64,000 nt of DNA from an uncultured Candidatus Saccharibacteria bacterium. Lineage in GTDB: Bacteria > Patescibacteriota > Saccharimonadia > Saccharimonadales > Saccharimonadaceae. Position 1 is the first letter of the stretch. Each line of letters opens with the position of its first letter. Under the pieces are notes generated by a model. The model had not been told where the DNA came from and made no database searches. It worked only from the letters and a program-made list of their open reading frames with translations. The position numbers and the translations under genes were made by a program. Below, piece after piece: positions 1 to 64,000 of this stretch. The DNA is taken from contig CAZVTQ010000003.1 in NCBI GenBank assembly GCA_964630185.1, forward strand, positions 109,175-173,174, given 5' to 3'.

Positions 1-1
1 A

Positions 2-790
2 AAGAGGGCAGAGTTAAAGTCTGATAGGTTAAAAAAACAACAGCGCGATCGGCGCAAACGTGCCTATACGATAGTAGCTAGCGGTATTTTTATTGTAATC
101 ATCGGTGCTTGGTACCTTGTAAGTCAATATACATTAGGCATAGGAACACTTACATTTCAGCCAGAAACCAGCAGAACGCCTCGTACGGATCTGTATAAGC
201 AAGCTATTTCCGACTATATTGCTGCTCGGCCTGCGGAAAGATTTCAGTTTGTGCTTAATCAAGACAGGCTTACTCAAGCTGTTTCTACACAGTTACCAGA
301 AGTAAGGAAGATCAAGAAAGACGGAGCTCAGTCAAACCAAGTTGATTTTGAAATTGAACTGCGTAAGCCTATAGCTAGTTGGAAAACTGGAGCTGGGCAA
401 TCATTTGTTGATGAAGAAGGTGTTAGCTTTGCTCATAACTACTTTACAGACCCAAAGGTGGTCATAATAGATAACAGTGGCGCTGAGGCAGCTCAAAAAG
501 GTACCAAAGCAGTTGTTTCCGAGCGATTTCTACGCTTCTTAGGTAGGCTAGTATCACTGACTAATGCATCGGGACTAGGTGAAGTAAAAGAGGCTTCACT
601 ACCTAAGGCAACAGCACGTGAAATCGATATTAAACTAGAAGGACGCCCATACTTTATAAAGACACATATAGATCGTGACCCAGCTGCAACTGTTGAGGAT
701 ATAAAGAGGGTAGTGAACTATATTGAGCAAAAGAATATAACCCCAAGCTATATAGACGTACGTGTTACAGGCAGGGCATTTTATAAATAA
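2..790 (+). CDS. FtsQ/DivIB-like membrane-anchored protein, 5'-truncated by the window edge
   Basis: The frame is open from nt 2, upstream of the tracked start at 251. It encodes a basic stretch, one TM helix (IVASGIFIVIIGAWYLV), then an FtsQ/POTRA-like pattern (LRKPIASW...FVDEEGVSF). The stop is at 788-790. Confidence 0.45.
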   Translation, partial: KRAELKSDRLKKQQRDRRKRAYTIVASGIFIVIIGAWYLVSQYTLGIGTLTFQPETSRTPRTDLYKQAISDYIAARPAERFQFVLNQDRLTQAVSTQLPEVRKIKKDGAQSNQVDFEIELRKPIASWKTGAGQSFVDEEGVSFAHNYFTDPKVVIIDNSGAEAAQKGTKAVVSERFLRFLGRLVSLTNASGLGEVKEASLPKATAREIDIKLEGRPYFIKTHIDRDPAATVEDIKRVVNYIEQKNITPSYIDVRVTGRAFYK

Positions 791-1465
791 AATTTTTTAG
801 GATAAGAAGGACTACTCGCTTTACTCTTCCCTATGTTCTATTTTTGTTCTATATTCAAATAGTATATACCTTTAAAGTGTAAAAACTATATTAAAATGAT
901 TGTTCAATAAAAAAGCAAATTTTATAAATAGACAGGGCAGAGGGGATAGAGGTAAAATATGTTTTAGCAAATGAAAAGCGTGAAAAAGCAAATCCTAAGT
1001 ATCGTGAAAAGTATATAAAAACACTAACTGTGGAAAAAGCAAGTGCAGCTATAGCGTAGTGTCGGGATAGTGCTACGCCGAGAGAAGTGGTTCGTTGGGA
1101 TGCGCAGTATGTGGCGGTAGCGTACGGCATTAACTGAGTGAAACCATAGCAATAAAGCCCTAGTACTACTCCCTATAGGTGATAGTGTAGTAAATAGTAT
1201 TATATGTATAACGTCGTAAAAGATATATTGTGCGACATTATGTATATATAGATAAGTTGTATTGTTACTCAACTTACTTATGCTTTTAACAGTAGTTTTT
1301 GTGCTAATACCCTCATATGTATATGCTCAGTACTCTCTTTTCTCATGCCCGCTCTTATATCTGGTATTTTGCGTTTTTGTAATAATTTATAATTTTTGCC
1401 ATTAACTACATTTTTTTTAATTTTAATTATTATTTAGCTACACAATAATGTAACAGGAATATAGC

Positions 1466-4078
1466 CTAAGATGCTTTTTCTGAAGTTTCCTTACTCGCCT
1501 CTACCTTCGCATTTTCAGTAGGTGCATTTTTTACAACATTTGTGTCTGTAGGTTTTTTCTTGTTACGTGAACGGCTTCGTGTTCGTTTTTTGTTCGGGTC
1601 TTGATGCTGTTGCTGGTTATTATTTTGCATAGTACCTGTGACCCAATTTTTAGCAGGCTGAGGGACTGGAGCAGTCTCCTTCCCTAGTAGTTCTTGAATC
1701 TCTTCCTCAACTTCAGCTCGAGCACGACTATATGCGCGTCGAGAAAGTTCAACTATCTGAGGTGAGTTATCTGCTTGGATAGGAGGGAGGCTAAGGGTCT
1801 TGGCACTGAAAGCAGGGGCCTTCTCTCCCCTGATGACCATGTTGATCACGAAGTTACGATTAGCCATCTGTAGCAAGTCTTCAGGCTGGAATTGAGGCTC
1901 AAAAGGTTTCGCAAGAATCGGTGCATCGTCCGCAGACACACGGAAGGATATCATTGTTCCAACGTTACCGAAAACAGCGTCTCGTACAGTATCTTCCATC
2001 TGAGAGACGTACTGGTTGGCTATAGTGAGGTTGAGGCCGTATTTACGGGCTTCAGAGAGGATTGTTGCGAAACTATCGGTAGCGAAGTTCTGAAACTCGT
2101 CAACGTATAGGTAGAACGGTCGACGGTCTTCGATATTTGGTATATCACTACGGCTCATGGCTGCAAGCTGTATTTTGGTAACAAGGAAGGCGCCGAGGAT
2201 GCCAGCGTTGTCTTCACCGATCAAACCTTTAGAAAGGTTCACGATCAATATCTTCCCTTCGTCCATCATGGTTCGGATGTCGAATGTACTTTTCGGCTGG
2301 CCGATGATATTTCGGATAATTGGGTTGGCTGTAAATGCACCAACCTTGTTTAGCACAGGGGCTACAGCTTCAGATGCAAACTTGTCGTTCCAGCTTGCAA
2401 ACTCAACGTTCCAGAAGTTTAGCACCACGGTATCTTCACATTTATCGAGAACTTTTTTACGGAATTTCTTATCTGTTAGCATGCGCGTAATGTCGAGCAT
2501 GGTGCTGTTTGGATAATCTAAGAGTGCTAATATGGTATAACGCAAAATATACTCAAGTCGCGGCCCCCAACTGTCACCAAACATACGTTTCAAAACTCCA
2601 ATGATTTCTGAGCTGGTATTGCTCTTCATTGAAGGGTCGTGGACTTCCATAGGGTTAAATCCTAATGGGAATGCAGTATCTGCTGGGTTGAAATACACTA
2701 CGTCCTTCATACGGTTTGCAGGAATGAACCGGAGGTTATTAACTGCAAAGTCTCCATGTGGGTCGATGATAGCGTACCCTTGGTCGTGATAGACATCACT
2801 TAGGGCAAACAACTCAAGTAGTCCCGACTTACCCGCTCCTGTTTGGCCAATGATGTATGCGTGCCTTCCCCTATCAGATCGCAGCAGTCCAAATTGATAA
2901 TTTATGCCGCGGAAGTTAGTCACACCAAAAGCACTAATTTGCTCGTCAGCTACATCGTTGCCGGTGATGACCGGTAGCTTGGCTGGCGGTTCAGCAGTTT
3001 TTGTACTAGCCCATACAATATTAGGTGTCTCCACGTTCGTGTGAGGCAAGTGGAATACACTAGCAATCTCTTCAATGTTTAATATAAAGCCGTTGTCGGT
3101 AAAGTACCGCGCTGCATATGCTGCTACATCTTCACGTCTGAAGCTGCTTTTGCTCATACGAAAACCATTGAGGTTTGTACTATTAAACTGTTTAAAAGTA
3201 CCTACCAAGCCCTGAATACGCTGCCTAGCAATGGGCTGTGAGTGACCAAGGTATGCTACGCGGATTTTTACTTGGTAACCAAGCTTGACTGATTTTTTCT
3301 CGACTTCTGCTATACGTGTTTTTTCACGCTCACTTATTTCACGAGTTGCCGATGCCCCACCACCATTTTCTGGTGGTTTCCATAGCAGGGCGAGCATTTG
3401 GCCAATATAGCCCATTGCTCCCCCACTACTAAGGCCCGCGACCGATCCTTTCTTCACCCCTTCAACGTAACGACTTGATCGTTGATGCCAATCGTCGGCT
3501 ATAGGACGAGCAATAACTTGAATCCATAATTCTTCATCTTCATCTTCAAGCTTGGCAAGTGTTGCGGTAATACCTGCAAGAGGGTCAACTTCGAAGTTTG
3601 TGAAGGTTTTTATAGGCAGTACTTCGTTGTCTACCAAAGTTAGTTCCGCAGTATTAACGACACTGTGGGTGATGTGTCGTCGAGTGTAATCTTCTGGCGC
3701 TTCGTGTATTTGCACTGTTGGATACTGTGCGTAGATCTGCCCTTCAACGAAGTTCCGTAGATGCCGCGGTGCCCATACATAAAAACGAATCATCTTGTTT
3801 ATAGATGCCATTTCAAAACTGATGTGTTCTTGAACTCCCCCACTCTGTTTGAGTTCGATTTTATCGCGCAAAATACCATGCAAACTGGCAAACAATTGCT
3901 CGGCTGCGAGCTCTTGCTTATCGTTTGTACGTGGAATTTCAAGCACTAAAAGAACGGGGTCAACAGCTTGGATGCTCTCGGCCTTTTGGTTATTGCGCCA
4001 TGCTAAATACAGCAGTACCCCTACGATTGGTAGCCATACGTACCATTGCAATAAAAATTCAAAAATTGAGCCCAACAT
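1466..4078 (-). CDS. VirD4/TraD-like type IV secretion coupling-protein-family ATPase (N-terminal TM segment, P-loop)
   Basis: 870 aa. N-terminal TM helix; Walker A IIGQTGAGKSG; Walker B-like FYLYVDEFQNF; basic, low-complexity C-terminal tail. Confidence 0.6.
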   Translation of the reverse strand: MLGSIFEFLLQWYVWLPIVGVLLYLAWRNNQKAESIQAVDPVLLVLEIPRTNDKQELAAEQLFASLHGILRDKIELKQSGGVQEHISFEMASINKMIRFYVWAPRHLRNFVEGQIYAQYPTVQIHEAPEDYTRRHITHSVVNTAELTLVDNEVLPIKTFTNFEVDPLAGITATLAKLEDEDEELWIQVIARPIADDWHQRSSRYVEGVKKGSVAGLSSGGAMGYIGQMLALLWKPPENGGGASATREISEREKTRIAEVEKKSVKLGYQVKIRVAYLGHSQPIARQRIQGLVGTFKQFNSTNLNGFRMSKSSFRREDVAAYAARYFTDNGFILNIEEIASVFHLPHTNVETPNIVWASTKTAEPPAKLPVITGNDVADEQISAFGVTNFRGINYQFGLLRSDRGRHAYIIGQTGAGKSGLLELFALSDVYHDQGYAIIDPHGDFAVNNLRFIPANRMKDVVYFNPADTAFPLGFNPMEVHDPSMKSNTSSEIIGVLKRMFGDSWGPRLEYILRYTILALLDYPNSTMLDITRMLTDKKFRKKVLDKCEDTVVLNFWNVEFASWNDKFASEAVAPVLNKVGAFTANPIIRNIIGQPKSTFDIRTMMDEGKILIVNLSKGLIGEDNAGILGAFLVTKIQLAAMSRSDIPNIEDRRPFYLYVDEFQNFATDSFATILSEARKYGLNLTIANQYVSQMEDTVRDAVFGNVGTMISFRVSADDAPILAKPFEPQFQPEDLLQMANRNFVINMVIRGEKAPAFSAKTLSLPPIQADNSPQIVELSRRAYSRARAEVEEEIQELLGKETAPVPQPAKNWVTGTMQNNNQQQHQDPNKKRTRSRSRNKKKPTDTNVVKNAPTENAKVEASKETSEKAS

Positions 4079-4137
4079 TCTATGTTATATTATCTCACAA
4101 AATAGTTTTTTGTGTTGAAAGTACCAGGTAGCTGAAA

Positions 4138-5202
4138 CTAAGCTTTCTTTGCTGGAGTTTCGTTTAGTCCGTAAGTTGCACGAGCAACACGTTTGAACTG
4201 AGGTTTTCCTTGTAGATTTAGTAAAATAGTAGTTTCTTTAACTTGACGTTTCTTGAGTACTTTACGAACGATGTCGTCACGGTGAAGAGGTCCTTCTTTT
4301 CGCAAAATGTCGCTGATGATGTCTGCAACTGTACCAGATGAGTAACCCCATTCGCTAAGTGCGTAGATACCACGGCCAATTAGTACGAAACGGCTGTCTT
4401 TAATAAGCTCGTTGTGTATTGCTTGTTGAGTAACGTCACGTCGTTTGAAGTCGCTAGCCTTGATAGCTTCAGCAACTTTGCTAAAGTGCATTGGCTTGCC
4501 GTTTTCTGCAAGGATTGCGTAAATCTTGTCACGAATGTTCTTTGGGTTAACAAGTGGGTTCTTTACAAGTCCCCATTTGTCTTTAAGGTTTGCTACGTGC
4601 TTGCTTGAGCGAGCCATTGCTTTAACGTTCGATGGGTGCTCAAAGCCATTTACCTGAGCGTGAAGCTCTTCGATAGTAGCTGGTTGACCCTTAAGGTCTT
4701 TGATAGCTTTGTGTACTGTGTCGATGTTTTCTTTGATCTTCTTCTCATCGTGGTGTTCTTTTAGACCAACTGAGTGGTAGTAGTCGTCATTTTCATCAAC
4801 TACAGCGAGGTTTGGTGCCAAAGTTGAAACAAAAGCAACATGTGCGTGGTCTTTTGCATCTGCGTCCGGGTTAATTTTTTCACTGAGGTCTTTTACTCTA
4901 GCTACTCCGCCCATCTCAGAGAGGTGCTTAATAAATTCTTTTTCTAGACGAGCAACATCTGCTTGTCCGTCTTCAGCAGCAATTTTAAGGCGTATAAGAA
5001 TAGCTTTTTCAAGTTGACGAACACGTTCTCGGGTAATGCCAAGCATTTCACCAATTTGTTCAAGAGTCTCTTTGCGGTCGTACAAACCAAAGCGACGAGC
5101 AATAATCTCACGTTCACGTTCACGCTCGATATTTTGCAAAATATTATCAACAGCCACCTTGATGTCTAAGGTTGAAGTACTTGCCTCGGCTGTATCGCTC
5201 AT
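4138..5202 (-). CDS. Sigma-70 region-4-like HTH protein with C-terminal HARE-HTH-like modules
   Basis: ETLEQIGEMLGITRERVRQLEKAILIRLK is a classic sigma region 4.2 HTH. The C-terminal segments (HFSKVAEAIKA...NELIKDSRFVLIGRGIYALSEWGY and a second copy) resemble the HARE-HTH of the RNAP delta subunit. Confidence 0.6.
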   Translation of the reverse strand: MSDTAEASTSTLDIKVAVDNILQNIEREREREIIARRFGLYDRKETLEQIGEMLGITRERVRQLEKAILIRLKIAAEDGQADVARLEKEFIKHLSEMGGVARVKDLSEKINPDADAKDHAHVAFVSTLAPNLAVVDENDDYYHSVGLKEHHDEKKIKENIDTVHKAIKDLKGQPATIEELHAQVNGFEHPSNVKAMARSSKHVANLKDKWGLVKNPLVNPKNIRDKIYAILAENGKPMHFSKVAEAIKASDFKRRDVTQQAIHNELIKDSRFVLIGRGIYALSEWGYSSGTVADIISDILRKEGPLHRDDIVRKVLKKRQVKETTILLNLQGKPQFKRVARATYGLNETPAKKA

Positions 5203-5437
5203 ATTATTTATTCCTTTTAAACTTGTTATAAAGATATCTTATATATACTTTGTACTATATTAGAACACATTCTGCATAAAGTCAAGGGTTTTAGTATGTC
5301 ATTTTCTCTTTTATCTACCCTACTCTTACACACCTCACCCCTGTGTTAAGTAAATTATAGCACAAATTAGACTCTCTTGCCAAAGATTTCTTAGCAATTT
5401 ACTAGTGTTAACTTTTCTGTTATTGCAATTTGTATGG

Positions 5438-7735
5438 TTAGGATTTCTTTTTGACTATCCGTCGTCCACGGCCCTTTTTTGCAGGGGCTTTTGCCAGTAA
5501 TTCTTTAGCCTGATCGTGGGTAATAGATTTAGGTTCTGTATCCTTAGGAATCTTGGCATTTTTAGTGCCGTCGGTGATGTATGGTCCGAAGCGGCCTTTG
5601 AGAACTTTGATGCCGTCACCGAAGTCGGCGATGTTCTTTTCAGCCTCAGCTTTGAGCTTTTCTGAATAATATTTACGTGCTTCTTCGAGGGTAATTGTGT
5701 GAGGATCGAGCGGTTTGATAGAAACAAATAACTTGTCGACTACTATATATGGTCCAAAGCGACCAATATTAGCTTTTATTTCTTTCCCGTCTTCAGTTGT
5801 ACCAAGTAGTCGCGGTAACTGGAACATTTCTAGGGCTTGTTCTAGCGTGACGGTGTCTATTTTGGCCCCTGTTGGCATAGGTGCAAAGTCAGGCTTATTG
5901 TCATCGTCCCCTGCCTCGCCGCGTTGCAACATAGCGCCGTAACGGCCATAGCGTGCGATGATTGGCTTGCCAGATTTCGGGTCATTACCTAGGCTACGAC
6001 TCTGCGATGCATCGGCGCGTGAGATATCCGCACTACTTTCTACTAGTTTATGGAAAGGTCCATAAAAATTCTTGAGCACTTCGACGCGTTGCTTGTTTCC
6101 GTCGGCGATTTCATCCAATTGGTCCTCGACGTCTTTGGTAAAGTCATATTCCATAACTTCACTAAAGTGTTTAACTAAAAAGTCAGTCACTACGTTACCG
6201 GTATCTGTTGGTACTAGCTTGTTGCTATCTTTGCCGTACTCGACGGTTGGCTCACTCTTCTCTACTTTGCCGTCAGCCAAAGTGAATACGGTAATTTTTC
6301 TTTCAACACCTTCGACGTCACCACGCTCCACATAGCCACGGCTCTGGATAGTCGCGATAGTTGATGCATATGTGCTCGGTCGGCCAATACCCATTTCTTC
6401 GAGTTTTTTGACCAGAGATGCCTCGGTGTAACGAGCTGGCCCACGAGACAAGTTCTCGGTCGCGGTAGCTTGCTGTAGTTGCAATGAATCACCACTGTTA
6501 ATATCTGGAAGTAGTTTGTCCTCGCCAGATCGGCCATAGACCTTCAAAAAGCCGTCAAATACCACGATTTCGCCCTTTGCCTCGAGGTTTTGGCTAGATT
6601 CGCTGGCGCTGATTGTCATAGTCGTCTTTTCCAGCGTTGCAGCTGCCATTTGTGAGGCTAAGGCACGACGCCAGATCAAGTTATATAGTTTCTTTTGCTG
6701 TTCATCGGCGCCAGCAACAGATTTAGTGACATTTGTTGGACGGATTGCTTCGTGAGCTTCCTGAGCACCGGATGATTTTGTCTTGAATGTACGAACTTGG
6801 TGATACTGCTCGCCATACTCACCCTTTATATATGTAGTCATGGCGCTCAGTGCGTCACCACTAATATTCAGGCTGTCAGTACGCATATATGTAATATGCC
6901 CAGCTTCGTACAGGCGCTGCGCTAGGCTCATGGTGTTACGTGGACTGAGGCCGAGCTTGCTGCTGGCTTCTTGTTGCAAGGTACTAGTTGTAAACGGTGC
7001 GCTGGGATTGCGGGTACCTGGTTTTTTACTGATGTCGGCCACAGTAAATTCGCTCTTGGCGTATTCTTGCAATATCTTTTCGGCTTCGGTAGCAGATTTG
7101 AACTTCACAGGCGCTTCGCTAGTCAGCTCGCTGCCGTCTTTTAGTATGAAAGTAGCTTCTAATTTGAATGTAGATTCCGCCTCAAAGTTCTCGAGTTCGC
7201 GTTCGCGCTCGACTATTAAACGTACGGCGACACTTTGTACACGACCGGCACTCAGTTTCGGTCCAACTTTGCGCCATAAAACTGGTGAGAGCTCAAAACC
7301 TACCAAATAATCTAGCGCTTGACGAGCCTGTTGAGCCTCGACCAATTCTTGATTAATAGTACCTGGATTTTCAACAGCTTTGTCTAGAGCTTTTTTAGTA
7401 ATTTCGTTAAAAACAATACGTTTGGTATTTTTTGGATCGAGTTTCAACGTTTCGGCTAGGTGCCAGGCAATAGCCTCTCCTTCGCGGTCTTCATCGGATG
7501 CGAGCCAGACTGTGCCAGCCGATTTTACGTCTTTACGAAGCTCGGCGACTACTTTCTTTTTATCGGCGCTGACTTCAAACTTTGGTTCAAAATTGTTATC
7601 AACGTCGATACTGCCATTTTTGCTCGGCAGGCCACGAATATGGCCGATAGAACTCTTTACAACAAAGTCACTACCGAGGTATTTCTCGATAGTTTTGGCT
7701 TTTGCCGGAGACTCTACTATTACTAAGTTTTTCAT
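5438..7735 (-). CDS. topA: DNA topoisomerase I
   Basis: Toprim N-terminus MKNLVIVESPAKAKTIEKYLG, DEDREGEAIAWH, active-site region ITYMRTDS. I moved the start to the ATG at 7735. The tracked 7939 start adds 68 aa with no homology and overlaps a structured RNA-like region. Confidence 0.95.
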   Translation of the reverse strand: MKNLVIVESPAKAKTIEKYLGSDFVVKSSIGHIRGLPSKNGSIDVDNNFEPKFEVSADKKKVVAELRKDVKSAGTVWLASDEDREGEAIAWHLAETLKLDPKNTKRIVFNEITKKALDKAVENPGTINQELVEAQQARQALDYLVGFELSPVLWRKVGPKLSAGRVQSVAVRLIVERERELENFEAESTFKLEATFILKDGSELTSEAPVKFKSATEAEKILQEYAKSEFTVADISKKPGTRNPSAPFTTSTLQQEASSKLGLSPRNTMSLAQRLYEAGHITYMRTDSLNISGDALSAMTTYIKGEYGEQYHQVRTFKTKSSGAQEAHEAIRPTNVTKSVAGADEQQKKLYNLIWRRALASQMAAATLEKTTMTISASESSQNLEAKGEIVVFDGFLKVYGRSGEDKLLPDINSGDSLQLQQATATENLSRGPARYTEASLVKKLEEMGIGRPSTYASTIATIQSRGYVERGDVEGVERKITVFTLADGKVEKSEPTVEYGKDSNKLVPTDTGNVVTDFLVKHFSEVMEYDFTKDVEDQLDEIADGNKQRVEVLKNFYGPFHKLVESSADISRADASQSRSLGNDPKSGKPIIARYGRYGAMLQRGEAGDDDNKPDFAPMPTGAKIDTVTLEQALEMFQLPRLLGTTEDGKEIKANIGRFGPYIVVDKLFVSIKPLDPHTITLEEARKYYSEKLKAEAEKNIADFGDGIKVLKGRFGPYITDGTKNAKIPKDTEPKSITHDQAKELLAKAPAKKGRGRRIVKKKS

Positions 7736-7792
7736 ATTGTTGCCCTTTGGGTCACGTTTGATATAAACACAACTACTAATATTTATGCAAAT

Positions 7793-8120
7793 GAAAATGC
7801 GGTTCGGACTAAAAGTCTGAACCGCGTGTTGTGTATGCCTGATGCATACATGATGTTGTTGGAGACCCCCCTCTACGTTTCCCCCTACAGGGTTAGTAGA
7901 GGGGGTTGAAGATTCGTCTCCTTCTGATGAGCGGAACAAGAGATTGTAGGTTCTCAGGCTCTCTTTTTGAAGCGCTAGCGCTCCTTACTTACTCATCAAA
8001 GTCCATTCAAACAACCGACTGGGTTAGCTCTTCGGGCTAAACACCTAATCCGGAAGCTTACCATCAACATAGGCCTTACTGGCAACCCTTTTTGGGTCTC
8101 GAAGGTGGTGCGGACTTGTA
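7793..8120 (-). ncRNA. Candidate structured ncRNA of about 330 nt, identity unresolved
   Basis: No credible ORF. Upstream promoter is TTGACA-N17-TATAGT. The 3' end is an 11-bp hairpin (GCGGTTCAGAC/GTCCGAACCGC) followed by a U-rich tract. Internal helices include TGATGAG/CTCATCA, GGAGAC/GTCTCC, CCCCCTCTAC/GTAGAGGGGG and TGTATGC/GCATACA. Local resemblance to RNase P conserved segments (AAGUCC, ACAACACGCGGUUCA) is discussed in findings. Confidence 0.5.
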
Positions 8121-8126
8121 TAAACT

Positions 8127-8155
8127 ACTATAGCACTAAGTATTAAGTATGTCAA
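8127..8155 (-). promoter_or_regulatory. Sigma-70-type promoter (TTGACA-N17-TATAGT) for the 7793-8120 RNA
   Basis: On the minus strand, the -35 is at 8155..8150 and the -10 at 8132..8127, with a 17-nt spacer. Confidence 0.45.
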
Positions 8156-8188
8156 TACTTTTTTTGTAATTAATTTATATTATAGGTG

Positions 8189-9046
8189 TTATTGCAGCGT
8201 CCACTGATTTGCGCCAAGTGGTTTTATTAGTCCTTTAATTTCTAACATAGTTAGTGTCTGATTGAATATTGTTGGGTCGAGTCTAGATTGTTGCAGAATT
8301 TCATCACCATCGCGGAGGCCTATTTTTAGTAGTTCAAGTATATTCACCTCTTCTGGATTGTCTCCTAGAATAAACTGAGTTTGTTCTTTTTTAATATTCG
8401 GAGCGATAACATCTAATATATCTTGAGTGCTTGTTACTGGAGTCGCCCCTTGTTTTATTAGGGCGTTGCAGCCAGAACTGAGAGGGCTTGTAATATTACC
8501 AGGGACTGCAAATACTTCTTTGTTTTGGTTTAGCGCATGAGTTGCGGTCGATAATGTACCCGAGCGAGTAGCCGCTTCCACAACGACTATTCCGTCTGCT
8601 ATACCGCTAACAATACGGTTTCTTTCTAGGAACCTGAATGGGAGAGGTGGTGTACCAGCTTTATATTCACTCAGTATCGCTCCGTCTTTAGCGATAATTT
8701 GCTTAGCCAGATCTTGATGGTTCTTCGGGTAAATAGTATCTAGGCCATTTGCTAATACCGCTATTGTTGTACCACCTGCCTCTAGCGTGGACCTGTGCGC
8801 AATACTATCAACGCCTAGTGCTAGCCCACTAATCACTACAACCCCTGCTCTGGATAGTTCACTGGCTAATTTTTCCGTTACTTCCCTTCCGTATTGAGTG
8901 GGCTTGCGTGAACCAACAATTGCTATTGTAGGTATGTTTTTTTCGGGTAATTTTCCTAATATATATAACTTTTTTGGAAAATCTTCAATATCTAATGACC
9001 TCTGTAAATATTTTTGTTTCTCTGTTAATATTGTATTGATTTTCAT
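8189..9046 (-). CDS. dprA: DNA-processing protein DprA
   Basis: Rossmann-like DprA core: VGSRKPTQYGREV...ISGLALGVDSIAHRSTLEAGGTTIAVLANGLDTIYPKNH, with a C-terminal winged-helix-like tail. Confidence 0.9.
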   Translation of the reverse strand: MKINTILTEKQKYLQRSLDIEDFPKKLYILGKLPEKNIPTIAIVGSRKPTQYGREVTEKLASELSRAGVVVISGLALGVDSIAHRSTLEAGGTTIAVLANGLDTIYPKNHQDLAKQIIAKDGAILSEYKAGTPPLPFRFLERNRIVSGIADGIVVVEAATRSGTLSTATHALNQNKEVFAVPGNITSPLSSGCNALIKQGATPVTSTQDILDVIAPNIKKEQTQFILGDNPEEVNILELLKIGLRDGDEILQQSRLDPTIFNQTLTMLEIKGLIKPLGANQWTLQ

Positions 9047-9065
9047 AAACTAAGTGCTTTAATGG

Positions 9066-9094
9066 TTGACATTAAGTCAAATAAGTGCTAATAT
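9066..9094 (+). promoter_or_regulatory. Sigma-70-type promoter (TTGACA-N17-TAATAT)
   Basis: The -35 is at 9066-9071 and the -10 at 9089-9094. It points into a 290-nt ORF-free structured region that ends in a terminator. Confidence 0.45.
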
Positions 9095-9099
9095 GGCAT

Positions 9100-9386
9100 A
9101 TGTTCAGTTATCCTTTTGGGTAACTAGACGCACCTTATACCCCCTATTCTAACCGTAAGTTTACTTTCAGTAAACTTACATAAAAGTTAGAGTGTCCGTG
9201 AGTGCGTTTGACAAGTATCTACCCTCCACTTATCAAGCAATTAAAGCGCTCGCGAGCACACTAACCCCTTTAACCAGCGGACCCCTACTATGTGTGAGGT
9301 GGGTCACGTTTCCCTTGCGGGAGCCTAGCGGTGCGTTGAAGGGTTAAAAAGCGTCAGGCGATGCCCACCCTTGCCTGACGCTTTTT
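9100..9386. ncRNA. Candidate structured ncRNA of about 290 nt; identity and strand unresolved
   Basis: ORF-free. Perfect hairpin GTAAGTTTACT-TTC-AGTAAACTTAC, the GCTCGCGAGC palindrome, a GCAA-capped CCC/GGG hairpin, and the GTTATCC-TTTT-GGGTAAC hairpin. On the plus strand it is bracketed by a consensus promoter and an A5-stem-T5 terminator. On the minus strand some segments resemble RNase P RNA (see findings). Confidence 0.5.
9346..9386. terminator. Bidirectional intrinsic terminator (end of pth, and end of the plus-strand RNA)
   Basis: AAAAAGCGTCAGGC-(13 nt)-GCCTGACGCTTTTT: a 10-bp GC-rich stem flanked by an A-run and a T-run. Confidence 0.75.
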
Positions 9387-9399
9387 AAGTTGGAAGAAT

Positions 9400-9975
9400 T
9401 TATATATTTTTTGGGGACTCGTTAGGGTCTTCTTTTATTTTGTGGCTCGTAGGCTCAAAATTTCCCTGTATAAAATCATCGATCAAACCATCGGTGATTG
9501 CGAATACTTCCTGCAGTTTCGTTGCTTCAGTTTCGTTGAATGGGCTGAGCACAAAATCAATATCAGAGCTTCTGCGACCTTCTTGAGCTATGCCGACTCG
9601 TATTCGGCTGTAATCTTCCCCTAAATGGGCGTTGAGGTCCTTTATGCCGTTGTTGCCGGCGTCGCTACCACCTATTCTAGTACGAACTGTCCCAACTGGC
9701 AGTGCGAGTTCGTCATGGACAACCAATATATCGGTATTTTCTAGTTTGTAAAAGTCTTTGAGCGCACGTGCACCGAGTCCGGTTGTGTTGTAGTTATCGG
9801 TAGTTCTAAAAAATAACACCTTTTCACCTGAGCTGTCTTTTTCAGATACATTTGCATGAAATTTAGGTTTTTCTTGCCAGTCACCAGCTAGGCGCTCAAG
9901 CGCCATAAAGCCTGTATTGTGGCGTGTTTTTTTGTAGTTTGCCTCTGGGTTACCGAGACCAATTATCAACTTCAT
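9400..9975 (-). CDS. pth: Peptidyl-tRNA hydrolase
   Basis: MKLIIGLGNPEANYKKTRHNTGF... and VVHDELALPVGTVRTRIGGSDAGNNGIKD are canonical Pth motifs. Confidence 0.95.
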   Translation of the reverse strand: MKLIIGLGNPEANYKKTRHNTGFMALERLAGDWQEKPKFHANVSEKDSSGEKVLFFRTTDNYNTTGLGARALKDFYKLENTDILVVHDELALPVGTVRTRIGGSDAGNNGIKDLNAHLGEDYSRIRVGIAQEGRRSSDIDFVLSPFNETEATKLQEVFAITDGLIDDFIQGNFEPTSHKIKEDPNESPKNI

Positions 9976-10073
9976 AGTTAATAGTGTACAGTATTGCTTT
10001 TTATCAGTGAATATGCCAAAATATGTCTATAACCAATGCAATCCTGCGGAGGTTCGAGTTACGGAGGTGATAT

Positions 10074-10319
10074 ATGTTCCTCAAGCTGGTGCTGATCGCA
10101 GTATTTGCTTGGCTGGCGTATTCACAGTTCAAGAAGACGCCGATGTCCTTTACCAACCTCGTGGTTGGAGCGGTCAGTACGATCGCCTTGATCTTTCTGG
10201 TCTTGGGGCTGTTCGGCCACGTCGTGTTCGTCTTCTCCATCTCGCTGCTGTTGCTGCTCGCCATCGTCCTCGGTTTGTTCTTGTTCGCAAGATCAAAATC
10301 ATCGACACAAAAGACGTAA
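10074..10319 (+). CDS. Small hydrophobic membrane protein (81 aa, 2-3 TM)
   Basis: GGAGGTGATAT precedes the ATG. Very hydrophobic sequence. Followed by a strong hairpin. Sits in a locally GC-elevated patch. Confidence 0.55.
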   Translation: MFLKLVLIAVFAWLAYSQFKKTPMSFTNLVVGAVSTIALIFLVLGLFGHVVFVFSISLLLLLAIVLGLFLFARSKSSTQKT

Positions 10320-10348
10320 TTGCAGCCGGCGCAATATGCTGCCATGTG

Positions 10349-10390
10349 TTGTCTTGGGCAAAAGCCCAAGACAACGCTGGCGGCTTTTTT
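10349..10390. terminator. Hairpin terminator between the convergent small membrane gene and der
   Basis: GTTGTCTTGGGC-AAA-GCCCAAGACAAC (12-bp stem), with a T-run 9 nt downstream. Confidence 0.55.
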
Positions 10391-11714
10391 ATTTGTCCTT
10401 TTTTTCTTCTTGTCGGAAGCTGAATTTAATAGGAGTTCCTATGTAGTCGAATTCCTCACGAACTTTCTTTTCAAGATAACGCTTATAGCTCCAGTGAAGG
10501 AGTTTAAGGTTACTCCCATGCACAACAAACCACGGCGGGTTCGTATCGGTTTGTACCATGTAGCGAAGCTTAGGATAGGTGTTCTTGAGCCCTGCTGGTG
10601 GATGTGCGGCCACTGCTTTTGCTAGTACTTTATTGAGCTTTGCGGTTTGGTGCTCTGCTTTTCGTCTCTTATCAATATCCATAGCAAGACCAAAGATTTT
10701 TGTGACATTTTGTCCGGTGACAGAGCTTGTGAAAATAAGCGGTGCCCATGGGGTGAATTTGAAATAGTAAGCAACTTTTGGTGCTAAAGCATCTCGCGTA
10801 TATGCGTCTTTGCCCTCAACCGAGTCCCATTTACTTACTACGATTATCATGCCTTTGCCAGCTTCGTCGATAAGCCCTGCTAAACGTTGGTCCAGCTGAG
10901 TATTGAGCTCATTAACGTCCATGAGCAGCAAACATACATCAGACTCTTCAATGGCCTGTAGGGTCCGCAACACGCTGAATTTTTCTATTCCAACCTCTTG
11001 CTTGCCTTGTCGGCGTATACCAGCGGTATCGAGAAGCTCAACATCTCGCTTCTGATATTTCATAGATGTTCGGTTGACATCACGGGTAGTTCCAGCGATA
11101 TTCGCTACAATTGCCTGTTGTTTGCCAGCTAGAGTGTTGAAAAGGTGGCTTTTACCCACATTTGGACGACCGATAAGGGCTATGCGAAGAACATCATCAC
11201 TCTCTGTCTGGGTGGCAGCAGGAATGATGGATATTATTTCTTCTAAAACAGTTCGAATACCCTGACTATGTTCGGCACTTGTGGGTAGGATAGCTTTTAT
11301 ACCTAAGCGACGAAATTCTTCTGGGTCGAGGCTACCTTTGAGGTCAGTTTTGTTTGTAAGTAATATGACGGGCTTCTTGCTTTTGAGGGCTTTTTTGGCA
11401 ACAATACGGTCTTGGTCACTAGGGTATTTTGTACTGTCAACGACGACGAGTATAACGTCAGCCGCATCAGCCGCTTCTTCGATCTGCTCTTGTATGCTGG
11501 CTTCAAACTCGTCATCAGGATCTTTTAGTCCAGCGGTATCTACCAACCAAAAATGTCTGTCGTTATACTCTGCCTTGCCTACTACGTTGTCACGTGTTGT
11601 ACCAGCCTCGCGAGCGACAATAGCTTGCTGGGAACGCATAATGCGATTAAATAGGCTGCTTTTGCCAACATTGGTCTGACCGACAATAGCAACGGTTGGT
11701 AGTTTTTTACTCAT
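10389..11714 (-). CDS. der: Ribosome-biogenesis GTPase Der/EngA
   Basis: Two tandem GTPase domains (GQTNVGKSSLFN and GRPNVGKSHLFN; DTAG twice; NKTD/SKWD) plus a KH-like C-terminus. Confidence 0.95.
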   Translation of the reverse strand: MSKKLPTVAIVGQTNVGKSSLFNRIMRSQQAIVAREAGTTRDNVVGKAEYNDRHFWLVDTAGLKDPDDEFEASIQEQIEEAADAADVILVVVDSTKYPSDQDRIVAKKALKSKKPVILLTNKTDLKGSLDPEEFRRLGIKAILPTSAEHSQGIRTVLEEIISIIPAATQTESDDVLRIALIGRPNVGKSHLFNTLAGKQQAIVANIAGTTRDVNRTSMKYQKRDVELLDTAGIRRQGKQEVGIEKFSVLRTLQAIEESDVCLLLMDVNELNTQLDQRLAGLIDEAGKGMIIVVSKWDSVEGKDAYTRDALAPKVAYYFKFTPWAPLIFTSSVTGQNVTKIFGLAMDIDKRRKAEHQTAKLNKVLAKAVAAHPPAGLKNTYPKLRYMVQTDTNPPWFVVHGSNLKLLHWSYKRYLEKKVREEFDYIGTPIKFSFRQEEKKDK

Positions 11715-11839
11715 AATTTTATTTATTATAACAGAGGTAGCGTGAAAAGTAAAAAGGCGCCCCCGAAGGGACGCCTGCGCAGTTTAGGAGTTGCGTCTCC
11801 AATGGTTCATTCTCGACATAAAGAAGAGTGCCATTCCCA

Positions 11840-12184
11840 TCACGTTGCCTCCGCTTCTGTCTCTGCAGTTGAAAGCTTGTCTGCTGCAACTGCGTAGGCA
11901 AAACCACCCGACATCATATGGAATATGATGATTGAGACTACCGTAGCAGTATCAATGTCTCCATCTGTCCGGAAGTGTCCTGCTTGCCATGTATCGAAGT
12001 AATTCCAATACAAGTACAGTCCAATGATCGAAACGATCCAGAGTAGCGGTGTTAGTGTTCTGACGATGATCCGCTGTGGAGTTTCGGGCAATGTTTTGTC
12101 GTAGAACAGTGTTCCCGCCAAGGCAACGAGCAATGGCAGTAGAGCTGTTACGCCCACAAGCACCTTGAGCACAAGTGGTGACAT
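11840..12184 (-). CDS. Hypothetical 3-TM membrane protein
   Basis: 114 aa, three hydrophobic helices. GC-elevated relative to the flanks. No recognisable family. Confidence 0.5.
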   Translation of the reverse strand: MSPLVLKVLVGVTALLPLLVALAGTLFYDKTLPETPQRIIVRTLTPLLWIVSIIGLYLYWNYFDTWQAGHFRTDGDIDTATVVSIIIFHMMSGGFAYAVAADKLSTAETEAEAT

Positions 12185-12202
12185 ATTCAGACCTCCCTCT
12201 CG

Positions 12203-12553
12203 TTACTTACCAGGTGCTGCCACAGGGTTCAGAGTGATTCCTGCGACTACCTGTCTAGTGAGACTGCAGGTACTGCCTGAAGCCTGTAGCACGTATGACG
12301 GTGTGAGGCTTTGTTTACGACCGAGATTTGTCATCTCCGCGTAAGTCTGTTGGTACTCAAGTAGAGAGTTGATATAAATCGATTTCTCCCGATCACCTCT
12401 CTTAAGACAGACAGCAGCAGCTGAACTGTTGACCTTCTTGAGCTTGTCCTTGCCCTCCCCGACTCTGTCCCAGTCTAGGAAGTTGCATCCGGTCAGACTG
12501 AATGCCATCACTAGGCCTATGACAATCGTCAATACGCGAACAGTGTGCCGCAT
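12203..12553 (-). CDS. Hypothetical lipoprotein
   Basis: Start moved to the ATG at 12553 (AAGGA 9 nt upstream). Signal peptide with lipobox SLTGC. TTGACA-N17-CATTAT lies upstream. Confidence 0.55.
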   Translation of the reverse strand: MRHTVRVLTIVIGLVMAFSLTGCNFLDWDRVGEGKDKLKKVNSSAAAVCLKRGDREKSIYINSLLEYQQTYAEMTNLGRKQSLTPSYVLQASGSTCSLTRQVVAGITLNPVAAPGK

Positions 12554-12629
12554 ATTCTCACGTCCTTTCGGGTTGATTAACAAAACGTAAGACTAGGTAT
12601 ATAATGACAAAATATTGTTAATATGTCAA

Positions 12630-13295
12630 CTATACGTCAATTAATCTATATCTACCTTCACCTAAATTGCCTAGTGAAAAATTACCAAATTGTGTACGGT
12701 GAAGCTTTGTAACTGTGTAGCCTAAGCTGCCAAAAGTCCGACGAATTTGTCGGTTGCGACCCTCTTTCATAGTTATTTTGTAGCCTTTTTTGTCGAGTTT
12801 TTCGACTAAAAATTGGCTTACACCATCTTCTAACTGAACGCCGTGGTCCGATATCATCTGTTGGTGCAAAGGTTCGAGCGGTTTGTCTAGTTCTACCTCA
12901 TATATTTTCACCTTTGAAAAGCTTGGGTGTGTCATGCTGTGTGAGAAATCGCCATCATTTGTGAGCAAAATAATACCAGAACTATCTCGATCGAGACGAC
13001 CCACTAGTTTAAGATAATGCATTTCAGGTGGCAGCAGTGAATAAATCGTTGGGCTGTCACCCTGCTTGTGGCGTGAACTGACGTATCCAACAGGTTTGTT
13101 GAGTGCGATATATGCGAGCTTGCTTGTCTTGTTGATACTTTCCCCACTTACTTTAATATCAGAATTTTCATCAATCTGTTGCCCAAGTTGAGCAACACCG
13201 CCATCAACGCTTACTTGTTTTTTCTCAATCAAACTATCGGCTTCACGTCGTGAGATACCTAAAATAAGAGCAATATGTTTATTGAGACGAGTCAT
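12630..13295 (-). CDS. RsuA/RluB-family rRNA pseudouridine synthase (S4 domain plus catalytic domain)
   Basis: N-terminal S4-like segment and catalytic motif VGRLDRDSSGIILLTNDGDF. Confidence 0.85.
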   Translation of the reverse strand: MTRLNKHIALILGISRREADSLIEKKQVSVDGGVAQLGQQIDENSDIKVSGESINKTSKLAYIALNKPVGYVSSRHKQGDSPTIYSLLPPEMHYLKLVGRLDRDSSGIILLTNDGDFSHSMTHPSFSKVKIYEVELDKPLEPLHQQMISDHGVQLEDGVSQFLVEKLDKKGYKITMKEGRNRQIRRTFGSLGYTVTKLHRTQFGNFSLGNLGEGRYRLIDV

Positions 13296-13311
13296 TAGCC
13301 TCCATTATAGC

Positions 13312-14241
13312 CTATAGTGTAGGCGGAGTAAGTGGAGTCTCTGTTGACGCTGTGTCTTCAGATGCTGGTGCAGGAGGTGGAACTGGAGCACTAGGTTCAG
13401 GTACTACTGGCGCAGGAGGTGTTGTAGCCGCAGGTTCGTCTGCGGGAGGTGGCGTTGGTACCGCTGCTGCAGCATCGGCTACAGGAGTTGGTGGTACTGG
13501 TGCATCCATTGAAACAGATCCGGTTGAGTCCATTGGAGGAACGGCAGACGATGCGCCGTCAGGTACATTTTCAACATCTTGGATTGATGATTTAAACTCA
13601 TTGTCGATCAACTCGCCAACATCAACATTACTTACTCGAGGGTTATCTTTCAAAGGCTGTATAACTCGATCGCCTAAGCCGCTAGGTCGTGCGCCTGTAA
13701 ATGGTGCAGTAGGTTGAGGGATGGTGGTTGAAGAAGCAACCTCTGATACAGGCTGATCTGGTGAAGGCGCTGCTGGTGGTGTTGGTGGAATTGCACCGGC
13801 TACTGCTGCTGCAGGATTTGGAGCTGCCGCCGGAACTGCTCCGGGTGCTGCTGGCGCAGGACTTGCTCCAGGTTTGTCAGCAAGAACTTGATGTACTGCT
13901 TTTACAACATCTTCAATACCAACTTGAGATTTCACTAGGTACATATCGGCGCCTAGTTGTTCACCACGCTTGCGTTGTTCGTCACTAGAAAGCGCGGTCA
14001 TCATGATAACTTTGATGTCTTTTGTTTCAGTTGTAGAGCGCAAAATGTCCAGCATGTCGAAACCGCTGATTTTTGGCATCATAACATCGCTTACTATTAG
14101 ATCGGGTCGGTCTTTTATAGCCATAGCTAGGGCTTCTTCACCGTCTCCAGCAGAAACAATGTCATAACCCTCGGCGAGTAGTCTTACTCCGTATATTTCG
14201 CGTAGGCTCTTGTCATCTTCGACAAGCATAATTTTTGTCAT
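13312..14241 (-). CDS. Response regulator: receiver domain plus a Pro/Ala-rich low-complexity tail of about 190 aa
   Basis: Receiver hallmarks VEDD, SDVMMP, MMTALS and KS. No recognisable output domain. The tail is dominated by P, A, V and T. Confidence 0.85.
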   Translation of the reverse strand: MTKIMLVEDDKSLREIYGVRLLAEGYDIVSAGDGEEALAMAIKDRPDLIVSDVMMPKISGFDMLDILRSTTETKDIKVIMMTALSSDEQRKRGEQLGADMYLVKSQVGIEDVVKAVHQVLADKPGASPAPAAPGAVPAAAPNPAAAVAGAIPPTPPAAPSPDQPVSEVASSTTIPQPTAPFTGARPSGLGDRVIQPLKDNPRVSNVDVGELIDNEFKSSIQDVENVPDGASSAVPPMDSTGSVSMDAPVPPTPVADAAAAVPTPPPADEPAATTPPAPVVPEPSAPVPPPAPASEDTASTETPLTPPTL

Positions 14242-14292
14242 ATTACCCCCATTTTAAATGTTACTTTGCAAAAATGCTAGTGCTTTTTTTAT

Positions 14293-16011
14293 TTACATCA
14301 GGTCGGCCGGTGTCGTCTCTATTTTTCGGGTTGCTTCTTCATGTGATAAGCGTACAAATTCTACAAAAAAGGTGCTTCCATCGCCTTGTCGACTCTCGAG
14401 CCATAACCGTCCACCCATTGTCTCTACTAGTCTACGACACAAATACAGACCAAGTCCAGTACCACCTATATCGCGAGTATCGGTATTGTCGACACGATAG
14501 AATTTTTGGAACAAATGCACTTGGTCTTCTTTTGGAATACCAATACCTGTGTCGTGTACTGATAACACTGCTTTGGTTGCGTCTCCAGTAATATCTACAG
14601 TGACATTACCTGTCTTGGTATATTTTATAGCGTTTTCAATAAGGTTGCTTGCAACTTCACGCAGGTGGTCATTATCGACATCAACATAATACACAGGGTT
14701 AAGTGGCCGACCAGCACCACTGGCCTGTACGGTAGGTTTAAATAACAAAACTAGCCCTTTTTCCTTAGCTCTGGTGTCAAACGTACGTACGATCTCACCA
14801 ACAAAACTTACAAGATCGACAACCTTCGGAGTGTTTTTGAGGCGTCCATCCTCTACCCTAGAAATATCAAGTAGATCTTGAAAAAGTCGGCCTAGGTGTT
14901 GGATGCTCTCGTTTGCTTTCAATAAATAGTCACGAGCTTTTGCGTCTATCGTAGCTGTGGCTGGGTTTAAGGCGAGACCAAGATAGCCTTCAATTGTTGC
15001 CACTGGTGTACGCATTTCGTGGCTGGCGGTCGAGATGAATTCGGCTTGTTGTCGCTCCTCTTCCTTTTCGTGGGTAATATCGCGAAATACAATGATAGCT
15101 CCAGCTCCGATCTGCCCGACTGGCGATGCTGAAACAGATATAAGCAACTTTTTGCCAGAGCTGGTTTCTAGCTGTAGGTCATTTGTTGTTATGGGATTGT
15201 TGGTCCTTAGAACTTGCTGAATCGGGTCGGTATTTTCATTTACTACTTCACCGGTTTTGCTGAGTAGCTTTATGACCGATTTATAGTCGAGCTTCAAAGC
15301 ATCCTGCTTTCCCCAGCCGATGATTGACTGAGCTGCTGGGTTAATAAGTTGAATTGTACCCTGTGAGTCCACAGCTACTACTCCGTCGTTGATAGCGTTA
15401 ATTACTATTTCAGATTTGTTGGCAACTTGGCTTAGCTCGCGTACAAGTTCGCTGTAAGCCTTGTCTTTGGCGCGGTCAGGGTGTGATTTGTGATGCCATA
15501 TGAGCCAGCTTGCGAGTATCGGTACCTCATAGGCAAGTAAATAGACTAAAAGCTGTGATTGAATATCAACACTTTTAAATAGAAATATTTCTAGCAGTAG
15601 ATATAGATTAACGGCAATCATGAAGCCGACGAGCATCCTCCAGCCAAATAAGCCAGCGAAAACACTGGCAAGTATCCAAAGAGCGATAAATGGCGAAGTT
15701 ACGGGGTTTGTCAGCACTAGTAGTAGAGCTACGTTTACACAAAGTCCAATGTATACGGCTAAGGTTATTTGCTCTAGTTTTTCTCGTGGCGCAAAAAGAT
15801 ACGCTCCAAAACTTGTTATGGCGACTATAACTGAGGTAATTGCAACTGGCAAGGGCACTATAAAGTTGGCTGTAACAACACTATCGCTCGTAAAATAGCC
15901 AAAAGCAAAAAAGGCAATCAAAAAGAGTGACACAAAGAAAGATATCTCGCATATGCGGCGATACCAAAAAGCTGAAATGGTAAATGTCGACTCGTCCGAG
16001 TTTATCCCCAC
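14293..16011 (-). CDS. Membrane sensor histidine kinase with PAS domain
   Basis: Multi-TM N-terminus, a PAS-like segment, H-box STASHEMRTPV, N box NLIENAIKYT, G boxes DTGIGI and GGTGLGLYL. The start codon is uncertain: the GTG is immediately preceded by GGAGG. Confidence 0.9.
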   Translation of the reverse strand: MGINSDESTFTISAFWYRRICEISFFVSLFLIAFFAFGYFTSDSVVTANFIVPLPVAITSVIVAITSFGAYLFAPREKLEQITLAVYIGLCVNVALLLVLTNPVTSPFIALWILASVFAGLFGWRMLVGFMIAVNLYLLLEIFLFKSVDIQSQLLVYLLAYEVPILASWLIWHHKSHPDRAKDKAYSELVRELSQVANKSEIVINAINDGVVAVDSQGTIQLINPAAQSIIGWGKQDALKLDYKSVIKLLSKTGEVVNENTDPIQQVLRTNNPITTNDLQLETSSGKKLLISVSASPVGQIGAGAIIVFRDITHEKEEERQQAEFISTASHEMRTPVATIEGYLGLALNPATATIDAKARDYLLKANESIQHLGRLFQDLLDISRVEDGRLKNTPKVVDLVSFVGEIVRTFDTRAKEKGLVLLFKPTVQASGAGRPLNPVYYVDVDNDHLREVASNLIENAIKYTKTGNVTVDITGDATKAVLSVHDTGIGIPKEDQVHLFQKFYRVDNTDTRDIGGTGLGLYLCRRLVETMGGRLWLESRQGDGSTFFVEFVRLSHEEATRKIETTPADLM

Positions 16012-16082
16012 CCTCCTCTTTGTTATTGTTAATGATTATTATCGCAAAAATAAGAGCTGTTGTATAGAGGAGTTTTGTGAAT

Positions 16083-16129
16083 AAAAAAATGGGGCGACCT
16101 CCTGTTCGAAATGAACAAGAGATCGCCCC
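16083..16129 (-). terminator. Intrinsic terminator downstream of TerD
   Basis: On the minus strand: GGGGCGATCTCTTGTTCA-TTTCG-AACAGGAGGTCGCCCC followed by ATTTTTTT. Confidence 0.7.
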
Positions 16130-16182
16130 GTGGGCTGATTACTACGCTGTAAAAGCGATGTAATCGGTTCAGTCAACCGTGA

Positions 16183-16767
16183 CTAGGCGGCTACGCCAAC
16201 ACCGTGGTCGGCGCAGAGGCCTTCCAGTCCGTTGTTGTACCCGTCGCCGACAGCCTTGAACTTCCACTCGCCGTCCTTGCGGTACAGCTTGCCGAAAATG
16301 ACGGCTGTTTCGAGTGAGTAGTCATCGCTGAGGTCGAAGCGAGCCAGCTCGGCTCCGGACTGATCGCAGACGCGCATGAACGCGTTCTGGACACCGCCGA
16401 AGTTCTGGTTGCGCGACGCGGCGTCGTAGATGGTGACAGCGACAATGATCTCCACGATCGACAGCGGCAAATTTGCCAGGTCGATGTTGATTGATTCGTC
16501 GTCGCCGTCGCCGGCACCGGTGCGGTTGTCGCCTGTGTGATGGATAGTGCCGTCGGGGCTGTCGAAGTTGTCGTAAAAGACAAACCAGCCCTCACCCGGC
16601 ACCTTGCCGGAGGCGTCGACCGCAAATACCGAAGCATCGAGGTCGAATTCGGCACCAGCTGTGCCTCCCTTTTGGTCCCAGCCGAGACCGACTGTGACAT
16701 TGGAGAGCTGGCCGCCAGCTTCCTTTGTGAGGCTGACGTTGCCTCCCTTTTGCAGTGAAACGGGCAT
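16183..16767 (-). CDS. terD: TerD-family stress protein
   Basis: VSLQKGGNVSLTK...VGLGWD...FDLDASVF...GDNRTGAGDGDDESINIDL...YNNGLEGL is the canonical TerD/TerZ/TerE Ca-binding fold signature. Start set at the ATG at 16767 (AAAGGAAAC upstream). Confidence 0.9.
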   Translation of the reverse strand: MPVSLQKGGNVSLTKEAGGQLSNVTVGLGWDQKGGTAGAEFDLDASVFAVDASGKVPGEGWFVFYDNFDSPDGTIHHTGDNRTGAGDGDDESINIDLANLPLSIVEIIVAVTIYDAASRNQNFGGVQNAFMRVCDQSGAELARFDLSDDYSLETAVIFGKLYRKDGEWKFKAVGDGYNNGLEGLCADHGVGVAA

Positions 16768-16810
16768 GAGCACGTTTCCTTTCTGGAGTGTGTACTCCGA
16801 TTGTTGGATA

Positions 16811-17962
16811 TTACTCTTTCCCTCGTTGTCCGAGAAGATCGAGAATATGGGTTAGACGTCCGGTTCCCTTCATTTCCAGCTGAAGCTTTCCATTGCCGTC
16901 GTTAGACGGATAGAAAGCAATCAATTGACCTGGTTTGAAGGTTCGCTCGCCTATTTGAACTGGGTAGCGCACTAGAAATTGAGACTGCCATGGAATGTTT
17001 CCATATCCACGACCATGTCGCCTTCTAATGCGATCTGTGCGAAGTGCCTCTTCCAGTTGGTTTGACAACTGAACTGCGGCTGCCGGATTGGCAACCGAGG
17101 TCCAAAAGTCAGTCAACTGTTGAGTGCTCTCATTGCTCTTTTGCTTGATCTCCTTTTGCAAGGGATCTGTAAGTAGCCACGGGTCAAAACCAAGCTCGAG
17201 TTCGTTCAAGGTCGGCTGACGAGTCAGCGCTTCCTTGTAGACGTTCCCAAGTAGGTATGGTGCCCACAGCTTCTGGCCAATCGCAAACACAAGTTCTGCA
17301 ATTGGTACTGCCTTTTTGAGTACTTGCACCGAGTTATTCGTGGTTGTTGTCGCTTCCCAGCTTTTGCTGAGTTGCTTAAACACCACGAGCTGCGGTTGCA
17401 ACTGTTTGACGACCTCTTGGTGTAAAGCTTGCATACGAGACGGAATCCCGTAGTATTCGATCACCGCAAGGTCATCTTGTACCTGCTCGATGACGCAGCG
17501 ACATGCGCACCACACACCCGCAAAGTCTTCCAGCCTTAGTTTCAAGTCCGGAAATTCTGCTAGTTGCGCGTTGAGCGGTCGTGTGCCCATGCTTGACTCG
17601 GCAGTTGCTTGCACAGAGTGCAGCATTGCTTCGTCGGCATAGTCACACAGTGCATCACCTTGTTCATATGCCTTTTTGGGCAATGTCTCTTCCGTTTGAT
17701 AGGATTCGACAACACCGTCTAGAAAGCATGTACTCATCTGCCACAACATTGCTGCGAGCCAGTGGCTGTGCAGAAGTGTCAGGGCTGATATCGGCAGTTC
17801 CCAGATAGCCGAGTTGGCAGTGCTCAAGCCTTGTATCTGCGCATCAAATGCGTCGACAGCTTGAGTTTGCCCCTCGACAGTTCGTGTGAGAAGTTCGACA
17901 ACCTGTGGGTCACCGATTGTGCTAGGCCCTAAACGGCCGTACACCTGGGCGATCCCAGACAT
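16811..17962 (-). CDS. Hypothetical protein (383 aa) co-oriented with and immediately upstream of TerD
   Basis: Long clean ORF with AAAAGGAG upstream of the ATG. No family recognised. 43-nt gap to terD. Confidence 0.6.
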   Translation of the reverse strand: MSGIAQVYGRLGPSTIGDPQVVELLTRTVEGQTQAVDAFDAQIQGLSTANSAIWELPISALTLLHSHWLAAMLWQMSTCFLDGVVESYQTEETLPKKAYEQGDALCDYADEAMLHSVQATAESSMGTRPLNAQLAEFPDLKLRLEDFAGVWCACRCVIEQVQDDLAVIEYYGIPSRMQALHQEVVKQLQPQLVVFKQLSKSWEATTTTNNSVQVLKKAVPIAELVFAIGQKLWAPYLLGNVYKEALTRQPTLNELELGFDPWLLTDPLQKEIKQKSNESTQQLTDFWTSVANPAAAVQLSNQLEEALRTDRIRRRHGRGYGNIPWQSQFLVRYPVQIGERTFKPGQLIAFYPSNDGNGKLQLEMKGTGRLTHILDLLGQRGKE

Positions 17963-18047
17963 GTCTTACTCCTTTTGGAAGTGGGTTGACTGAATTGTTA
18001 AGTTGCCCCTCAAGGTTTTGAAAATCTCCACCGAGAAGCTGTATAAA

Positions 18048-18076
18048 ATTGTATCATATAAAAATATACTATGCAA
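18048..18076 (-). promoter_or_regulatory. Candidate promoter TTGCAT-N17-TACAAT for the 383-aa-ORF/terD operon
   Basis: The -35 is at 18076..18071 and the -10 at 18053..18048, in an AT-rich divergent intergenic region. Confidence 0.4.
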
Positions 18077-18101
18077 TAACTTTATTAAAGATACAAAGGC
18101 A

Positions 18102-18130
18102 TTGACTAGTATTGTTTTTTCAATTACTAT
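18102..18130 (+). promoter_or_regulatory. Candidate promoter TTGACT-N17-TACTAT for the vWA gene
   Basis: The -35 is at 18102-18107 and the -10 at 18125-18130. Confidence 0.4.
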
Positions 18131-18202
18131 AGTATGGTTGACAGAAAGTGTCAAGGTAGCTTACAAAAGGCAATCAATCTAGTCACCCAGGAGGTGTCTA
18201 AT

Positions 18203-18997
18203 ATGGGCGTTTCGCTCAACAAAGTACAGGACCAAGCTCCGCACATGGTCGATCTGGTCAAAAAAGGAGGTGTGGTTCTCGAAAAGAAGGGCATCAACCC
18301 AGACCTGTACAAGGCAGCGGTGATCGCAACTCTCGATCACTCAGGCTCTGCAGCCGGGCTGTACGACAGGGGGCTGATGCAGGAGGTTGCTGACATTGCG
18401 TTCGCAGCCGGACTGTTGTTCGACGATGACGGCTCAGTGCCCGTATCGTTGTTCGACAATACCATCAATCCTCTCGGTGAGATGGATCTGGCGAACTGTC
18501 GCAGCTTCGTTTCGCAGCACACTCGTTACCGCTACGGTGGTACGAGTTACAAGACTGCACTCGAGTGGATCGTTGACGAGGCCGGTTTCGGCGGAATCAA
18601 CCTCGGTGGTTCTAGCGGTGGAGGAGGTTTCTTCCGCAGCAAGAGCAGTGGTGGCAACCTCGAAGTCAAGGCAACTGCCGAATACCCGGTCTACGCCATT
18701 TTCGTCACGGACGGCGAACCTCAAGATGGTGCGGCCGCAGCGGAGTACCTTCGCCTGATGAGTCAGCTGCCGATTTTCGTGCAGTTCATCGGCGTCGGTC
18801 CTCACTCGTTCTCTTTCCTGAAGGGGCTCGATGACATGGATGGTCGCCTGATCGACAACGCGAACTTCTTCGATGCGAAGGACGCCGGCAACGATCAGGG
18901 CAAGATGCTCGAGCTGATGCTTGGGGAATTCCCGGACTACTACACGCTCGCGCGTCAGCAGGGACTGATCAGCCAGGGAGCCGCAGTCGTCAGCTAA
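18203..18997 (+). CDS. vWA domain protein of the TerF-C-terminal (vWA-TerF-like) type
   Basis: Start set at the ATG at 18203 (CAGGAGG upstream). MIDAS-like LDHSGSA, TDGEP, and a Gly-rich linker. Located in a Ter cluster. Confidence 0.75.
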   Translation: MGVSLNKVQDQAPHMVDLVKKGGVVLEKKGINPDLYKAAVIATLDHSGSAAGLYDRGLMQEVADIAFAAGLLFDDDGSVPVSLFDNTINPLGEMDLANCRSFVSQHTRYRYGGTSYKTALEWIVDEAGFGGINLGGSSGGGGFFRSKSSGGNLEVKATAEYPVYAIFVTDGEPQDGAAAAEYLRLMSQLPIFVQFIGVGPHSFSFLKGLDDMDGRLIDNANFFDAKDAGNDQGKMLELMLGEFPDYYTLARQQGLISQGAAVVS

Positions 18998-19003
18998 ACA
19001 ATT

Positions 19004-19042
19004 GGGACTGTGCGGATGGATTTTTATCCTCCGTGCAGTCCC
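19004..19042 (+). terminator. Hairpin after the vWA gene
   Basis: GGGACTGTGCGGATGGA-TTTTT-ATCCTCCGTGCAGTCCC. No clear T-run follows. Confidence 0.4.
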
Positions 19043-19215
19043 ATATATAATTTCTAGGTATTTTTATTCGTCACTAAGTGGCGCTTTTTTATGTTTTCTA
19101 AACTTTCGCCGTTTACGGCTCATCAGTATAGCTTAAAATCTATAGAGTTTAGCGGGAGTGCGTGCTGGATTGCACGCACTCCCTAAGGGTAAAGCACCCC
19201 TGGGCTGTGGTTTGA

Positions 19216-20538
19216 CTAGGCGTTCAGCGCCGGCGTTGCCGGAACGGACGTGGTGATCTGCGGCGGCGTTGTTGCTGCCTCGATGACCTGGTCGATGACC
19301 ACTTCGTCGATCTTCCTGTGAGTGTTCGCCAGCTGCTGCTGGGCAGCCACCATGGCCGCATCCAGTTCGTCTCGCTTGCGTTCGCCTTCCTGGTACTCGC
19401 GCAGAACACCGTCTGCAGCCTGTGCCAACGAGTCGGCAACGACTGAGAGTGTTTCGGGTGTGAACGTCGGAGCCTGGATGGCGCGTTCGATGGCGGGCAT
19501 CGTCTCCGCACCAGCCTTGAAGAACTCCTGCGTCCACTGGTTGGCAGTTGCCTGAACCGCCTCACTCATCTTGCCGGCGTCCTGGGTTTGCACCATCATG
19601 CGCCACTGCACCAGCAATGACTTCATGGTGGGAACAGTGACGTTGACCATCTCACCGAGCTTGGCCGACATGCCGAGGTCCAGATTGCGCATCATGCGCG
19701 TCTGAGGAGCAGTCGCCCATGCGATGAACAGTCGTCCCTTGTACTCGCCGATCTTGGCCTTCATGCTCGTGATCAGGTCGGCACGCTTTTGGCGCTCTTC
19801 CTGACCGCGATCACCGAGGTTGGCGTCGCCGACCTCGATGGAGTCCGCGTCCTTGGCAGCTACATCGACGATCATCTCCATGACGGCGATGACGTAGATG
19901 AGCTTGGCGATCTCCTTCTCGTTTTCCGTGTAGATCGTGTCGAGGAAAGCGACGTTGCGGGACATGTCCGCCTGGCTTCCTGCCAGGTCGGCCGAGATCC
20001 TGTCGAGCTGCTTCTCGATGTCGGTGAAATCCGACCGAAGCACCTCGATGAAGGTACGGCCACGACGGAAGAATCCCTTGACCTTGTTGGCACCGTTGGT
20101 CCACTTTTCGTAGTCCTTCCGAACCTTGGGGTCGCTCATGTCGTACTTCTTCTTGATGCCGAGCATCGTGACGTTGAGCTCTTTCATGAGCCCGTTGAGC
20201 TCAGGGATCTTGGTGGGCTCCACCTCATTGAGGAGGCGCTCGACAAGAACATTGACGTCCTTGAGGGCATCTGTGCCGTAGTACATGATGACCTGAGTGT
20301 CGGTCAGCATCTCCCTGTAGATCTTCTCTGCCTCTGCCTCTGCCTGCCTCTTGGTTTCACCCTCGAGCAGGTTCTTGCAGACGAGACCCTGGCGGCCTTC
20401 CGATGTCTTGGCAATGACTGCCAGACTTGTCTCTGCGGGCCCCTCTACAGGTACCGCAGTCGCCTCAAGCACAGATGACTGAGCAGGAGGAGTTGCAGTT
20501 GCTACCGGAGCAGCAATCTGAATGTTTGAGTCCGTCAT
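19216..20538 (-). CDS. telA: TelA/KlaA-family toxic-anion-resistance protein
   Basis: 440 aa, all-helical. The region YYGTDALKDVNVLVERLLNEV...LNGLMKELN and the overall length match TelA (YceH-like) proteins. A hairpin (GGGAGTGCGTGC/GCACGCACTCCC) follows at about 19152-19185. Confidence 0.8.
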   Translation of the reverse strand: MTDSNIQIAAPVATATPPAQSSVLEATAVPVEGPAETSLAVIAKTSEGRQGLVCKNLLEGETKRQAEAEAEKIYREMLTDTQVIMYYGTDALKDVNVLVERLLNEVEPTKIPELNGLMKELNVTMLGIKKKYDMSDPKVRKDYEKWTNGANKVKGFFRRGRTFIEVLRSDFTDIEKQLDRISADLAGSQADMSRNVAFLDTIYTENEKEIAKLIYVIAVMEMIVDVAAKDADSIEVGDANLGDRGQEERQKRADLITSMKAKIGEYKGRLFIAWATAPQTRMMRNLDLGMSAKLGEMVNVTVPTMKSLLVQWRMMVQTQDAGKMSEAVQATANQWTQEFFKAGAETMPAIERAIQAPTFTPETLSVVADSLAQAADGVLREYQEGERKRDELDAAMVAAQQQLANTHRKIDEVVIDQVIEAATTPPQITTSVPATPALNA

Positions 20539-20568
20539 GTGCGGACCTCCTTCTTCGTGTTGTCTGAT

Positions 20569-21015
20569 TTACAGATGTTGCGCAGACAGAATCTGCGTGT
20601 CTACTTTGAAGTTGATCAGGTCGGCCTTTTTAGACGCCCCTGCTCCACCTCTGAACAACTGTCGTGCAAAACCTTGCACGGACTGCTGCCCTCGGTCCAG
20701 AAATTCCCTCGCGTCTTCATAGGCGTCCGGGTTGTTCTGGATTGTCACGTATTCATCGATGACACGCAAAACTGTTTCCAGTTGTTTTTGAAACGTTGCT
20801 ACTTCGGCGCCTCCAGGAGGACCATTGGAGCCACGTTTTGACAAACAACTTTCACCGTCTTGCGCTATTCGCGTCAGCACTACTTTGATTCGAGGATTGT
20901 TGACACGAAGTCGTGTCATACCCACCTGCTCGAGAAGATCCCGAACATGATCGATGGAGTATTTTTCCTCCCCAACTTCCGGTAGATCAGGTGTTTGCCT
21001 GTCAAACCATGCCAC
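20569..21015 (-). CDS. Hypothetical protein (148 aa) immediately upstream of telA
   Basis: Same strand as telA with a 30-nt gap. No TM segment. No family recognised. Confidence 0.5.
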   Translation of the reverse strand: MAWFDRQTPDLPEVGEEKYSIDHVRDLLEQVGMTRLRVNNPRIKVVLTRIAQDGESCLSKRGSNGPPGGAEVATFQKQLETVLRVIDEYVTIQNNPDAYEDAREFLDRGQQSVQGFARQLFRGGAGASKKADLINFKVDTQILSAQHL

Positions 21016-21259
21016 TTGAGCCTCCCTTCAACCTTGGGCTTTGTAAGTGTATGTTAATTTGCTGGTTGAACTTAGCTTATAATAACATTTTGAAATAGAT
21101 GAGTCAATACTTTGACTACTGTAAAATATGTTAATTTTATTGTTGTCTAACACTTGTAATATATGTAGTTTTATGATATTATAAACAAACTGTACAGATA
21201 AGTTCTGTACGCACCTTAACAGTGTGAGTAAACTTCTACCCTCCTAACAAAGGACATGA

Positions 21260-22309
21260 ATGAAGCATTACAGGATCGATATTGCAATTACAGCGATTGT
21301 TTTCGCTGCGATTGCGGTTTTCGTTGAACCGGCCGCAATGATCCCTCTGGGGATTTTGGCTGTGCTGGAGGTCTCGTTGTCCTTTGACAACGCGGTCGTC
21401 AACGCCAGCGTGCTCAAGCACATGAGTGAATGGTGGCAGAAGATCTTCATGACGGTCGGCATCTTGATTGCTGTTGCTGGAATGAGGCTTTTGTTTCCTA
21501 TCCTCATCGTTGTTGTCACGGCACACCTCAGTTTTTCGGAGGTTGTAAGCCTGGCGCTCAACGATGTCGACACCTATGCGGCTCGCTTGCATGATGCACA
21601 TGCAGAAATCGCCATGCTCGGCGGCATTTTCCTGATGATGGTCTTTTTGAACTTCATGTTTGAAGATCGAGAGACTAAATGGCTGGGACCCCTCGAAAGG
21701 GTTTTGGCTCGGGCTGGCCGCTTCGACACGCTTTCAGCCGCGATCGCATTGATTGTGATCTTGGTTATCAGTGCGTTGGTGCCGAAGGCTGAACAGGTGC
21801 CTGTGCTTGTCACGGGTGTCATCAGTCTTGCGATGTATCTGGTTCTCGACATCTTCGCCTCTGCTTTCGAGCAAGAGGATGAAGACCTCGACGAAGGATC
21901 GTCGCTTGTACCTCGAATTGGCATGGCAGCATTTGCGTTGTTCATGTATCTCGAGTTCCAGGATGCGTCGTTCAGTTTTGACGGCGTTACAGGGGCGTTC
22001 GCTATCACCAACAACGTTGTGTTGATTGCGGCTGGTCTCGGTATCGGAGCGCTTTTTGTGCGGTCTATGACCGTTCATTTGCTCCGTACCAATAAGCTCA
22101 CTGAGTTCAAGTATCTTGAGCACGGTGCGCACTGGGCGATTGGCACGCTTTCGGCCTGTCTGCTTGCCGGCGTCTTCATCAATATCTCTGAGTACATCAC
22201 GGGTCTCATCGGTGTTTCTTTCATCGGTGCGGCTATTTGGCACTCAAAGAGGGAGACAAAGCAGGAAGAAGCTCAGACTCTCGCTACCTCACAGGTAGCG
22301 ACCGAGTAG
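21260..22309 (+). CDS. TerC-superfamily integral membrane protein (DUF475-like)
   Basis: About 9 TM segments. Signature LEVSLSFDNAVVNASVL and a second repeat FSFDGVTGAFAITNN. A hairpin (CTTCGGGTG...CACCCGAAG) follows. Confidence 0.75.
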   Translation: MKHYRIDIAITAIVFAAIAVFVEPAAMIPLGILAVLEVSLSFDNAVVNASVLKHMSEWWQKIFMTVGILIAVAGMRLLFPILIVVVTAHLSFSEVVSLALNDVDTYAARLHDAHAEIAMLGGIFLMMVFLNFMFEDRETKWLGPLERVLARAGRFDTLSAAIALIVILVISALVPKAEQVPVLVTGVISLAMYLVLDIFASAFEQEDEDLDEGSSLVPRIGMAAFALFMYLEFQDASFSFDGVTGAFAITNNVVLIAAGLGIGALFVRSMTVHLLRTNKLTEFKYLEHGAHWAIGTLSACLLAGVFINISEYITGLIGVSFIGAAIWHSKRETKQEEAQTLATSQVATE

Positions 22310-22423
22310 TAGCTCCGCTGCGTTAAACCTTCGGGTGGCTTTGCTTAGGCAGAGTCACCCGAAGTTACGCTTTACTCACACTGTTAATTTATTTCACTGA
22401 ACTATAACCAATAAGAAAACTAT

Positions 22424-23269
22424 ATGAATATTCCAAGGCTTTCGACAATTGAAATTACTCCCCTCTCTGACGACGAGTTTATTCATGCTGATGGAAGCAC
22501 TTTTGATGTTATTGAGTATAGTTTGATGAAATATGGTGACTCATACACTGCATGGCAGTATGGACAAGAGGTAGCTGAAGCTGCAATCGAACAGACCAGC
22601 GAACAACTTTCTCAGCCAGATGTGTTGATAACTGTTCCAGCATGTGTATATTCGCCAAAACCAGCTTTTGCCATTGCTCGAGCTATGGCTGTAGGTGTTA
22701 ATGAATGGCGAATTGAGCAAGGACTTCAACCTGCAAAAATGCTACGAATGTACAGCGAGGCTATGGGCGACCCAAACTATGCTCAGTCAAACTTAGAAGA
22801 TCGCCAAAAAGATAGATTTGGACAAGTGAAACAGCGACATATTCCACCAAGTCTTGTGAAAGACGCCGTTATATTTGCAGTCGATGACTGTGTCATAACA
22901 GGTTCAACTGAGCAGTCTCAATACGAAATACTAGCACCACATGGTCCAGCTGAATTTATTTCTGCGCCGGCAATTGTGGTTGATCCTGAACAGGCCAAGC
23001 TTTTCCCGGGCATTGAGCATGTTATGAATACCGCAGCAAACCCTAGTTTAGAAACTGTTGCTGAGCTTATCGACAAAGATACATTCATGCTTAATTCACG
23101 TGTTCTAAAACTGATTGTTGGTCACGAAGACAAAGAAGAACTAGAAACTTTTCTAGATGACTGTTCCTGGTCGCTTATCAGTGAAATGTATGAAGCATGC
23201 ACCAACTCAACACTAGAGTTCGTGGAAGAATATGCCGAGTCAATAGTTTTATTGCAAAACAGGCTGTAA
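22424..23269 (+). CDS. Ter-cluster-type phosphoribosyltransferase-fold protein (paralog 1)
   Basis: PRPP-loop-like AVIFAVDDCVITGSTEQ. N-terminal Y-KYGD motif (YSLMKYGDS) shared with the next two ORFs. Confidence 0.65.
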   Translation: MNIPRLSTIEITPLSDDEFIHADGSTFDVIEYSLMKYGDSYTAWQYGQEVAEAAIEQTSEQLSQPDVLITVPACVYSPKPAFAIARAMAVGVNEWRIEQGLQPAKMLRMYSEAMGDPNYAQSNLEDRQKDRFGQVKQRHIPPSLVKDAVIFAVDDCVITGSTEQSQYEILAPHGPAEFISAPAIVVDPEQAKLFPGIEHVMNTAANPSLETVAELIDKDTFMLNSRVLKLIVGHEDKEELETFLDDCSWSLISEMYEACTNSTLEFVEEYAESIVLLQNRL

Positions 23270-24133
23270 CTAAGCAGCAATAGCTGCTGCTGTCGTCCGC
23301 TTGTTGTACGCATCTCTGAAGGCTGCAACACCCTCTTTGTAAGCATCCATAGATCCAAGCTCATCGCCCTCTATATACTCTCGAATAGTTTCGAGTGTTT
23401 CTTCATTTATGCTCTGACAAAATGCTTGTATTTCGCTTTCGCTACTCGAAACTAACATTTTACATATACGTGCGTTTGGCACGAAATTGCCGGTGTCATG
23501 TGAAAGCTGTGCTACAGATGACAATGAGCGTATTGCACAATGATTAATCGCAGATTCTACGCGTGGGTCGGTGCTGTTTTCTTCAACGGTCAGTATGTAG
23601 GCATATGTAAGAGGTATTTCAGATAAGCCTGAACGGATAAATAGCCTATGCAAAAGGCGCTCATGTGAGCCAGTTACCAGTATGTCATCGAGCGCTATGA
23701 TGCCGTCTACTGACATGTCAAAATCGTAAGGCATTTGCAGCCCGTTGCGCTCCATGATGTTCTCACGCTCCTCAACACTCATGAGTGCGTAGTCGCCTTG
23801 AGCTAGGTTTTTACGATCTATTTTGAAAGGTTCAAAATTTGCTTGTGGCACAGTTTCTTGCAGTCTTTGTACGAACGAGCCTAACATCGAGTTTGATGCA
23901 GGTGGTGCAACTTTATAGGCAGACGAAGTTACTGCATAGTTCCCGTCCTCTACGATGCTTTGTTTCGCTATTTTGTCGGCTAATGCTTCGCCATATCTCG
24001 AAGCAACATCGCCGTCGCCATATTTAAACCGACTATACTCAACTGGACATACGTCACCGTCTAGTGTTGTTGGCTGTCCATGGGCAGTACCCTGTACTTG
24101 GTCTAGCCACACTCTTTTCACTTCACCAGTCAT
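23270..24133 (-). CDS. Ter-cluster-type phosphoribosyltransferase-fold protein (paralog 2)
   Basis: GIIALDDILVTGSHER and YSRFKYGDGD. Confidence 0.65.
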   Translation of the reverse strand: MTGEVKRVWLDQVQGTAHGQPTTLDGDVCPVEYSRFKYGDGDVASRYGEALADKIAKQSIVEDGNYAVTSSAYKVAPPASNSMLGSFVQRLQETVPQANFEPFKIDRKNLAQGDYALMSVEERENIMERNGLQMPYDFDMSVDGIIALDDILVTGSHERLLHRLFIRSGLSEIPLTYAYILTVEENSTDPRVESAINHCAIRSLSSVAQLSHDTGNFVPNARICKMLVSSSESEIQAFCQSINEETLETIREYIEGDELGSMDAYKEGVAAFRDAYNKRTTAAAIAA

Positions 24134-24135
24134 TA

Positions 24136-25008
24136 TTAATTACCTCGCTTTAGCAATACGTGCTGAGCTACCTGTTGATAGCCTGTTTTATACTTTTGTA
24201 AAAAATCCGGTCCGGTAGCCACTGCTCCACGTGATACAGCCTCTATCTGTTCGTTCGACATTACATTCATTAACTGATCTAAATCTTCACTTGAAGCACT
24301 CAAAATCATTTTCATAGTACGTATATTTAAGTCGAAACCATCGCTACTTGCAATAAGTTCAATCAAATCACCTGCTTTTGAAATTGCAGTTTCGTTAATA
24401 TCTGACTCTACATGTGGTGAGTTATAAGCTTGGCTGCTGTCAAAAACGGCTACGTAGCCTAGTAAAACAGATGTTGGTGTTTGTTTTTCTGCACGCAGAA
24501 CTTCCAAAATACGTCTTTCGGCGCCGCCGGATATACGAATATCATCAAGCACTACAACTGGACGATCGTCGACTCGTTTACCTCTAAGACTGAAGTCTAT
24601 TGCCGCAAGTTCTGCTTCTCGGTCTTCCACTGAAGCTTTTGAATAGTCGGTATTAGTGACATTTTCCTTGTGTACCTTGAATATTTCTACTGGTTCTAAG
24701 TCAGCTTGAACCCTTATGCGGTTAACAAGGTCAACGCAGTACTGAGAAAGATATCCGCAAGCTGGCTGTACGACTTTGTATGCAACTAAAAATGCTGGCG
24801 GCGTCTCATCTTCGAAAATGTGAGGAGCTTCTTGGTGCGCGGCTAGTGCTATCTCTTCGGCAAAGTGTTTTGTATCTTTACGACTACCGTATTTCATACG
24901 GCTGTATGCTGCTGCATCAAATTCTTTACCGTTTGCATCGACTATGTCCCCGTCAGAGGCATATTCAAGATGATGAACAGCTACAGTTTGCTTCATAGTA
25001 TCGATCAT
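24136..25008 (-). CDS. Ter-cluster-type phosphoribosyltransferase-fold protein (paralog 3)
   Basis: PVVVLDDIRISGGAER and YSRMKYGSRKD. Confidence 0.65.
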   Translation of the reverse strand: MIDTMKQTVAVHHLEYASDGDIVDANGKEFDAAAYSRMKYGSRKDTKHFAEEIALAAHQEAPHIFEDETPPAFLVAYKVVQPACGYLSQYCVDLVNRIRVQADLEPVEIFKVHKENVTNTDYSKASVEDREAELAAIDFSLRGKRVDDRPVVVLDDIRISGGAERRILEVLRAEKQTPTSVLLGYVAVFDSSQAYNSPHVESDINETAISKAGDLIELIASSDGFDLNIRTMKMILSASSEDLDQLMNVMSNEQIEAVSRGAVATGPDFLQKYKTGYQQVAQHVLLKRGN

Positions 25009-25715
25009 TACAACAAACCTTTCTCGTGCGCTTCGGCTATAGTTTTAGCTGTTACTATGTCAGTTTGTACAGGCTCGGAGGCTATATGTACTGCTTTCAT
25101 TCCTACCGCGTTCGCCCCGTGGTAATCAGCAGTTAAGTTGTCGCCAACGTGGGTAATTTCGCTGAACTCTCTATCTAAAAGTGTTGCCATATGTCCAAAT
25201 ATTTTAGGGTGTGGCTTTGCTGCTCCAACTTCATTTGAAAATACTTGTAGGTTTGTTTTATCTAAGATACCAATTGATTTCAAAGCTTGGCGCATGTATT
25301 CACCATTTATAAGGCCGGTGTTGCTTGTGAGAACAATGTCACGTTCAGCGGCAATATTGTCTAGAGTTTCAATAAGGTCTGGCTCTTGATGTTCTGGCAA
25401 GTAGTCCAAAAATAGTCCCTGTATACCCTCGGCGAGCTCGGCAATAGCTTTCTGCCCTAACTTTACTCCTAGTGCATCGCAGAGGAATTGCAATCTCTCG
25501 TTTGGTCCAAATTGCAAACCTAGTTCATCGGCTGTATCGTCACAGAGCTTATCGACTTTGTGAAGCGCTTCACCGGTTTCAGTTACATCGGTACCAAAAC
25601 GATTCGCAACAAAACTATTACGCATTGATTTGTGCGAAGGATTTCTAGCTATCAACGTCTTCCAGACATCGAGGCTGACCGCTTGTTTTGTTACTTCTTT
25701 ACTCATATAAAACAA
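25008..25715 (-). CDS. HAD-superfamily hydrolase with atypical motif I
   Basis: Motif II LTSNTG; motif IV HVGDNLTADYHGANAVGM. Motif I reads SLDVWKT, so the second Asp of DxDxT is replaced by Trp. The stop overlaps the start of PRTase paralog 3. Confidence 0.65.
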   Translation of the reverse strand: MFYMSKEVTKQAVSLDVWKTLIARNPSHKSMRNSFVANRFGTDVTETGEALHKVDKLCDDTADELGLQFGPNERLQFLCDALGVKLGQKAIAELAEGIQGLFLDYLPEHQEPDLIETLDNIAAERDIVLTSNTGLINGEYMRQALKSIGILDKTNLQVFSNEVGAAKPHPKIFGHMATLLDREFSEITHVGDNLTADYHGANAVGMKAVHIASEPVQTDIVTAKTIAEAHEKGLL

Positions 25716-25772
25716 TAATTCTTAATTATTTGAACTATAATACCATAAATATGAAGTAAAATCAATAACTAC

Positions 25773-26222
25773 CTAAAGAGTTGACGAGTGTAATTCTTGT
25801 TCTAGTTCAAGAAGTTCTTCGTCGTCTGGTTCAAGAGTTTCATCTTCGCTCACTATTTCATCGACAGGCTCCATTTCGTCCTCGTTTGGAAAAGGAAAAA
25901 CAATATCAAATAGCCCCATAGCGTGCGCCCTGTGCATGATATCAATCTCGTCTATTTCTTCATGTCTCCGTGTAGGTCCTGTACCCCATAACATTCGTAC
26001 AGATTTTACAAAATCGAGTGGTTCAGTTTTGTGACGGGCAATATCAAGAAGTATTCCCTCTCGGCGTAAACCATGTGAAAAAGCCTTAGCCACTAGGTAT
26101 CGAGCAGCTACAGCACTCGCCCCTTCGAGGCTTAGTTCTACGTCGGGTTTCTCAGGATCAACAAAAAATACTTCTGCAAGCTCTATCGGTTCGTTTGTTT
26201 TTTGCTCAATTACCTCAGTCAT
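25773..26222 (-). CDS. Hypothetical protein with a very acidic C-terminus (149 aa), first gene of the HAD-PRTase transcription unit
   Basis: Clean ORF. The C-terminus is DEMEPVDEIVSEDETLEPDDEELLELEQE. No family recognised. Confidence 0.5.
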   Translation of the reverse strand: MTEVIEQKTNEPIELAEVFFVDPEKPDVELSLEGASAVAARYLVAKAFSHGLRREGILLDIARHKTEPLDFVKSVRMLWGTGPTRRHEEIDEIDIMHRAHAMGLFDIVFPFPNEDEMEPVDEIVSEDETLEPDDEELLELEQELHSSTL

Positions 26223-26352
26223 ATTAGATGTACTCTACCATGATTATGTACTTTACTCAAGAAGTCATATGTTTTACAAAATGAAAAAGGCGTCACAATG
26301 TTATGAGATCGAAATCTCACACATGTGACGCCTTTGCACTTTCTTGCTCGGC

Positions 26353-26745
26353 TTATGCCTTGTAGCCTCGGTAATTCCATCCCCAAGGCCACTTGATGTT
26401 CACTGCTCCGTCTGGCCGTAGCCAAACGTAGAAATGATCGCCCAATCCTGCGCCGACATCAATGATGTTGTTGACGCCGTCAAGCTCTGCGGGATCTAGG
26501 TCGCCGCACCAGCTGTCGCAATTGAAGCGCACAGAACTATCACCGTCGTAGGTAATCTTCCATGTTTCTGTCACCTTTCCGACTTGATGGGTTAAGACAA
26601 ATGTCTCGCCAGCGGGAAGCATCACCTTATTGTCGCCAATAACGTGAACACCCTGGGTACTTCTGGGGAGACTACTCTCCACCAAAAAGACAATCCCGAT
26701 GATCGCCGCAATGACTGCGCAAACGGCAAGTACGACCTTGAGCAT
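26353..26745 (-). CDS. Hypothetical small secreted or membrane-anchored protein
   Basis: N-terminal signal/anchor MLKVVLAVCAVIAAIIGIVFLV. GC-elevated. Promoter cassette upstream at 26881-26903. Confidence 0.5.
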   Translation of the reverse strand: MLKVVLAVCAVIAAIIGIVFLVESSLPRSTQGVHVIGDNKVMLPAGETFVLTHQVGKVTETWKITYDGDSSVRFNCDSWCGDLDPAELDGVNNIIDVGAGLGDHFYVWLRPDGAVNIKWPWGWNYRGYKA

Positions 26746-26962
26746 TTCTTCTCCTCGTTTTAGTTGAACAATTCCGCTCTATATAGTCACGAATATCGTT
26801 CCTGAATATGTAGAGCGGTTGTTCCGAGGATAGTGTTTTGAAAGTGCATGCATTCTCAGAGTGACTCGATGAGAATACTAAGTATTATTATAGCATAAAT
26901 ATATAAAAATGTAAAACCCGCCCTCCTAGCATAAGTTCTACACTAGGTAAGGACGGGGTTTG

Positions 26963-27541
26963 CTACTCACGTGGGTAGCTGGAGCCTTTAGGGTATTGAT
27001 CGAAGACGTTGCTGTCGAAATGCAACCAGCCTGTATGGCATTGGTCGTATTCCTGACAGTTACGCAGTAGAATTGCCCAATCATCTGGTACGAACATAGG
27101 TGTGCACACCTTTGAGCAGACCATGACAGTGTGCTCAGGAGTGAAATCCTGAGCTACTACTTGACCGCTGTTTATACGGTACGGGTTGTCGTCGATCAGC
27201 TTTAGGACTGGCATTACAAGCAGCGCTAACGTTGCACATAGAACGACCATCACTGACGCCAAGGAGGTGAAGTAAGTGTCATTCATCATCATGTACATGA
27301 GGAAGCAAAACATACCCACTCCTATCGCTAGTCCTATCCACCAAATTGTCTTTGGCGGTGTAAAAGCGGTCCACATGAGCCAACAGCTGGCGACAGTCAT
27401 TGCAGTGATGGCGATCAGAGTTGTTATTTCCCAGAAACGCGATTTGCGACCAAAGGTGGTGTCTTCGAAAAGATCTGCCTTCAGAGCCAGAAAGCTCACC
27501 GCTAGGACAGCTGCGCTCAGACAAACAGAGAGAGTTCTCAT
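26963..27541 (-). CDS. Hypothetical 4-TM membrane protein with a Cys/His-rich C-terminal domain
   Basis: Start moved to the ATG at 27541 (AAAGGAG upstream). Promoter cassette upstream at 27602-27625. Confidence 0.5.
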   Translation of the reverse strand: MRTLSVCLSAAVLAVSFLALKADLFEDTTFGRKSRFWEITTLIAITAMTVASCWLMWTAFTPPKTIWWIGLAIGVGMFCFLMYMMMNDTYFTSLASVMVVLCATLALLVMPVLKLIDDNPYRINSGQVVAQDFTPEHTVMVCSKVCTPMFVPDDWAILLRNCQEYDQCHTGWLHFDSNVFDQYPKGSSYPRE

Positions 27542-27827
27542 TTGAGCTCCTTTAAGGTACGTGCGGGTCTGCCGCAACAGATCATTCCGAATGGGATTGA
27601 TAACTAATATTATAGCATAAATATGTTGAATAAGCAACTGTAGTAGGGTTTGTATTCACTTGGTGATCTCGGAGGTCCAACGCTTTGATTGTATAGCTAT
27701 GCTAGCTCTACAATCAGCTATATTCTGTCAAATCAATAGATTATGACAGAATTCGAACCCCTTCGTTGTTCCATTTCTACTAGAAATGACCATAAAAAAA
27801 GTCCATCGCAAGGATGAACTGTTTTTA

Positions 27828-27905
27828 TGGTGATCCCACGGGGAATCGAACCCCGATTTCCAGGATGAGAACCTGGTGTCCTAAACCGTTAGACGATGGG
27901 ACCAC
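27828..27905 (-). tRNA. tRNA-Glu (anticodon CUC), CCA encoded
   Basis: GTGGTCCCATCGTCTAACGGTTTAGGACACCAGGTTCTCATCCTGGAAATCGGGGTTCGATTCCCCGTGGGATCACCA. Cloverleaf checked by hand: 7-bp acceptor stem, anticodon loop TTCTCAT, T-loop TTCGATT. Confidence 0.9.
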
Positions 27906-27955
27906 GTATCACCAATCTTAACAGAGGCGGATGGTTTCTACAACTGCTGATAGAT

Positions 27956-27993
27956 AAATAAAAATAGCCCGTCCCCCGGTTTGGGGACGGGCT
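27956..27993 (-). terminator. Intrinsic terminator after the 337-aa ORF
   Basis: On the minus strand: AGCCCGTCCCC-AAACCG-GGGGACGGGCT followed by ATTTTTATTT. Confidence 0.7.
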
Positions 27994-28009
27994 TTCTACG
28001 GAACGTGTT

Positions 28010-29023
28010 CTAGTCCTTTCGGGCTTTATTCAGAGCTTGCATGAAGTTGATTACATCTTCATCAGGCTGAAATGCCAGTCGGTTTTCCTCGTCACGCCAT
28101 GCCTTGATGGCAGTAGCAACGAGCTCACTAATGTCTGAGAAAACACCTTGGAAAGCTCCTGCATACATGATGTCGTCACCGTCATCACGTATGTGGAACT
28201 CAACATAGGCCTTTGAGTTACTGATCTCAACGCCTACACGTTGAAAGCCCCATACAGCTTTTACTTCCACTTCATCGAAAGAAGCAGAATGGCCTTTCCA
28301 CCCAGCTTCTTCAAGCTTCTGCTTCATCCCTTGGGAATAAACAGTCTTGTTGAATTTCAATGCGAGGGCTGCGAGCTCAGCTCCGAGTTCTATCACTTGA
28401 GAGTTACCGCGAAGAGTTGCTTCGGTGAGAGTTCTGTTATTGAGCCAGAGATGATCTTCAATGTGAGATTTCTGCTCAAGTTCACGAAAACCCTCTTTAG
28501 GCGGAAGGTAGATGGTGATTTCGACTGACCTCTCGACAAATTCGCCGAAAAGGCCATCTTCTTCACCACCTTCTTTGTAGATGGCCTCTACCGTCACCCA
28601 TGTCAGGTATGCGATTTTCGAATGGATTCCTCCACTCTTAATTTCTTCGTGGTTGTCACGATACAAGATGTCTCTACCGTAGATAGTCATCTGTCGCCGC
28701 ACATCATCACTCATGCCGAATGGAAGTGAGTTGATGACCTCTCCGCTGTGCGAAATGGCATAGAGGTGTTCACCTTGTTTTGCCATACCGCCCCTGTGAG
28801 GGCCTGAGACCACTCCCAGAGCGCTTCTGTCACCGTATATTCCTACATTTCGAGGTATACGGTACATAAGGTCTCCATCTGCTCTCGCTACCTTGATAGT
28901 GAGGGCGCCGACTTGCGGCTCGTGATTACGCTCGAACGGATATTGAAAGCCGAGATTCATCACTTTTTCAAGAAAAGGATACTGCTTGCGCAGTTTCATG
29001 TTTTTCTGTGAATTTGGGTTCAC
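28010..29023 (-). CDS. Hypothetical protein (337 aa)
   Basis: Clean ORF next to tRNA-Glu. No motif recognised. Confidence 0.5.
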   Translation of the reverse strand: MNPNSQKNMKLRKQYPFLEKVMNLGFQYPFERNHEPQVGALTIKVARADGDLMYRIPRNVGIYGDRSALGVVSGPHRGGMAKQGEHLYAISHSGEVINSLPFGMSDDVRRQMTIYGRDILYRDNHEEIKSGGIHSKIAYLTWVTVEAIYKEGGEEDGLFGEFVERSVEITIYLPPKEGFRELEQKSHIEDHLWLNNRTLTEATLRGNSQVIELGAELAALALKFNKTVYSQGMKQKLEEAGWKGHSASFDEVEVKAVWGFQRVGVEISNSKAYVEFHIRDDGDDIMYAGAFQGVFSDISELVATAIKAWRDEENRLAFQPDEDVINFMQALNKARKD

Positions 29024-29125
29024 AATTTCACCACATTCCGTAGTTATTAAGGAACTAGCATTCCGCTAGGTCTTGGACGAATGTCCAAAGCATATTCTAA
29101 CATATTAATGGAGCTTAGTAAATGA

Positions 29126-29500
29126 CTACAACTCTTTAATAATCTCTAGTAGTTTCCGTGGAGTTATATCGGCTTTTATGAGGTAGGCTTCGACTTTTTC
29201 TTGCAGTGCGTTACGAGCCTGATCGTCTTCGTCGAAGTTAGTTAGTATCAGCACCTTTGTGTCTGGTATGAGATTTTTTTCGCCGCGAAGTTCAGCTATG
29301 ACCTCGTTGCCCTTTTTTTCTGGCAACATAAGGTCGAGTAGCATGAAGTCATAATGTTTGCTTTTAGCAGCTGCTAACCCGTCGCTACCACTCAGTACCC
29401 AGTCTACTTTGTAGCCAGCTTGGTTGAGGGCTCGGACATACATTTCGCCAATGAAGCGGTCATCTTCTATGCACAGTACTGATTGAGCTGGTTTATCCAT
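29126..29500 (-). CDS. Single-domain (CheY-like) response regulator
   Basis: 124 aa. Receiver hallmarks IEDD, LLDLMLP, LTNF and IKA. Confidence 0.85.
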   Translation of the reverse strand: MDKPAQSVLCIEDDRFIGEMYVRALNQAGYKVDWVLSGSDGLAAAKSKHYDFMLLDLMLPEKKGNEVIAELRGEKNLIPDTKVLILTNFDEDDQARNALQEKVEAYLIKADITPRKLLEIIKEL

Positions 29501-29502
29501 GT

Positions 29503-30966
29503 TTATCCCCTATACATTGAGTGGTTTTTAATATATTTCTTTTCTTTTTTCTCGATGATTGACTCGTTACTATTATCGCTTTTTGCTAGCTTATCTGCAA
29601 CACTTGCGTACGTTGGAATGGTGAATGCAAATACAGTACCGTGACCTTCGTCGCTGCGAACAGAAATTGTTCCGCCGTGTGACTCGATAATAGCTTTGGT
29701 AATGTACAGTCCAAGCCCAGTTCCAACGGTGTTTTCGCGGGAACGGTGTGAACGGTAGAATTTGTCGAAAATATGGCTTAGCAGTGCGCCCGGAATACCT
29801 ATACCATTGTCTTGTACGCTGACTTCGACGAAGTTTTCAATAGGCTTGGCAGATATAACGACTAGCCCGCCTTCACTGCTGTACTTGATAGCATTGTCGA
29901 CTAAGTTGACGATTACTTCGCTCAAGCTTCCTCTGTCGGCGGCAACAGTAGGTAAATCTTCTGGGAAATTGACATTGAGCATGCGGTGGTGCGTGCGAGC
30001 TCTAAGATCAAGATCATCACCAACCGAACTATAAATTTTGCTGAGAGTTTCTTCCTTGAGGTGAACTTGGAGGTGGCGTCGGTCATAACGAGAAACGTTA
30101 AGAATGTTGTTGATGTACGTTGTCAGGCGGTCAGCCGAAACGTCAAGCCTCTCAAAGAAAGCTAGTTGGTCGTCGGTGAGCGTTAGCTCTTGGCGAAGGA
30201 CGTCGAGGTAGCCTTTTATGACAGTTATAGGTCCACGTAGCTCGTGGGCGGCTAATGCTGTGAAATCTAGGTCGTCTTCGTCCGTACTGTAATCTTCTGT
30301 GCGATCAACTGAAACGAGCACAGTTTCTATCGACTCGACGCCGTCTTGATGATACAAAGCAAGTAGGTCAAAAAATTGTCGGCTTTCTTCGCTTTCGATA
30401 TTGATTTGGCGCATGCGTTTCCACCATTTTGAGGCAGAGATATTCTTACCTACTACGCTGTCGAGCCAAAGATTTAGCGAGTCGTTTTCGCTAAAGTTTA
30501 TATTGAGTTCTTTGCCGCCACCGTGAGTAGGTGCTGCTTTGTTGCTATATATGATTTCACGTTTTTGGTTGAGCACTACTATGCCTAGCGGCAAATTATC
30601 GAGTAGCGCATGAGCAAATTCAAACTCTGAGTCGACATTGCTCTCGGGGTTTTTCTCGGCATGGAGTCTCCGTATAAGCTCGACGACACTGCTATTTTTG
30701 TCGAAAGGCTTGTCGCTGTATGCATACAAAAGAGCATCACTTACCTGCTGCATTGGTCGAGCAGCAATAGAGGCAATCATATATGCTCCAATACTCTCAA
30801 GGCCAATAAATGCTAGGGCGATAATTAGTAGAGATTCATTGTTACTCATACTTTGAGTAATCAGTGCGGTTGTCAAATAAAGTATGACGCCGATGACAAT
30901 TTGTATAAGCAAAAACAGCCCGATGAGCTGTAGCTTTTGCATTTTTGCTGTAGACTTTACTGCCAC
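29503..30966 (-). CDS. Membrane sensor histidine kinase
   Basis: Two TM segments, H-box LAAHELRGPIT, N box VNLVDNAIKYS, G boxes DNGIGIP and GTGLGLYI. Confidence 0.9.
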   Translation of the reverse strand: MAVKSTAKMQKLQLIGLFLLIQIVIGVILYLTTALITQSMSNNESLLIIALAFIGLESIGAYMIASIAARPMQQVSDALLYAYSDKPFDKNSSVVELIRRLHAEKNPESNVDSEFEFAHALLDNLPLGIVVLNQKREIIYSNKAAPTHGGGKELNINFSENDSLNLWLDSVVGKNISASKWWKRMRQINIESEESRQFFDLLALYHQDGVESIETVLVSVDRTEDYSTDEDDLDFTALAAHELRGPITVIKGYLDVLRQELTLTDDQLAFFERLDVSADRLTTYINNILNVSRYDRRHLQVHLKEETLSKIYSSVGDDLDLRARTHHRMLNVNFPEDLPTVAADRGSLSEVIVNLVDNAIKYSSEGGLVVISAKPIENFVEVSVQDNGIGIPGALLSHIFDKFYRSHRSRENTVGTGLGLYITKAIIESHGGTISVRSDEGHGTVFAFTIPTYASVADKLAKSDNSNESIIEKKEKKYIKNHSMYRG

Positions 30967-32132
30967 GTTACACTCCTATCGGTGCCAATTGCTGCTATCC
31001 AGGTTTGGCCACGCTCCAGAGGAATTTCTTTGCCCTTGCTATCGAGAAACTTGATCTGACTTTTTTTGTCATCCTTTTTCCATGTTCCGGCCACGTGTTC
31101 ACCGTTTTGGAAAATATGCGCTTCGCCTGAGCCGATTGTGCTCATCTGCTCTCTATAGCCGTCTTCATAACCAAGCTTAGTTGGTACTTTCATGACAACG
31201 ACAACTCGTGGGCTAATTTGTCCCTGTTCTCGGTCGAGATGCGGTGCGCCTCCTTGTGAGCGGTTATAGGTTTTAGTGCCTGCATCGTAACTATAAGAAG
31301 AGTTATATAAAGCTCCGGATATATTTACTTGTATTTGGGTGGCGGCTTCTGCTGGGGTTTGCACCTTTTTCTTTTTGGCTGGCTTTTCGGGCTCAATTGC
31401 TACTCGGGTAAAGCCGGTAAAGTTGGATTCTTTATAGCCTTTTGCATCGTTAAGTGCGTTAAGGTTGGCGAAACTCGTGTATACATTGTGCGGTGCATAG
31501 CGGTCTTTTGAGCGCCAGTAAGTGCTAGCATTGAAGAACTGGTCGATATCACGGTACTGACCGTTCCTGACCTCTTTAAGGGCGTTGTAGCTACCCCCAA
31601 TATGGGCAACACTTGCATCAAAAGCGGCTATCCAGTCGACATAGTACGGACGAACCGAACGAACTGGTCCGATTAGCGATGGTTGTTCTTGTTGGTATAT
31701 TGCTAGAAATCGTGTTATTCCACCTTCAGCAACTGCTTCAAACACCACTCCGCTGTCTTTAATTCCTGATTGCGGACGAGCATCGGGGCTGTTTTCTATC
31801 ATAATGCCTGTAACAGCGCGTTTGGTAGCAGCTTCGTCAGTTACTTCGTTGCCGGTGAGTGGTGAGTAGTATTTTTGGGCAAGTTTTTCGTGAATGATGG
31901 TTCCGAGTGTGATGATTTCAGGGTCTTTATAGGTCGAGAGCATAGCCAGTAAGCCTATACCAACAGCAACAATGATAGCAACCGTAGCGAAAAAGTAACG
32001 CACTCCTCGATTGTCGTGCAATAACTGATGTACGCGAGTCCAACGCTTCGGCTTGGTTCGCTCTGACTTTTCTATTTTGTCATGGAGTTCACCGTCGAAG
32101 TGTTTGCGTTTTTCTTTTTGTAAAAAAGCCAT
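30957..32132 (-). CDS. DUF3048 (YerB-like) secreted or membrane-anchored protein
   Basis: GIMIENSPDARPQSGIKDSGVVFEAVAEGGITRFLAIY...VRSVRPYYVDW matches the DUF3048 pattern. I prefer the ATG at 32132; a TATAAT box ends 6 nt upstream, so the mRNA may be leaderless. Overlaps the downstream kinase gene by 10 nt. Confidence 0.7.
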   Translation of the reverse strand: MAFLQKEKRKHFDGELHDKIEKSERTKPKRWTRVHQLLHDNRGVRYFFATVAIIVAVGIGLLAMLSTYKDPEIITLGTIIHEKLAQKYYSPLTGNEVTDEAATKRAVTGIMIENSPDARPQSGIKDSGVVFEAVAEGGITRFLAIYQQEQPSLIGPVRSVRPYYVDWIAAFDASVAHIGGSYNALKEVRNGQYRDIDQFFNASTYWRSKDRYAPHNVYTSFANLNALNDAKGYKESNFTGFTRVAIEPEKPAKKKKVQTPAEAATQIQVNISGALYNSSYSYDAGTKTYNRSQGGAPHLDREQGQISPRVVVVMKVPTKLGYEDGYREQMSTIGSGEAHIFQNGEHVAGTWKKDDKKSQIKFLDSKGKEIPLERGQTWIAAIGTDRSVTWQ

Positions 32133-32198
32133 AAGCGTATTATACCGCAAAACAGAAGTAAAAACCCCCGGTCAATTAAGACCGGGGGTATAGGTTGC

Positions 32199-33002
32199 CT
32201 ACAAGAGGCCGCCGTTTGTTGCATCGATAAGCCTGCCGTGAAAGCCAGGCTCCTCCCAGATTGCGACTGGCGCTTTGAACTCACGTTCTTCTTCGAGGTA
32301 GGCGTAAACAATCGGGTCAAACCCCGATGAATTACCAACTTCGAGTGCCGAAAGTTTGAATTCTACTTTCGGGATGGCGTCCTTGATTGACAGCATCAAC
32401 TGCAGTGTCGATTCGGGTATGACTCCTTTATAGGAGAACGGTCCAACACCTAGAGCTTTGTCAAAGGAATATGAATTCCAGGCTGCTCTTTTTTTTCTAT
32501 AGCCGCGGTACTCAGACCACCAACAGAGCCAGAAGACCAGGCATACGCCTACTACAAATGCAGCAATGATTGCGCCTATGCCAAGTCCATTTACGTTGCC
32601 AAGCTCGTCAGTTACCTTCGCAAAAAGGAAAACAAGCAGCAGTGCGATGATGCTAGTTACAAGGAAAACACCCGTAATAGTCATTGCTCGTACTTGCTTG
32701 CTGTTAACTTCCTTTTCCACCTTCTTAATCTGTTGAGACTTGTACGTCTTAACTTCACTTGGTCGGTACAGCTGAATCTCATGCTCTTGGAACTGAGCCA
32801 GAAGTGTTGGGATCTTCCCTTCCTCAAACCGAACTGTGTTCGAGATTCGGTATTTGAGAGTCTTTTCGACTTTTTCGGCAAACGCTACCACCGGTGCGTC
32901 TTCCGAAGCGTCTGGAAACTCTTCTTCGATCAGCTTTTCAGCCGATATCCGATACGGTGTTCTTGGTGCAGACTGTAGCCTGACACCGCCTCTTCCGCCC
33001 AT
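32199..33002 (-). CDS. Hypothetical 2-TM membrane protein
   Basis: Start set at the ATG at 33002 (AAAGGAG upstream). Two central TM helices. Confidence 0.5.
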   Translation of the reverse strand: MGGRGGVRLQSAPRTPYRISAEKLIEEEFPDASEDAPVVAFAEKVEKTLKYRISNTVRFEEGKIPTLLAQFQEHEIQLYRPSEVKTYKSQQIKKVEKEVNSKQVRAMTITGVFLVTSIIALLLVFLFAKVTDELGNVNGLGIGAIIAAFVVGVCLVFWLCWWSEYRGYRKKRAAWNSYSFDKALGVGPFSYKGVIPESTLQLMLSIKDAIPKVEFKLSALEVGNSSGFDPIVYAYLEEEREFKAPVAIWEEPGFHGRLIDATNGGLL

Positions 33003-33215
33003 GATTACTCCTTTGTCGATGTGTAGGTGCAAAACTTTCTCTCGAAAGATTAAGTATATTTATAGCACTAATATGCTAATAAATCAACTTTATATCGTAC
33101 AGTTGTAACTTCTTATAGGGATTTATATATGCCCATCATATAAACACCTACAAGGTTAGCGAGACCGAGACTTTTTTACGAGTCTCGGTCTCATGTGAGC
33201 CATCCAGGCTCGCTA

Positions 33216-33512
33216 CTAACAACTGAAAGGGGACGTTTGATCAACACTCCTTCCAAGAGCATCGTCATGTGAATCGCCTGCCTTGCGGTAGCCGATGTAG
33301 AGATCAATGAGTCTCAAGTACTCATCTCTACAGTCGTCTTCTGCGAATTGGTCGTAGTCCGCGACGACCTCATCAACCTGTGTTTGAGTTATGGACGGAA
33401 CGTTTTTTCGCAGAACATCCTCTTGCTCTCCCTTGCCCGTGAAGTCAAGCTGATTTAGCGTTAAGATTGAAACCAGGCAAAAAACAGTAATCACCAACAA
33501 CCTCATATTCAC
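33216..33512 (-). CDS. Hypothetical small secreted protein
   Basis: Signal-like MNMRLLVITVFCLVSILTL. 98 aa. Confidence 0.45.
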   Translation of the reverse strand: MNMRLLVITVFCLVSILTLNQLDFTGKGEQEDVLRKNVPSITQTQVDEVVADYDQFAEDDCRDEYLRLIDLYIGYRKAGDSHDDALGRSVDQTSPFSC

Positions 33513-33687
33513 CCACTGTGTAGTTGTTTTTTGAAGTAGCTTGTTCCAATATAATCAGAACTTAAAAATATTATACAATGAAAATAATTATTACACAATT
33601 TTATATCGTACCAGACGAGTCGATATTTCGACTATTCTGGTACGAGGACAGAGGAGCTGGAGGCTCCGCGAGGCCTCGTAGCTAGAC

Positions 33688-34032
33688 TTAGCGCAGGTTT
33701 TCTGCTCGTAGCTTGTAACGCCAGTTGCAGCTGACTGTCACTTCGCGACCCGTCTTCACCGACAGGCATTTGCTCAGTTGTTCTGCTAGTTTGTAGCGCG
33801 TCATGATTGCTTTGAAGCCGACTTTGTCACCAGTTTTTCGCAGAGCAAGTCGTTGCTTGAGCGGCATGGTGTATTCACCGATTGTGGCGTTTCCTCCTGC
33901 ATCCCACCTGATTGCGGCATCGTTTTCGAGCTCAGTTGCGAGCTCTTCAGCGAACGCGTTGATTGCTTTGTAAAAAGCTTCAAAGCGGAAATGCTCGTTC
34001 AAAGTCATCATGCTTGTTGCTGTGCCGCCCAT
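33688..34032 (-). CDS. Hypothetical basic protein (114 aa), tandem paralog B
   Basis: Start set at the ATG at 34032 (AAAGGAG upstream). Layout resembles the upstream ORF. Confidence 0.45.
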   Translation of the reverse strand: MGGTATSMMTLNEHFRFEAFYKAINAFAEELATELENDAAIRWDAGGNATIGEYTMPLKQRLALRKTGDKVGFKAIMTRYKLAEQLSKCLSVKTGREVTVSCNWRYKLRAENLR

Positions 34033-34042
34033 GAGTTCTCCT

Positions 34043-34384
34043 TTAGAGTTTGATTTGGATACGACGTTTTGTACAAACAACCTCTGGATTTTTAAATCCT
34101 TGGTCATGTTTAAGCGAAAGCTCTATTTCTCTCGCAAAAAGACGGATAGTCGTTTTGCGCTTTAATCGTAGTCGTTTACCTGCCTTTTTCAAGGAGGAAC
34201 GAGTTTCCCGTGGTAGAACGAAAGAAACGTAGTTGCCTCTGCCGTAACCCCCGTAGTAGAGGGTTTTGCTCAACTTTTTCGCAAGCGAGGCTACCTCTGC
34301 AGCTTCTGTTGTGAGCTCGTGGAAACTCCACTTCGTCCACATGTTGCACCGAACCTTTGGTTCGGTTGTTGCATTTTCTTGCAC
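34043..34384 (-). CDS. Hypothetical basic protein, tandem paralog A
   Basis: 113-aa ORF; the start could instead be the internal MWTKW. Helix, then Gly-rich turn, then a K/R-rich segment, as in the neighbouring ORF. Confidence 0.4.
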   Translation of the reverse strand: MQENATTEPKVRCNMWTKWSFHELTTEAAEVASLAKKLSKTLYYGGYGRGNYVSFVLPRETRSSLKKAGKRLRLKRKTTIRLFAREIELSLKHDQGFKNPEVVCTKRRIQIKL

Positions 34385-34508
34385 AACTGCTCCCCTGTCC
34401 GAATGTGATTAATCGTCATAAAGACGACCGATGCGACTCCTCTCAAAAGTGTTTTTTAAGATAAAGAGTATAGGCTATTTATAGCATTTTATAGTAAATA
34501 TTACAAGG

Positions 34509-35924
34509 TTAGTTAGTAGCCAATCTTCTTAGACAGGTCTCTTTGCCTAGTAGAGAGAGTGTATCATTTAGCTGCGGACTAAACGGTGCCCAAGTGGTGT
34601 ATATGCGAATAAGGCTGAAGAGTATGCCGGGTTTTTCACCTGTTGTTTCCAGTAGTTTATTTAATGTTTCTTGGATAGCTTCTGGAGTAAATTCACTAAC
34701 TTCCAAAGCATCTTTTGCTTGGCTTATAAGCTCAGCTCGACGTTCTGAGGAGAGTTTGCGCAACTGTTTGCTGCCCTCGATCAACTCCATGTTTGGCTCG
34801 GGATCAGTAAAGAAATAGCCAAACTGACGGAGGTCTTCCAGAGTTTTTAGGCGATCTTGAGCAAGTGAGAGAACTTGTTTTTTATAGTCAACTTCAGCGC
34901 TATTACCCACTTCTGGCCAAAAGTCAGCCGAAAGTTCGTATAATTTTTCTATATCGAGTTTACGAATGAACTGTCCATTTACCCACTCAAGTCGTTTTTC
35001 GTCAAAATGCGCGCCGGATTTCTGCACTCTGCCTAGAGAGAACTTTTGTATTAACTCCTCTGTTGTGAAAACTTCTTGTTCTGTCCCATCGTTCCACCCT
35101 AGCGTTGCAATGAAGCTTACTAAAGCCTCAGGTAAATACCCACTTTTGATGTAATCGAGAATATCCTTTGCGCCATCACGCTTGCTGAGCTTTTTCCCGC
35201 CCTCTCCACCAAGTATGTGAGGCATCGTGGCAAATACAGGGTGTTCAAGCTCTAGCGCCTCGTATAAATTCAAATAATTTGGTTGTGATGATATAAATTC
35301 CTGACCTCTAATAATATGGCTTATTTGCATCTCTGCATCATCTACGACATGTGCAAAATTGTATGTTGGGTATCCGTCACTTTTAATCAGTATAAAGTCG
35401 TCAATAACCTCTGGTCCAGTCGATAAGTCACCCATAACTTCGTCGTGCCATTCGTACCGCTTTGACTCTGATTTAAACCGAAGGGGCTGGCTACCGTCCC
35501 ATTCAGGCGGATTTTCAGGGCGGTGATTGCGGTATAGAAAAGGCTTCTTCTCAGCTTGCGCTTGTTCGCGAAAAGCTTGAAGCTCTTCACGCGTATATGG
35601 GTCGGCATAAGCGCGGCCACTGCTTATGAGCTTTTGTGCCCATTTTTTATATATATCGAGACGCTCACTTTGCTTATATGGTGCGAATTCCCCACCTATA
35701 TCTGGTCCTTCGTCGTAGTTTAGTCCCAATGCTTTGAGGCTATCAATTAAATGTTCTGCAGACCCTTCTACTTCGCGAGCTTTGTCAGTATCCTCAAGTC
35801 TTAAAATGAATGCGCCGCTACTCTGCCTAGCAACAAGCCAAGCAAATAGTGCGGTTCGCACTCCGCCCACATGTAAAAAGCCAGTTGGGCTTGGGGCAAA
35901 ACGAGTGCGAACTTCTTTTGTCAT
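34509..35924 (-). CDS. gltX: Glutamyl-tRNA synthetase
   Basis: RFAPSPTGFLHVGGVRTALF (HIGH region) and KLSKRDG (KMSKS). Confidence 0.95.
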   Translation of the reverse strand: MTKEVRTRFAPSPTGFLHVGGVRTALFAWLVARQSSGAFILRLEDTDKAREVEGSAEHLIDSLKALGLNYDEGPDIGGEFAPYKQSERLDIYKKWAQKLISSGRAYADPYTREELQAFREQAQAEKKPFLYRNHRPENPPEWDGSQPLRFKSESKRYEWHDEVMGDLSTGPEVIDDFILIKSDGYPTYNFAHVVDDAEMQISHIIRGQEFISSQPNYLNLYEALELEHPVFATMPHILGGEGGKKLSKRDGAKDILDYIKSGYLPEALVSFIATLGWNDGTEQEVFTTEELIQKFSLGRVQKSGAHFDEKRLEWVNGQFIRKLDIEKLYELSADFWPEVGNSAEVDYKKQVLSLAQDRLKTLEDLRQFGYFFTDPEPNMELIEGSKQLRKLSSERRAELISQAKDALEVSEFTPEAIQETLNKLLETTGEKPGILFSLIRIYTTWAPFSPQLNDTLSLLGKETCLRRLATN

Positions 35925-35943
35925 TACTGTCTATTTTAACAGA

Positions 35944-36951
35944 TTACATACTAGCGACAATGCGTTCAACCTGTTGGTTGGACAGCGGCGCAGTGCCGTC
36001 GATGATGTGGAGTATGCCGTCGTTTACCCAAACAGCCTTTTTGTTGTAGCTGTACACAGTAAGGCCTTCGACACTGTGTATTTGATAATCATCTTTTGAG
36101 TCTGACTCAACATAGTTATCTAGAGTTGCTGTAGGGTCCCAGTCGGTTGGCTTTTGCGTTAGTTTATAGCTAAGGCTACTCCCCATTTGTTTGTAGGCAA
36201 CGCTTACTTCTCCGTCGCGATAGCTTATTGGTCCGTGAATCTGATAGCCAGCGGGCTGATAAGAAGGTAGATTTGCATCGACACCGCTGCTTGCGGCTGC
36301 TACGCGAATGGAGAGGTTCGGAATATTGATATATGTCAGGTAGCCTCCAAGTAGCATAAGGGCGACACTGGTCATCGCCACACTAGTGAAGCGAGCTCTG
36401 CGAGTAACATGGCCTGCATGTTTTTGGTGAGAGTTCATAGAGTGAGCTGGAACTTTTTCAACAGCTTGTCGCAGTAGGTGTTCTTTTACAGCACGTGAGC
36501 TGATTGGGGTTTTATTGTGTTGGGCTGTTTCGTGCTCAAGTCTAGCTTTTTCAAGCGCTTTTGTTTGAGCTAGAAGATCTTTGTCGATATCATGTTTTTT
36601 TTCTTGAGGAACAATCTGTTTTGCAGGCGCAAAACGAGTAATACGCTCGGACTTTTGAATATGTCGATGAACTTTATTTGCGTTTGGCCGTACTTTGCTA
36701 GCTGGTTTTTTAAGAATATCACGGCGTAAGGTAGTTGATTTTTGAGGACGGGCTTTTGCGTGTGGAGCCACACTACGAGCTTTTACAGGGGTTGGTGGTG
36801 CCTGTCTAGTTGTAGCAGCTTTTGCAACCGGAGCAATATCGTTGATTACTTTTGTTTTAGGTACATTACTAACAGCAGAGGCCATTGGCTGGCCTGTTGT
36901 CATATCGTAAATCTTGCCGTTTATGATGACAGTTTGTTTTTTTGTGTTCAT
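35944..36951 (-). CDS. Hypothetical single-pass membrane protein (basic cytoplasmic N-terminal half, extracytoplasmic C-terminal domain)
   Basis: TM segment FTSVAMTSVALMLLGGYLTYI. No motif recognised. Confidence 0.5.
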   Translation of the reverse strand: MNTKKQTVIINGKIYDMTTGQPMASAVSNVPKTKVINDIAPVAKAATTRQAPPTPVKARSVAPHAKARPQKSTTLRRDILKKPASKVRPNANKVHRHIQKSERITRFAPAKQIVPQEKKHDIDKDLLAQTKALEKARLEHETAQHNKTPISSRAVKEHLLRQAVEKVPAHSMNSHQKHAGHVTRRARFTSVAMTSVALMLLGGYLTYINIPNLSIRVAAASSGVDANLPSYQPAGYQIHGPISYRDGEVSVAYKQMGSSLSYKLTQKPTDWDPTATLDNYVESDSKDDYQIHSVEGLTVYSYNKKAVWVNDGILHIIDGTAPLSNQQVERIVASM

Positions 36952-37090
36952 TTTTCCTTTTCCTCACTCAGTCCTACCCCAGACTGCTTGTGCTTACTGT
37001 TAATAATACTACAGTTGCCTGTTGTTATGCAATACTTTTTTGTACCAAAATTACTACTCTAAAAAGCTAAAATTCCTATATAATAGCCAT

Positions 37091-38527
37091 ATGCATAATC
37101 CTAAACAACGCCAGCGTGATTTGGCAAAGCGCACATTGACATATGCGCTCATGACGCTATCTGTTATAGCCTTGGTGGTTGTTTCACTTTTTTTGGTGCT
37201 AGGCTACAGCGTTGATAGTGATGGGCAGCCTGAGCAGGGTGGTCTGATACAATTTCGTAGCTTCCCTACCGGCGCCACTGTGAACATTGATGGCGCAAAG
37301 CAGGACTTCACTACTAATGGCAAGAAAAACACCGGCGCAGGCTATCACAACGTTACTATGGAGCTTAAAAAATACAGATCTTGGGGTAAAAATTTCGATC
37401 TTGGCCGTGGTGAGTTGCTATGGCTAAATGCTCTACTTATTCCAAAACACATCACAACTTCTGAAGTGCAGTCTTTTGATCAGCTTAGCGGTGTTAAAGT
37501 TTCCCCAGACAAAAATTGGATTGCAGTAATTGAAAAATCAAATGAACCAAAGCTAAAAATAGTTGATATTCGCGATGAGAAAAAACCACGTGTCAGTGAA
37601 TTCACTATTCCTGAAGTTGTTGCCAAGCAAAATACTCCAGCAGACAACTTCAAAATTGTGGAGTGGGATTTTGGTTCACGCTACCTGCTCGTCAAGCACA
37701 CTAGTGGTGATAAAACTGAGTGGTTGCGCTTGGATAGGACCGACAATGCAAATAGTAAAAATATTTCTATACTAAAAAGCCTCAGTATCAGCGATGCTCA
37801 CTTTGTGGGTAATAGCGGCAATATATTCTATGTACTGGCTGGTGGTAATATTCACAAGATAGACATCTCAAACAATACTGAAACATTGAAAACTATTGCC
37901 GATAATGTAAGAGAGTTTGAACTGTACAAAGACAATACGATTGCCTATGTGGGTACCCAGTCTGGAAAACAAATCATCGGCTACTATAATGATGCAGACG
38001 CGAAGCCTCGTGAGGTTAAGTCATTTAAAGCAGATGAGCCGAACGTTCACACGGTTGTTAGCAACTATTTCAACGATGACTACCAAGCGGTATCTCACGG
38101 CACAGTGATTAATATCATAAAAGACCCGAAAGACAGCAAGCAGCAGTTTGCAACCTTTCAGCTGGCAAATGGTGTTCAATGGCTGTACTTCGCAAACAAT
38201 GGCCGATTTGTTGTTGCCCAAAACGGCTCTAACCTTTCGGTATATGATCTTGAACGGAAGCAAAACTTTGTATTTTCTATACCTAATAACCCTGTGTACG
38301 CCTCAGACCACCACCTTAAATGGCTCGACGATTTCCATCTTGTGAGCGATGCTGGTGGTACACTAACAATTTTTGAATATGACGGAACAAATGCCGAAAC
38401 TATAGGTAAGGTTTCTGAAGGCTACGACATAAGTTTGAGCGATAACGGAAAACGACTTTTCGACATTGCTCCAAACACAGTTACGGGCAAGCCTGCTTTG
38501 CAGTCTTCAGTAATGGTTATTGAATAA
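37091..38527 (+). CDS. PEGA-domain membrane-anchored protein with a beta-propeller-like C-terminal region
   Basis: Start set at the ATG at 37091. One TM helix, then a PEGA-like segment FRSFPTGATVNIDGAKQ...YHNVTMELKKYRSW. Confidence 0.6.
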   Translation: MHNPKQRQRDLAKRTLTYALMTLSVIALVVVSLFLVLGYSVDSDGQPEQGGLIQFRSFPTGATVNIDGAKQDFTTNGKKNTGAGYHNVTMELKKYRSWGKNFDLGRGELLWLNALLIPKHITTSEVQSFDQLSGVKVSPDKNWIAVIEKSNEPKLKIVDIRDEKKPRVSEFTIPEVVAKQNTPADNFKIVEWDFGSRYLLVKHTSGDKTEWLRLDRTDNANSKNISILKSLSISDAHFVGNSGNIFYVLAGGNIHKIDISNNTETLKTIADNVREFELYKDNTIAYVGTQSGKQIIGYYNDADAKPREVKSFKADEPNVHTVVSNYFNDDYQAVSHGTVINIIKDPKDSKQQFATFQLANGVQWLYFANNGRFVVAQNGSNLSVYDLERKQNFVFSIPNNPVYASDHHLKWLDDFHLVSDAGGTLTIFEYDGTNAETIGKVSEGYDISLSDNGKRLFDIAPNTVTGKPALQSSVMVIE

Positions 38528-38607
38528 CATTGACATTTTATAATGTTTATGTTAATATATAGATATGATGACATTTGTCATCACGAACCCAACTTTTAGG
38601 AGATACT

Positions 38608-39018
38608 ATGCGTTTGCCAATGCTTATGCTGATAACTGTTGCTGCCTGTGCGGGTTTGTACTTCAGCAACAGCGACAAACCATCCCCTCAGTTCACTTAC
38701 ACGCCACAGCATGTGGTATCCCAGGGGAAGGGCACGGTTTGCGCAGAGGATGAGCGCGATGATGCCTACCAGGTGACCATCAGGTCAAGTACCGGTAAGG
38801 TCACCAAGGCCTCACACCTACAGAAGTTCTATAACTCAGGTAGGAACAGTAAAGGCCAGCTTGTGTGGTTTTCAGACTCGTATGTCAGTAACCACAAAGC
38901 ATGCTCGCAGTACACAGCACCACGTGTCTCTCAGAAGACATACGTGACGTTGAGTGTCTGGCGAGATGGAGACAAGACCGACGAGGTCAAAGTCCCGATC
39001 ATTCCGATCCCCTACTGA
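38608..39018 (+). CDS. Hypothetical lipoprotein
   Basis: Start set at the ATG at 38608 (TAGGAGATACT upstream). Lipobox VAAC. GC-elevated. A terminator hairpin follows. Confidence 0.5.
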   Translation: MRLPMLMLITVAACAGLYFSNSDKPSPQFTYTPQHVVSQGKGTVCAEDERDDAYQVTIRSSTGKVTKASHLQKFYNSGRNSKGQLVWFSDSYVSNHKACSQYTAPRVSQKTYVTLSVWRDGDKTDEVKVPIIPIPY

Positions 39019-39075
39019 GGTTCATACCTTCGATCAAAAAGACCTCCTGGTCTTATGGTCGGGGGTCTTTTTCTT

Positions 39076-40275
39076 TTAGCGTATACCGAACAGTCGTTCG
39101 AGTGCTGATGGTGCGTCGCCACGTATCGATGTGGTTGAAGTTTGTTTGGACGGATCTGCTTTTGCAGCTTTAGACGGGTCTGGGCTGACTTGATCGGCAA
39201 ATACAAGCAGTCGCTTCAAAGCCGTTCCTGGAGGGTCACATGTTATCAAAATGAGGCTTGGTTTTGTTGGGTCGGTTGGAGTGACTTTCGATATTTCTTT
39301 AGGATCTATAATCTCTTTTTTTGTCACGCTATAGGTGTAACGAACGCCCTTGTAGTTTATGTAAATGTTATCACCTTCGCTGAGCTTACTGAGCTGGACG
39401 AATACGAACTTGTATTGACCGTCGTCAAAAACATCCATACTTGAGTGTCCTAGTATGGTCGTTGCGCCGTTTTGCCCTGGCACGCTAGCAGCGTTTGCTA
39501 TTGGGTAGTGTACAACACCATCACGGAGCTGGTCCTCCACTGTGTTGTTGTTGAGTGGGTCCACACCATAAATCATCGGCGCTTCAACGTTTATCTTAGG
39601 TATGATAAGTTTTGGCTCTGGTCCAACTTTTCCGCTAGAAGACGGGTCAACGATTATGTTTTGAGCATCAATACTACCTGGGCTGATATATGCGTGAACG
39701 GTCGCGAATAAGAATTGGTTGTACTGTAAGAATAAAAAGACAAAGGCGAATACCACGGCAGTCATGATGGGTGCATAGTGACGTGATTTTTTGACCTGGT
39801 CTGCCCTATCCTTAACAGTGCCAAGTAACTGGTCGCGTAGTTGAGCAACTGCTTGGTCTTCTTCACTGCCTTGCGGTGGTTCGTAACTAGCTATGATGCC
39901 AGTTTGGCTTGGTGTAGCAGCTTGTGTAGTAGGACTATTTTCCTTTTTAGCTCTTTGTTTAGCATTGTGTAGATGGTTTAGATAATAACGTTCGTAATAC
40001 TGCTGGTAGTATGATGCCCATGAGGTGTGGTATTTTTTCCAGTCTTCATTTAATTGGGCGCGAGATGGAGTGTTTTCTTGAGGCGCCTGGCTGGTTTCTG
40101 CGGATGTCGGAACTTCTGGAGTTTGTTGCTGTGATGAAGCCTGAACTTCTTTTTCGGCTTGAGCTAGAGGTGCGTCATCACCGTCATAGATACGATCTAA
40201 ATTGTCGCGAATAATATTTGCCGCGGCATTTCGATCGCTTAGGGAGTTTGATTTTTTTTGGTTGTCATTTTGCAT
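39076..40275 (-). CDS. Sortase-family transpeptidase with a long Q/S/P-rich N-terminal region
   Basis: TILGHSS (catalytic His), LILITCDPPG (TLxTC-type Cys) and a downstream R. One TM helix. Confidence 0.8.
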   Translation of the reverse strand: MQNDNQKKSNSLSDRNAAANIIRDNLDRIYDGDDAPLAQAEKEVQASSQQQTPEVPTSAETSQAPQENTPSRAQLNEDWKKYHTSWASYYQQYYERYYLNHLHNAKQRAKKENSPTTQAATPSQTGIIASYEPPQGSEEDQAVAQLRDQLLGTVKDRADQVKKSRHYAPIMTAVVFAFVFLFLQYNQFLFATVHAYISPGSIDAQNIIVDPSSSGKVGPEPKLIIPKINVEAPMIYGVDPLNNNTVEDQLRDGVVHYPIANAASVPGQNGATTILGHSSMDVFDDGQYKFVFVQLSKLSEGDNIYINYKGVRYTYSVTKKEIIDPKEISKVTPTDPTKPSLILITCDPPGTALKRLLVFADQVSPDPSKAAKADPSKQTSTTSIRGDAPSALERLFGIR

Positions 40276-40341
40276 AAAGAAGTATCTCCCACCGGAGTAC
40301 CTTTATTTTACCACGTGTGTAGAGTAAAATAAGGTGATTGA

Positions 40342-40429
40342 GCCGCGGTGGTGGAATTTGGTAGACACGCTAGACTCAAAATCTGGTGAGCATTAGCTCG
40401 TGCCGGTTCAAGTCCGGCCCGCGGTACCA
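40342..40429 (+). tRNA. tRNA-Leu (anticodon CAA), type II with long variable arm, CCA encoded
   Basis: GCCGCGGTGGTGGAATTTGGTAGACACGCTAGACTCAAAATCTGGTGAGCATTAGCTCGTGCCGGTTCAAGTCCGGCCCGCGGTACCA. Acceptor stem, anticodon loop CTCAAAA and T-arm GCCGG/CCGGC checked by hand. Confidence 0.9.
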
Positions 40430-40435
40430 TTTAAT

Positions 40436-40458
40436 AGCAACTTTCGAGTTGCTTTTTT
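40436..40458 (+). terminator. Intrinsic terminator after tRNA-Leu
   Basis: AGCAACT-TTCG-AGTTGCT followed by TTTTTT. Confidence 0.7.
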
Positions 40459-41245
40459 ATTTCAGCAAACTTGAGGTGGTTGCCTCGAATATTTGGTCGG
40501 GAGTCCATAGCCAGTAGCTGGCTGCCCTTGTTGCGGTGCGTCCACGCCAAATTTCCATAGCGTTTGTCCACGGTGTGCTAGATACTTTGCCCTGTGAGGC
40601 AATGACGATATTTTCGTTGTGCAGCACCATAAGCGTGACTGGGTATGTAATGGTGAATTTATGTAATGTATCTACAAATGCATTTAGTGGCATAGAAAAG
40701 GTCAGTACTTTCGGATAATACACGCCGCTAAAGAGCTTTTGGATTTGAGCAAAAGACATGACTAGCAGTGTATTTGGACGTTCAACTACTTTCGGGTAGT
40801 TGTTTTTTATGAGGTCTACCGCATCTCGAGTGATAGTGATCGGGATGTCAGTTTTATCAATCAGCTTTTCGTATAAAATTGCAGTTTCACTATTTCGCCC
40901 AGCATCGCCTGGCAGCAATATACCATCCGCCCAGTCTGCAGCAGCTGCAAAATCCGACCAAGCGTCTTTACTGAATCCGCCAGAAGGATTGCTTTTTAGT
41001 AGCGATGCCTCGGCTAAGTTTGTCGGTAGTGTTTTTTTGAGGCTGTCAGGCATCAGTACACGTACTTCACCTACTCCCATATCTAGTGCCACAGAATAGC
41101 TCTCGGCTACGGCAATAAAGCCTTGTGCATGTCCACCAATGACCATGAGCTTGCCTGCTCGATTTTTTTGCTCAGGTTTACTCCACTCTATATCAGGAAA
41201 AAGCGGCTTGGTGGGAGTTTGTTTGAGCCAGTAGCTAAAGTCCAT
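40457..41245 (-). CDS. YjeF_C-like (carbohydrate-kinase fold, NAD(P)HX-dehydratase-related) protein, possibly degenerate
   Basis: The N-terminal pattern NRAGKLMVIGGHAQGFIAVAESYSVALDMGVGEVRVLMP fits the family. I could not see the C-terminal GxGD motif. Confidence 0.45.
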   Translation of the reverse strand: MDFSYWLKQTPTKPLFPDIEWSKPEQKNRAGKLMVIGGHAQGFIAVAESYSVALDMGVGEVRVLMPDSLKKTLPTNLAEASLLKSNPSGGFSKDAWSDFAAAADWADGILLPGDAGRNSETAILYEKLIDKTDIPITITRDAVDLIKNNYPKVVERPNTLLVMSFAQIQKLFSGVYYPKVLTFSMPLNAFVDTLHKFTITYPVTLMVLHNENIVIASQGKVSSTPWTNAMEIWRGRTATRAASYWLWTPDQIFEATTSSLLK

Positions 41246-41262
41246 GCTTTTATTGTATCAGT

Positions 41263-41991
41263 TCACGTTTTGAAGACTGTGGTGTTAGCGAGTACAAGTT
41301 CACCATCTTTTTGTGCAAATTCATATGCAATATTTTTGCGCTCAATAACAATTTTCCAGTTGGACTGTTTGGCATGTTCGAAAAGGCCTTCCGAGGGGTC
41401 GAACGCAATAGGTTTTTCGACGCTGCTAAGTAGCGGTATATCCCCGTCTGAGTCTCCAATTGCTACACTACCCTCGGTTGTCAGGCCATGTTCTGCTATT
41501 AACTCTTTTAAAATAGCGTCTTTTCTACCAATTGTTGAGTGTTGTATTTCACCGGTGAAGCGTCCATCTTTTTGTTCGTATACAACACCAACTACTATGT
41601 CGAAGTCGTAGCGAGAACAAAATGGTTCGAGCATCTCCTGCTGCGAGCCGCTAATTGCGATTATTTTATAGCCCTCGTTTTTTAGATCAGTTATGAGCTT
41701 ACGTGGGTAAAAATGAACTTTATGAGCACTCTGAGCAACTACTTTATCGCAAGCAGCTTGGTAGACAGGTACAGGTATGAGTGGTAAATAATGCACAAGT
41801 GTTTTTACAACTAAACTCTCGTAGTCGTGAAAGCTCATTTCTCCACCTCGCCATTTGTTCCATGCGGTATCTATTTCGCTAAACGTGTTTTTTGGGAATA
41901 CATCGGCAATAGTTAGCTGTACCACAAGTTCATGGAATAGCTGCCAACGAAAAAGTGTTCCGTCGATATCAAAAACTGCAAACTTACTCAT
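41263..41991 (-). CDS. HAD-IB (SerB-like) family hydrolase
   Basis: Motif I FAVFDIDGTLF, motif II ISGSQ, motif IV AIGDSDGDIPLL. Confidence 0.8.
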   Translation of the reverse strand: MSKFAVFDIDGTLFRWQLFHELVVQLTIADVFPKNTFSEIDTAWNKWRGGEMSFHDYESLVVKTLVHYLPLIPVPVYQAACDKVVAQSAHKVHFYPRKLITDLKNEGYKIIAISGSQQEMLEPFCSRYDFDIVVGVVYEQKDGRFTGEIQHSTIGRKDAILKELIAEHGLTTEGSVAIGDSDGDIPLLSSVEKPIAFDPSEGLFEHAKQSNWKIVIERKNIAYEFAQKDGELVLANTTVFKT

Positions 41992-42511
41992 TTACTACCT
42001 CTTGATTCATATTTTGTGTGGGTATACTGCCAGAAAAAGCTTCAACTTCTTTGACATCATGAGTGAGCATCGAGTTGTCGCTTGCGAAAGTATACTTACC
42101 AACTATTTTTTTGCCTTCAAGAACTAGCGGTAGCCAAACAGGGTCGTCTTGCCACATAGAGTTGTATGGAATATCTGATGTCTTAAACCACTGAGGAGCC
42201 ATTTCTTCACTCTCTGTCGGCTCACCCTCCCACTCGGAGCTGATATATACGTGAACATACATGTGGTACGGCTGGTCGGTGTCTGTATCCATGAAAAAGT
42301 CTTGTTCTGCGACTTTGTCGTATGTGATTGGCGTAACACTTATTTCTTCCTGAGTTTCGCGTACAAGAGTTTGTTCTATAGTTTCATTAGGCTCTATCTT
42401 GCCACCTGCTCCGTTCCAGTGACCCTTGCCAAAACCACGCTTTTTCATAGCAAGTAATATTTCATCATCACGACGCAAAAAAAGCAGTGTGCAAACTTTA
42501 TCGTTACTCAT
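41984..42511 (-). CDS. NUDIX hydrolase (MutT-like)
   Basis: NUDIX box GAGGKIEPNETIEQTLVRETQEEISV. Start set at the ATG at 42511, overlapping the upstream stop (ATGAGTAA). Confidence 0.85.
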   Translation of the reverse strand: MSNDKVCTLLFLRRDDEILLAMKKRGFGKGHWNGAGGKIEPNETIEQTLVRETQEEISVTPITYDKVAEQDFFMDTDTDQPYHMYVHVYISSEWEGEPTESEEMAPQWFKTSDIPYNSMWQDDPVWLPLVLEGKKIVGKYTFASDNSMLTHDVKEVEAFSGSIPTQNMNQEVVNE

Positions 42512-43238
42512 GCCGCATCCTCTCAAGCTCTCTTTTTGCAGCAATCTTCATAAGTCCGATGCTATCTCGAGTTTTATAGTTTGTTGTATCAAAATCTTCT
42601 CTTTGTGTAAGATTCACGATAGATCGGGCAATTTCTATGCCCTTATTGGTCTCGTTTTTATAAACAGGAAATGTAGCTAGATTATTTTCAAGATAACCAA
42701 GAACTTTCAAGGCTTCGTGCAGCCTTTCGCCGTAGTCGAAATCTTTTTTTCTGGGCTGGAGCCTCTCTATCCATTGATCGGCTGGTGCGTATAGTCCCAC
42801 AGGAATGACTCGACGATATCCCACTTGGCCAAACTGCCCAACACTGTCCGCAAGTGCTGGGGTGATGATATGGTCGGTTGGTTGACTGGCGATATCACTC
42901 CCATACAACTCTCCTGTAAATTGGTGGCGATGAAATTGTACCAACTCGCCTTCCATCACTTTTTGCGCGAATTCTTCTACAGCTACACCTGTACGGTAGT
43001 TTTCCGGATCATCTGGTTTCGGTGGTCTTGTCGAAATAGTACCAAGTTCTGAAAAGCTCGGGTCAGTTTCAGTAACACGACGACTTATGAAGGATTTACC
43101 CACACCAGCTGGTCCAATAACAAGAATTATTGATTTTTGAGCAATTGCCGCCTGTACCTCAGTGTTTGGCTCGTAGTTCTTTGCTCGCTCTCCTACCCAC
43201 TCAAAAAGCTTTTGGTCTTTTTGACTCACGCTGTTCAT
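42504..43238 (-). CDS. Guanylate-kinase-like P-loop protein
   Basis: Walker A GPAGVGKS, then TSTRPPKPDDPENYRTGVAVEEF...GELYGS, which resembles the guanylate-kinase GMP-binding region. Confidence 0.55.
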   Translation of the reverse strand: MNSVSQKDQKLFEWVGERAKNYEPNTEVQAAIAQKSIILVIGPAGVGKSFISRRVTETDPSFSELGTISTRPPKPDDPENYRTGVAVEEFAQKVMEGELVQFHRHQFTGELYGSDIASQPTDHIITPALADSVGQFGQVGYRRVIPVGLYAPADQWIERLQPRKKDFDYGERLHEALKVLGYLENNLATFPVYKNETNKGIEIARSIVNLTQREDFDTTNYKTRDSIGLMKIAAKRELERMRHE

Positions 43239-43615
43239 AGGCCGCTTTTTTTATGCTTTAATTTCGCGTCCAGCCAGTTTTTTCTTGCTTCTTCTCTGTC
43301 TACGCCTTTAAACTTCTCTGCTGGATATTTCTTTTTTACCTTCTCGAGCTTTTTTATTATTTCTTCAGCTATATCAATATCTAAGTTTTGTGCAAGCTGA
43401 AATGAATATAAAAAGATATCGGCTAGTTCTTCTGCTACTTCATCACGTGTACCAACAGGATCATCTCGCCATTGGTAATGTTCTAACAGCTCACTGGCTT
43501 CAAGACTGATTGATATTGCAAGTCCGCGCTGAGTGTTGTTGCCCCAATCACGCTCTTCGAGGTACTCATGTATAAGAGTTGATATTTCCTGAAAAGATCT
43601 TTTAGATTGTGTCAT
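43235..43615 (-). CDS. MazG-like nucleotide pyrophosphohydrolase
   Basis: EASELLEHYQW...EVAEELADIFLYSF is the all-alpha NTP-PPase EExxE/D motif pair. Confidence 0.8.
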   Translation of the reverse strand: MTQSKRSFQEISTLIHEYLEERDWGNNTQRGLAISISLEASELLEHYQWRDDPVGTRDEVAEELADIFLYSFQLAQNLDIDIAEEIIKKLEKVKKKYPAEKFKGVDREEARKNWLDAKLKHKKSGL

Positions 43616-44409
43616 AGCTCCACCTCAATACTCACGGGACAGTGGTCGGAACCCATAACTTTGGGGTGTATTTCGGCTGCTTTTATGGCGTCTTTTAGCT
43701 TGGAGCTGGCCATCCAGTAGTCAATACGCCAGCCAACATTTCGGGCCCTAGCATTTGCCCAGTTGGTCCACCATGTGAAAGCTTCGGTTCGGTCTGGGTA
43801 GAATATGCGAAACGTATCGATAAATCCGGCATCGACAAAATCTTGAAAGCGTTCACGCTCTTCGTTTGTAAAGCCATGTTTACCTACATTTTCTTTTGGC
43901 CGAGCTAGGTCAATTTCCTTGTGTGCAACATTGAGGTCGCCGCAAAAAAGGACCGGTTTGGTTTTTTCAAGTGATTGCACATACTCCAAGAATGCTGGGT
44001 CCCAAGCTTCGTAGCGAAGTTTGAGTCGACCTAAATCGCCTTTTGAATTTGGAGTATAAACCGTTACAACCCATAACTTTTCAAATTCGGCAGCTGTCAC
44101 CCGACCTTCGTCGTTTGGGTCGCCAAAGCCGTCTTTCAAGTTGTACTTGTTCGCAATTTCATCTGGGAAGTTGTTGATAACTTGCAATGGTTTTGTTTTG
44201 CTAAATATCGCAGTAGATGAATAACCTTTTTTTGTCGCACTATTCCAATATTCGTGATAGCCAGGTAGATCAATCTCTACTTGGTCACGGTGGGCTTTGG
44301 TTTCTTGTAGACATAGAACGTCGGGGTCGTGTTCTTCTAGGAATGGTTGAAAAGCGCCTTTGTTCAGTACGGCGCGGATGCCATTTACGTTCCAAGAATA
44401 TAACTTCAT
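43612..44409 (-). CDS. xth: Exodeoxyribonuclease III
   Basis: MKLYSWNVNGIRA, LCLQETKA, CGDLNVAH and SDHCPV. Confidence 0.95.
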   Translation of the reverse strand: MKLYSWNVNGIRAVLNKGAFQPFLEEHDPDVLCLQETKAHRDQVEIDLPGYHEYWNSATKKGYSSTAIFSKTKPLQVINNFPDEIANKYNLKDGFGDPNDEGRVTAAEFEKLWVVTVYTPNSKGDLGRLKLRYEAWDPAFLEYVQSLEKTKPVLFCGDLNVAHKEIDLARPKENVGKHGFTNEERERFQDFVDAGFIDTFRIFYPDRTEAFTWWTNWANARARNVGWRIDYWMASSKLKDAIKAAEIHPKVMGSDHCPVSIEVEL

Positions 44410-44447
44410 TATTCTTATTGTAACAGATACGGTACAATATATCTCTA

Positions 44448-44981
44448 ATGAATATTGTAGAGATTTTAAAAAATGACGGCGTTGGAGTTATTGCGACCGA
44501 CACGGTATATGGCGTGGTTGCTCGTCTTGATTCTCCAGTGGCCGTTGAGCGCATATATCAAGTGAAGCAGCGCAACCCAAATAAACCTGTTGGTACAGTT
44601 TTGATTGCCTCGACTGATCAGCTAAAAGGTATCGTCGAAGAAAATCTCTTGGCTAAGGTTGCACATTATTGGCCGGGACCGGTAAGTGTCATCTTGCCAG
44701 TTGGCGATAATCTTGAGTATGCACACAAAGGATTTGCTAGTCTTCCCTTTCGCATTCCAGATGACGAAAGTTTGGTAGAGTTTTTGCACCAGACAGGCCC
44801 TCTGGCAACGTCTAGTGCGAATATAGAATCGCGTCCACCTGCAGCTACAATCGAGCAAGCGAGACAATATTTTGACGATACAGTGGATTTTTACAAGGAT
44901 GGTGGCAATTTGTCGGCTAGGACGCCTTCTCGGATAATTCAAATATCAGAAGATGGCACAGAACAAGAAATAAGGTCTTAA
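44448..44981 (+). CDS. tsaC: L-threonylcarbamoyladenylate synthase (YrdC/TsaC type)
   Basis: IATDTVYGVVARLDSPVAVERIYQVKQRNPNKP, YWPGPVSVIL, PLATSSAN. Confidence 0.85.
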   Translation: MNIVEILKNDGVGVIATDTVYGVVARLDSPVAVERIYQVKQRNPNKPVGTVLIASTDQLKGIVEENLLAKVAHYWPGPVSVILPVGDNLEYAHKGFASLPFRIPDDESLVEFLHQTGPLATSSANIESRPPAATIEQARQYFDDTVDFYKDGGNLSARTPSRIIQISEDGTEQEIRS

Positions 44982-44991
44982 AATGAAAACG

Positions 44992-45022
44992 CCCCGTGTA
45001 AAAACACGGGGACTTGAGTTTT
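44992..45022. terminator. Hairpin terminator after tsaC
   Basis: CCCCGTGT-AAAA-ACACGGGG, with T-rich sequence on both sides. Confidence 0.6.
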
Positions 45023-45024
45023 GC

Positions 45025-45227
45025 GGCGATGCCGCCTTGTCACAGGGACCATTGGGTAACTCGTAGATCGTAGGGTGTCTAGGGCCTAGGCCAGTGAAGG
45101 ATATCTTCTTATTGACTCTTACGATGAACGCAATCACGTTTATGGTGTGATCCAAGGCGGCATTTTCGCCACTGCAGTGGTAGGACACTCAGGTTTGCAA
45201 CGCAGATAACCTGAGGGTGTCTCTTTT
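45025..45227 (+). ncRNA. Candidate sRNA of about 200 nt (rod-like closing stem plus strong terminator), identity unknown
   Basis: GGCGATGCCGCCTTG (45025-45039) pairs with CAAGGCGGCATTTTCGCC (45153-45170). The CCACTGCAGTGG hairpin follows. GGACACTCAGGTT-(12 nt)-AACCTGAGGGTGTC is followed by TCTTTT. The overlapping 80-aa minus-strand ORF has no support. Confidence 0.4.
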
Positions 45228-45486
45228 GGCATTTTTTATGAGGCCAGCTGAGACGCTGCATATTTTAGACGCGGACGGCTGTGAGGAGCTGTTTTCTATT
45301 CGTGTGATGAGCATGAAAACAGTTAGCTCTTCTTTGCTTGTCGTTGTCTTTACCTTTTGAAGGACATGCCGAAGTGATCAAATGAACACCTCAACAATAA
45401 AGCCTATACTACTCTTTAGTCTTGTAAGTGTCAAGGATTATTATCTACAAAATCAAAATAGACTACATCCAAACCACAACATATAA

Positions 45487-45515
45487 TTGACTTTTCTCTG
45501 TAAAATAGGTATTAT
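45487..45515 (+). promoter_or_regulatory. Candidate promoter TTGACT-N17-TATTAT upstream of the ParB-like gene
   Basis: The -35 is at 45487-45492 and the -10 at 45510-45515. This implies a hairpin-rich leader of about 165 nt before the ATG at 45687. Confidence 0.45.
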
Positions 45516-45686
45516 AATTATTAATTCTCTTCTTGAGAGTATTCCTGTGTATACAGGTGGTTCGTACGCTCAAGAGCATACACGAATAACGAGTTTTTGG
45601 TCCTCTAAAACCAATGTTCATTAACAAACGGGTTGCTACAGCTTGCTAAGCAAGCAATGCATACCCCTTGTCAAAAGGAGCCAGAA

Positions 45687-46757
45687 ATGGCTGAAAAACG
45701 CGAATCAGTAAAAGTGATCAACGCGGCGCTTGATGAAACTCCCCAGGGGGAAATCATTTTGCGTGGTGTTGTATCGGCCGACAGTCTGAAGCTGCTCAAG
45801 GTGGATGATTATCAGCGTGAAGTGCTCTCGACCAAGAAAGTCATGGAACTCAAGGAGGCTCTCCGTATTGGCAGTGTCCCAGCAATTACGTTGGGAATGC
45901 GCGGAGAGTCTTTCAGGGAACGTGATGGCAACTGGTACCTCGACGACGATGTTTACATCATCGACGGTCTCCAGCGCGTAACGGGTGGTCTTCAGCTACT
46001 CGCTGAAGATTCTGGTACGGAGCCTCACATTGGTGTGGAAATCCACTTCGGCACCACTCAGCAGTCGGAGCGTGGAATGTTTTCGAAGCTGAACATCTCT
46101 CAGTCCAAACTGAGTAGCAATGTCACGCTTCGAAACGCACGACACGAATACCCCGTCATGAACACCCTCTACCGTCTGACGACGGAAAAGGCGTTTGTGA
46201 TGAACGGCCGCGTCTGCTGGAACCAGTCGATGAAGCGTGACGACTTGATCAGTGCGGTGACGTTCATCAAGGTTGTCGCCATGCTGCACTCTCACGCGGG
46301 GCCAGGTCGTGGAAATAACACGGCTGAAATTCCGAAGGGACTGGAGAAGATCGTCGACAATGTCGGTAGAAATATTTTTGCCGACAATGTGCGGACATTC
46401 TTCGACATCGTTGACCAGTGCTGGGGCGTTCAGCGTGTTGCATACAGAGAAGGTGCGGCGTACATGCGCTCGAACTTCCTGATGCAGCTTGCACGAGTGC
46501 TTTCTGATCACCCGATCTTCTGGGACGAGGATCGTCTGTGTGTAAACAGATCTGAGATCAAGAAGCTGAGCGCATTTCCGACCTCAGACCCTGAGATCGC
46601 TCGTCTTGCTTCGTCGAGTGGGTCTGCTGCCGTTGAACTGCTGTACATGGTGATGGTGAAACACATCAACAGCGGCAAACGGACGCGTCGATTGGTTGCA
46701 CGCCGATCTGCAAACGATGTTCCCATCGAAGGAGTGGACGGTAATGACCATGAATGA
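45687..46757 (+). CDS. ParB/Srx-fold protein of the DUF262 / DGQHR (DndB-like) type
   Basis: Start set at the ATG at 45687 (AAAGGAG upstream). LKVDDYQREV...(40 aa)...VYIIDGLQRVTGGLQLL reproduces the YQR ... DGQQR-T pattern of DUF262/DndB-like ParB-fold domains. No HNH/DUF1524 motif is visible in the C-terminal half. Confidence 0.6.
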   Translation: MAEKRESVKVINAALDETPQGEIILRGVVSADSLKLLKVDDYQREVLSTKKVMELKEALRIGSVPAITLGMRGESFRERDGNWYLDDDVYIIDGLQRVTGGLQLLAEDSGTEPHIGVEIHFGTTQQSERGMFSKLNISQSKLSSNVTLRNARHEYPVMNTLYRLTTEKAFVMNGRVCWNQSMKRDDLISAVTFIKVVAMLHSHAGPGRGNNTAEIPKGLEKIVDNVGRNIFADNVRTFFDIVDQCWGVQRVAYREGAAYMRSNFLMQLARVLSDHPIFWDEDRLCVNRSEIKKLSAFPTSDPEIARLASSSGSAAVELLYMVMVKHINSGKRTRRLVARRSANDVPIEGVDGNDHE

Positions 46758-47487
46758 ACCAAGCTTCTCAGGAACTACAAGTGAGTGCCTGAAGCACCTG
46801 TTCGAAAGCCATGAGTGGGATCTTGTTAGGCCTTGCCTAGCTAACTTCTCTCAGGTTGACGAACAAACGGTTCGACACTGGTATAAGCAAAAAAATGCTC
46901 CAGTTGGCCCCTCTCTTTTAAAGGTAAGGGTTTTTCTGGACCTGCTCGGATATCAAGTGAAAGAGTTCTATACATTGCCAGACGTGACTAAGGACTTTAG
47001 TCGTCTGATTGTGTTTGGGCACATTTCAGTTGAAGATGCTCGTAAGACCCTAAACTATGCCGACGACAAAGGATTGTTCGACATAGTGCTTCGAGCGAAG
47101 TCAGCACAGCGGGATCGCATCTACAGACTGGAACGGTTCGTCGAACGCTCGAGCGATGAGCTCGATAATTTGACGCAGAAGTTCAAGAAGCAGATCATGG
47201 ATGAACTGCACCTCAGTTATGAGCAGGATGTCCAAGAAGAGCAGCCGCCTACTGCACAGGTGGATCTTTCGGGCTATGTAAGTCTGGAAGATCCAATGAT
47301 TGCAGCTGTTGTGACTACCATTGCATCAGCTGAAGCAGTAATAAGCATGCTTGACTGGAATTCTCAGGCAGATGAGCTTGTCAGTAAGATCGCTGAAAAG
47401 GTTGATTTTACTGACTTGCGAAGTCTCATCTCGTCTCTTGAGGCAATTGAGTCGGTTGTAGTACAGGGCTGGTCTGAGAGCCGATAA
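46744..47487 (+). CDS. Hypothetical partner protein (247 aa), translationally coupled to the ParB-like gene
   Basis: The ATG at 46744 overlaps the upstream stop region by 14 nt, with AAGGAG 9 nt upstream. The N-terminal third could be HTH-like (weak). A coiled-coil-like middle follows. Confidence 0.55.
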   Translation: MTMNEPSFSGTTSECLKHLFESHEWDLVRPCLANFSQVDEQTVRHWYKQKNAPVGPSLLKVRVFLDLLGYQVKEFYTLPDVTKDFSRLIVFGHISVEDARKTLNYADDKGLFDIVLRAKSAQRDRIYRLERFVERSSDELDNLTQKFKKQIMDELHLSYEQDVQEEQPPTAQVDLSGYVSLEDPMIAAVVTTIASAEAVISMLDWNSQADELVSKIAEKVDFTDLRSLISSLEAIESVVVQGWSESR

Positions 47488-47523
47488 TCTCAGGTAAATT
47501 CCTCAAAACTTTTGAGGTTGTGT

Positions 47524-47552
47524 GGCGGGTGTGACCTTTTGGTCACCCCGCC
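47524..47552 (+). terminator. Hairpin after the two-gene module
   Basis: GGCGGGTGTGACC-TTTT-GGTCACCCCGCC. Confidence 0.6.
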
Positions 47553-47614
47553 GCATATTTAACTTTTTACATATTTACTCAAGTATATTGAGCACGCATG
47601 TAATAAAGTTAAAA

Positions 47615-48082
47615 CTATCTATTGATATTTCGTTTTGTATCGCGGTCTATGTCGCGGCGTTTGATCGTTTCGCGCTTGTCATAGTTCTTCTTACCCTTAC
47701 CTACTGCTATGACCAATTTAATGTGGCGACCGGTTGTGAGAAGTTTTGTTGGAACAATGGTGTAGCCTGCCTGTCTTTTAGACATGAATTCATCGATTTG
47801 CTTGCGGTGTGCCAGTAGTTTTCTGGGAGTGGTGTCGACTGTGCGAGCATTTGTTTTACCTTTTTCGTTAAGTCTTAAGCTGAAGCTGGCGTTGTTTAGG
47901 TACAGTTCTGAGTTATGTACATTCACGAAAGCACCTTTTAGCTGCACATGGGAATCGCGTGCTGCTCGGACTTCTGGCCCCGTCAGGACTATTCCTACTA
48001 CTAGTTCATCGCCCAATTCATAATCAAACCGTGCGCGACGGTTGACCAAACTCGAAACTGGCTTTTTGGGCTTTTTACTCAT
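47615..48082 (-). CDS. smpB: SsrA-binding protein SmpB
   Basis: NRRARFDYELGDELVVGIVLTGPEV...GAFV, with a basic C-terminal tail. Confidence 0.95.
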   Translation of the reverse strand: MSKKPKKPVSSLVNRRARFDYELGDELVVGIVLTGPEVRAARDSHVQLKGAFVNVHNSELYLNNASFSLRLNEKGKTNARTVDTTPRKLLAHRKQIDEFMSKRQAGYTIVPTKLLTTGRHIKLVIAVGKGKKNYDKRETIKRRDIDRDTKRNINR

Positions 48083-48174
48083 AACCTTTATTGTATCCTA
48101 TCTTACATAAAAAACACCTCTCGTGGATATACTGTGGCATCCTTGCCGTATATATCGTTACGAGAGGTTTTGTA

Positions 48175-48567
48175 CTACTTGCCCTTCGAGAAGGTCGTTC
48201 CTGCTTTGACGGTTATACCGTCGGGCACAGTGGCGCCGGGTTCGACGCAGGCCCCTTCTTCGATAGTGACATTGTCGCCAATAGTGACGCTTTCGGCCTC
48301 GCCTGCATTCGGACGCTTGGTTCCGATAGTTGCCTTTGCACCTATGACGCAGCCCTTGCCTACAACAACCAACCTACCAATGACAGCCGATGGATCAACT
48401 AAGCTGTCGGGTTGAATCTCTGATGTTTCAAAGATTTGGATTCTCCCAAGACTTTTGTCCTTTAGGTTGAAGAACCACTTTTTGTCACGAGCCAAAATTG
48501 GTCGGTGTTCGACGGTATTCTGAGATACTGGCACGCAGTCCCCTTTAATCGATTTGACAAAGTACAT
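48175..48567 (-). CDS. Small hexapeptide-repeat (left-handed beta-helix) protein
   Basis: Consecutive [LIV]-G-x4-type hexads: VIGRLV VVGKGC VIGAKA TIGTKR ... TIGDNV TIEEGA CVEPGA TVPDGI TVKAGT. Confidence 0.55.
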   Translation of the reverse strand: MYFVKSIKGDCVPVSQNTVEHRPILARDKKWFFNLKDKSLGRIQIFETSEIQPDSLVDPSAVIGRLVVVGKGCVIGAKATIGTKRPNAGEAESVTIGDNVTIEEGACVEPGATVPDGITVKAGTTFSKGK

Positions 48568-48617
48568 TAACGATTATAAACAATCTAAATAATAAATCAA
48601 TAACTACTTAAGTTATA

Positions 48618-48646
48618 TTGTAAAATATTATATTTTATGCTATAAT
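48618..48646 (+). promoter_or_regulatory. Extended -10 promoter (TTGTAA-N17-[TGc]TATAAT)
   Basis: The -35 is at 48618-48623 and TGCTATAAT at 48638-48646. It is part of a 24-nt cassette also seen at 26881-26903 and 27602-27625. Confidence 0.55.
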
Positions 48647-48680
48647 AATACTAGTACCTTAATAATCTACGACTTACCTT

Positions 48681-49649
48681 TTGAAAGGGGTGAGGACTGT
48701 GAACTGGCTGCTGCTAGTTGTAATAGGTCTTTTAGGATTTGTTGCGGCTTTGATTAGCGCCGCAATCCTTCTCCTGATTTTTGACGCAGTTCTGCGTCTA
48801 TTGTTTTGGAGGAACGAGCAGGCTGTTGACATGGAAGTACTGGCACCCGACGGTTCAAGTACTACATTCATTGTTTATTTGCCTGGAATATTGGCAAGCG
48901 CAACAATGATGCCAGAACGGCTGGTCAAAACAATGGCTCAGTTTGGTGAAGTATGGGGTGTTAATTACCTCTCGCCTCGCTTTCGTCCTAAGCGAATCGT
49001 CAGTGTGGTATCTAGATGGATAATTGCATGTTGCGAGAAGGATTCTCGTATCGAACATGTCATACTCGTTGGAAGTTCGATGGGTGGCCTGCTCGCTTAT
49101 GACATCAACAAAAAGCTGTCAAAGAGTCCACTCATGAAGAATGTGGAGATTGGGCTAATGCCTATCGATGCTCCTACGGGAAGCAAAGATCTGCAGCCGC
49201 CGTTTGATTTTCTGTCTCCGTTTGTTCGTATAATCCCATTTGGTCCCTTGTGGAACCTCTTGAGGAAACCGATCATGAAACGGCTGGTTATTCCGCCAAA
49301 GGAAGGCGAAATTGACTACGACATTGACCTCGAGTGGTTGGAACAGCAGGTCGAAGGAGCACGCAGTTTTCTGCCGTCGTTCTGGTATGACCAAACCATG
49401 TACATCGTTCGTCATGGTGCTCTAGAGGCTAACTCGATCGACTGTCCTGTTGTTTACATCAGGTCCACCGAGGATGACGACACTGTCAATCCACGGGCTG
49501 CTGATAGCTGGCGGCAAGCAGTGAGTCCAATCTCACCAGTCAGTTTCATGCTAGACGCCGAAGGCGCAAAGCATGCGGCATACGCTCAAAATCCTCGTGC
49601 ATACGAGGAAGCGTTACCGTTTGCGTTTAGGCTTCTGATTGGTTATTAG
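48681..49649 (+). CDS. Alpha/beta-fold hydrolase with an N-terminal membrane anchor
   Basis: Nucleophile elbow GSSMGG and an N-terminal TM helix. The start may be the GTG at 48699 rather than the TTG at 48681. Confidence 0.6.
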   Translation: MKGVRTVNWLLLVVIGLLGFVAALISAAILLLIFDAVLRLLFWRNEQAVDMEVLAPDGSSTTFIVYLPGILASATMMPERLVKTMAQFGEVWGVNYLSPRFRPKRIVSVVSRWIIACCEKDSRIEHVILVGSSMGGLLAYDINKKLSKSPLMKNVEIGLMPIDAPTGSKDLQPPFDFLSPFVRIIPFGPLWNLLRKPIMKRLVIPPKEGEIDYDIDLEWLEQQVEGARSFLPSFWYDQTMYIVRHGALEANSIDCPVVYIRSTEDDDTVNPRAADSWRQAVSPISPVSFMLDAEGAKHAAYAQNPRAYEEALPFAFRLLIGY

Positions 49650-49684
49650 TTAAGGTATTCGGCCCGTCATTCGTGACGGGCCTT

Positions 49685-50758
49685 TTACTTTTTCAAACCG
49701 TTTTTGTGTAGCTTCTTCATAGTTTTTAGAAGTTCTTGGGCGGATTTTTTCCAAGTGAATTTGCCAGCTTGCGCCTTGCCTTTTTTGGTCATTTGCGCGC
49801 GTATAGTCTTTTTTTCGAGCTTTCGCACTTGTTTTGCAAAGTCTTTTGGTGAGTCAGGGTCAAAGAATAATCCGGCGTCCCCTGCTACTTCATGGAAAAT
49901 CTCTATGTCGCTACATATAACTGGTACACTTACGCTCATAGCCTCAATGATAGGCAGGCCAAAGCCTTCTTCTTTGCTCGCTGTTACGAGTGCGTGAGCG
50001 CTCCCCAGTATCTCAGCATATTCTTTGTCACTCACACCGCCAAAAAACTCTACTCGAGCGTCTTTGCCGGCTAGTTCTACAAGTTCTTTTTCGCGCCGCG
50101 GGTTTATGCTTGAGAGTAAAAGTAAGTCATATCCAGGCAAATACTCAAGCGAGGCAATGAGTGTCTCAACGTTTTTATATGGCATGAAAGACCCCATATA
50201 GACTAATTTTTTTGCTGGTTTCTTTAGCTTGACCTTAAGTGGACTAGGCGCATTGTAGGCAACCGTAATCGGTTTTTTGGTTATATTGTGGTGCTGGATA
50301 TATTTTTTGGAAGTGTGACTCACAGTTGCTATAGCATCTGCTTGGTTGAGTAGAGTCCGTTGTGGCCAATAAGAAATATGGAATAAACGCCAGACAACGC
50401 GCACTGGCCAAATTAAAAATGTCGGTGGCTTTGGATGTCGATAGTAAATCAAGTCTTGCAGAGTAAGTATTAGTTTGTATTTCCTTCCCCATATACCCAT
50501 ATACTGCAAAGGGCTAAAAACGATATCAGCCCCTAGCTCGTTAAGTTTTCGTGCGAGTAATAGTTCTCGTGGTGAGATCGGATTGTTTACTATGACGTAC
50601 GGTATTTTTTTGGGTAGAAAAGCCAGTTGCTTTTCGTCGTGTATGAGCACTGTGATTGGGTGAATTTTGTGCAAAGCCCCAAGTAAGCTCGAGCCGTAGC
50701 GGCTAATGCCATCGTGAAATTCAGTTTGGGTCCAGCGTGCGTCTACAAAAATCTTCAT
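49685..50758 (-). CDS. GT-B glycosyltransferase (GT4/GT1-like)
   Basis: C-terminal EEGFGLPIIEAMSVSVPVICSD (E-x7-E region). Confidence 0.8.
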   Translation of the reverse strand: MKIFVDARWTQTEFHDGISRYGSSLLGALHKIHPITVLIHDEKQLAFLPKKIPYVIVNNPISPRELLLARKLNELGADIVFSPLQYMGIWGRKYKLILTLQDLIYYRHPKPPTFLIWPVRVVWRLFHISYWPQRTLLNQADAIATVSHTSKKYIQHHNITKKPITVAYNAPSPLKVKLKKPAKKLVYMGSFMPYKNVETLIASLEYLPGYDLLLLSSINPRREKELVELAGKDARVEFFGGVSDKEYAEILGSAHALVTASKEEGFGLPIIEAMSVSVPVICSDIEIFHEVAGDAGLFFDPDSPKDFAKQVRKLEKKTIRAQMTKKGKAQAGKFTWKKSAQELLKTMKKLHKNGLKK

Positions 50759-51105
50759 GGCTTTTTGTTAGTTTTTTCAGAAGATTCTTTTCTTTGCAAA
50801 TATATACAATAACCAGCGAGAGCAACGAGCCAAATTACTTGAGATAGCACAAAAAGTCCTACTGTGGAGTCTAATTGTGGCCAGAGATGATCGAGAGCGA
50901 TAATTCTAAATAAATTTCCCTCTTGGAAATCTTTGAAGAGCATAAGGGTGTATGAAATAAACAGATGTATGCTGGCAAAAGTAAGCACTGTATATTTGAG
51001 GGCTTGCAGAAGTATACGTCTGTTGGGCATAGAAAAAGTATAACACTTTGTTCTGCTATAATTAACCCTAGTATTATGCGTATTGTAATAGCAAATGATC
51101 AGCAC
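50755..51105 (-). CDS. Hypothetical 3-TM membrane protein
   Basis: Hydrophobic 116-aa ORF with a 4-nt overlap with the downstream GT gene. The start is uncertain. Confidence 0.4.
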   Translation of the reverse strand: MLIICYYNTHNTRVNYSRTKCYTFSMPNRRILLQALKYTVLTFASIHLFISYTLMLFKDFQEGNLFRIIALDHLWPQLDSTVGLFVLSQVIWLVALAGYCIYLQRKESSEKTNKKP

Positions 51106-52251
51106 TGGCCTATGGTGAGCGGTGTCGCTACTGCCGCTCGTACGTTAGCGCTCGGACTTACTCGTGCTGGGCACGATGTATTGGTTATTGCCCCGTCTCA
51201 AACTGGCGGACGCTATGAGGAGCAGGATGAGGGCTACCAGATTGTTCGTACCCGCTCTGTACGCTTCCCTTTTCGACAGAACTTGCGTATTTCGGTGGTA
51301 TTGGAACGCGAGGTTCGTAGTATTTTGAAAGAATTTCAACCAGATATTGTTCATGTTCACACTCAGCTAGGAGTTGGGCTGGCTACTATTACTAGCGCTG
51401 GCAAGCTTTCTATTCCAGTTGTAGCAACAAACCACGTGATGCCGGAAAATATTATTAAAAACGTACGTATCATCACTCCACTAGCGAAGCCTGTTAGTAG
51501 TATTTTTACTCGTTACGGCATGCTTCTTTATAAGGGTGCAAGTTGCATCATCATGCCAACGCAGTCTGCGATTGATCTATTCAAAAATGCATCGGTAGAT
51601 GTGCCGATTGTACCAATCTCGAACGGTATTGATTTGAGCCACTTTCGTCCACTTGCTGCCAAAAAAAGTACATATGTAACCTTTCAGCTCCCTGTTGATA
51701 GGCCAATTGTGAGCTATGTGGGCAGGCTTGACCGTGAGAAGCATGTACATATATTGCTACATGCCGCTAAGTCCGTTTTAAAAGAACATAAAGCACATTT
51801 TCTGATTGTTGGCGACGGCAATGCTACGGAAAGTCTTGAGGACTTTGCGCAAGCGCTTGGTATAGCCGATTCAGTTACTTTTACGGGTCGAGTGAGCGAT
51901 GATGATTTGTTACAGTTACATCGTATAGGCGATATTTTTGTTATGCCCTCACCTGCCGAGCTTCAGAGTCTTGCGCTACTGGAATCTATGGCGTCGGGCA
52001 AACCAGCCATCGCCGTTTCAGCTGGGGCATTGCCGGAATTATGCCAGGATGGGCGCAACGGTTTTATAGTACCCGTAGACAATGTCAGAATAATGTCCGA
52101 GAGAATATCGCGGCTACTTGGTGATGAAAAGCTTCGTAAAAAATTCAGTAGCGAGAGTCTCAAGATTGCCAGGGCGCACGATATCAAAAACGTTATCAAA
52201 CGATTTGAAGATATATACAAAGAAGTTATTTCTACTTATTCAAAAAACTAA
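51076..52251 (+). CDS. GT4-family glycosyltransferase
   Basis: Start set at the ATG at 51076 (MRIVIANDQHWPMVSGVA). C-terminal PSPAELQSLALLESMASGKPAIA. Confidence 0.85.
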   Translation: MRIVIANDQHWPMVSGVATAARTLALGLTRAGHDVLVIAPSQTGGRYEEQDEGYQIVRTRSVRFPFRQNLRISVVLEREVRSILKEFQPDIVHVHTQLGVGLATITSAGKLSIPVVATNHVMPENIIKNVRIITPLAKPVSSIFTRYGMLLYKGASCIIMPTQSAIDLFKNASVDVPIVPISNGIDLSHFRPLAAKKSTYVTFQLPVDRPIVSYVGRLDREKHVHILLHAAKSVLKEHKAHFLIVGDGNATESLEDFAQALGIADSVTFTGRVSDDDLLQLHRIGDIFVMPSPAELQSLALLESMASGKPAIAVSAGALPELCQDGRNGFIVPVDNVRIMSERISRLLGDEKLRKKFSSESLKIARAHDIKNVIKRFEDIYKEVISTYSKN

Positions 52252-53104
52252 GAATTGAGCCAGCAATAGCTTCAGGCTCTTCATAGTGCGACAAATGCCC
52301 AGCGTCGGCTAGCTCTACCAACTGCGCTTGTCGAAATGCTTGGACGGCTTTTTTTTGCTGAATTATTGGACATTGTCCGTCTTTATCACCCCCGACAATA
52401 AGCACTTCTTTTGTAATTTTACTCGCCTCTTTGACTACACCTGATCGGTTAGTTTCGCGAAATAAACGATAGGTTTGCTTTGGATTTTGAACATATTTTG
52501 TGTTTTCAATGTGCTGGTCTATGATTTCATTTCTTAAGTCTTTGTCTGAAGTCGTTAACATATGTTTTGTTATCGTTTTTGTAACAAAATGGCTTTTAAG
52601 TACCTTTTTGCCAACAGGTCCAGGGGTTGCTCCAACCCAAAAGTACATCTGACTTATTAATTTACCTATGTAGCGTGCGTCGGGAAAACTAATTGGTGTT
52701 GCAACCGGACTTACTAATATAGTTTTTTTGTCACTTATACCAGGGTTGATTGTATGTAGCCTTGCTACAACGAGTGAACCGTATGAGTGGCCAAGTACCG
52801 TTGGTGGATTTTTTAATTGAAGTTTTTGTATTAAACCTGCTAGGACTTCGGCGTGGTATTGGATAGTCATTTTTTGCTTGCCAATTTCTGAAAGTCCAAA
52901 GCCTGGTAAATCGAGGGTTATCACCGTGAAGTAATTTGTAAGAAACGGTACAATCTTGTAAAAGCCACGGTGGTCGCCTGTAAAACCATGCACAAGAATA
53001 ATAACTGGTTGCTCTAGGCTACCATGCTGCCAGTAGTGAAGTTCGTTCCCCAGTATTTTCAGGGTTTTGTGTTCTGCGCTCAATGTCATGTCTACAGTAT
53101 ACAA
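52232..53104 (-). CDS. Alpha/beta-fold hydrolase
   Basis: HGFTGDHRGF and nucleophile elbow GHSYGS, with a C-terminal GHLSH. Confidence 0.75.
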   Translation of the reverse strand: MYTVDMTLSAEHKTLKILGNELHYWQHGSLEQPVIILVHGFTGDHRGFYKIVPFLTNYFTVITLDLPGFGLSEIGKQKMTIQYHAEVLAGLIQKLQLKNPPTVLGHSYGSLVVARLHTINPGISDKKTILVSPVATPISFPDARYIGKLISQMYFWVGATPGPVGKKVLKSHFVTKTITKHMLTTSDKDLRNEIIDQHIENTKYVQNPKQTYRLFRETNRSGVVKEASKITKEVLIVGGDKDGQCPIIQQKKAVQAFRQAQLVELADAGHLSHYEEPEAIAGSILSFLNK

Positions 53105-53131
53105 GCTGTTATAATAGATAGGATACTAACT

Positions 53132-54175
53132 ATGAAAAAAATACTTATAAATATGATCAGTGAAAGTGAAATTTCAGTTCGTGGTCACGGTGTTCACACT
53201 GCTTACTTAGAGCTTGCTAAAGCTTTGAAGGCACGTGATGATTGTGACGTTGTAGTGAATGAGTTTACACAAAATGTTCATGCTGATATTACCCACATTC
53301 ATACTATCGGACTACTTTCGCTGTCCAAGCTTCTCTTTGGTAAAGGAAAGAAAGTTATTTCTGCTCATGTTGTACCCGACTCTCTTGTAGGTTCAATTGC
53401 TTTAGCGAGCGTGTGGCTACCTCTTGCAAAAGCATATATGAAATTCTTTTATCGTCGCGGGGATAAAGTTTTGGCTGTTTCTAGTATGGTTGCTGATATT
53501 TTGCAAAACGACCTAGGGGTTGCAAAGGAAAAGATTGAAATTACCCACAATACTATTGATACATCTCAGTACAAAACTACTGAAGCAGATAAAAAAGCTT
53601 CACGAAAGAAACTCAATATTTTTGATGGTACATTTGTGGTAGCAGGTAACGGCCAAATCCAACCACGTAAACGTTTTGATAGCTTTGTTGAAATGGCCGA
53701 AAGCTTACCAGATATCAGTTTCATCTGGATAGGCGGAATTCCTTTTAAAAATATCGGGGCCGACTACAAAAAAATGCAGAAATTGATAGAAGAAACACCG
53801 AAGAATCTACTCGTTACCGGTGTTATTGAGCTTGAGGATGTAAAATCATATCTACAAGCATCCGACGTGTTTGTTCTGCCTGCTGAACAGGAAAATCACC
53901 CAATGGCTGTTATAGAAGCTGCAGCTGCAGGTTTGCCTATTGTACTGCGTGATATTCCAGAATATGACGATACTTTCGGTAACGATATTGTCAGGTGTAA
54001 AACTCAGAACGATTTTGTAAAAGCAGTACAAAACTTACGCGCAGACGACTCAATGTATAACAAATTTGTATCAGCTTCAAAAAAAATTGCACAAAGATTT
54101 GACTCCAGCGCTGGTGCAAGTCAAGCGATGGGCATATATAAAACACTTCTGAAAAATGAAGGAATTACTTCATGA
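53132..54175 (+). CDS. GT-B glycosyltransferase
   Basis: Start set at the ATG at 53132. PAEQENHPMAVIEAAAAGLPIVLRD. Confidence 0.75.
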   Translation: MKKILINMISESEISVRGHGVHTAYLELAKALKARDDCDVVVNEFTQNVHADITHIHTIGLLSLSKLLFGKGKKVISAHVVPDSLVGSIALASVWLPLAKAYMKFFYRRGDKVLAVSSMVADILQNDLGVAKEKIEITHNTIDTSQYKTTEADKKASRKKLNIFDGTFVVAGNGQIQPRKRFDSFVEMAESLPDISFIWIGGIPFKNIGADYKKMQKLIEETPKNLLVTGVIELEDVKSYLQASDVFVLPAEQENHPMAVIEAAAAGLPIVLRDIPEYDDTFGNDIVRCKTQNDFVKAVQNLRADDSMYNKFVSASKKIAQRFDSSAGASQAMGIYKTLLKNEGITS

Positions 54176-55533
54176 GAATAGGTCTTTTCACTGATACGTA
54201 TAGACCGTCGATAAACGGTATTGTATATGTTATTGATATAACCAAAAAACACCTTGAAGATCTCGGACATGAAGTATATGTGTTTTGTCCTGCAGACGGT
54301 GTTACTGCTACTAAAGTACGTGAAGATGAAGAGTATGGCATTATACGTTTTCCTAGCGTAAAGGGTGCTTTTTATGATGACTACAACTTTTCGTTTTTCT
54401 TCCCACCATGGAGTCTGCGTAAAATACGAGAACTTGACCTTGATGTCATACATATTTTCACCCCAGGTCAGATAGGAATACTTGGCATTAATGCGGCGTA
54501 CAAGACAGGCGTTCCGCTCGTCACTCAACATAGCACAGACATATACGAATATGTACGGCATTACCCTATGGTTTTACCTGGCCTCTTAATGCTTGTTCCT
54601 CTCACTCCATTTGCCACCAAATTTCACGGACGTGATATCAAGGAGCTCATCAAACTCTATATCCCCCGCCCTGGTGTGACGAAGTGGAATCAAGACATCA
54701 TAGAAGCAATGATAACTATTGTGTATAGTCGTTGCGATAAGGTTATAGCTCTTTCTCAAAAAAGCAAAAATCAACTAGAAAGCTGGATGGATGGCGAGGA
54801 GTATTCGTACCCTATAGATGTACTGCCAACTGGTATCGATGCCTTGCCTGAAGCTACTGAAGAATCACTCAAAACTTTTCGTTCGAAGTACGGCTTTGAT
54901 GAAGATGATGAAATAGTCACCTACGTAGGTAGGCTTGGAGCAGAAAAAAATCTTGCAAGTCTTATACCAATGATTGAGGAAGTTTTGGAGTCGCGTCCGA
55001 AAGCTAAGCTTTTGTATGTTGGTGATTTTGAATACAAAGCTGCACTTGAACAGCTTGCTAGCAAATCATCTGCTAGTGAAAGAATTGTATTTACAGGAGC
55101 GTTACCTCGGGAAAGTTTAGGAACAGTGTATGGGGCTACATCAGTGTTCGTATTCCCTTCTCTGACTGACACTCAAGGATTAGTCATACATGAAGCAGCT
55201 TTGGCTGGCTGTCCTATAGTGTTGATTGATAAAGGGGTAAGTGAAGTTGTTGAAGACGGCGTGAATGGGTACATTGCAGACTCTTCAGAGGATATGGCTA
55301 GTAAAGTCGTTCCAATACTTTCTGATAAAAAGTTACGTCAAACATTTGGGCAAGCCAGTAAAAAGCTCGCTGGTCGCTATACAGAAGTAAAACAGACGAA
55401 AAAACTAGAAACTCTTTATATCGATGCAATAGCTTCGCATACCGAAAAACGTCGTACATCTATGCAAAAAATTTATAAGCACATACTTGTCATGCGTCGA
55501 AAAATAGCAAAGCGCATTAGTACTGATTTATAA
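54172..55533 (+). CDS. GT4-family glycosyltransferase
   Basis: MRIGLFTDTYRPSINGIV and FPSLTDTQGLVIHEAALAGCPIV. 4-nt overlap with the upstream GT gene. Confidence 0.85.
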   Translation: MRIGLFTDTYRPSINGIVYVIDITKKHLEDLGHEVYVFCPADGVTATKVREDEEYGIIRFPSVKGAFYDDYNFSFFFPPWSLRKIRELDLDVIHIFTPGQIGILGINAAYKTGVPLVTQHSTDIYEYVRHYPMVLPGLLMLVPLTPFATKFHGRDIKELIKLYIPRPGVTKWNQDIIEAMITIVYSRCDKVIALSQKSKNQLESWMDGEEYSYPIDVLPTGIDALPEATEESLKTFRSKYGFDEDDEIVTYVGRLGAEKNLASLIPMIEEVLESRPKAKLLYVGDFEYKAALEQLASKSSASERIVFTGALPRESLGTVYGATSVFVFPSLTDTQGLVIHEAALAGCPIVLIDKGVSEVVEDGVNGYIADSSEDMASKVVPILSDKKLRQTFGQASKKLAGRYTEVKQTKKLETLYIDAIASHTEKRRTSMQKIYKHILVMRRKIAKRISTDL

Positions 55534-55539
55534 AAGGTC

Positions 55540-56008
55540 AAAAAAATAACCCCGAAAACCGAGCGAACACAACACCTGATGTGGTGTCGACGGCCGGTTA
55601 GGCTATCGCAACTTTCTCGTGACGCGAGTCAAGAAAGTTGTGTGCTGGGGTAGAATTGCCTTAACAACTCACCCCTTCACTTGGTTTTCGGGGGGCGCTA
55701 GGAGCGCACAGGACACACAGTTAAGTGTCGATTGTTGACTTTTCGTGGTACGCGGAGTGCCACGGAGCCGCACGAAGCTTGCCGGTGCTTCGCTTGCTTA
55801 CAAAACGGTCACACGGATAACCGCCGTCAACGTAAGTCTACTGTATCTATCCTGCAACCTTCCCCGGATCATGGGAGATTACTGGACAGGCTTTAAAGAA
55901 CTACTCGCTCCACGGCCGCCTACGAAAGTGTCGTGGAGCGAGCTTTGGATCACATGCCAACTACCCAACAAAACGAGATAAATACCTGGAATGATACTCA
56001 CCTCGGAT
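55540..56008 (-). ncRNA. Candidate large structured ncRNA A (about 470 nt); strand assignment tentative
   Basis: No ORF above 78 aa, and 37/60 GC in line 55741-55800. On the minus strand a TTGTTT-N17-TATTAT promoter (56044..56016) lies upstream. The 3' end is a 145-nt domain closed by CCCCGAAAACCGAG/CTTGGTTTTCGGGG, followed by a U-run. It shares a 3' module with RNA B. Confidence 0.5.
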
Positions 56009-56044
56009 CGGCACAATAATACCATATGCTACTATTTTAAACAA

Positions 56045-56616
56045 GAAAAAACCCGGAGATGCCGGATGAGGAGAGATCGCATGCGTAGTAGCGATCAGCA
56101 TTCCTCATCCGGACATTCCGGGCGATGTAGTGCTCCGTGTAACGGGAGCGAGTGACACCCAGCAGTGTCGATTGTTAACTACCCGAGTACTTTTGGAGTT
56201 TTTAGCTCCGTGTAAGCCTCGGTCTACTTAGGTCAGATCATTGGACGCATCGGAGTACGTACGTCCTACTTGCTTAGTAGCTTGTTTCTCACGGTCGGGT
56301 ACTGTTGTAACAATACCGAACCGTTAGTCAACTCAAGATTTGCTGTGCCCCGTCGGCTTTACCGAGTCCGACGGAATCTTTTTTAAGGTGTCCCGCTCCA
56401 CGATCGCTACAGATGACTGTAACGCCGTCCATGACCTGGTGGGTCACCGAATGAGAGACTGCCCTTTTGGGGCTATCATGGAGCGGGCTCTGTACTACGG
56501 ACTGCGATGTTGCATCACCACTCCGCTGGGCGGAGCCTAGGCAGTTGCCGTAGTGCGTGCCGTTCTCGCTTGCTCGATATGTACAACTAGAGAGTGAAAA
56601 TGCCTCCCACTTCTCT
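56045..56616 (-). ncRNA. Candidate large structured ncRNA B (about 570 nt); strand assignment tentative
   Basis: Nested long-range stems: CCCGCTCCA/TGGAGCGGG, CTACGG/CCGTAG, CTCCGC/GCGGAG, TACCCGA/TCGGGTA. The 3' end on the minus strand is CCGGATGAGGA/TCCTCATCCGG inside CCCGGA/TCCGGG, followed by UUUUUU. A possible TGnTAGTAT promoter at 56623-56652 overlaps the nrdB terminator. Confidence 0.5.
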
Positions 56617-56632
56617 TACACCATACTATCAC

Positions 56633-56663
56633 AAAAAAACCAGCCTAATCAAGACTGGTTTTT
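56633..56663. terminator. Bidirectional hairpin terminator downstream of nrdB
   Basis: AAAAAAACCAG-(11 nt)-CTGGTTTTT. Confidence 0.6.
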
Positions 56664-56679
56664 ATGGTGGGTAATTTAC

Positions 56680-57678
56680 TTACTTTTTAGTGCTACCAGC
56701 GTTGACTTCGTAGCTAGTATTTGTGCTTTCAAAGAAGTTTACGAGCTCGAGAGTGTCATTAGCTGCGGCCATCCATTTAGCTGGGTTGCTTACTTTGTAG
56801 TGTGCACCAAAGCCAAGTTCTTCGAGGCGGCGATCAGCAAGATATTTGACGTATTGGTTGATGTAGTCAGCATTGAGGCCTAAAATACCGTTTGGCAAAA
56901 GATCTTTGTTGTACTGCTCTTCCATCTCAACGCCGTCGAGGATCATTTGCTTGATCTCGGCTGCAAACTCTTCAGTTTGAAGGTCTGGGTTTTCGTCTAG
57001 AACTGTCAAAATAAGGTTTATACCAAACTTGAGGTGAAGACTTTCGTCACGAACTACCCAGTCAATGAGACTACCGAAGTTACGGAGTAGGTTTCGTTGA
57101 CGGAAGCTCAGTGCAACCATGAAGCCACTGTAGAACCAGAGGCCCTCAAGGATGATGTTGTAGGCTACGAGGTTTCGTACGAAATCCTTCTTACCTTCAG
57201 TGGTTGTGATGTCGATTTGTTCCTCAGTCATACGCTTAATGTATTTGACCTCGAACTCTTCTTTTGCAGCCATAGATGGAATGTTGATGTGTGCGTCGTA
57301 AGAACCTTCGCGGTCAACTGGGAATGTCTCAAGAACGTATTCAAAAGACATACAGTGGTTGGCTTCTTCCCACATTTGTTTTGCAAGATACATGTGTGCT
57401 TCTGGCGCATTGATGTAGGGGTATACACCGAAGGCTAGAGCTTTGTTTACTAGTAACTCGTTTGGGTTGAAATAACTCATTAGGAATGTGACTGCGTGTT
57501 TTTCTTCATCACTCATTTTGCGCCAATCGGCGACGTCTTGTCCTAGTTGGATTTCGTTTGGAAACCAAGTATTTGCAACTGCTTGTTCGTATAGGTCATA
57601 TGCCCATTGGTAACGAACTGGCTTGAGTCGCAGTCCATCTTGGATACCTGTTCCTAGTATGCCTTTTGTTTTTGTCAT
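56680..57678 (-). CDS. nrdB: Class I ribonucleotide reductase beta subunit with class Ic-like residues
   Basis: Ferritin-like di-metal motifs: NPNE(L), WEEANH, ILEGLWFYSGF, RDESLH. The residue at His+4 of the first ExxH is Phe (HCMSF), where the radical Tyr normally sits. Confidence 0.9.
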   Translation of the reverse strand: MTKTKGILGTGIQDGLRLKPVRYQWAYDLYEQAVANTWFPNEIQLGQDVADWRKMSDEEKHAVTFLMSYFNPNELLVNKALAFGVYPYINAPEAHMYLAKQMWEEANHCMSFEYVLETFPVDREGSYDAHINIPSMAAKEEFEVKYIKRMTEEQIDITTTEGKKDFVRNLVAYNIILEGLWFYSGFMVALSFRQRNLLRNFGSLIDWVVRDESLHLKFGINLILTVLDENPDLQTEEFAAEIKQMILDGVEMEEQYNKDLLPNGILGLNADYINQYVKYLADRRLEELGFGAHYKVSNPAKWMAAANDTLELVNFFESTNTSYEVNAGSTKK

Positions 57679-57684
57679 AGCAAT

Positions 57685-57864
57685 CTACTCGCAACCGTCG
57701 CAGATAAGACCTTCTTGTGGGTCAACCAATGCGTCCATGTTGATATTTTTTGTTGAAAACGTTTGAGAACCTTGCTTTTGCGCTTCGGCCATCGCTTCTT
57801 GGATGATCTTCATTCGTAGTTCGATTTCTTCTTGTGTTTCTTGTTGTGTATTGTTTGTGCTCAT
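57685..57864 (-). CDS. Small ORF (59 aa) between nrdA and nrdB, ending in CDGCE
   Basis: Not in the ORF track (below 60 aa). ATG at 57864 with GGGGG 9 nt upstream. Translation: MSTNNTQQETQEEIELRMKIIQEAMAEAQKQGSQTFSTKNINMDALVDPQEGLICDGCE. Stop TAG at 57685-57687. Confidence 0.5.
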   Translation of the reverse strand: MSTNNTQQETQEEIELRMKIIQEAMAEAQKQGSQTFSTKNINMDALVDPQEGLICDGCE

Positions 57865-57899
57865 AACTTTTACCCCCGTTACTTTCGCTTTTTATTATT

Positions 57900-60302
57900 T
57901 TATCTTGCTCTGGAGCCAAAGCCAAATCCTGACCCACTTGAGCTAGATTTAGCAATTGCTTCTGACTTATTAACTTTTGTTGTACTCTGCTCGGCCTGAT
58001 GTCGTGGTTTGACGTGTAGGTAGTAAGTAGTCTTGAGACCCTTTTTCCAGGCGCTCGAATAAATACCTACCATGTCGTCAATATCACGTGTCTCTAGATA
58101 CATGTTGCGTGAAATAGCTTGGTCAACCCATTTCTGAGCTCGCCCTGCTACTTCTATAAATGCGTCTGGAGACAACTGGAAACTGGTTTTGTATACATCT
58201 TTAATGTGTTGTGGAACAGCATCGATCTTCGTGAGGTCACCCTGATGTGCGAGGACGTCGTCTTTTACCTCAGTCCAAAGATCAAGTGCTTTCAGGTCGT
58301 TGACCAAGTTGACGTTTACTTCTAGGAACTTACCGTTAAGTGTTGATCGTGAGAAGATTTGTGAAAACTGCGGATCAAGACCTGGAGTTGTGCCTGCAAC
58401 GTGTGCGATGTTTGCTGTCGGTGCAATAGCCATAAGAGTTGCATTTCGCATACCTTTTTTGACTTTTTTGCGTAGTTTTTCCCAGTCGAGACGGGTTGTG
58501 CGGTTGATATCAATACCTACGCCACGGTCGATGCTAGCAAGCTCCACTGTGTCGAGTGGGATTAGTCCCTTGCTCCAGCCAGAGCCTTTGAACATTGGAT
58601 ATGCTCCACGCTCTTTGGCAAGCTCTGCACTTTCGTCGATTGCTTGGTAGCTGATGAACTCTACAAGTTGGTCAATCAAGTCGTATGCTTCTTCAGACTC
58701 GTATGAGTAACCAAGCTTCTCGATAACATCGGTGAATCCCATAACGCCTAGTCCAATAGCACGGTTTTGTTTGTTGGAGTGCATCGCTTCTTTAACTGGT
58801 GTGTTCGTGATGTCCACAAGGTTATCGAGTTGGCGAACAGCCGAACGAGTACTACGCTCAAGTCGCTTCCAGTCGAAGTCTCTTTTGTCGAGCAGTAAGT
58901 GTGCTGAAAGGTTCATGCTGACTAAGTTGCAAACTGCAGTGTTGTCTTTGTCTTGCGGTAATGTGATTTCGGTACATAGGTTTGAAAGATGGATTGTACC
59001 AGTGTTGTTGTTGAGTGCGCGTACGTTGATAGTGTCTTTCCAAGTAAGCCACGGGTGACTTGTTGCTTGGAGTACTATAAGAATTTGACGGAATTGTTCG
59101 CGAGCTTTGATTTTGTCGAATGTACGCATTTCACCTGCTTCAGCTAGTGCAATGTACTCGGCATAGCGTTTAGAAAAGTCGCTACCGTAGAGTTCGCACA
59201 AGTCTGGAGTATCAGCTGGGTCAAATAAGTACCAATCTTCGTCGTTGTCGACTCGTTTCATGAATTCATCTGACATCCATACGGCAGTGTTGGCGGTTCG
59301 CACACGGAGGTACGGGTCACCGGAGTTTTGCTTTAGGTCGAGGAATTGTGGGAAGTTTAGGTGCCAGTTTTCCATGTAGAAAGCCAAGGCGCCGGCTTTT
59401 TTGCCTTTTCGGCTCACAGCACGAAGAGCTGCATCGACAACGTTCATAAATGGAATTGGTCCAGTAGAAACAGTATTTGTACTCTTCACAGGTGAACCTT
59501 CGGCACGAAGCTTGTTCATAGAAAGGCCGATTCCACCGGTACCCTTAGATATCCACATAACGTCGCTGACGGTCTTTGCGATAGAATCCATGTCATCTTG
59601 CGTCTCCATGACAAAACAGTTGCTGAGCTGCGGGAAAGCACCTCCTGCGTTAACTCTTGTTGAGCCACCAGGCACGTAGTCGAAGTTACTCATGCGGTCG
59701 TAGAATTCCAAAGCTGCTGCTGTAGGGTTTTTCTCGTTAAAGCTAAGACCCATAGCAATACGCATCATAGTGTACTGTGGTGTTTCAATCGGTTCGCCGT
59801 CTTGTTTGCGCAAGGCATAACGGTTTTTACTGGTGATAACACCAAGATATTTCATAAGATTGTCTCGGCTTGGGTCGAGTGCTGCAGCTAGTTTTTTGAG
59901 GTCAAATAGCTTGCTGTCGCCCATTCGTTTGTCTAGTAGTTTGTCTTTAACACCTTGACGTATGTAAGGCGCAAAGTTTTTCTGATGAAGTGCTACAAGT
60001 TCTTCATCACTTTCATAGTCACCAAGGACATTCTTGTAAATTGTTTTTAGCAGCAATCGTGCAGCTATGATGTCAAAGTCTGGGTCGTCTTTGACGTTTT
60101 GCAAGGCTGCGTGAATGACTGCTTCATCTAATTGCGTTGTTGTAATGCCGTCGAACAGAGTCAAACTTACCTCTGTAGCAACTTGAATTACTTTTGATAT
60201 TTGATCATCAAGGCCGCGCGTTGCTCTCTCTAGCGCACGGTTGATTTTGTCGGCATTGTAGGCTTGTTTGCTGCCGTCAATTTTTGTGACTTGAATGTCC
60301 AC
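57900..60302 (-). CDS. nrdA: Class I ribonucleotide reductase alpha subunit with an N-terminal ATP-cone
   Basis: ATP-cone (VTKIDGSKQAYNADKINRALE). Catalytic regions SNLCTEI and TTYYL. Start set at the GTG at 60302 (TAGGAGGGTCACCAAAA upstream). The C-terminus is Ser/Gly-rich and has no Cys pair. Confidence 0.9.
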   Translation of the reverse strand: MDIQVTKIDGSKQAYNADKINRALERATRGLDDQISKVIQVATEVSLTLFDGITTTQLDEAVIHAALQNVKDDPDFDIIAARLLLKTIYKNVLGDYESDEELVALHQKNFAPYIRQGVKDKLLDKRMGDSKLFDLKKLAAALDPSRDNLMKYLGVITSKNRYALRKQDGEPIETPQYTMMRIAMGLSFNEKNPTAAALEFYDRMSNFDYVPGGSTRVNAGGAFPQLSNCFVMETQDDMDSIAKTVSDVMWISKGTGGIGLSMNKLRAEGSPVKSTNTVSTGPIPFMNVVDAALRAVSRKGKKAGALAFYMENWHLNFPQFLDLKQNSGDPYLRVRTANTAVWMSDEFMKRVDNDEDWYLFDPADTPDLCELYGSDFSKRYAEYIALAEAGEMRTFDKIKAREQFRQILIVLQATSHPWLTWKDTINVRALNNNTGTIHLSNLCTEITLPQDKDNTAVCNLVSMNLSAHLLLDKRDFDWKRLERSTRSAVRQLDNLVDITNTPVKEAMHSNKQNRAIGLGVMGFTDVIEKLGYSYESEEAYDLIDQLVEFISYQAIDESAELAKERGAYPMFKGSGWSKGLIPLDTVELASIDRGVGIDINRTTRLDWEKLRKKVKKGMRNATLMAIAPTANIAHVAGTTPGLDPQFSQIFSRSTLNGKFLEVNVNLVNDLKALDLWTEVKDDVLAHQGDLTKIDAVPQHIKDVYKTSFQLSPDAFIEVAGRAQKWVDQAISRNMYLETRDIDDMVGIYSSAWKKGLKTTYYLHVKPRHQAEQSTTKVNKSEAIAKSSSSGSGFGFGSRAR

Positions 60303-60471
60303 TTTTGGTGACCCTCCTAATTTTTTTGTATTATGAGCACTTATAAGCAACGAGGAGCCACACCACTCCTTTATGCTCGGTGATCGATGGAAGACATCGT
60401 TCTACACCCCCTGGTGTCTTCGGGCGAGACATAGCTATTTTGGATATACTATATCTAGCGCTTATGTTCCA

Positions 60472-60501
60472 TAGTAATACCCTATATATGCTATTGTCAA
60501 C
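60472..60501 (-). promoter_or_regulatory. Candidate nrdA promoter TTGACA-N18-TACTAT with an overlapping AT palindrome
   Basis: The -35 is at 60501..60496 and the -10 at 60477..60472. The spacer contains CATATATAGGG. A second palindrome GATATACTATATC lies about 35 nt downstream. The leader is about 170 nt. Confidence 0.35.
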
Positions 60502-60553
60502 GGTTTTATGCTTTAGAATTTACAACGATTCTATATCTGTTAGGTGGGTAAAA

Positions 60554-60820
60554 CTAACTGTTTTTAGCCAGTGCGGCATCTATTTTTGGCCGGTCAAAAC
60601 CCACTACAATTTCGCCGTTAATGCTGCTGGTAGGAACACCTTGAAAATTACCGCGACCACCTATAGTTTCCATTAGTTCGTTATACGCTGTCTCGTCTTT
60701 TTCTATGTCTTTTGTGACAAAGGTTACTTTTTTGTGTTCTAAGTATTGCTCTAAGCTATGGCAAAAAGCACACCAGCTTGTACTGTATATAGTTACTTGA
60801 GGCGTTGTACTACTACTCAT
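60554..60820 (-). CDS. Glutaredoxin-fold redoxin (NrdH/Grx-like)
   Basis: VTIYSTSWCAFCHSL (CxxC), GVPTSSINGEIVVGF. Immediately upstream of the RNR genes. Confidence 0.8.
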   Translation of the reverse strand: MSSSTTPQVTIYSTSWCAFCHSLEQYLEHKKVTFVTKDIEKDETAYNELMETIGGRGNFQGVPTSSINGEIVVGFDRPKIDAALAKNS

Positions 60821-60900
60821 AGTTCTAGTATAGCAAATAGTTACCTGTAACGTAAAAGCTCATGCTTGCACGCAGTTTTATAGAGGTCTAGACTAGAGTT

Positions 60901-61677
60901 ATGAGTGAGAAACTTAGTAGCGATAAGCTGGTTGCAATTAGTGATTTGCATGGATATGACGAACCTCTTGAAGAAGCAGTCGGCTTTTATGGCGATAAGC
61001 CCGATAGGTACCTACTAAACGGAGATGTCATCGGCGCAGGACCAAATACGGCTCGGACTCTCGATATTGCTAAAAGTATTGATGCCGATATAACACTGGG
61101 TAACTGGGAGCTCTATCTCCTAGCTGGCATGCTTAACGAAGACCCTGAAATACGTCAAAGAATTCAGACGACAGCACGGGTATTTAGTGAGAGAAAAGGT
61201 GTTCTTGATGCCATAGCAAGCTCCTACGGAGTAAAAACGCGCAATGTAAAACATAGTGAAAAAGTAGAACGCTTGCACGAGGCTATGTTAGAAAAAGGTC
61301 ACTTGCAAATGCTGGCTAAAGCAGCGATGTATTTTGAAGGCGAGGATTTCATAGTTGTGCATGCTGGGCTGACTGATTCTGGTTGGTTATTACAAAAACA
61401 GGAACTCTTTTATGCAAGAAAAGACCTCGTTGAAAATACAGGTGAAGAAGAATTTGAAGAGCCGCCTCAAATAACGAGCCTCGCTCTCGCCCACCAAACA
61501 GAAGCTTTTCAGGCGACCCACAAAACCGTTGTGACCGGGCATGCTCACACTCCGCAGGGTGATCGAATCACAGCCGGTGGAGCGCGAGTCCGTATAGGCA
61601 GTCAACTTGAACTACGCGAGCCATTGCAGGTTTGGCAAAGTTGGAACGGCCAGCTACGAGAATTTAGCCAAGACTAA
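60901..61677 (+). CDS. Metallophosphoesterase (calcineurin-like/ApaH-type)
   Basis: Motifs ISDLHG, NGDVIGAGP, GNWE, VHAG and GHAH. Confidence 0.75.
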   Translation: MSEKLSSDKLVAISDLHGYDEPLEEAVGFYGDKPDRYLLNGDVIGAGPNTARTLDIAKSIDADITLGNWELYLLAGMLNEDPEIRQRIQTTARVFSERKGVLDAIASSYGVKTRNVKHSEKVERLHEAMLEKGHLQMLAKAAMYFEGEDFIVVHAGLTDSGWLLQKQELFYARKDLVENTGEEEFEEPPQITSLALAHQTEAFQATHKTVVTGHAHTPQGDRITAGGARVRIGSQLELREPLQVWQSWNGQLREFSQD

Positions 61678-61700
61678 TAGTTTTGGTATAATGAAGAAAA

Positions 61701-62036
61701 GTGATGGCGAAGACAAATCAGAAAAATGTGAAACCCAAAAAAACTAACCCTAAGTTAGTTCGATTTGAGGACGATGAATTTGAGGACGATTGGAACCAAA
61801 AACCCCCAGTTATGACTGAAAGAACTAGGAAGTTACAAGGAATGTTTTTCTTCTTTCTCATGGATATATCATGGAAGTTAGCCCTAAGCTTCTTGGTGCC
61901 GTTTTTTATAGCCCTAGCCTTTTCGGATGGAAAAACTATGATTGTTATTTTGGGTATTGTTGTTGGTCTTGCTGTTTCTACTCTTACAATTGCGTTAGAA
62001 GTGAAGAAAATTAATAAGGCGGTAGAGAATGTTTAG
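61701..62036 (+). CDS. Small 2-TM protein upstream of atpB (AtpI/AtpZ-like position)
   Basis: Basic N-terminus and two TM helices. Overlaps the atpB start by 8 nt. The assignment rests on position only. Confidence 0.4.
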   Translation: MMAKTNQKNVKPKKTNPKLVRFEDDEFEDDWNQKPPVMTERTRKLQGMFFFFLMDISWKLALSFLVPFFIALAFSDGKTMIVILGIVVGLAVSTLTIALEVKKINKAVENV

Positions 62037-62814
62037 TCTATTTGCGTCTACGGGGCCAGAAATTGCAGTAGCACCAGAGGTTCTATTTCATGTAGGCGGT
62101 GTAGCGATAACCAACTCTATGGTGTATGGGTGGATTGCCGCTGTCTTCATCATCGTATTTCTATTTGTAATGTCTCGCAAGATAACTGTTAATGGTAGCC
62201 GAGGCTTTGCGCAACCCATAGAAGCTTTGACTGAGTTTATATATAACTTCACAGCCGACAGTCTAGGCTCTCAGGAACGAGCACGAAAGTACGCACCATA
62301 CTTTGCAGCGATATTCTTCTTTGCACTTTTCAACAACTGGCTTGGGCTATTACCGATTGTTGGGCACGGTTTTACATATGATGGCAATCCCCTCTTCCGA
62401 CCATTTACTGGAGATTTAAACGGTACGCTTTCTATGGCTTTAGTGATGATGGTGCTTATACAGGGCTTTGCAATAAAAGAGTCTGGCATAGTTGGCTATA
62501 CCCGGCATTTCTTTGGCGGCAAGCTATACAACCCCATCACCTATCTTGTTGGTTTTTTCGAAATCTTTACTGAGTTTACGCGTTTGTTCAGCCTTGGGCT
62601 TCGACTTTTCTTGAACGTGGTTATTGGTGAAATATTGATAGCCATCTTTGCTTATCTGGGCGGTTTGTTTGGCTTCGCAACAGCGGTGCCTTTCACTCTG
62701 CTGGAAGTGTTTGTAGGTCTTCTGCAGGCATATATATTCGTCCTACTAACTGTTTCATATTTGTCTATGACTGTTTCGCACGACCATAATGAAGAGTTAA
62801 AGGCGGAAAGTTAA
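62029..62814 (+). CDS. atpB: F0 ATP synthase subunit a
   Basis: FSLGLRLFLNVVIGEIL (essential Arg helix). 5-6 TM segments. Confidence 0.9.
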   Translation: MFSLFASTGPEIAVAPEVLFHVGGVAITNSMVYGWIAAVFIIVFLFVMSRKITVNGSRGFAQPIEALTEFIYNFTADSLGSQERARKYAPYFAAIFFFALFNNWLGLLPIVGHGFTYDGNPLFRPFTGDLNGTLSMALVMMVLIQGFAIKESGIVGYTRHFFGGKLYNPITYLVGFFEIFTEFTRLFSLGLRLFLNVVIGEILIAIFAYLGGLFGFATAVPFTLLEVFVGLLQAYIFVLLTVSYLSMTVSHDHNEELKAES

Positions 62815-62890
62815 GATGTAAATAGAGCAAATATTTGTTATAATATAGAGTAATCGTTAGTAAAAAATAGGAATTTCAAAGGAGAAATAA

Positions 62891-63124
62891 GTGGAATTAT
62901 TCGCAGCAGAAACAATTAATACAGGTGTAATCGCCAAAGGTATCTTGGTAGGATTTGGTGGTATGGGTCCAGCAATCGCTATCGGTTTGCTTGGTAGTAG
63001 CTATATGACAGCCGTGAGCCGTAACCCAGAATCATCAAAGTACTTTGGTCAATTATTTGTATTCGTCGGTATGGCCGAGCTTTTCGGTTTGATCGCGTTC
63101 GCATCAATTTTCATTATCTCGTAA
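62891..63124 (+). CDS. atpE: F0 ATP synthase subunit c
   Basis: Hairpin of two TM helices, RNPE loop, carboxylate helix FVGMAELFGLIAF. Confidence 0.9.
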   Translation: MELFAAETINTGVIAKGILVGFGGMGPAIAIGLLGSSYMTAVSRNPESSKYFGQLFVFVGMAELFGLIAFASIFIIS

Positions 63125-63149
63125 TAAATAAAGAAAGAGTTAGTTAACA

Positions 63150-63701
63150 GTGATCAATAATGTTTTTATTCAGTTTGCCAGTAGCGCCCCAGCCGAAGAA
63201 GCTGGTGGTTTTGGTGCCTTAGGCATAGACCTCAAGGCCTTTATTGTTCAGCTTATAACTTTTGTTATTGTTTTCTATATCCTTAAAAAGTATGTATTTG
63301 GACGAATTGTCGAAGTACTAGACAAACGGCAAAAGATTATAGAAGAAGGCGTCAAGTCTGCTAAAGACATGACAGCACAAAAGGAAAAGCTTGAAAAAGA
63401 GGTCGCCAAGTTGAAGTCTGAAGCACGTACTCAGGCAGATGAGATTTTGGCTGAATCTAAGGCGCAATCAGAGGAGATGATTACCAAAGCAACTGAGACG
63501 GCAAATGAAAAGACCGACAAAATGATTGCAGATGCTAAGAAGAAAATTGACGAAGAGACTGACCGCTCACGCCGTAGTCTCAAAAATGAAATTGTTGCAC
63601 TTGTCGTAGATACAACCGAAAAGCTCATAGGCTCAAAGGTAGATGCAAGCAAAGACAAAGCTTTGATTGACGAAGCTTTAAAGTCAGGGCAAGGTAAATA
63701 G
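63150..63701 (+). CDS. atpF: F0 ATP synthase subunit b
   Basis: One N-terminal TM helix followed by a long charged helix. Conserved operon position. Confidence 0.85.
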   Translation: MINNVFIQFASSAPAEEAGGFGALGIDLKAFIVQLITFVIVFYILKKYVFGRIVEVLDKRQKIIEEGVKSAKDMTAQKEKLEKEVAKLKSEARTQADEILAESKAQSEEMITKATETANEKTDKMIADAKKKIDEETDRSRRSLKNEIVALVVDTTEKLIGSKVDASKDKALIDEALKSGQGK

Positions 63702-63702
63702 T

Positions 63703-64000
63703 ATGAGTGCTAGTAGTATCGCTAATTTGATCAACCAAGATGCAACTAGCCGCGGTATTGCTAAAAAAATTGCTAGTTATTTGATAGACACAAAGCAAAC
63801 TTTGCAACTCGACTCCCTCATGCGTGATGTCATGAGTGTGCGTGAGGAAAAAGGAACATATGAGGTAAATGTGGCAACCGCTCACCCACTCTCAGCTGCT
63901 CAAACAAATAACATTTCTGCATATATCAAAAAGCATTTTGATAATTGCAAAGACGTTATTATTCATCAAAAAGTCGACCCTAGCTTGCTAGGCGGAGTCC
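63703..64000 (+). CDS. atpH: F1 ATP synthase subunit delta (OSCP), 3'-truncated by the window edge
   Basis: The ATG at 63703 lies 2 nt after the atpF stop. VATAHPLSAAQ...KVDPSLLGGV is the conserved C-terminal delta motif, reached after only about 95 aa. Confidence 0.65.
   Translation, partial: MSASSIANLINQDATSRGIAKKIASYLIDTKQTLQLDSLMRDVMSVREEKGTYEVNVATAHPLSAAQTNNISAYIKKHFDNCKDVIIHQKVDPSLLGGV

Follow-up and report, generated by a model that had tools for sequence, protein, structure and literature searches.

A trimmed-down, lineage-specific variant of the Ter system beside a sensor kinase in a Saccharibacterial genome

Eleven consecutive ORFs at 16.2-26.2 kb of the window (the whole 64,000-nucleotide stretch of Saccharibacterial DNA that was analyzed) form the locus studied here, termed W, which was compared with relatives' loci L003, L005, L008, L009, L033, and L034. 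The genes and features are listed below with the basis of each assignment.

13312-15933, - strand: PAS-HisKA-HATPase sensor kinase and receiver protein (Pfam, gene context)
16091-16129, - strand: intrinsic terminator downstream of TerD, stem of 17 bp followed by a T run (sequence)
16183-16767, - strand: TerD, 194 aa (Pfam PF02342, 4.4e-73)
16811-17962, - strand: unk383, 383 aa, unannotated family (ORF; sequence motifs and predicted structure)
18102-18154, no strand assigned: divergent sigma70-like promoter pair, unk383/vWA (sequence prediction)
18203-18997, + strand: vWA-TerF-like protein, 264 aa (Pfam PF10138, 1.2e-37)
18998-19215, - strand: structured spacer separating the convergent genes vWA and TelA (conservation and RNA fold)
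19098-19152, - strand: type III hammerhead ribozyme motif (Rfam RF00008)
19216-20538, - strand: TelA, 440 aa (Pfam PF05816, 1.8e-25)
20569-21015, - strand: unk148, 148 aa, conserved TelA partner
21079-21182, no strand assigned: divergent sigma70-like promoter pair, unk148/DUF475 (sequence prediction)
21260-22309, + strand: DUF475/TerC-superfamily integral membrane protein, 349 aa (Pfam PF04332, 5.5e-107; PF03741, 8.5e-16)
22424-23269, + strand: PRTase_3 paralogue a (Pfam PRTase_3)
23270-24133, - strand: PRTase_3 paralogue b (Pfam PRTase_3)
24136-25008, - strand: PRTase_3 paralogue c (Pfam PRTase_3)
25008-25706, - strand: HAD-IA family phosphatase (Pfam HAD, NCBIfam)
25773-26222, - strand: unk149, acidic, 149 aa, no family (ORF)

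Eight of the eleven ORFs matched named Pfam families, all above the gathering score, confirming the TerD, vWA-TerF-like, TelA, DUF475/TerC, three PRTase, and HAD identities proposed in an earlier note on this DNA. The remaining three (383, 148, and 149 aa; 16811-17962, 20569-21015, and 25773-26222) had no match in Pfam, NCBIfam, or PADLOC. A PADLOC-DB search with 10 cluster proteins returned no match. Strand switches split the genes into five blocks, one more than the four short transcription units originally described. The CPR-like origin suggested for the sequence is supported: clustering at 90% groups the Der GTPase with proteins of Candidatus Saccharibacteria, and the MAGs carrying syntenic loci are labeled Candidatus Saccharibacteria.

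The core module comprises six genes at 16.2-22.3 kb: the DUF475/TerC-superfamily membrane protein, unk148, TelA, a stand-alone TerF-type vWA protein, unk383, and TerD, the sole TerD-domain protein of the window. TerD matched solved structures (PDB 3ibz, 1.4e-66; 2kxt, 8e-64) and keeps the Ca2+-site motifs GDNRTG and GDGDDE. The vWA protein has a MIDAS motif of the DxSxS type (DHSGS) and no N-terminal TerD domain. The membrane protein also matched NCBIfam NF010613 (412 bits), and its ORF lies between the two arms of a perfect inverted repeat of 17 nt (21216-21232 / 22371-22387). TelA was modeled as a long helical hairpin (AF2 pLDDT 63), for which Foldseek gave weak matches only, to ClyA-family toxins and BAR domains. 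Its neighbor unk148, a conserved and undescribed partner of TelA, is a soluble counterpart of a domain that other Saccharibacteria have in membrane-anchored form; its resemblance to XpaC is weak (E 3.9e-4 in Pfam, reached through a paralogue; 88% in hhalign). The predicted fold of unk383 is an N-terminal six-helix bundle followed by a small C-terminal beta domain (AF2 pLDDT 75) bearing the motifs DPWxLTDP, FW, and PWxSQxxVR; the protein had no match in PDB either, and a Foldseek search with its model found nothing. The family is small (about 39 full-length 50% clusters) and Ter-linked in every full-length locus examined, and unk383 is a conserved, previously undescribed Ter component.

The Ter units are bounded by predicted promoters and terminators. 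The earlier note began the cluster at 16083, which corresponds to the strong terminator 3' of TerD that sets the Ter unit apart from the sensor kinase gene. DNA of the unk383/vWA promoter region is 92% identical to that of L008, and the vWA/TelA spacer (228 nt) is 94% identical among W, L008, and L009, with a predicted fold of −76.3 kcal/mol (z −7.3). On the TelA strand the spacer holds a 12-bp GC hairpin (∼19160-19189), the hammerhead motif, which lies 64 nt past the TelA stop codon, and a long terminal hairpin (∼19003-19039). The motif scored 46.0 bits against RF00008 (E 1.3e-7), 2.5 bits short of the gathering score of 48.5. It has the catalytic core (CUGAUGAG...CGAAA), three stems, and NUH cleavage site (triplet CUC) of type III hammerheads, but differs from them in its sub-gathering score and its setting, the 3' UTR of a gene from a Saccharibacterial Ter cluster. 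L008 and L009 carry it at the identical position, and in 28 related copies elsewhere stems I and III vary freely while pairing is kept. Self-cleavage at this site would probably end the TelA transcript, and a strong hairpin would shield the 3' end left behind.

The biosynthetic module, at 22.4-25.7 kb, consists of the three PRTase_3 paralogues and the HAD phosphatase. All three PRTases have an intact DDxxxTG/SG PRPP loop. Paralogue a is missing from L008 and L009, and its nearest counterpart is retained in L033. The acidic unk149 occurs in L009 but is lacking in L008, which makes its membership of the Ter system doubtful. One could read the PRTases and HAD enzyme as enzymes of ordinary nucleotide salvage in an auxotrophic epibiont, merely adjoining an unrelated Ter-like stress operon: their codon usage is genome-like, unlike the anomalous GC-rich usage of TerD, vWA, TelA, and DUF475 (GC3 0.62-0.76 vs. 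about 0.42), the core occurs on a phage-like contig without them, and Rhizobium plasmids carry a HAD and PRTase pair without the rest. Such a reading seems to us highly improbable, given that all three proteins match PRTase_3 (E-values 1e-22 to 1e-26; Pfam description only "PRTase ComF-like"), which we take to have been defined from Ter neighborhoods, whereas their matches to the general Pribosyltran family are weak or absent. The PRTase-HAD-DUF475 linkage, moreover, persists in L008, L009, and L033, and phage phi92 has the series hydrolase, PRTase_3-like, phosphatase ... TerC-like ... TelA-like in one gene neighborhood.

At least five other loci share the W gene order beside the PAS kinase and receiver genes (L008, L009, L005, and L033/L034, with L003 doing so partly), though the relatives' proteins are only 36-70% identical. 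The genes are linked, not scattered, and Ter linkage is kept across divergent Saccharibacteria. The earlier note's surprise at finding such a cluster in this kind of genome can be softened: the TelA type of W is widespread in Saccharibacteria and the whole cluster is clade-inherited. All cluster genes are intact, with purifying selection acting on them (dN/dS 0.15-0.22 where measurable). In each cellular relative examined, the kinase and receiver genes sit beside the cluster; the receiver protein has a Pro/Ala-rich tail, in which, as in the rest of the protein, a Pfam scan found no recognized output domain. This pair may be the source of the cluster's input.

Divergence is 5-10 times faster in the Ter proteins than in the products of flanking housekeeping genes. 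Among W, L008, and L009, the Ter proteins are about equally distant from one another (51-77%) despite 84-95% identity of W and L008 housekeeping proteins, and for TerD, TelA, and unk383 the identities are shuffled from contig to contig. All six core families, unk383 and unk148 among them, also form one operon on a 145-kb IMG/VR contig (UViG_3300050821_009413), flanked by phage-type NAMPT (phrog_448, 3.5e-175) and PRPP synthetase (phrog_619) genes. Together with the GC-rich codons, the end of synteny right after HAD, and a tRNA-Glu gene at 27.8 kb, these observations speak for a phage-derived superinfection-exclusion cassette that moves among Saccharibacteria and phages and swaps alleles by recombination, the chromosomal copy serving mainly mobile-element conflict. 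We nevertheless regard this as quite unlikely, since neither the cluster nor its immediate surroundings contain an integrase, transposase, or phage structural gene, and synteny of the left flank, kinase and receiver genes included, extends to all cellular relatives. The viral side of the comparison is the one viral contig found, whose proteins are only about 37% identical and which showed no phage hallmark gene on the 21 kb examined; unlike W, its copy is co-directional and without PRTase_3, HAD, and kinase genes. W does share the theme of TerC-like protein, TelA, and PRTase/HAD with phage-encoded Ter modules (those of jumbo phages, phi92, and this contig), and the IMG/VR operon and phi92 genes agree with the literature, in which Ter is seen as a conflict system employed by phages as well (PMC7824862).

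In the Ter neighborhoods of Anantharaman, Iyer and Aravind (2012), as summarized by Iyer et al. (2021; PMC7824862), PRTases and HAD are predicted to make a nucleoside-like signal, with TerD as ligand binder, alongside a TerC-type membrane protein, TelA, and a TerF-type vWA protein. The same families, with PRTase_3, are clustered in W and conserved across genomes. W differs in having one TerD, a vWA protein unfused to TerD, DUF475 in place of classical TerC, two added Pfam-less conserved components (unk383 and unk148), a hammerhead motif after TelA, and a CPR epibiont as host. Assignment to a Ter-type neighborhood holds for the gene set; three of the eleven genes had gone unidentified, two of them the conserved undescribed components. 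"Complete-looking" overstates it: TerB, ATPgrasp_Ter, C-C_Bond_Lyase, and PRTase_1/2 were sought across the window and not found, TerD is single, and close relatives have two PRTases to the three of W. Without TerB, ATP-grasp, and lyase genes in the window, the predicted route to the metabolite is shorter than the published one. The cluster is an intact, trimmed-down, lineage-specific variant of the known Ter system, not a new kind of system.

The earlier note's "same gene set" as on IncHI2 plasmids is not supported either. The terZABCDEF operon of IncHI2 (R478) and E. coli O157, associated with tellurite resistance, phage inhibition, and colicin resistance, has TerB, TerC proper, five TerD-domain paralogues (Z, A, D, E, and F), and no TelA; W has TerD-domain and TerC-superfamily proteins in common with it. 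In Bacillus subtilis, the stress-induced yceCDEF(meeF)GH operon unites TerD paralogues, TerC-family, and TelA-like proteins, and in xpaC-yaaN a small partner gene lies directly upstream of a TelA-like gene, an arrangement W resembles. Here, however, the partner unk148 has no transmembrane helices and only a weak XpaC link, and no YceG_bac homologue was detected for W.

Genes terC, terD, and terZ are required for the terZABCDEF phenotypes, and terC of K. pneumoniae influences Zn and Mn resistance (PMC12054061). Characterized TerC-family proteins export Mn and metalate exoenzymes (PMC10550928, which names the yceCDE-meeF operon), so a plain metal role is possible: a divalent-metal homeostasis or metalation system unrelated to phage or conflict, in which the DUF475/TerC-type protein would export Mn2+, Ca2+, or Zn2+ to metalate enzymes that are secreted or on the surface, with TerD and vWA as metal-binding accessories. 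The intact TerD Ca sites and vWA MIDAS motif are consistent with this, as is a distant unk383 relative in Nonomuraea adjoining ArsR, a CDF cation-efflux gene, and MerR. We consider it rather unlikely nonetheless, because it leaves unexplained the linked PRTase/HAD genes and TelA, the fast protein divergence relative to the flanks, and the phage-like contig with the six-gene core; neither the Mn riboswitch yybP-ykoY nor any other metal-sensing RNA gave an Rfam match in the cluster region.

We favor, as probable, an intact lineage-specific Ter-type membrane-stress or conflict variant in two modules, whose working we infer from its families. The membrane protein would sense or handle divalent cations at the membrane, and TerD would read Ca2+ via its two conserved sites. 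The MIDAS-bearing vWA protein, the long coiled-coil TelA, its small partner, and unk383 may assemble beneath the membrane; this sub-membrane scaffold is an assumption, because the TelA and unk383 models gave no significant fold match. In the second module, the PRTases would join bases to PRPP and the HAD enzyme strip phosphate, yielding a nucleoside-like small molecule that could act as signal or cofactor. The stimulus would probably be supplied by the neighboring PAS kinase and receiver protein. A role in envelope, phage, or host-derived stress, as the earlier note proposed, is a reasonable reading of these families: the assembly would stabilize or remodel the membrane under envelope attack by phage, metals, oxidants, or membrane-active compounds that come from the actinobacterial host.

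The eleven consecutive genes between 16083 and 26222 described by the earlier note as a Ter-type cluster were confirmed as an observation. Its family assignments were borne out by the ORF listing and Pfam scans for eight of the ORFs (TerD, vWA-TerF-like, TelA, DUF475/TerC, three PRTases and HAD), and the other three, here called unk383, unk148 and unk149, have no family match. Strand changes divide the genes into five blocks rather than the four transcription units that had been counted.

Features of the Ter-type cluster (window coordinates, strand, identity and best evidence)
16091-16129, strong terminator after TerD (consensus scan)
16183-16767, minus strand, TerD (Pfam PF02342, 4.4e-73; PDB 3ibz, 1.4e-66)
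16811-17962, minus strand, unk383
18203-18997, plus strand, stand-alone vWA-TerF-like protein (PF10138, 1.2e-37, 130 bits)
19216-20538, minus strand, TelA (PF05816, 1.8e-25, 90 bits)
20569-21015, minus strand, unk148
21260-22309, plus strand, DUF475/TerC membrane protein (DUF475, 5.5e-107, 358 bits; TerC, 8.5e-16, 58.6 bits)
22424-23269, plus strand, PRTase_3 paralogue a (Pfam PRTase_3)
23270-24133, minus strand, PRTase_3 paralogue b (Pfam PRTase_3)
24136-25008, minus strand, PRTase_3 paralogue c (Pfam PRTase_3)
25008-25706, minus strand, HAD phosphatase (Pfam HAD)
25773-26222, minus strand, unk149

The terminator following TerD explains the start coordinate of the earlier note. TerD keeps both calcium motifs on inspection (GDNRTG and GDGDDE), solved TerD structures match it at 1e-66 in a PDB sequence search, and the MIDAS motif DHSGS (DxSxS) is kept in the vWA protein. 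The membrane protein passes the Pfam cut-offs of both DUF475, its best-scoring family, and TerC, and scores 412 bits against NCBIfam NF010613. The three PRTases (80–91 bits to Pfam PRTase_3) share just 23–24% pairwise identity, and the PRPP loop is kept in all of them. A consensus scan placed a divergent sigma70-like promoter pair in each of the two divergent spacers. The DUF475 ORF is also bracketed by a perfect 17-nt inverted repeat (21216-21232 and 22371-22387, one copy in the 5′ UTR, the other in the spacer that separates DUF475 from the PRTase), and a different perfect 12-nt inverted repeat occupies the equivalent flanks in a related locus, L009; these repeats may reflect long-range RNA pairing or a DNA-level feature.

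Compared with the Ter-dependent stress-response neighbourhood, the locus shares TerD with its Ca2+ motifs, a TerC-superfamily protein, TelA, a TerF-type vWA protein, PRTase plus HAD, and conserved linkage. It lacks ATPgrasp_Ter, C-C_Bond_Lyase and PRTase_1/PRTase_2/TRSP (among the scanned window ORFs and the Pfam annotations of genes called over 6.8–64 kb) as well as TerB (PF05099), which matched no ORF in Pfam even when the three family-less ORFs were searched at E up to 5. Because of these absences, “complete-looking” was an overstatement. C-C_Bond_Lyase (2e-66) does adjoin DUF475 in a distant relative, L003. Where IncHI2-type terZABCDEF combines the TerZ/A/D/E/F paralogues with TerB and TerC, this locus has one TerD, no TerB, and DUF475. 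The proposed PADLOC check, run on ten proteins (TerD through HAD), returned zero matches (PADLOC-DB v2.0.0, E up to 0.01), and NCBIfam gave no Ter or defence match, nothing beyond DUF475 equivalogs named “hypothetical protein” and HAD models of a generic kind. The locus represents a known kind of system in a lineage-specific form, trimmed in some parts.

The assignment to a CPR-like genome stands: the Der GTPase shares its 90% cluster with proteins that bear the name Candidatus Saccharibacteria, and the closest syntenic genomes are MAGs carrying that label. The remaining window genes are of a housekeeping kind (topoisomerase I, DprA, RNR, F-ATPase, glycosyltransferases, sortase). On the minus strand, an 870-aa protein with type IV secretion coupling-protein domains (TrwB/TraG-like, 1466-4078) and a 354-aa protein with Sigma70_r4 and HARE-HTH domains (4138-5202) may be parts of a Patescibacterial T4SS or DNA-uptake machinery.

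Linkage across related genomes, the synteny check put forward earlier, was kept. In two such loci, L008 and L009, the order is HAD-PRTc-PRTb / DUF475 / unk148-TelA / vWA / unk383-TerD, and TerD is followed by a PAS kinase, a receiver protein and a pseudouridine synthase. The arrangement is repeated in L005, in L033/L034 (on a 0.96-Mb contig) and, as a partial match, in L003; linkage also holds in the IMG/VR contig locus L032. Identity of unk383 to the window protein falls from 90% (L008) through 67% (L009) and 45% (L005) to 36% (L003). PRTase copies vary, with b and c in L008 and L009, b-like and a-like in L033, and all three in the window; unk149 is present in some relatives and not in others. 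Beyond HAD, L008 carries an XpaC-like, two-TM protein paralogous to unk148 and a lipoprotein fusing a solute-binding domain to a vWA domain (702-2954, minus strand), in place of which the window has unk149, unk130, unk192 and tRNA-Glu; it is therefore at the HAD end that the cluster loses synteny. At the other end, the receiver protein and the PAS histidine kinase are conserved neighbours. The window receiver protein (13312-14241, minus strand) consists of a receiver domain and a Pro/Ala-rich low-complexity tail of ~190 aa, with no output domain recognised by Pfam, and is therefore unlikely to be a classical transcription factor.

The two family-less ORFs of the conserved core (DUF475, unk148, TelA, vWA, unk383 and TerD) were followed further. 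Like unk149, both gave nothing in Pfam and NCBIfam at permissive thresholds, and PADLOC was silent for the two. For unk383, a word index of 5.8 billion proteins held ten relatives, and an exhaustive profile search of 1.84 billion representatives recovered 153 at E up to 1e-3; 39 of them, mostly full-length, reached E up to 1e-30. Its AF2 model (pLDDT 75) has a confident six-helix bundle and a small, less confident beta domain; no PDB sequence matched, and the Foldseek matches of the model (GPCRs, ferritins; E above 0.09) were rejected as noise. A C-terminal module of ~100 residues is found alone or repeated in other proteins, and its multi-repeat relatives contain no Pfam domain. Actinomycetota proteins (L011-L027; Nonomuraea, Actinoallomurus, Gaiellaceae) share this C-terminal part at 22–34% identity with no ter genes adjoining; at one Nonomuraea locus (L025) the genes alongside encode ArsR, a CDF cation exporter, MerR and TetR.

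The unk148 gene always directly precedes TelA. In more distant Saccharibacteria, unk148 corresponds to the cytoplasmic C-terminal part of ~330–356 aa proteins whose N terminus is a hydrophobic segment resembling a signal peptide, with a hydrophobic stretch after it. XpaC is a neighbour of TelA in Firmicutes. While unk148 itself matches nothing in Pfam, PF10112 included, its profile aligns with the two-TM L008 paralogue (hhalign 88%, E 3e-6), which in turn scores 20.9 bits against PF10112 (XpaC/Halogen_Hydrol), under the 29.8 cut-off; this weak sequence link to XpaC is a lead and not a demonstration. For the TelA model (pLDDT 63) Foldseek returned no fold match of significance, and its ClyA-family, BAR and chemoreceptor matches were rejected as generic long helical bundles. 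In two distant Saccharibacteria loci, L028 and L029, TelA belongs to a three-gene unit whose other members encode an unk148-like protein with a membrane anchor and a protein of ~316–320 aa that has no annotation; TerD, vWA and DUF475 are absent there. Such a TelA unit may predate the full Ter cluster and be more widespread than it within the phylum.

A candidate RNA element lies between the convergent TelA and vWA genes.

Features of the TelA-vWA spacer (window coordinates, strand, identity)
18998-19215, minus strand, convergent TelA-vWA spacer with hammerhead motif (228-nt conserved region)
19098-19152, minus strand (that of TelA), type III hammerhead motif (Rfam RF00008), 64 nt past the TelA stop

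In a permissive Rfam scan the motif matched the full-length model at 46.0 bits (E 1.3e-7), under the gathering score of 48.5, and it recurs at the identical place in L009 (45.7 bits) and L008 (43.2 bits). The core, CUGAUGAG...CGAAA, is intact, with stems of 7, 5 and 4 bp and a CUC site (NUH), and the MFE fold recovers the three-stem junction. The 228-nt spacer is 94% identical among the window, L008 and L009, where the adjoining genes are far more divergent, and its fold (z = -7.3) comprises a 12-bp hairpin directly before the hammerhead, the three-way junction and a long terminal hairpin. For a core-plus-stem-II pattern there were 86 exact matches among metagenome contigs and 22 among viral ones (L036-L143). 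Twenty-eight distinct matches parse as the type III design, with stems I and III varying freely yet pairing, a count that is partly circular since pairing was a selection criterion. In L062, L065 and L107 an unk148-TelA pair of the Saccharibacteria type lies ~1.2 kb upstream of the motif and shares its strand. Several copies sit on contigs of 0.6–1.2 Mb, consistent with CPR genomes, and many gut viral contigs of ~15 kb have a different arrangement upstream of the core. The motif is a predicted, and probable, ribozyme. Its cleavage would end the TelA mRNA just past the strong hairpin, giving ribozyme-made 3′ ends.

The cluster diverges much faster than its surroundings. Housekeeping proteins of the window and L008 are 84–95% identical (dN 0.03–0.10), as against 73% for TerD, 69% for vWA, 60% for TelA, 57% for unk148, 71% for DUF475, 59–63% for the PRTases and 51% for HAD. 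For these divergent Ter proteins dN is 0.18–0.42, and dN/dS is 0.15–0.22 for TerD, vWA, TelA and DUF475, those with estimable dS. Among the window, L008 and L009, Ter proteins differ by about the same amount in every pairing, with the exception of unk383, which at 90% identity to L008 has the lowest dS in the region. Together with intergenic regions of 80–94% DNA identity, unk383 forms conserved islands amid divergent genes in comparisons with L008 and L009, a pattern that suggests allele swapping by recombination. Identities of TerD, TelA and unk383 are shuffled between contigs, one of which combines 93% unk383 and 89% TelA with 74% TerD.

Codon usage sets four of these genes apart. TerD, vWA, TelA and DUF475 rank highest in GC3 of all window genes (0.62–0.76 vs. 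~0.42); AAG supplies 92% of their Lys codons (vs. 32% in the background), ATA is at 0% (vs. 32%) and NCG codons are enriched, whereas the PRTase and HAD genes are free of the GC3 bias. The bias recurs in L008, L009, L033 and the distant Saccharimonadaceae genome L028. High expression could raise GC3 through ordinary codon bias; in L028, however, the L7/L12 and L10 genes have a GC3 of 0.27–0.35 vs. 0.86 for TelA, and these GC3-poor ribosomal protein genes argue against that explanation, which, with NCG enriched as well, we rejected. Both the divergence and the codon patterns would be explained by repeated transfer or by the swapping of alleles, perhaps together with GC-biased gene conversion. 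No donor lineage could be named for TerD: beyond the Saccharibacterial clade (65–87% identity) matches form a flat plateau at 57–63%, mostly Kitasatospora and Streptomyces, with Proteobacteria too.

The core also occurs on a phage-like contig. A viral scan with a single unk383 protein matched IMGVR_UViG_3300050821_009413 alone (L032/L035; 145 kb, 59% GC), where DUF475-unk148-TelA-vWA-unk383-TerD form a single co-directional operon. It is flanked on one side by genes for a phage-type PRPP synthetase (phrog_619, 5.9e-73), SPFH and PTH2 and on the other by a phage-type NAMPT (phrog_448, 3.5e-175); no capsid or terminase gene was seen on the 21 kb read of this contig. In phage phi92, a single region contains genes for a hydrolase, a PRTase_3-like protein, a phosphatase, and TerC-like and TelA-like proteins. 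Phages have been proposed to use Ter modules against superinfection (PMC7824862), an idea that both gene sets fit. A bolder reading, which we advance tentatively and think rather unlikely, is that the six-gene core is a distinct mobile Ter lineage common to Saccharibacteria and at least one large phage, diversifying fast, possibly by allele swapping at conserved intergenic anchors including the hammerhead spacer, and serving phage or superinfection defence in CPR bacteria. If so, the core would be a minimal, single-TerD model for how Ter systems function.

Beyond the gene identities, conserved linkage, selection pattern and phage copy observed here, a likely way of working can be sketched from the families, following the model in PMC7824862. 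The DUF475/TerC membrane protein would handle cations and TerD would read Ca2+; vWA, TelA, unk148 and unk383 would form a sub-membrane assembly, the PRTases and HAD would make a nucleoside-like signal, and the PAS kinase and receiver protein would supply input. Chief among the alternatives is that the cluster serves simply in metal homeostasis or metalation, as shown for TerC proteins in Bacillus (PMC10550928) and suggested for TerC in Klebsiella (PMC12054061). Tellurite resistance, phage inhibition and colicin resistance are phenotypes known for enterobacterial ter operons only (PMC12054061). Our literature search found no relevant link between Ter genes, TerD, tellurium resistance or tellurite and Saccharibacteria or CPR.

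With TerD, vWA, TelA and the membrane protein each present once, a short PRTase/HAD arm, and little else in the genome to confound them, the locus is close to a minimal Ter system. Enterobacterial ter operons are redundant, with five TerD paralogues, which is partly why, to our knowledge, the Ter mechanism has been open since the 1990s. What the locus contributes to Ter systems is a pair of conserved partners that lack annotation, unk383 and unk148, together with a transcript that is a candidate for ribozyme processing; its value lies in this near-minimal system and the accompanying side observations rather than in a new principle. Genetic tractability has reportedly been achieved in Saccharibacteria, so the predictions would be testable if a cultivable strain carries the cluster. 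The earlier interpretation, that such a system in a small genome points to a role in envelope, phage or host-derived stress, is partly supported. The fast divergence, the unusual choice of codons and the copy on a phage-like contig suggest that these ~10 kb of a small epibiont serve a conflict or envelope-stress function.

Follow-up and report, generated by a model that had tools for sequence, protein, structure and literature searches.

The window, the whole 64,000-nucleotide stretch of Saccharibacteria DNA analysed here, contains an 11.8 kb accessory island (16.0–27.8 kb) flanked by a histidine kinase gene and by tRNA-Glu(CUC), the 3′ end of which faces it. It encodes TerD, orf383, vWA-TerF, orf148, TelA, TerC/DUF475, three PRTases, a HAD-family hydrolase and three small proteins. 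On balance we consider this probably to be an old accessory Ter island that has recombined between species and whose core genes retain GC-rich codons beyond neutral decay. An old and recombined import, with a force that keeps its GC-rich codons, follows from the CPR clades in gene trees, the island versions shared among congeners, the recurrence of one compositional split in distant lineages, and synonymous changes that are 62% GC-to-AT against a neutral expectation of 81%.

Gene content and promoters of the island

The conserved left flank is a PAS histidine kinase (14293..16011, minus strand; Pfam HisKA, HATPase_c and PAS; GC3 0.391), present in 9 of 9 genomes of the genus at 83–95% identity. 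An intrinsic-terminator-like hairpin (16091..16129, minus; 17-bp stem with 10 GC pairs, then a T run) lies 3′ of TerD (16183..16773, minus; PF02342, E=4e-73), the start of which is probably 16767 because the database copy has 194 aa. The 383-aa product of orf383 (16811..17962, minus) has no Pfam match; the gene is apparently co-transcribed with TerD, is kept in every one of the six island versions of the genus, and has homologues in G063 (46%) and G061 (33%). Beyond an AT-rich divergent promoter region (17963..18202) lies the gene for a vWA-TerF-like protein (18203..18997, plus; PF10138, E=1e-37), the frame of which is open from 18134; homologues begin at 18203, where the alignment with five orthologues starts (M1). 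TelA (19216..20538, minus; PF05816, E=2e-25) is preceded upstream by its 148-aa partner orf148 (20569..21015, minus; no Pfam match), and the pairing of TelA with an orf148-like gene is kept at nine CPR loci. A second AT-rich divergent promoter region (21016..21259) separates orf148 from the gene for a DUF475/TerC-family membrane protein (21260..22309, plus; PF04332, E=6e-107, and PF03741).

The second half of the island comprises PRTase 1 (22424..23269, plus), which is missing in G003, G006 and L108, PRTase 2 (23270..24133, minus) and PRTase 3 (24136..25008, minus), all matching PF15610, and the HAD-family hydrolase (25008..25715, minus; PF00702, PF13419). Three small genes encoding 149, 130 and 224 aa (25773..27637, minus; no significant Pfam match) complete the island and sit within the segment missing at empty sites. 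The right boundary is tRNA-Glu(CUC), identified with ARAGORN (27828..27903, minus), its 3′ end towards the island.

The region's best sigma-70-like matches fall in the two divergent intergenic regions (17963–18202 and 21016–21259), and the scan returned 10 sites against 4.6 ± 2.0 in shuffles. The first region holds TTGACA-17-TATAGT on the minus strand (18154..18126; 11/12) and TTGACT-17-TACTAT on the plus strand (18102..18130); the second holds TTGACT-17-TATTAT (21107..21079, minus) and TTGTAA-17-TATTAT (21154..21182, plus), both with a TG (extended −10). With GC contents of 34.6% (measured over 17963–18199) and 31.6%, these spacers are as the sequence-only reading described them, AT-rich with near-consensus −35/−10 boxes.

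Distribution of the island

Empty sites were found in four congeneric species (G001, G005, G007 and G008); in G005 the order is histidine kinase, 77 bp, tRNA-Glu, 38 bp, and the homologue of window gene 29126. The same site is occupied by at least six congeneric island versions, and it carries variable cargo among congeners. On a tree of HK+RR+RluA+Der (1506 columns) presence of the island maps as one change: a single gain or loss within the genus has left it in one present-day subclade. Of 61 related genomes, 5 yielded TerD; the island is missing from nearly all other genera sampled, and none of 400 further genomes taken from across the phylum yielded the TelA subfamily of the window. The island resembles tRNA-adjacent islands in its atypical GC3 and codon usage, its position on the tRNA 3′ side, its presence or absence in congeners and its variable cargo; unlike them, it yielded neither an integrase nor an att repeat when both were looked for.

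Base composition and codon usage

Nowhere in the four main contigs (824 kb, GC 0.423) is a 5-kb stretch richer in GC than at 14.6–23.6 kb of the window; the maximum there, 0.536, is about 5.4 sd over the mean of 5-kb windows (0.423 ± 0.021), and this is the higher of just two regions that reach a GC of at least 0.50. In 1-kb steps, GC is 0.51–0.57 over 16–21 kb and about 0.40–0.49 in the rest of the window. Among 830 ORFs (mean GC3 0.364, sd 0.079), TelA ranks first (0.757, z=5.0), TerD second (0.756, z=5.0), vWA fourth (0.67–0.69; 0.69 for the frame from 18203) and DUF475/TerC thirteenth (0.620), with orf383 (0.518) and orf148 (0.477) in the 91st–94th percentile. PRTases 1–3 (0.323, 0.396 and 0.313) and HAD (0.373) are ordinary. 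The sequence-only reading had called TerD, vWA and TelA far more GC-rich than the flanks and the PRTase half, and these ranks agree with it; all six of its hand counts (38, 41, 29, 28, 26 and 23 GC per 60 nt) are exact, and the long spurious ORFs that it reported do overlap the genes on both strands, for example 19789–20478(+), antisense to TelA.

The codon preferences of the four core genes (TerD, vWA, TelA and DUF475) correlate with those of the assembly's high-GC contigs (r=0.85), against r=0.21 with the genome bulk and r=0.36 with ribosomal proteins and EF-Tu, which have a GC3 of 0.23–0.40 and favour AAA, CAA, GAA and CGT. The core genes are thus distinguishable from the genome by codon usage, which is foreign and of high-GC type; the PRTase/HAD half is native-like (r=0.96 with the bulk).

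Diverged alleles exchanged between species

GC3 follows one profile in the six syntenic versions: TerD 0.71–0.77, vWA 0.67–0.73, TelA 0.68–0.76, DUF475 0.59–0.63, orf383 0.50–0.52, orf148 0.44–0.48 and PRTases 0.31–0.40. Their allele classes differ by 50–75% in protein, and synonymous sites are at or near saturation. Between the window's genome (G000) and G003 and G006, protein identity is 52–77% and pS 0.51–0.68. Flank-gene pS between ter-positive species is 0.71–0.78 (saturated), and the ter alleles, with dN up to 0.42, go back even further. Compared with contigs carrying the P0002 allele, pS is 0.62–0.69 in flank genes and 0.22–0.37 from TerD to orf148.

Relationships change from gene to gene. 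The DUF475 allele is 93% identical to that of L021 and 71% to those of L019, G003 and G006; the TerD allele is 88% identical to L019 and 75% to L021; and orf383 reaches 90% to G003 among neighbours at 51–74%. Nucleotide identity to L019 falls from 0.91 to 0.68 within 21016..21259, a recombination breakpoint, and such steps are sharp and located at gene borders. The island combines old, strongly diverged alleles in a mosaic, and these were swapped between species in gene-sized pieces later than the species split.

Persistence of GC-rich codons

Polarised synonymous changes in the core, counted by three-taxon parsimony on recombining alleles, number 78 GC-to-AT and 48 AT-to-GC on the two shorter branches (62%; all three branches were also counted), a ratio that tracts imported from the same allele pool would make more symmetric without selection. 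Neutral decay would give 81% GC-to-AT, from which the observed value differs (p=1e-6), and the implied equilibrium GC3 of the core is 0.59. The PRTase/HAD genes show 84 GC-to-AT and 113 AT-to-GC changes (implied equilibrium 0.40), and substitutions in orf383 and orf148 are balanced (28 vs 29). Some amelioration is under way in the core, since a GC-to-AT excess exists (p=0.01 vs parity). At two-fold sites all six versions keep AAG at 0.76–0.92, CAG at 0.74–0.90 and NNC at 0.73–0.81; four-fold sites have a G+C of 0.53–0.57, slightly above what slow neutral decay predicts.

The split between core and PRTase GC3 recurs, with the same cluster order, in three distant Saccharibacteria: G063 (0.89–0.92 vs 0.31–0.34), SMAG_U6093 (0.78–0.86 vs 0.50–0.52) and STL-PAT14 (0.91 vs 0.28–0.36). 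TelA exceeds the median GC3 of its neighbours in 12 of 12 CPR loci. The enrichment is not a general property of the TerD family, because TerD of a Campylobacteraceae MAG and a Planctomycetaceae MAG lack it. The PRTase/HAD half had been read as native or long-ameliorated; its composition agrees, but the split into a foreign and a native half is not supported as a signal of origin, given its recurrence in distant Saccharibacteria.

A possible but unlikely explanation is that a high-GC Saccharibacterium was the source of one old import, which has since ameliorated neutrally, still incompletely and with no special force, starting from a GC3 of about 0.9 in the core and about 0.7 in its partners, with PRTase/HAD already resident. 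The profile of the genus does look like that of G061/G063 scaled down (TelA 0.90 to 0.72, orf148 0.70 to 0.46, orf383 0.73 to 0.51), GC-to-AT changes are in excess, and GC3 is equal in all descendants, as after equal decay times; the only measure of elapsed time is that synonymous sites are at or near saturation, which leaves slow decay from about 0.9 conceivable. Against this, the excess is far under the neutral 81%, after saturation on the scale of the pS and dN given above less than about a quarter of the original GC excess should survive, two-fold sites remain at 0.71–0.81, and the three other deep lineages with the same split would each need the same history. Lawrence and Ochman reportedly proposed in 1997 an amelioration model for islands of atypical composition; unlike in that model, the atypical composition here survives synonymous saturation, and substitutions are far from neutral decay.

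It is also improbable that a high-GC reservoir, for example high-GC Saccharibacteria or a mobile element, repeatedly supplies the core module anew, homologous recombination replacing the resident core copy before it ameliorates, beside resident PRTase/HAD genes. High-GC Saccharibacteria exist and bear the sister TelA clade (L024, in a genome of 55–59% GC), the module occurs rarely and patchily across CPR, near-identical TelA occurs in Levybacteria and ‘Nanoarchaeia’ MAGs, gene-sized replacement is demonstrated at this locus, and in G063 a GC3 of 0.9 stands beside 0.32. However, all known TelA and TerD of the genus clade sit in low-GC clusters of the genus type with the same flanks, orf383 and orf148 within the swapped tract hold 0.45–0.52 in all versions with their balanced substitutions, and divergence between distant lineages is similar in the core and the PRTase half.

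Origin of the core genes

TelA falls in a CPR-only clade of 49 rows, which a branch of support 100 splits from 26 Actinobacteria in unrooted trees; TelA is 28–39% identical to these Actinobacteria, a deep sister group and the sole non-CPR group found with this TelA subfamily. The TelA relatives were gathered with two peptide patterns, and the ‘actinobacterial sister’ may therefore mirror search design. TerD of the genus forms a clade (95/93) nested in a Saccharibacteria-type clade (100/97), with Kitasatospora and Streptomyces as best named matches (60–63%) and Proteobacteria equally similar (60–61%). The 96 vWA homologues grade from 88% to 40%, and the named ones are all Saccharibacteria; relatives of PRTase 2 were found in Saccharibacteria only. 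The island genes are CPR/Saccharibacteria-specific lineages with Actinobacteria as their nearest outside relatives, at deep distance; the trees support actinobacterial-type TerD and actinobacterial TelA as the probable nearest non-CPR relatives.

In the sequence-only reading, TerD, vWA and TelA had come in relatively recently from a high-GC donor, with an actinobacterial host as the obvious candidate, and had then captured AT-rich promoters. The high-GC codon usage, the best named TerD matches and the restriction of this TelA subfamily outside CPR to Actinobacteria speak for it, as do the TerDs of two other genera, G028 and G033 (GC3 0.96), placed among actinobacterial-type TerDs, which indicate that actinobacterial TerD transfers probably occur in the family. 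Yet an AU test rejects grouping the genus TerDs with these (p=0.0003), TerD is as near to Proteobacteria, TelA is separated by a fully supported branch, and six syntenic versions have saturated divergence. The actinobacterial solitary TelA (Micromonosporaceae, Propionibacteriaceae) shares subfamily and search motifs with the island TelA and is its sister in the tree; unlike the island gene, it has no orf148-like partner, TerD, vWA or PRTases within 6 kb. A recent, direct transfer from an actinobacterial host is therefore very improbable. What stands of the acquisition reading is foreign high-GC codon usage in an accessory island, as the sister genomes show; recency and an actinobacterial host as donor do not, the former contradicted by at least six same-site versions, saturated synonymous sites and the 62% against 81%, the latter by the gene trees.

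A chimeric contig of Saccharibacteria DNA and high-GC DNA from the same sample is scarcely credible: the assembly does include small contigs with a GC above 55%, about 168 kb in total, but it holds one TerD only, AT-rich promoters and intermediate-GC genes interleave with the GC-rich genes, and the mosaic is no assembly chimera because gene order, flanks and GC3 profile recur in five independent assemblies.

History and inferred role of the island

Under the preferred reading of an old, recombined island that keeps its GC-rich codons, the island would have entered the genus from another Saccharibacterium, the sister TelA clade being housed in a genome of 55–59% GC, its ultimate and much earlier source may have been actinobacterial, and the core genes would since have lost GC slowly towards a gene-specific plateau, with equilibrium GC3 of about 0.6 in the core and about 0.4 in PRTase/HAD genes 1–4 kb away. 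The retaining force would most likely be selection on synonymous codons, strongest at two-fold sites. Alternatively, GC-biased gene conversion tied to frequent recombination at the locus might act; Lassalle et al. are said to have described it in 2015 for recombining bacterial genes, and the GC3-rich genes of the island likewise show direct evidence of recent interspecies exchange. Gene conversion should, however, also raise the intergenic regions (0.32–0.35 GC) and orf148 (GC3 0.45), which stay low; the effect is gene-specific within the tract, orf148 lying between TelA (0.75) and DUF475 (0.62), and the bias peaks at two-fold codons.

Ter clusters, as Anantharaman, Iyer and Aravind reportedly described them in 2012, join TerD/TerC/TelA/vWA with a PRTase-HAD ‘nucleoside-like metabolite’ module, and the island similarly unites TerD, a vWA-TerF-like protein, TelA, a TerC-family (DUF475) protein, ComF-like PRTases and HAD. 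Unlike the described clusters, it has no detected TerB, TerZ/A/E/F paralogues or ATP-grasp, it includes family-less partners (383 and 148 aa) conserved in CPR versions, it resides in a genome of about 0.82 Mb, and it divides into a GC-rich core and a biosynthetic half of native composition. From the Ter literature, we take the PRTase/HAD genes to be putative makers of a nucleoside-like product, and the cluster as a whole presumably to serve a putative membrane-linked stress or chemical-defence response.

The GC-rich genes and their codon usage

The window corresponds to C3:109175–173174 of an assembly that comprises 124 contigs, the four large ones (824 kb, GC 0.42) being the Saccharibacteria chromosome. 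In 5-kb windows across these four contigs (mean 0.423, sd 0.021), only two regions reach a GC of 0.50 or more, the higher of which is window 14.6–23.6 kb at 0.536. Per-kb GC is 0.51–0.57 at window 16–21 kb versus ~0.40–0.49 in the rest of the window, and all six of the 60-nt counts behind the compositional mosaic proposed in the sequence-only reading were reproduced exactly. Among 830 ORFs called on the main contigs (mean third-position GC (GC3) 0.364, sd 0.079), TelA (0.757) ranks first, TerD (0.756) second, vWA (0.67–0.69) fourth and DUF475/TerC (0.620) thirteenth; orf383 (0.518) and orf148 (0.477) fall at the 94th and 91st percentiles, and PRTases 1–3 and HAD (0.31–0.40) are ordinary for the genome. 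The z-scores of the atypical genes are 3.2–5.0, and the mosaic is real; no other compositional signal in the genome is as strong. A chimeric assembly was rejected since the same arrangement occurs in five independent assemblies.

The divergent intergenic regions have GC contents of 31.6% and 34.6% and contain the region's best sigma-70-like sites; a strong terminator lies 3′ of TerD. The vWA frame is open for 23 codons (window 18134–18202) upstream of the start at 18203 shared by all five orthologues; with the promoter-like site on the plus strand ending at 18130, 18203 is probably the correct start to annotate.

Codon usage bears out the description of a foreign-looking core (TerD, vWA, TelA, DUF475/TerC) beside a native-looking PRTase half. 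Synonymous codon usage of the core correlates at 0.85 with the high-GC contigs of the same assembly, 0.36 with ribosomal proteins plus EF-Tu and 0.21 with the genome bulk, the corresponding values for PRTase/HAD being −0.06, 0.79 and 0.96. Ordinary expression-linked codon bias was rejected as an explanation because highly expressed genes are GC3-poor (EF-Tu 0.353, S12 0.333, L14 0.309, RpoB/C 0.32, ribosomal-protein operon 0.23–0.40) and prefer other codons: ribosomal proteins and EF-Tu favour AAA (0.65), CAA (0.71), GAA (0.75), CGT (0.62) and T-ending four-fold codons, whereas the core favours AAG (0.92), CAG (0.82), GAG (0.61), CGC (0.48) and CTC+CTG (0.71), NNC at pyrimidine-ending two-fold codons being the only shared preference.

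Other GC-rich sequences were noted in the assembly. The only other main-contig region with 5-kb GC of at least 0.50, C1:90001–96250, lies outside the window and holds two paralogous 375-aa genes (GC3 0.59 and 0.64) without a Pfam match; that it is a relocated part of the island of the congeners G003 and G006 was rejected, as it has no homology to the 375-aa gene beside the G003 ter cluster. A solitary 228-aa gene at C2:136080–136766 (minus strand), also outside the window, has a GC3 of 0.751 (rank 3) between neighbours of 0.32–0.40, no Pfam match and weak similarity to TerD (28% over 99 aa, E=0.002). Since the window's own genome and G003 are the only two of 61 related genomes to have it (89% identity), recent import is more plausible for this gene. 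GC exceeds 55% in 104 of the 120 small contigs (168 kb summed), which are probably foreign to the Saccharibacteria chromosome; the largest of them (among C5–C124) encode primase/helicase-like, terminase-like, 1180-aa tape-measure-like and tail-fibre-like proteins of phage type. TerD is absent from the small high-GC contigs, which give no useful clue to the identity of the host.

A Ter cluster at a tRNA-Glu site

Pfam assignments identify the genes as TerD, vWA-TerF-like, TelA, DUF475/TerC, three ComF-like PRTases and a HAD hydrolase. TerD matches PF02342 over positions 1–187 of 187 (E=4.4e-73); TerC-family (PF04332/PF03741), TelA (PF05816) and vWA-TerF-like (PF10138) proteins, all above curated cut-offs, share one neighbourhood, and three PF15610 PRTases and one HAD hydrolase are the linked biosynthetic genes. 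The locus thus combines a TerD-domain protein with TerC-family, TelA and vWA proteins and a linked PRTase and HAD, as expected of a Ter stress-response cluster. Putative roles in tellurite, phage or chemical-stress resistance are suggested by the family names. A literature search gave no report of Ter clusters in Saccharibacteria, nor of compositional islands there.

TerD (PF02342) was found in five of 61 related genomes, namely those of the window, G003 and G006 in the same genus and G028 and G033 in other genera of the family; it was absent from all 24 further families that the sample of the order covered. The site of the cluster in G003 and G006, adjoining the same PAS histidine kinase, matches that in the window, as does its site on the metagenomic contigs L018/L019, L021 and L108. 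Congeners without the cluster (G001, G005, G007, G008) have the kinase, then 0.08–4 kb on a tRNA-Glu(CUC), then a homologue of window gene 29126; at its most compact, in G005, the site reads kinase, 77 bp, tRNA-Glu, 38 bp, homologue. These empty sites place the limits of the island at window ~16.0–27.8 kb, with the 3′ end of the tRNA-Glu(CUC) (27828–27903, minus strand) facing it. Atypical composition, an empty site and tRNA adjacency are all features of genomic islands; a classical integrative island was rejected, as there is neither an att-like or tRNA-derived direct repeat near the kinase nor an integrase domain (Pfam) among the island's proteins.

The distance from kinase to tRNA-Glu(CUC) varies in every species examined, from 77 bp (G005) to ~12–14 kb in ter-positive genomes, and in G001 the gap (locus L101, positions 8440–12400) holds ~4 kb of different cargo; the site (window 16012–27827) behaves as an insertion hotspot. 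A 337-aa gene without known family (window 28010–29023), between the tRNA-Glu and conserved gene 29126, is missing from the corresponding 38-bp interval in G005 and is a second, separate insertion on the tRNA's other side. The first PRTase gene (window 22424–23269) is likewise variable, being present in the window's genome, L019 and L021 but lacking in G003, G006 and L108, each of which has two PRTases.

In an unrooted tree of the flanking genes (HK+RR+RluA+Der, 1506 columns), ter-positive and empty-site genomes separate completely, and the island was therefore gained once or lost once. Gain seems more likely than loss because a search of 400 other genomes from across the phylum did not turn up the window's TelA subfamily; the tree, being unrooted, does not settle the direction.

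Origin of the island genes

TelA has 40 detectable relatives among 5.8 billion proteins, the sole named match being from Saccharimonadaceae. Scanning 185,579 species genomes by peptide pattern gave 72 TelA loci: 14 from the CPR at 36–60% identity (Saccharibacteria, Levybacteria, Collierbacteria, one 'Patescibacteria group' and three small-genome MAGs labelled Gammaproteobacteria or Nanoarchaeia) and 58 from Actinobacteria at 28–39%, mostly Micromonosporaceae and Propionibacteriaceae. In the TelA tree, 26 actinobacterial sequences part from 49 CPR/metagenome sequences at a branch with support of 100; the window's TelA sits in a seven-row genus clade (98) whose sister (95) includes locus L024, from a Saccharibacterium of 55–59% GC. 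TelA is solitary in Actinobacteria and paired with an orf148-like gene in the CPR. The Gammaproteobacteria- and Nanoarchaeia-labelled MAGs (L028, OZ246414.1; L037; L031) carry CPR-type TelA modules in low-GC flanks; one with the former label is a 915-kb chromosome, and the 'Nanoarchaeia' TelA is almost identical to that of a Levybacteria MAG, which suggests wrong taxonomic labels or recent transfer.

The best named matches of TerD are from Kitasatospora and Streptomyces (60–63%), but Proteobacteria reach 60–61%, the locus search with the single TerD protein having yielded four loci only. The genus TerDs form a clade (95/93) nested in one of 16 rows (100/97), to which the Saccharimonadia genome G063 also belongs; this larger clade branches among actinobacterial-type, not proteobacterial, TerDs. 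The TerDs of G028 and G033 (GC3 0.96) are placed elsewhere, joining them to the genus clade is rejected (AU p=0.0003), and they look like separate, probably younger imports. In G028 the whole Ter cluster (TerD, vWA, DUF475, HAD and PRTases; locus L011, G028:C4:296883–316882, positions 9000–20000), at a contig end, has a GC3 of 0.76–0.96 versus 0.42–0.47 in its flanks, with its TerD among the actinobacterial-type TerDs, and looks like a separate, much younger acquisition. The 96 vWA relatives run from 88% down to 40% identity, the named ones being Saccharibacteria only, followed by Saccharibacillus (39%) and Actinomycetales (34–35%); PRTase relatives were found in Saccharibacteria only, alignment scans for vWA and PRTases being held to seven loci each by their peptide patterns.

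The sequence-only reading had proposed a relatively recent acquisition of the GC-rich genes from a high-GC donor, with actinobacterial hosts as the obvious candidate. The lateral acquisition of an island with codon usage of high-GC type and PRTase genes that look native stands; the direct actinobacterial donor and the recent timing do not. Against the former are the TelA identities of 28–39% and reciprocal clades, the Saccharibacteria-type TerD clade and the distance of vWA from Actinomycetales; an actinobacterial link is plausible only as an ancient one, and the proximate source was most likely another Saccharibacterium. Against recency are six syntenic versions of the cluster, a single change on the flank-gene tree and the substitution pattern described below, elapsed time being bounded only as at or beyond synonymous saturation.

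A pool of diverged alleles exchanged between species

Comparison of the window's genome with contigs carrying the P0002 TerD allele gave synonymous divergence (pS) of 0.62–0.69 for six flank genes (protein identity 82–97%), 0.22–0.37 for TerD, orf383, vWA, TelA and orf148 (88–93%) and 0.44–0.57 for the PRTases and HAD (83–91%). Affinities change from gene to gene: the window's DUF475 is 93% identical to that of L021 versus 71% to those of L019, G003 and G006, its TerD is 88% identical to that of L019 versus 75% to that of L021, and its orf383 is 90% identical to that of G003, where the neighbours reach 51–74% and the flanking kinase 93%. Steps in nucleotide identity fall at gene borders; against L019, for instance, the intergenic region between orf148 and DUF475 marks a drop from 0.91 to 0.68. 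The island is therefore a pool of old, diverged alleles swapped between species in gene-sized tracts.

Persistence of the GC-rich state

One GC3 profile is shared by all six versions of the cluster, even between allele classes with 52–77% protein identity and pS of 0.51–0.68: TerD 0.71–0.77, vWA 0.67–0.73, TelA 0.68–0.76, DUF475 0.59–0.63, orf383 0.50–0.52, orf148 0.44–0.48 and PRTases 0.31–0.40. Across the six, NNC reaches 0.73–0.81 and NNG 0.71–0.79 at two-fold codons, and G+C at four-fold sites 0.53–0.57. Distant Saccharibacteria with the same cluster order show the core/PRTase split again (core versus HAD/PRTase: G063, 0.89–0.92 and 0.31–0.34; SMAG_U6093, 0.78–0.86 and 0.50–0.52; STL-PAT14, 0.91 for DUF475 and 0.28–0.36), G028, with all genes high, being the exception, and TelA GC3 exceeds its neighbours' median in 12 of 12 CPR loci. 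That so sharp a GC3 split persists and recurs within a single conserved cluster is unusual. A general property of TerD was rejected as its cause: the effect is not intrinsic to the family because TerD is not enriched in MAGs of low or moderate GC outside the CPR (a Campylobacteraceae and a Planctomycetaceae MAG).

Third-position synonymous changes were polarised by three-taxon parsimony among the window's genome, L019 and L021 on the two shorter branches per gene. GC-to-AT and AT-to-GC changes number 78 and 48 in the core (implied equilibrium GC3 0.59), 28 and 29 in orf383 plus orf148 (0.50) and 84 and 113 in PRTase/HAD (0.40), counts that imported tracts would shift towards symmetry, as this is parsimony on recombining alleles. 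The core GC-to-AT share of 62% is off parity (p=0.01); over all three branches the core counts are 162 and 109.

Selection on two-fold codons is a candidate for the force retaining this composition, and fits the stronger bias at those sites. Neutral amelioration, if slow and starting from a donor with a profile like those of the Saccharibacteria G061 and G063, is kept alive by the resemblance of the genus profile to theirs scaled down, and by the fact that one ancient import also predicts equal GC3 among descendants; the observed 62% is, however, far from the 81% expected under neutral decay to the genome's 0.36 (p=1e-6). Repeated re-import of the core from a high-GC reservoir is also retained, but all known members of the genus TelA and TerD clades sit in low-GC, genus-type clusters, and the intermediate genes within the swapped tract are compositionally stationary. 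GC-biased gene conversion would fit the frequent homologous exchange (pS 0.22–0.37 versus 0.62–0.69 in the flanks), yet GC is not raised uniformly, with intergenic DNA at 0.32–0.35 and orf148 at a GC3 of 0.45 between TelA (0.75) and DUF475 (0.62).

A more specific form of selection on two-fold codons, which we consider improbable, is that the Ter core genes of Saccharibacteria are held on a separate 'codon dialect' suited to translation under the very stress they answer. The dialect would consist of G- or C-ending two-fold codons, chiefly AAG, CAG and GAG, whose readers are the C34 tRNAs for Lys(CUU), Gln(CUG) and Glu(CUC), all three encoded in this reduced genome; for Lys, Gln and Glu it has both U34 and C34 forms, and tRNA-Glu(CUC) lies at the island's edge. 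Thiol or oxidative stress, for example, might cripple U34 modification of the tRNAs reading AAA, CAA and GAA. If true, a CPR bacterium would have a stress regulon set apart by codon bias, which would explain adjacent genes of a single conserved cluster at GC3 0.7–0.9 versus 0.3 across deep lineages.

Recent transfer is routinely inferred from atypical GC3, and the donor guessed from GC level; in this genome the strongest compositional outliers are old residents of a CPR-specific gene pool, reshuffled between species and close to steady in composition. With genes 1–4 kb apart in one conserved cluster at implied equilibrium GC3 of ~0.6 versus ~0.4, replicated in several lineages, the island offers a natural contrast that can be used to weigh synonymous-site selection against biased gene conversion in tiny-genome bacteria. 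For the annotation of Saccharibacteria, the story of genes 'stolen from the actinobacterial host' gives way to that of an accessory Ter island beside a tRNA gene, which marks a single subclade of a genus.

Follow-up and report, generated by a model that had tools for sequence, protein, structure and literature searches.

Two adjacent candidate genes for large structured non-coding RNAs of one family, downstream of nrdB in a Saccharibacteria genome

INTRODUCTION

What does a stretch of more than 1 kb without a long ORF encode in a member of the Saccharibacteria, ultra-small episymbionts with genomes of about 1 Mb and little non-coding DNA? The question is raised by positions 55534-56679 of the window (the whole 64,000-nt stretch of DNA analyzed here), which an earlier note, made from the sequence alone, had described as ORF-free, GC-enriched and rich in hairpins, and as a candidate pair of large non-coding RNAs (ncRNAs) read from the minus strand. 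To our knowledge, very few of the known bacterial ncRNA classes exceed about 400 nt in length, each large class studied so far (ribozymes, OLE, ROOL, GOLLD) has revealed unexpected biochemistry or architecture, and structured RNAs have hardly been catalogued in CPR genomes. Our search of the literature for Saccharibacteria or CPR returned no prior description of large or structured ncRNAs.

RESULTS

A GC-enriched region free of long ORFs

With an ORF cut-off of 120 aa, positions 55534-56679 form the longest uncovered stretch of the window (1146 nt; the runners-up are 675, 655 and 651 nt), as had been claimed. The best ORFs inside it match the earlier list exactly: 78 aa (55745-55981, plus strand), 66 aa (56340-56540, plus strand) and 108 aa (56557-56883, plus strand), the last of which runs antisense into nrdB. 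The GC enrichment first noticed in sampled lines was borne out over the entire region, with a GC content of 0.507 versus 0.449 for the window, and sliding values of 0.49-0.53 inside versus 0.39-0.44 in the flanks. The other ORF-free stretches of the window have a GC content of 0.32-0.44, so that this one alone is GC-enriched. The flanking genes belong to the Pfam families Glycos_transf_1/Glyco_transf_4 and Ribonuc_red_sm; the annotated neighbors are GT4 glycosyltransferases, an alpha/beta hydrolase, nrdB and nrdA. This gene neighborhood points to no partner protein, ligand or target.

The region folds far better than shuffled sequence. Of the two units defined below, unit A has a minus-strand z-score of -7.9 and unit B one of -7.2, and the plus-strand value is -5.06 for both; in each case, 0 of 100 shuffles folded as well. 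A repeat search found inverted repeats at 55550-55567/55676-55693, 55609-55617/55632-55640, 56052-56072/56102-56122 and 56392-56407/56472-56487, and an additional one, not listed earlier, at 55904-55914/55932-55942. The CTACGG/CCGTAG helix around CTCCGC/GCGGAG corresponds to helices 4-5 of the comparative structure described below. Five of the six helix sets proposed in the earlier note were recovered; the remaining one, TACCCGA/TCGGGTA, is absent from the comparative structure, where its bases pair locally (helices 15 and 19), and was rejected.

Putative transcription units on the minus strand

Promoter-like and terminator-like sites support two tandem putative transcription units on the minus strand, A (from about 56617 to 56046) and B (from about 56009 to 55540), each with a sigma-70-like promoter site at its 5' side and a stem followed by a U-run at its 3' side:

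56632-56666, minus strand: intrinsic terminator hairpin of nrdB with U-run; inverted repeat I4; its loop holds the -35 of unit A
56623-56652, minus strand: putative promoter of unit A, -35 TTGATT (56652-56647), 18-nt spacer, TG (56631-56630), -10 TAGTAT (56628-56623)
56046-56617, minus strand: predicted unit A RNA, type A1, about 572 nt, with a six-sequence consensus
56016-56044, minus strand: putative promoter of unit B, TTGTTT, 17-nt spacer, TGG, TATTAT
55540-56009, minus strand: predicted unit B RNA, type B, about 470 nt

Both units lie 3' of nrdB, their terminators point toward the convergent glycosyltransferase gene at its 3' end, and no ORF follows either of them on the minus strand. The U-runs expected after the two halves are present at 56051-56046 and 55546-55540, and the TTGTTT-N17-TATTAT element expected between them was found with its -35 at 56044-56039 and its -10 at 56021-56016; the proposed sizes of about 570 and 470 nt fit these sites. 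All stem-plus-U-run and promoter-like sites fall on the minus strand. The promoter-like site of unit A is a weak match, to which the TG adds, scoring 8/12, under the consensus cut-off of 9/12 used in our promoter scans. Its TTGATT-18-TGnTAGTAT arrangement is kept in the relatives L038, L015, L019 and L040, and the equivalent in L025_1 reads TTGGTT-18-TGATACTAT. For unit B, the -35 and -10 are identical in L038, and L015 has TACTAT preceded by TGG. Canonical TTGTCA/TTGACA-17-TAnAAT sites occur in L021, L023, L025, L030 and L024. The promoter-like and terminator-like sequences bracketing each unit are conserved.

Their orientation, the same as that of nrdB, and their position directly 3' of it would also suit a long, structured and cis-acting region belonging to the nrdAB(-yecM) operon, as its 3' UTR or terminator, stabilizing the mRNA or insulating the convergent nrd and glycosyltransferase operons. 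The weakness of the unit A promoter match and the location of its -35 inside the nrdB terminator loop are consistent with such a role, as is the lack of a hairpin between yecM and unit A in L015, L019 and L025. However, complete terminators lie between nrdB and A and between A and B, and the promoter-like sites inside the region show conservation. Relatives differ in how many units they carry and of which type while the operon stays unchanged, and in L024 other genes replace the nrd side but RNA-like units stay. Selection also covers specific sequence and junctions over more than 500 nt, well beyond the needs of insulation. We consider a cis-acting region very unlikely, and prefer separate RNA genes.

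Homologous units at the same locus in relatives

The search for homologues proposed in the earlier note located units in related genomes at the corresponding locus. In ten further lineages, all from one Saccharimonadales clade, the interval from the GT4 glycosyltransferase gene to yecM/nrdB is free of ORFs, and 8 of the 10 carry one or two recognizable units, which fall into three paralogous types, A1, A2 and B. Units homologous to A and/or B occupy the GT4-yecM/nrdB interval in L015, L019, L040, L025, L021, L023 and L038; the glycosyltransferases of these relatives are 94% to 73% identical to that of the window, except that L038 was found via a DNA motif instead. Unit A is 81-87% identical to its counterparts in L038, L015 and L019, and unit B is 79% identical to L015_B. 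The single-unit loci L030 and L024 carry positional analogues, for which nhmmer searches against all other loci returned self-matches only; we do not claim their homology to the family, which is unproven and would rest on position, orientation, composition, structure z-scores and short motif resemblances.

Units A and B share colinear blocks, with compensatory differences between them, and L025_2 is a chimera whose 5' half resembles A2 and whose 3' half resembles B. These observations support the view that A and B are probably paralogues within one family. The comparative set, about 9-12 distinct units from a single clade, demonstrates that this predicted family has changed by tandem duplication, loss and recombination among A1, A2 and B at a fixed locus within one Saccharimonadales clade.

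The distribution of the family may be narrow. The lineage itself occurs in, among others, sequencing runs SRR14271338, SRR18749957, SRR19238508 and SRR22388166 and the assemblies ERZ27247820/28/30. A scan of viral_contigs with the AGTGTCGATTGTTRACT motif gave 0 matches. The pattern GACACN{3,14}GTGTCGATTGTTRAC gave 5 in genome_contigs, a chance-level number from unrelated high-level taxa, none of them matched by the central-domain covariance model R1; this pattern is not conserved even in the closest A1 homologues, and the genome scan says little on distribution. GACGRCGN{4,6}AGTNNTCTGNAGCGRTC had 0 matches in viral_contigs and 6 in the JGI metagenome collection, where only L038 was real; the other five, with a GC content of 0.64-0.70 and no nhmmer or CM match, were rejected.

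Could the units have come with a mobile or selfish element, as its remnant or its cargo, for example as ORF-less group II (class C) introns, or have been laterally acquired in another way? Class C group II introns insert just after terminators, and each unit begins directly after a terminator hairpin and is of similar size. In addition, the GC content lies above that of the host (0.51 versus 0.45), copy number varies, chimeras occur between relatives, and in the more distant relative L010 this position is taken by a methyltransferase gene, without any RNA. However, locus and orientation are fixed in all relatives and divergence tracks that of the flanking genes; raised GC is expected anyway for a structured RNA in an AT-rich genome. 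We saw no flanking repeats, no integrase, reverse transcriptase or transposase gene nearby, no other unit copy within the 64-kb window, and no blastn match of the region in phage and plasmid collections. Group I and II introns were ruled out by the single fixed locus and by the lack of any Intron_gpI, Intron_gpII or group-II-D1D4 match at E <= 10. The class C idea, prompted by the post-terminator position, was rejected along with them: unlike such introns, the units match no intron core in Rfam (domain V/VI or D1-D4), give no sign of mobility, appear vertically inherited and each have their own promoter-like site. We hold a mobile origin to be highly improbable, and return to resident RNA genes.

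Purifying selection and compensatory changes

Between genomes, the RNA is 81-83% identical, versus 32-71% for the four-fold degenerate sites of the flanking genes. In the comparison of the window with L015, four-fold identity is 0.40 for the glycosyltransferase gene and 0.71 for nrdB, versus 0.83 for unit A (0.91 for paired and 0.74 for unpaired positions); with L019, the values are 0.32, 0.55 and 0.81. These identities demonstrate that the predicted RNA family is under strong purifying selection.

In the A1 set of six sequences, the 153 consensus pairs are 95.6% paired and include 13 compensatory pairs, versus 6.2 +/- 1.7 in shuffles (0/500 reaching the observed count) and 0-4 with the partners slid. 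In the cross-type set of B and A2 units, which have the architecture of unit B in common, 30 of 66 pairs are compensatory, versus 13.5 +/- 2.5 in shuffles (0/500) and 4-9 with the partners slid; for both sets the controls are these shuffles and slid partners, and are not phylogeny-aware in the R-scape sense. The helices thus keep their pairing through compensatory changes above both controls, and by compensatory substitution and purifying selection alike the units rank as evolutionarily conserved structured ncRNAs.

No sign of coding was seen. ORF positions differ between relatives and no ORF is conserved, 10-17 of 12-18 indels are not multiples of three, and variable columns lack three-periodicity (61/58/72). 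The outcomes that the earlier note had named as refuting it, a conserved reading frame or a lack of sequence and structure conservation in relatives, did not occur: no frame is conserved, and sequence and structure both are. The coding alternative, in which the region would be the decayed remains of yecM and a methyltransferase gene, or a mis-assembly, is suggested by L010, whose nrdB-glycosyltransferase interval consists of yecM and a UbiE-type methyltransferase gene and is close in length to the present region (1.23 versus 1.15 kb). However, tblastn of the L010 proteins against the region gave chance matches only, and in L015, L019, L025 and L040 an intact yecM lies next to the RNA units. 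Conservation above that of synonymous sites, frame-breaking indels and compensatory pair changes all speak for RNA, and two contigs, assembled independently from different sequencing runs, carry the identical sequence. Within the reach of sequence analysis, the decayed-gene reading is refuted, and we give it and mis-assembly next to no credence.

Besides the promoter-like and stem-plus-U-run sites, further evidence points to the minus strand as the functional one. The A1 structure contains 69 G-U cells, and G-U pairs would read A-C on the opposite strand. The alifold energy is lower for the minus strand than for the reverse complement in the A1 set (-160.5 versus -153.3) and in the cross-type set (-37.6 versus -29.9). 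With model R1, the minus strand reaches 95-118 bits and the plus strand 15-30.

A common multi-domain architecture

The alignments demonstrate a predicted multi-domain architecture common to the units. It runs from a 5' hairpin through a central domain, an A-rich linker with a hairpin, a long-range helix and a short hairpin to a terminal stem or domain. The central domain is closed by an 11-13 bp stem, which holds a three-hairpin junction in the A types and is a plain hairpin in B; the long-range GUUGAC/GUCAAC helix encloses variable hairpins, and the short GACAC/GUGUC hairpin comes next. More than half of the bases of units A and B lie in conserved helices, with multi-way junctions and long-range helices. 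The predicted parts are:

56589-56616, minus strand: unit A, 5' hairpin H1, AGAGAAGUGGGAGG...CACUCUCU; helix 1 of alignment A5
56492-56556, minus strand: unit A, P2 domain, CUACGG/CCGUAG stem around two small hairpins; helices 4-6 of A5
56389-56490, minus strand: unit A, central junction domain, 13-bp closing stem CCCGCUCCAUGAU/AUCGUGGAGCGGG around three hairpins
56327-56345, minus strand: unit A, 5' strand of the long-range helix, motif M3 ...CAGCAAAUCUUGAGUUGAC; helices 12-14 of A5, 100% paired
56160-56179, minus strand: unit A, 3' strand of the long-range helix, motif M4 GUUAACAAUCGACACUG; direct repeat D1; helices 12-14 of A5
56046-56123, minus strand: unit A, terminal long hairpin (25 bp) with U-run, putative terminator; inverted repeat I1; terminator scan match
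55904-55942, minus strand: unit B, simple hairpin CUCGCUCCACG/CGUGGAGCGAG; inverted repeat I5, direct repeats D2/D3
55826-55831, minus strand: unit B, 5' strand of the long-range helix, GUUGAC; helix 3 of A6
55713-55739, minus strand: unit B, 3' strand of the long-range helix, GUCAAC, with the GACAC/GUGUC hairpin; D1; helices 3-4 of A6
55540-55694, minus strand: unit B, terminal multi-branched domain, 15-18 bp closing stem followed by a U-run; inverted repeats I2 and I7; terminator scan match

The hairpin equivalent to H1 in the A2 and B types has 5 compensatory pairs, and the P2 domain shows changes between G-C and A-U at two pairs. Conservation within A1 and A2 is highest in the central junction domain (alignment A7: 32 pairs, 99.2% paired, 4 compensatory pairs); with model R1, the window's copy reaches 102.8 bits read from the minus strand and 16.8 read from the plus strand. 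Positions 56160-56179 contain one copy of a repeat common to units A and B, and the GACAC/GUGUC hairpin of unit A starts within this span and extends 3' beyond it. The terminal hairpin of unit A corresponds to helices 22-23 of A5 and shows a change between A-U and G-C. In unit B, the simple hairpin is the counterpart of the closing stem of the A-type central domain (helix 2 of A6, 5 compensatory pairs), and the terminal domain comprises helices 5-8 of A6, with 15 compensatory pairs.

Searches against known RNA classes

At the gathering thresholds of Rfam 15, cmscan of the whole window found only two tRNAs. Over 55400-56800, with lax filters and E <= 10, it returned only three chance-level matches, in the nrdB terminator and nrdB; the sole Rfam resemblance of the terminator hairpin is to a generic terminator hairpin. 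The loci of five relatives gave zero matches at E <= 1. ROOL, GOLLD, OLE and HEARO, to which the earlier note could not match the region by eye, went unmatched at gathering thresholds and even at E <= 10, as did raiA, which rules out these identities. RNase P, tmRNA, SRP, 6S RNA and rRNA fragments were ruled out by the lack of any Rfam match and, for tmRNA, by a negative ARAGORN search. The presence of one to two divergent copies per locus and the fast sequence turnover between close relatives also speak against a housekeeping RNA. A riboswitch or cis leader was ruled out by the position 3' of nrdB and the lack of a downstream ORF on the minus strand.

DISCUSSION

Recurrence of the locus, conservation, covariation, G-U pairs, the R1 scores and the bracketing signals all support the minus-strand pair of large structured ncRNAs suggested in the earlier note. 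That real, functional ncRNA genes lie on the minus strand is very probable. The fuller explanation, in which two adjacent and independently transcribed genes encode large structured ncRNAs that are paralogues of one family and, we propose, act in trans through their fold, is likely. Dependence on the fold and action in trans, taken by themselves, are somewhat favored, and any one specific biochemical role would have at best a slim chance of proving correct. Our best reading is that the units would represent a new family of large trans-acting structured ncRNAs, absent from Rfam.

Transcription of each unit would start at its own sigma-70-type promoter and end at its own 3' terminal stem and U-run, the terminal stem or multi-branched domain probably doubling as the terminator. 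The RNAs may then act in trans through their 3D fold, as a scaffold for a protein partner or another RNA, or by self-assembly. OLE, ROOL, GOLLD and raiA RNAs are thought to act through their 3D fold, as scaffolds or by self-assembly. Cis regulation or simple base pairing in the manner of sRNAs is unlikely. Because Saccharibacteria retain over 1 kb of RNA genes under strong constraint in their small genomes, an important function would be implied. With its three paralogue types, a natural chimera, and a domain found in elaborate form in one type and as a mere hairpin in another, the family offers a natural comparison set useful for guiding structure determination and functional tests. The case also illustrates that GC-rich ORF-free islands are a workable search target in CPR genomes.

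The units might belong to the more usual trans-acting regulators, that is, base-pairing sRNAs or protein decoys such as CsrB or 6S, in which structure provides stability or displays binding sites. Tandem paralogous genes occur in several sRNA and decoy families and, like CsrB/CsrC, GlmY/GlmZ and 6S-1/6S-2, the tandem units here are related copies, each apparently with its own promoter and terminator; the conserved unpaired segments (identity 0.70-0.74) could be binding sites. However, RNAs of those types, which act in trans, are 100-370 nt long with simple repeated hairpins or a rod shape, whereas the units, at 470-570 nt and more than half in conserved helices, are larger, junction-rich and spanned by long-range helices, far beyond typical base-pairing sRNAs. 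Furthermore, reading of the unit alignments revealed no repeated loop motif, and no 6S or CsrB match was obtained in Rfam. We judge such regulators improbable and favor action through a larger fold.

Among larger RNAs, HEARO and the omega RNAs (the guides of IscB and TnpB) resemble the units in being large and structured and in forming long ORF-free structured stretches. They adjoin or overlap the end of a nuclease gene, whereas the neighbors here, as in relatives, are a glycosyltransferase gene and nrdB; no IscB/TnpB-type nuclease gene is adjacent in the window or in relatives, and the window holds a single such locus. The raiA motif RNA, an abundant structured ncRNA that stands alone, consists of several domains in a conserved architecture (PMC12968392). 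The units are likewise stand-alone and multi-domain, with a conserved architecture, but they are more than twice as long, belong to another phylum, have other neighbors and lack an Rfam match.

The closest likeness in kind is to ROOL, GOLLD and OLE, which are also hundreds of nucleotides long, form stand-alone genes with many conserved helices and junctions in GC-rich ORF-free islands, lack an obvious cis target and presumably function through a 3D fold. ROOL and GOLLD are often associated with tRNA genes or prophage regions; this association is not seen here, the nearest tRNAs lying at 27828-27903 and 40342-40429. The units differ further in their host phylum, the Saccharibacteria, in comprising two or three divergent tandem paralogue types, and in that none of the annotated flanking genes is a dedicated partner gene. 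By cryo-EM, ROOL, GOLLD and OLE form homo-oligomeric RNA-only complexes (PMC12286853). Self-complementary loops were not seen by eye in the units. As a long shot, the units would constitute a large ornate RNA class confined to Saccharibacteria (CPR/Patescibacteria), the first such class, in which A1, A2 and B would hetero- or self-assemble into a quaternary complex that is RNA-only or RNA-dominated, or in which the highly conserved junction domain of about 100 nt at positions 56389-56490 would form a new catalytic or ligand-binding core. If this is true, an assembly of A1, A2 and B would be the hetero-oligomeric counterpart of the ROOL, GOLLD and OLE complexes.

Locus and composition

Judged from its sequence, the region at 55534-56679 represents a new large structured non-coding RNA family, present as two predicted minus-strand genes, unit A (type A1) and unit B (type B). 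Its setting is as follows.

54172-55533, plus strand: GT4 glycosyltransferase (GT) gene, 453 aa, one flank of the region
55534-56679: the region, 1146 nt
56680-57678, minus strand: nrdB, the other flank
57900-60350, minus strand: nrdA, beyond nrdB

The earlier note had described the region as the longest ORF-free stretch of the window, GC-enriched and hairpin-rich, and the ORF, GC, repeat and folding data confirmed this. With an ORF cut-off of 120 aa, 1146 nt are left uncovered, compared with at most 675 nt elsewhere; the best ORFs (78, 66 and 108 aa) were recovered as given, and the listed inverted repeats are present. The GC content is 0.507, compared with a window value of 0.449 and values of 0.32-0.44 in its other ORF-free gaps, this gap being the only GC-enriched one. 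The stretches lacking ORFs of 120 aa or more that come next in length (791-1465, 33033-33687 and 44982-45632; 651-675 nt) have a GC content of 0.32-0.42, no GC enrichment and no Rfam match, and the first holds short ORFs of 79-82 aa.

Two further features of the neighborhood were recorded. Upstream of the RNA locus lies a conserved cluster with several GT4 genes and with alpha/beta hydrolases; the consecutive GT4 genes at 53024-54175 and 54172-55533 (plus strand), which overlap by 4 nt (ATGA-type coupling), belong to it. Between nrdA and nrdB, a 59-aa ORF (57685-57864, minus strand), called in every relative (56-66 aa), ends in ...CDGCE and has no NCBIfam match, nor do the relatives' ORFs match Pfam; it may be an unannotated small ribonucleotide reductase partner.

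Conservation in relatives and selection

The nrdB and glycosyltransferase genes assign the window to Candidatus Saccharibacteria/Saccharimonadales, and the region recurs in identical form on a 244-kb Logan contig (L001). Syntenic contigs were retrieved through graded glycosyltransferase homologues, a route independent of RNA conservation; the resulting set is small and covers one clade. An ORF-free gap with a GC content of about 0.50 was found at the equivalent position in all fetched relatives with GT identity of at least 64%, and in three more distant relatives (L008, L010, L013) the position is occupied by protein genes and the gap is missing.

Table. Relatives' loci: contig; GT identity; gap; content; RNA types
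L015; 94%; 1109 nt; units B + A, then intact yecM; A1 + B (as in the window and L038)
L040; 87%; 599 nt; unit A, then yecM; A1 alone
L019; 86%; 600 nt; unit A, then yecM; A1 alone
L025; 84%; 1196 nt; two units, then yecM; A1 + A2/B chimera
L021; 77%; 649 nt; single unit; A2 alone
L030; 76%; 544 nt; single unit
L023; 73%; 1110 nt; two units; A2 + B
L024; 64%; about 870 nt; two RNA-like units, downstream genes differ

A conserved 28-nt pattern, scanned once against metagenomes, returned a close JGI relative (L038) and five chance matches; the single genome-collection scan used a motif later found to be poorly conserved and says little on distribution.

Identities at 4-fold sites of the flanking genes were lower than those of the RNA units:

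Window versus L015: GT 0.40; nrdB 0.71; unit A 0.83 (paired 0.91, unpaired 0.74)
Window versus L019: GT 0.32; nrdB 0.55; unit A 0.81 (paired 0.90, unpaired 0.70)

For unit B, identity to the L015 counterpart is 79%. Purifying selection therefore clearly acts on the RNA sequence, and it extends beyond the stems to loops and junctions.

A conserved reading frame, which the earlier note had associated with a decayed gene, is absent among six A1 sequences: ORF positions vary, of the 12-18 indels per pairwise comparison, 10-17 have lengths not divisible by three, and the variable columns show no codon periodicity (61/58/72). A decayed yecM/UbiE-type methyltransferase pair, the content of this interval in L010, was rejected, as tblastn of both proteins against the region gave chance matches only; intact yecM adjoins the RNA units in four relatives. 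With conserved, selected non-coding sequence thus shown, we regard a pseudogene as barely conceivable. The nrdB-to-glycosyltransferase junction itself differs between genomes: it holds yecM and the methyltransferase in L010 (9009-10237), yecM and RNA units in L015 (8472-8981), L019, L025 and L040, and RNA units alone in the window (55534-56679), L038, L021, L023 and L030. No homologue of yecM or the methyltransferase was detected in the 64-kb window.

Structure, strand and paralogy

Both halves of the region fold far better than dinucleotide shuffles, with minus-strand z of -7.9 (unit A) and -7.2 (unit B) and plus-strand z of -5.06 for both. The RNAalifold consensus of the six A1 units has 153 pairs, -160.5 kcal/mol and 95.6% of cells paired. 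Covariation was assessed against shuffled and partner-slid alignments. In the A1 set, 13 of the 153 pairs are changed on both sides, compared with 6.2 +/- 1.7 after shuffling (reached in 0/500) and 0-4 after sliding. The cross-type set (three B units, the chimeric second unit of L025 and two A2 units) shares eight helices of 66 pairs, 30 of them changed on both sides (13.5 +/- 2.5 shuffled, 0/500; 4-9 slid). The 100-nt central domain of the A type, a 13-bp stem enclosing three hairpins, shows 99.2% pairing across eight sequences and includes four compensatory pairs.

Four lines of evidence agree on the strand: 69 G-U cells in the A1 structure; consensus energies of -160.5 versus -153.3 for the reverse complement (A1) and -37.6 versus -29.9 (cross-type); central-domain covariance-model scores of 95-118 bits on the minus and 15-30 bits on the plus strand; and the minus-strand orientation of every stem-plus-U-run and promoter-like site. 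These results show a minus-strand structure backed by compensatory change.

The two halves are paralogues. They share colinear blocks, in minus-strand order two CGCUCCA/UGGAGCG stem arms, AGUWGACUWACG, AGUYAACAAUCGACACU and a long terminal stem with a U-run, and their differences preserve pairing (C-G versus U-A in the stem, A-U versus U-A in the long-range helix). The earlier note's reading of the region as a candidate pair of large ncRNAs is judged correct.

Predicted transcripts

Each unit appears to be transcribed independently, from the following signals and ends deduced from sequence (all minus strand).

56652-56647 and 56628-56623: unit A promoter-like site, -35 TTGATT, 18-nt spacer, TG + -10 TAGTAT
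about 56617 to 56046: unit A RNA, about 572 nt
56044-56039 and 56021-56016: unit B promoter-like site, -35 TTGTTT, 17-nt spacer, TGG + -10 TATTAT
about 56009 to 55540: unit B RNA, about 470 nt

The A1 promoter-like arrangement is kept in L038, L015, L019, L040 and L025, and canonical TTGTCA/TTGACA-17-TAnAAT sites occur in the units of type A2 and in those of L030 and L024. The conserved TTGATT of unit A sits in the loop of the nrdB terminator hairpin (56632-56666); relatives with yecM ahead of unit A lack this hairpin and retain TTGATT.

From the 5' end, the common architecture comprises a 5' hairpin; a P2 domain (unit A only); the central domain, which is elaborate in A and consists of a plain hairpin in unit B; an A-rich linker followed by a hairpin; a long-range GUUGAC/GUCAAC helix enclosing variable hairpins; a GACAC/GUGUC hairpin; and a terminal stem in A or a multi-branched domain in B, with a U-run after it.

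The size, junction-rich architecture and conserved unpaired nucleotides, together with the lack of a downstream ORF and of repeated simple binding motifs, suggest that the RNAs would act in trans through their three-dimensional fold, as a scaffold for a protein, for another RNA or for self-assembly. A role as decoy or base-pairing regulator is unlikely, and a cis-acting 3'-UTR or insulator is decidedly less probable still.

Family dynamics

The three types occur in differing combinations across genomes, which points to evolution at a fixed locus by tandem duplication, by loss and by recombination. A natural chimera is seen in the second unit of L025 (6346-6926, minus strand), with an A2-like 5' half that includes the central domain and a B-like 3' half (the long-range M3/M4 helix and terminal domain), suggesting recombination between paralogues. 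In the A1 unit of the same locus, the central domain is replaced (7298-7373, minus strand) by a shorter element containing CUGAUGAG, which resembles the hammerhead core and has no Rfam hammerhead match at E <= 1; the central-domain covariance model R1 still detects it at 29 bits, this unit being outside its training set.

Strong structure (z = -4.7, -4.9 and -7.2) is also found in the units of L030 and L024, which have no statistically detectable sequence similarity to the remaining units; we treat them as positional analogues and possible homologues. Those of L024 (6471-7261, minus strand; about 265 and 400 nt, z = -7.2 and -4.9) have near-consensus promoter-like sites (TTGACT-17-TAAAAT and TTGACA-17-TAATAT) and no Rfam match.

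Comparison with known RNAs

The Rfam comparison proposed in the earlier note was made with release 15. No ncRNA family matched the region at gathering scores in a scan of the whole window, nothing relevant appeared for the region at E <= 10, and five relatives' loci gave nothing at E <= 1; ARAGORN found no tmRNA. Membership in ROOL, GOLLD, OLE, HEARO, raiA, RNase P, SRP, 6S, tmRNA and intron families was therefore rejected. Comparison with phage, plasmid and viral-contig collections gave no match to the region, and no further copy of the units was found in the window; a mobile-element remnant is very improbable. Our literature search found no description of such RNAs in Saccharibacteria/CPR.

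Large structured ncRNAs are already known as a kind, and this new family adds one in an under-explored phylum. The units, known here from sequence, resemble in kind the orphan large ornate bacterial RNAs, which by cryo-EM act as folded, often oligomeric particles (PMC12286853, PMC12968392).
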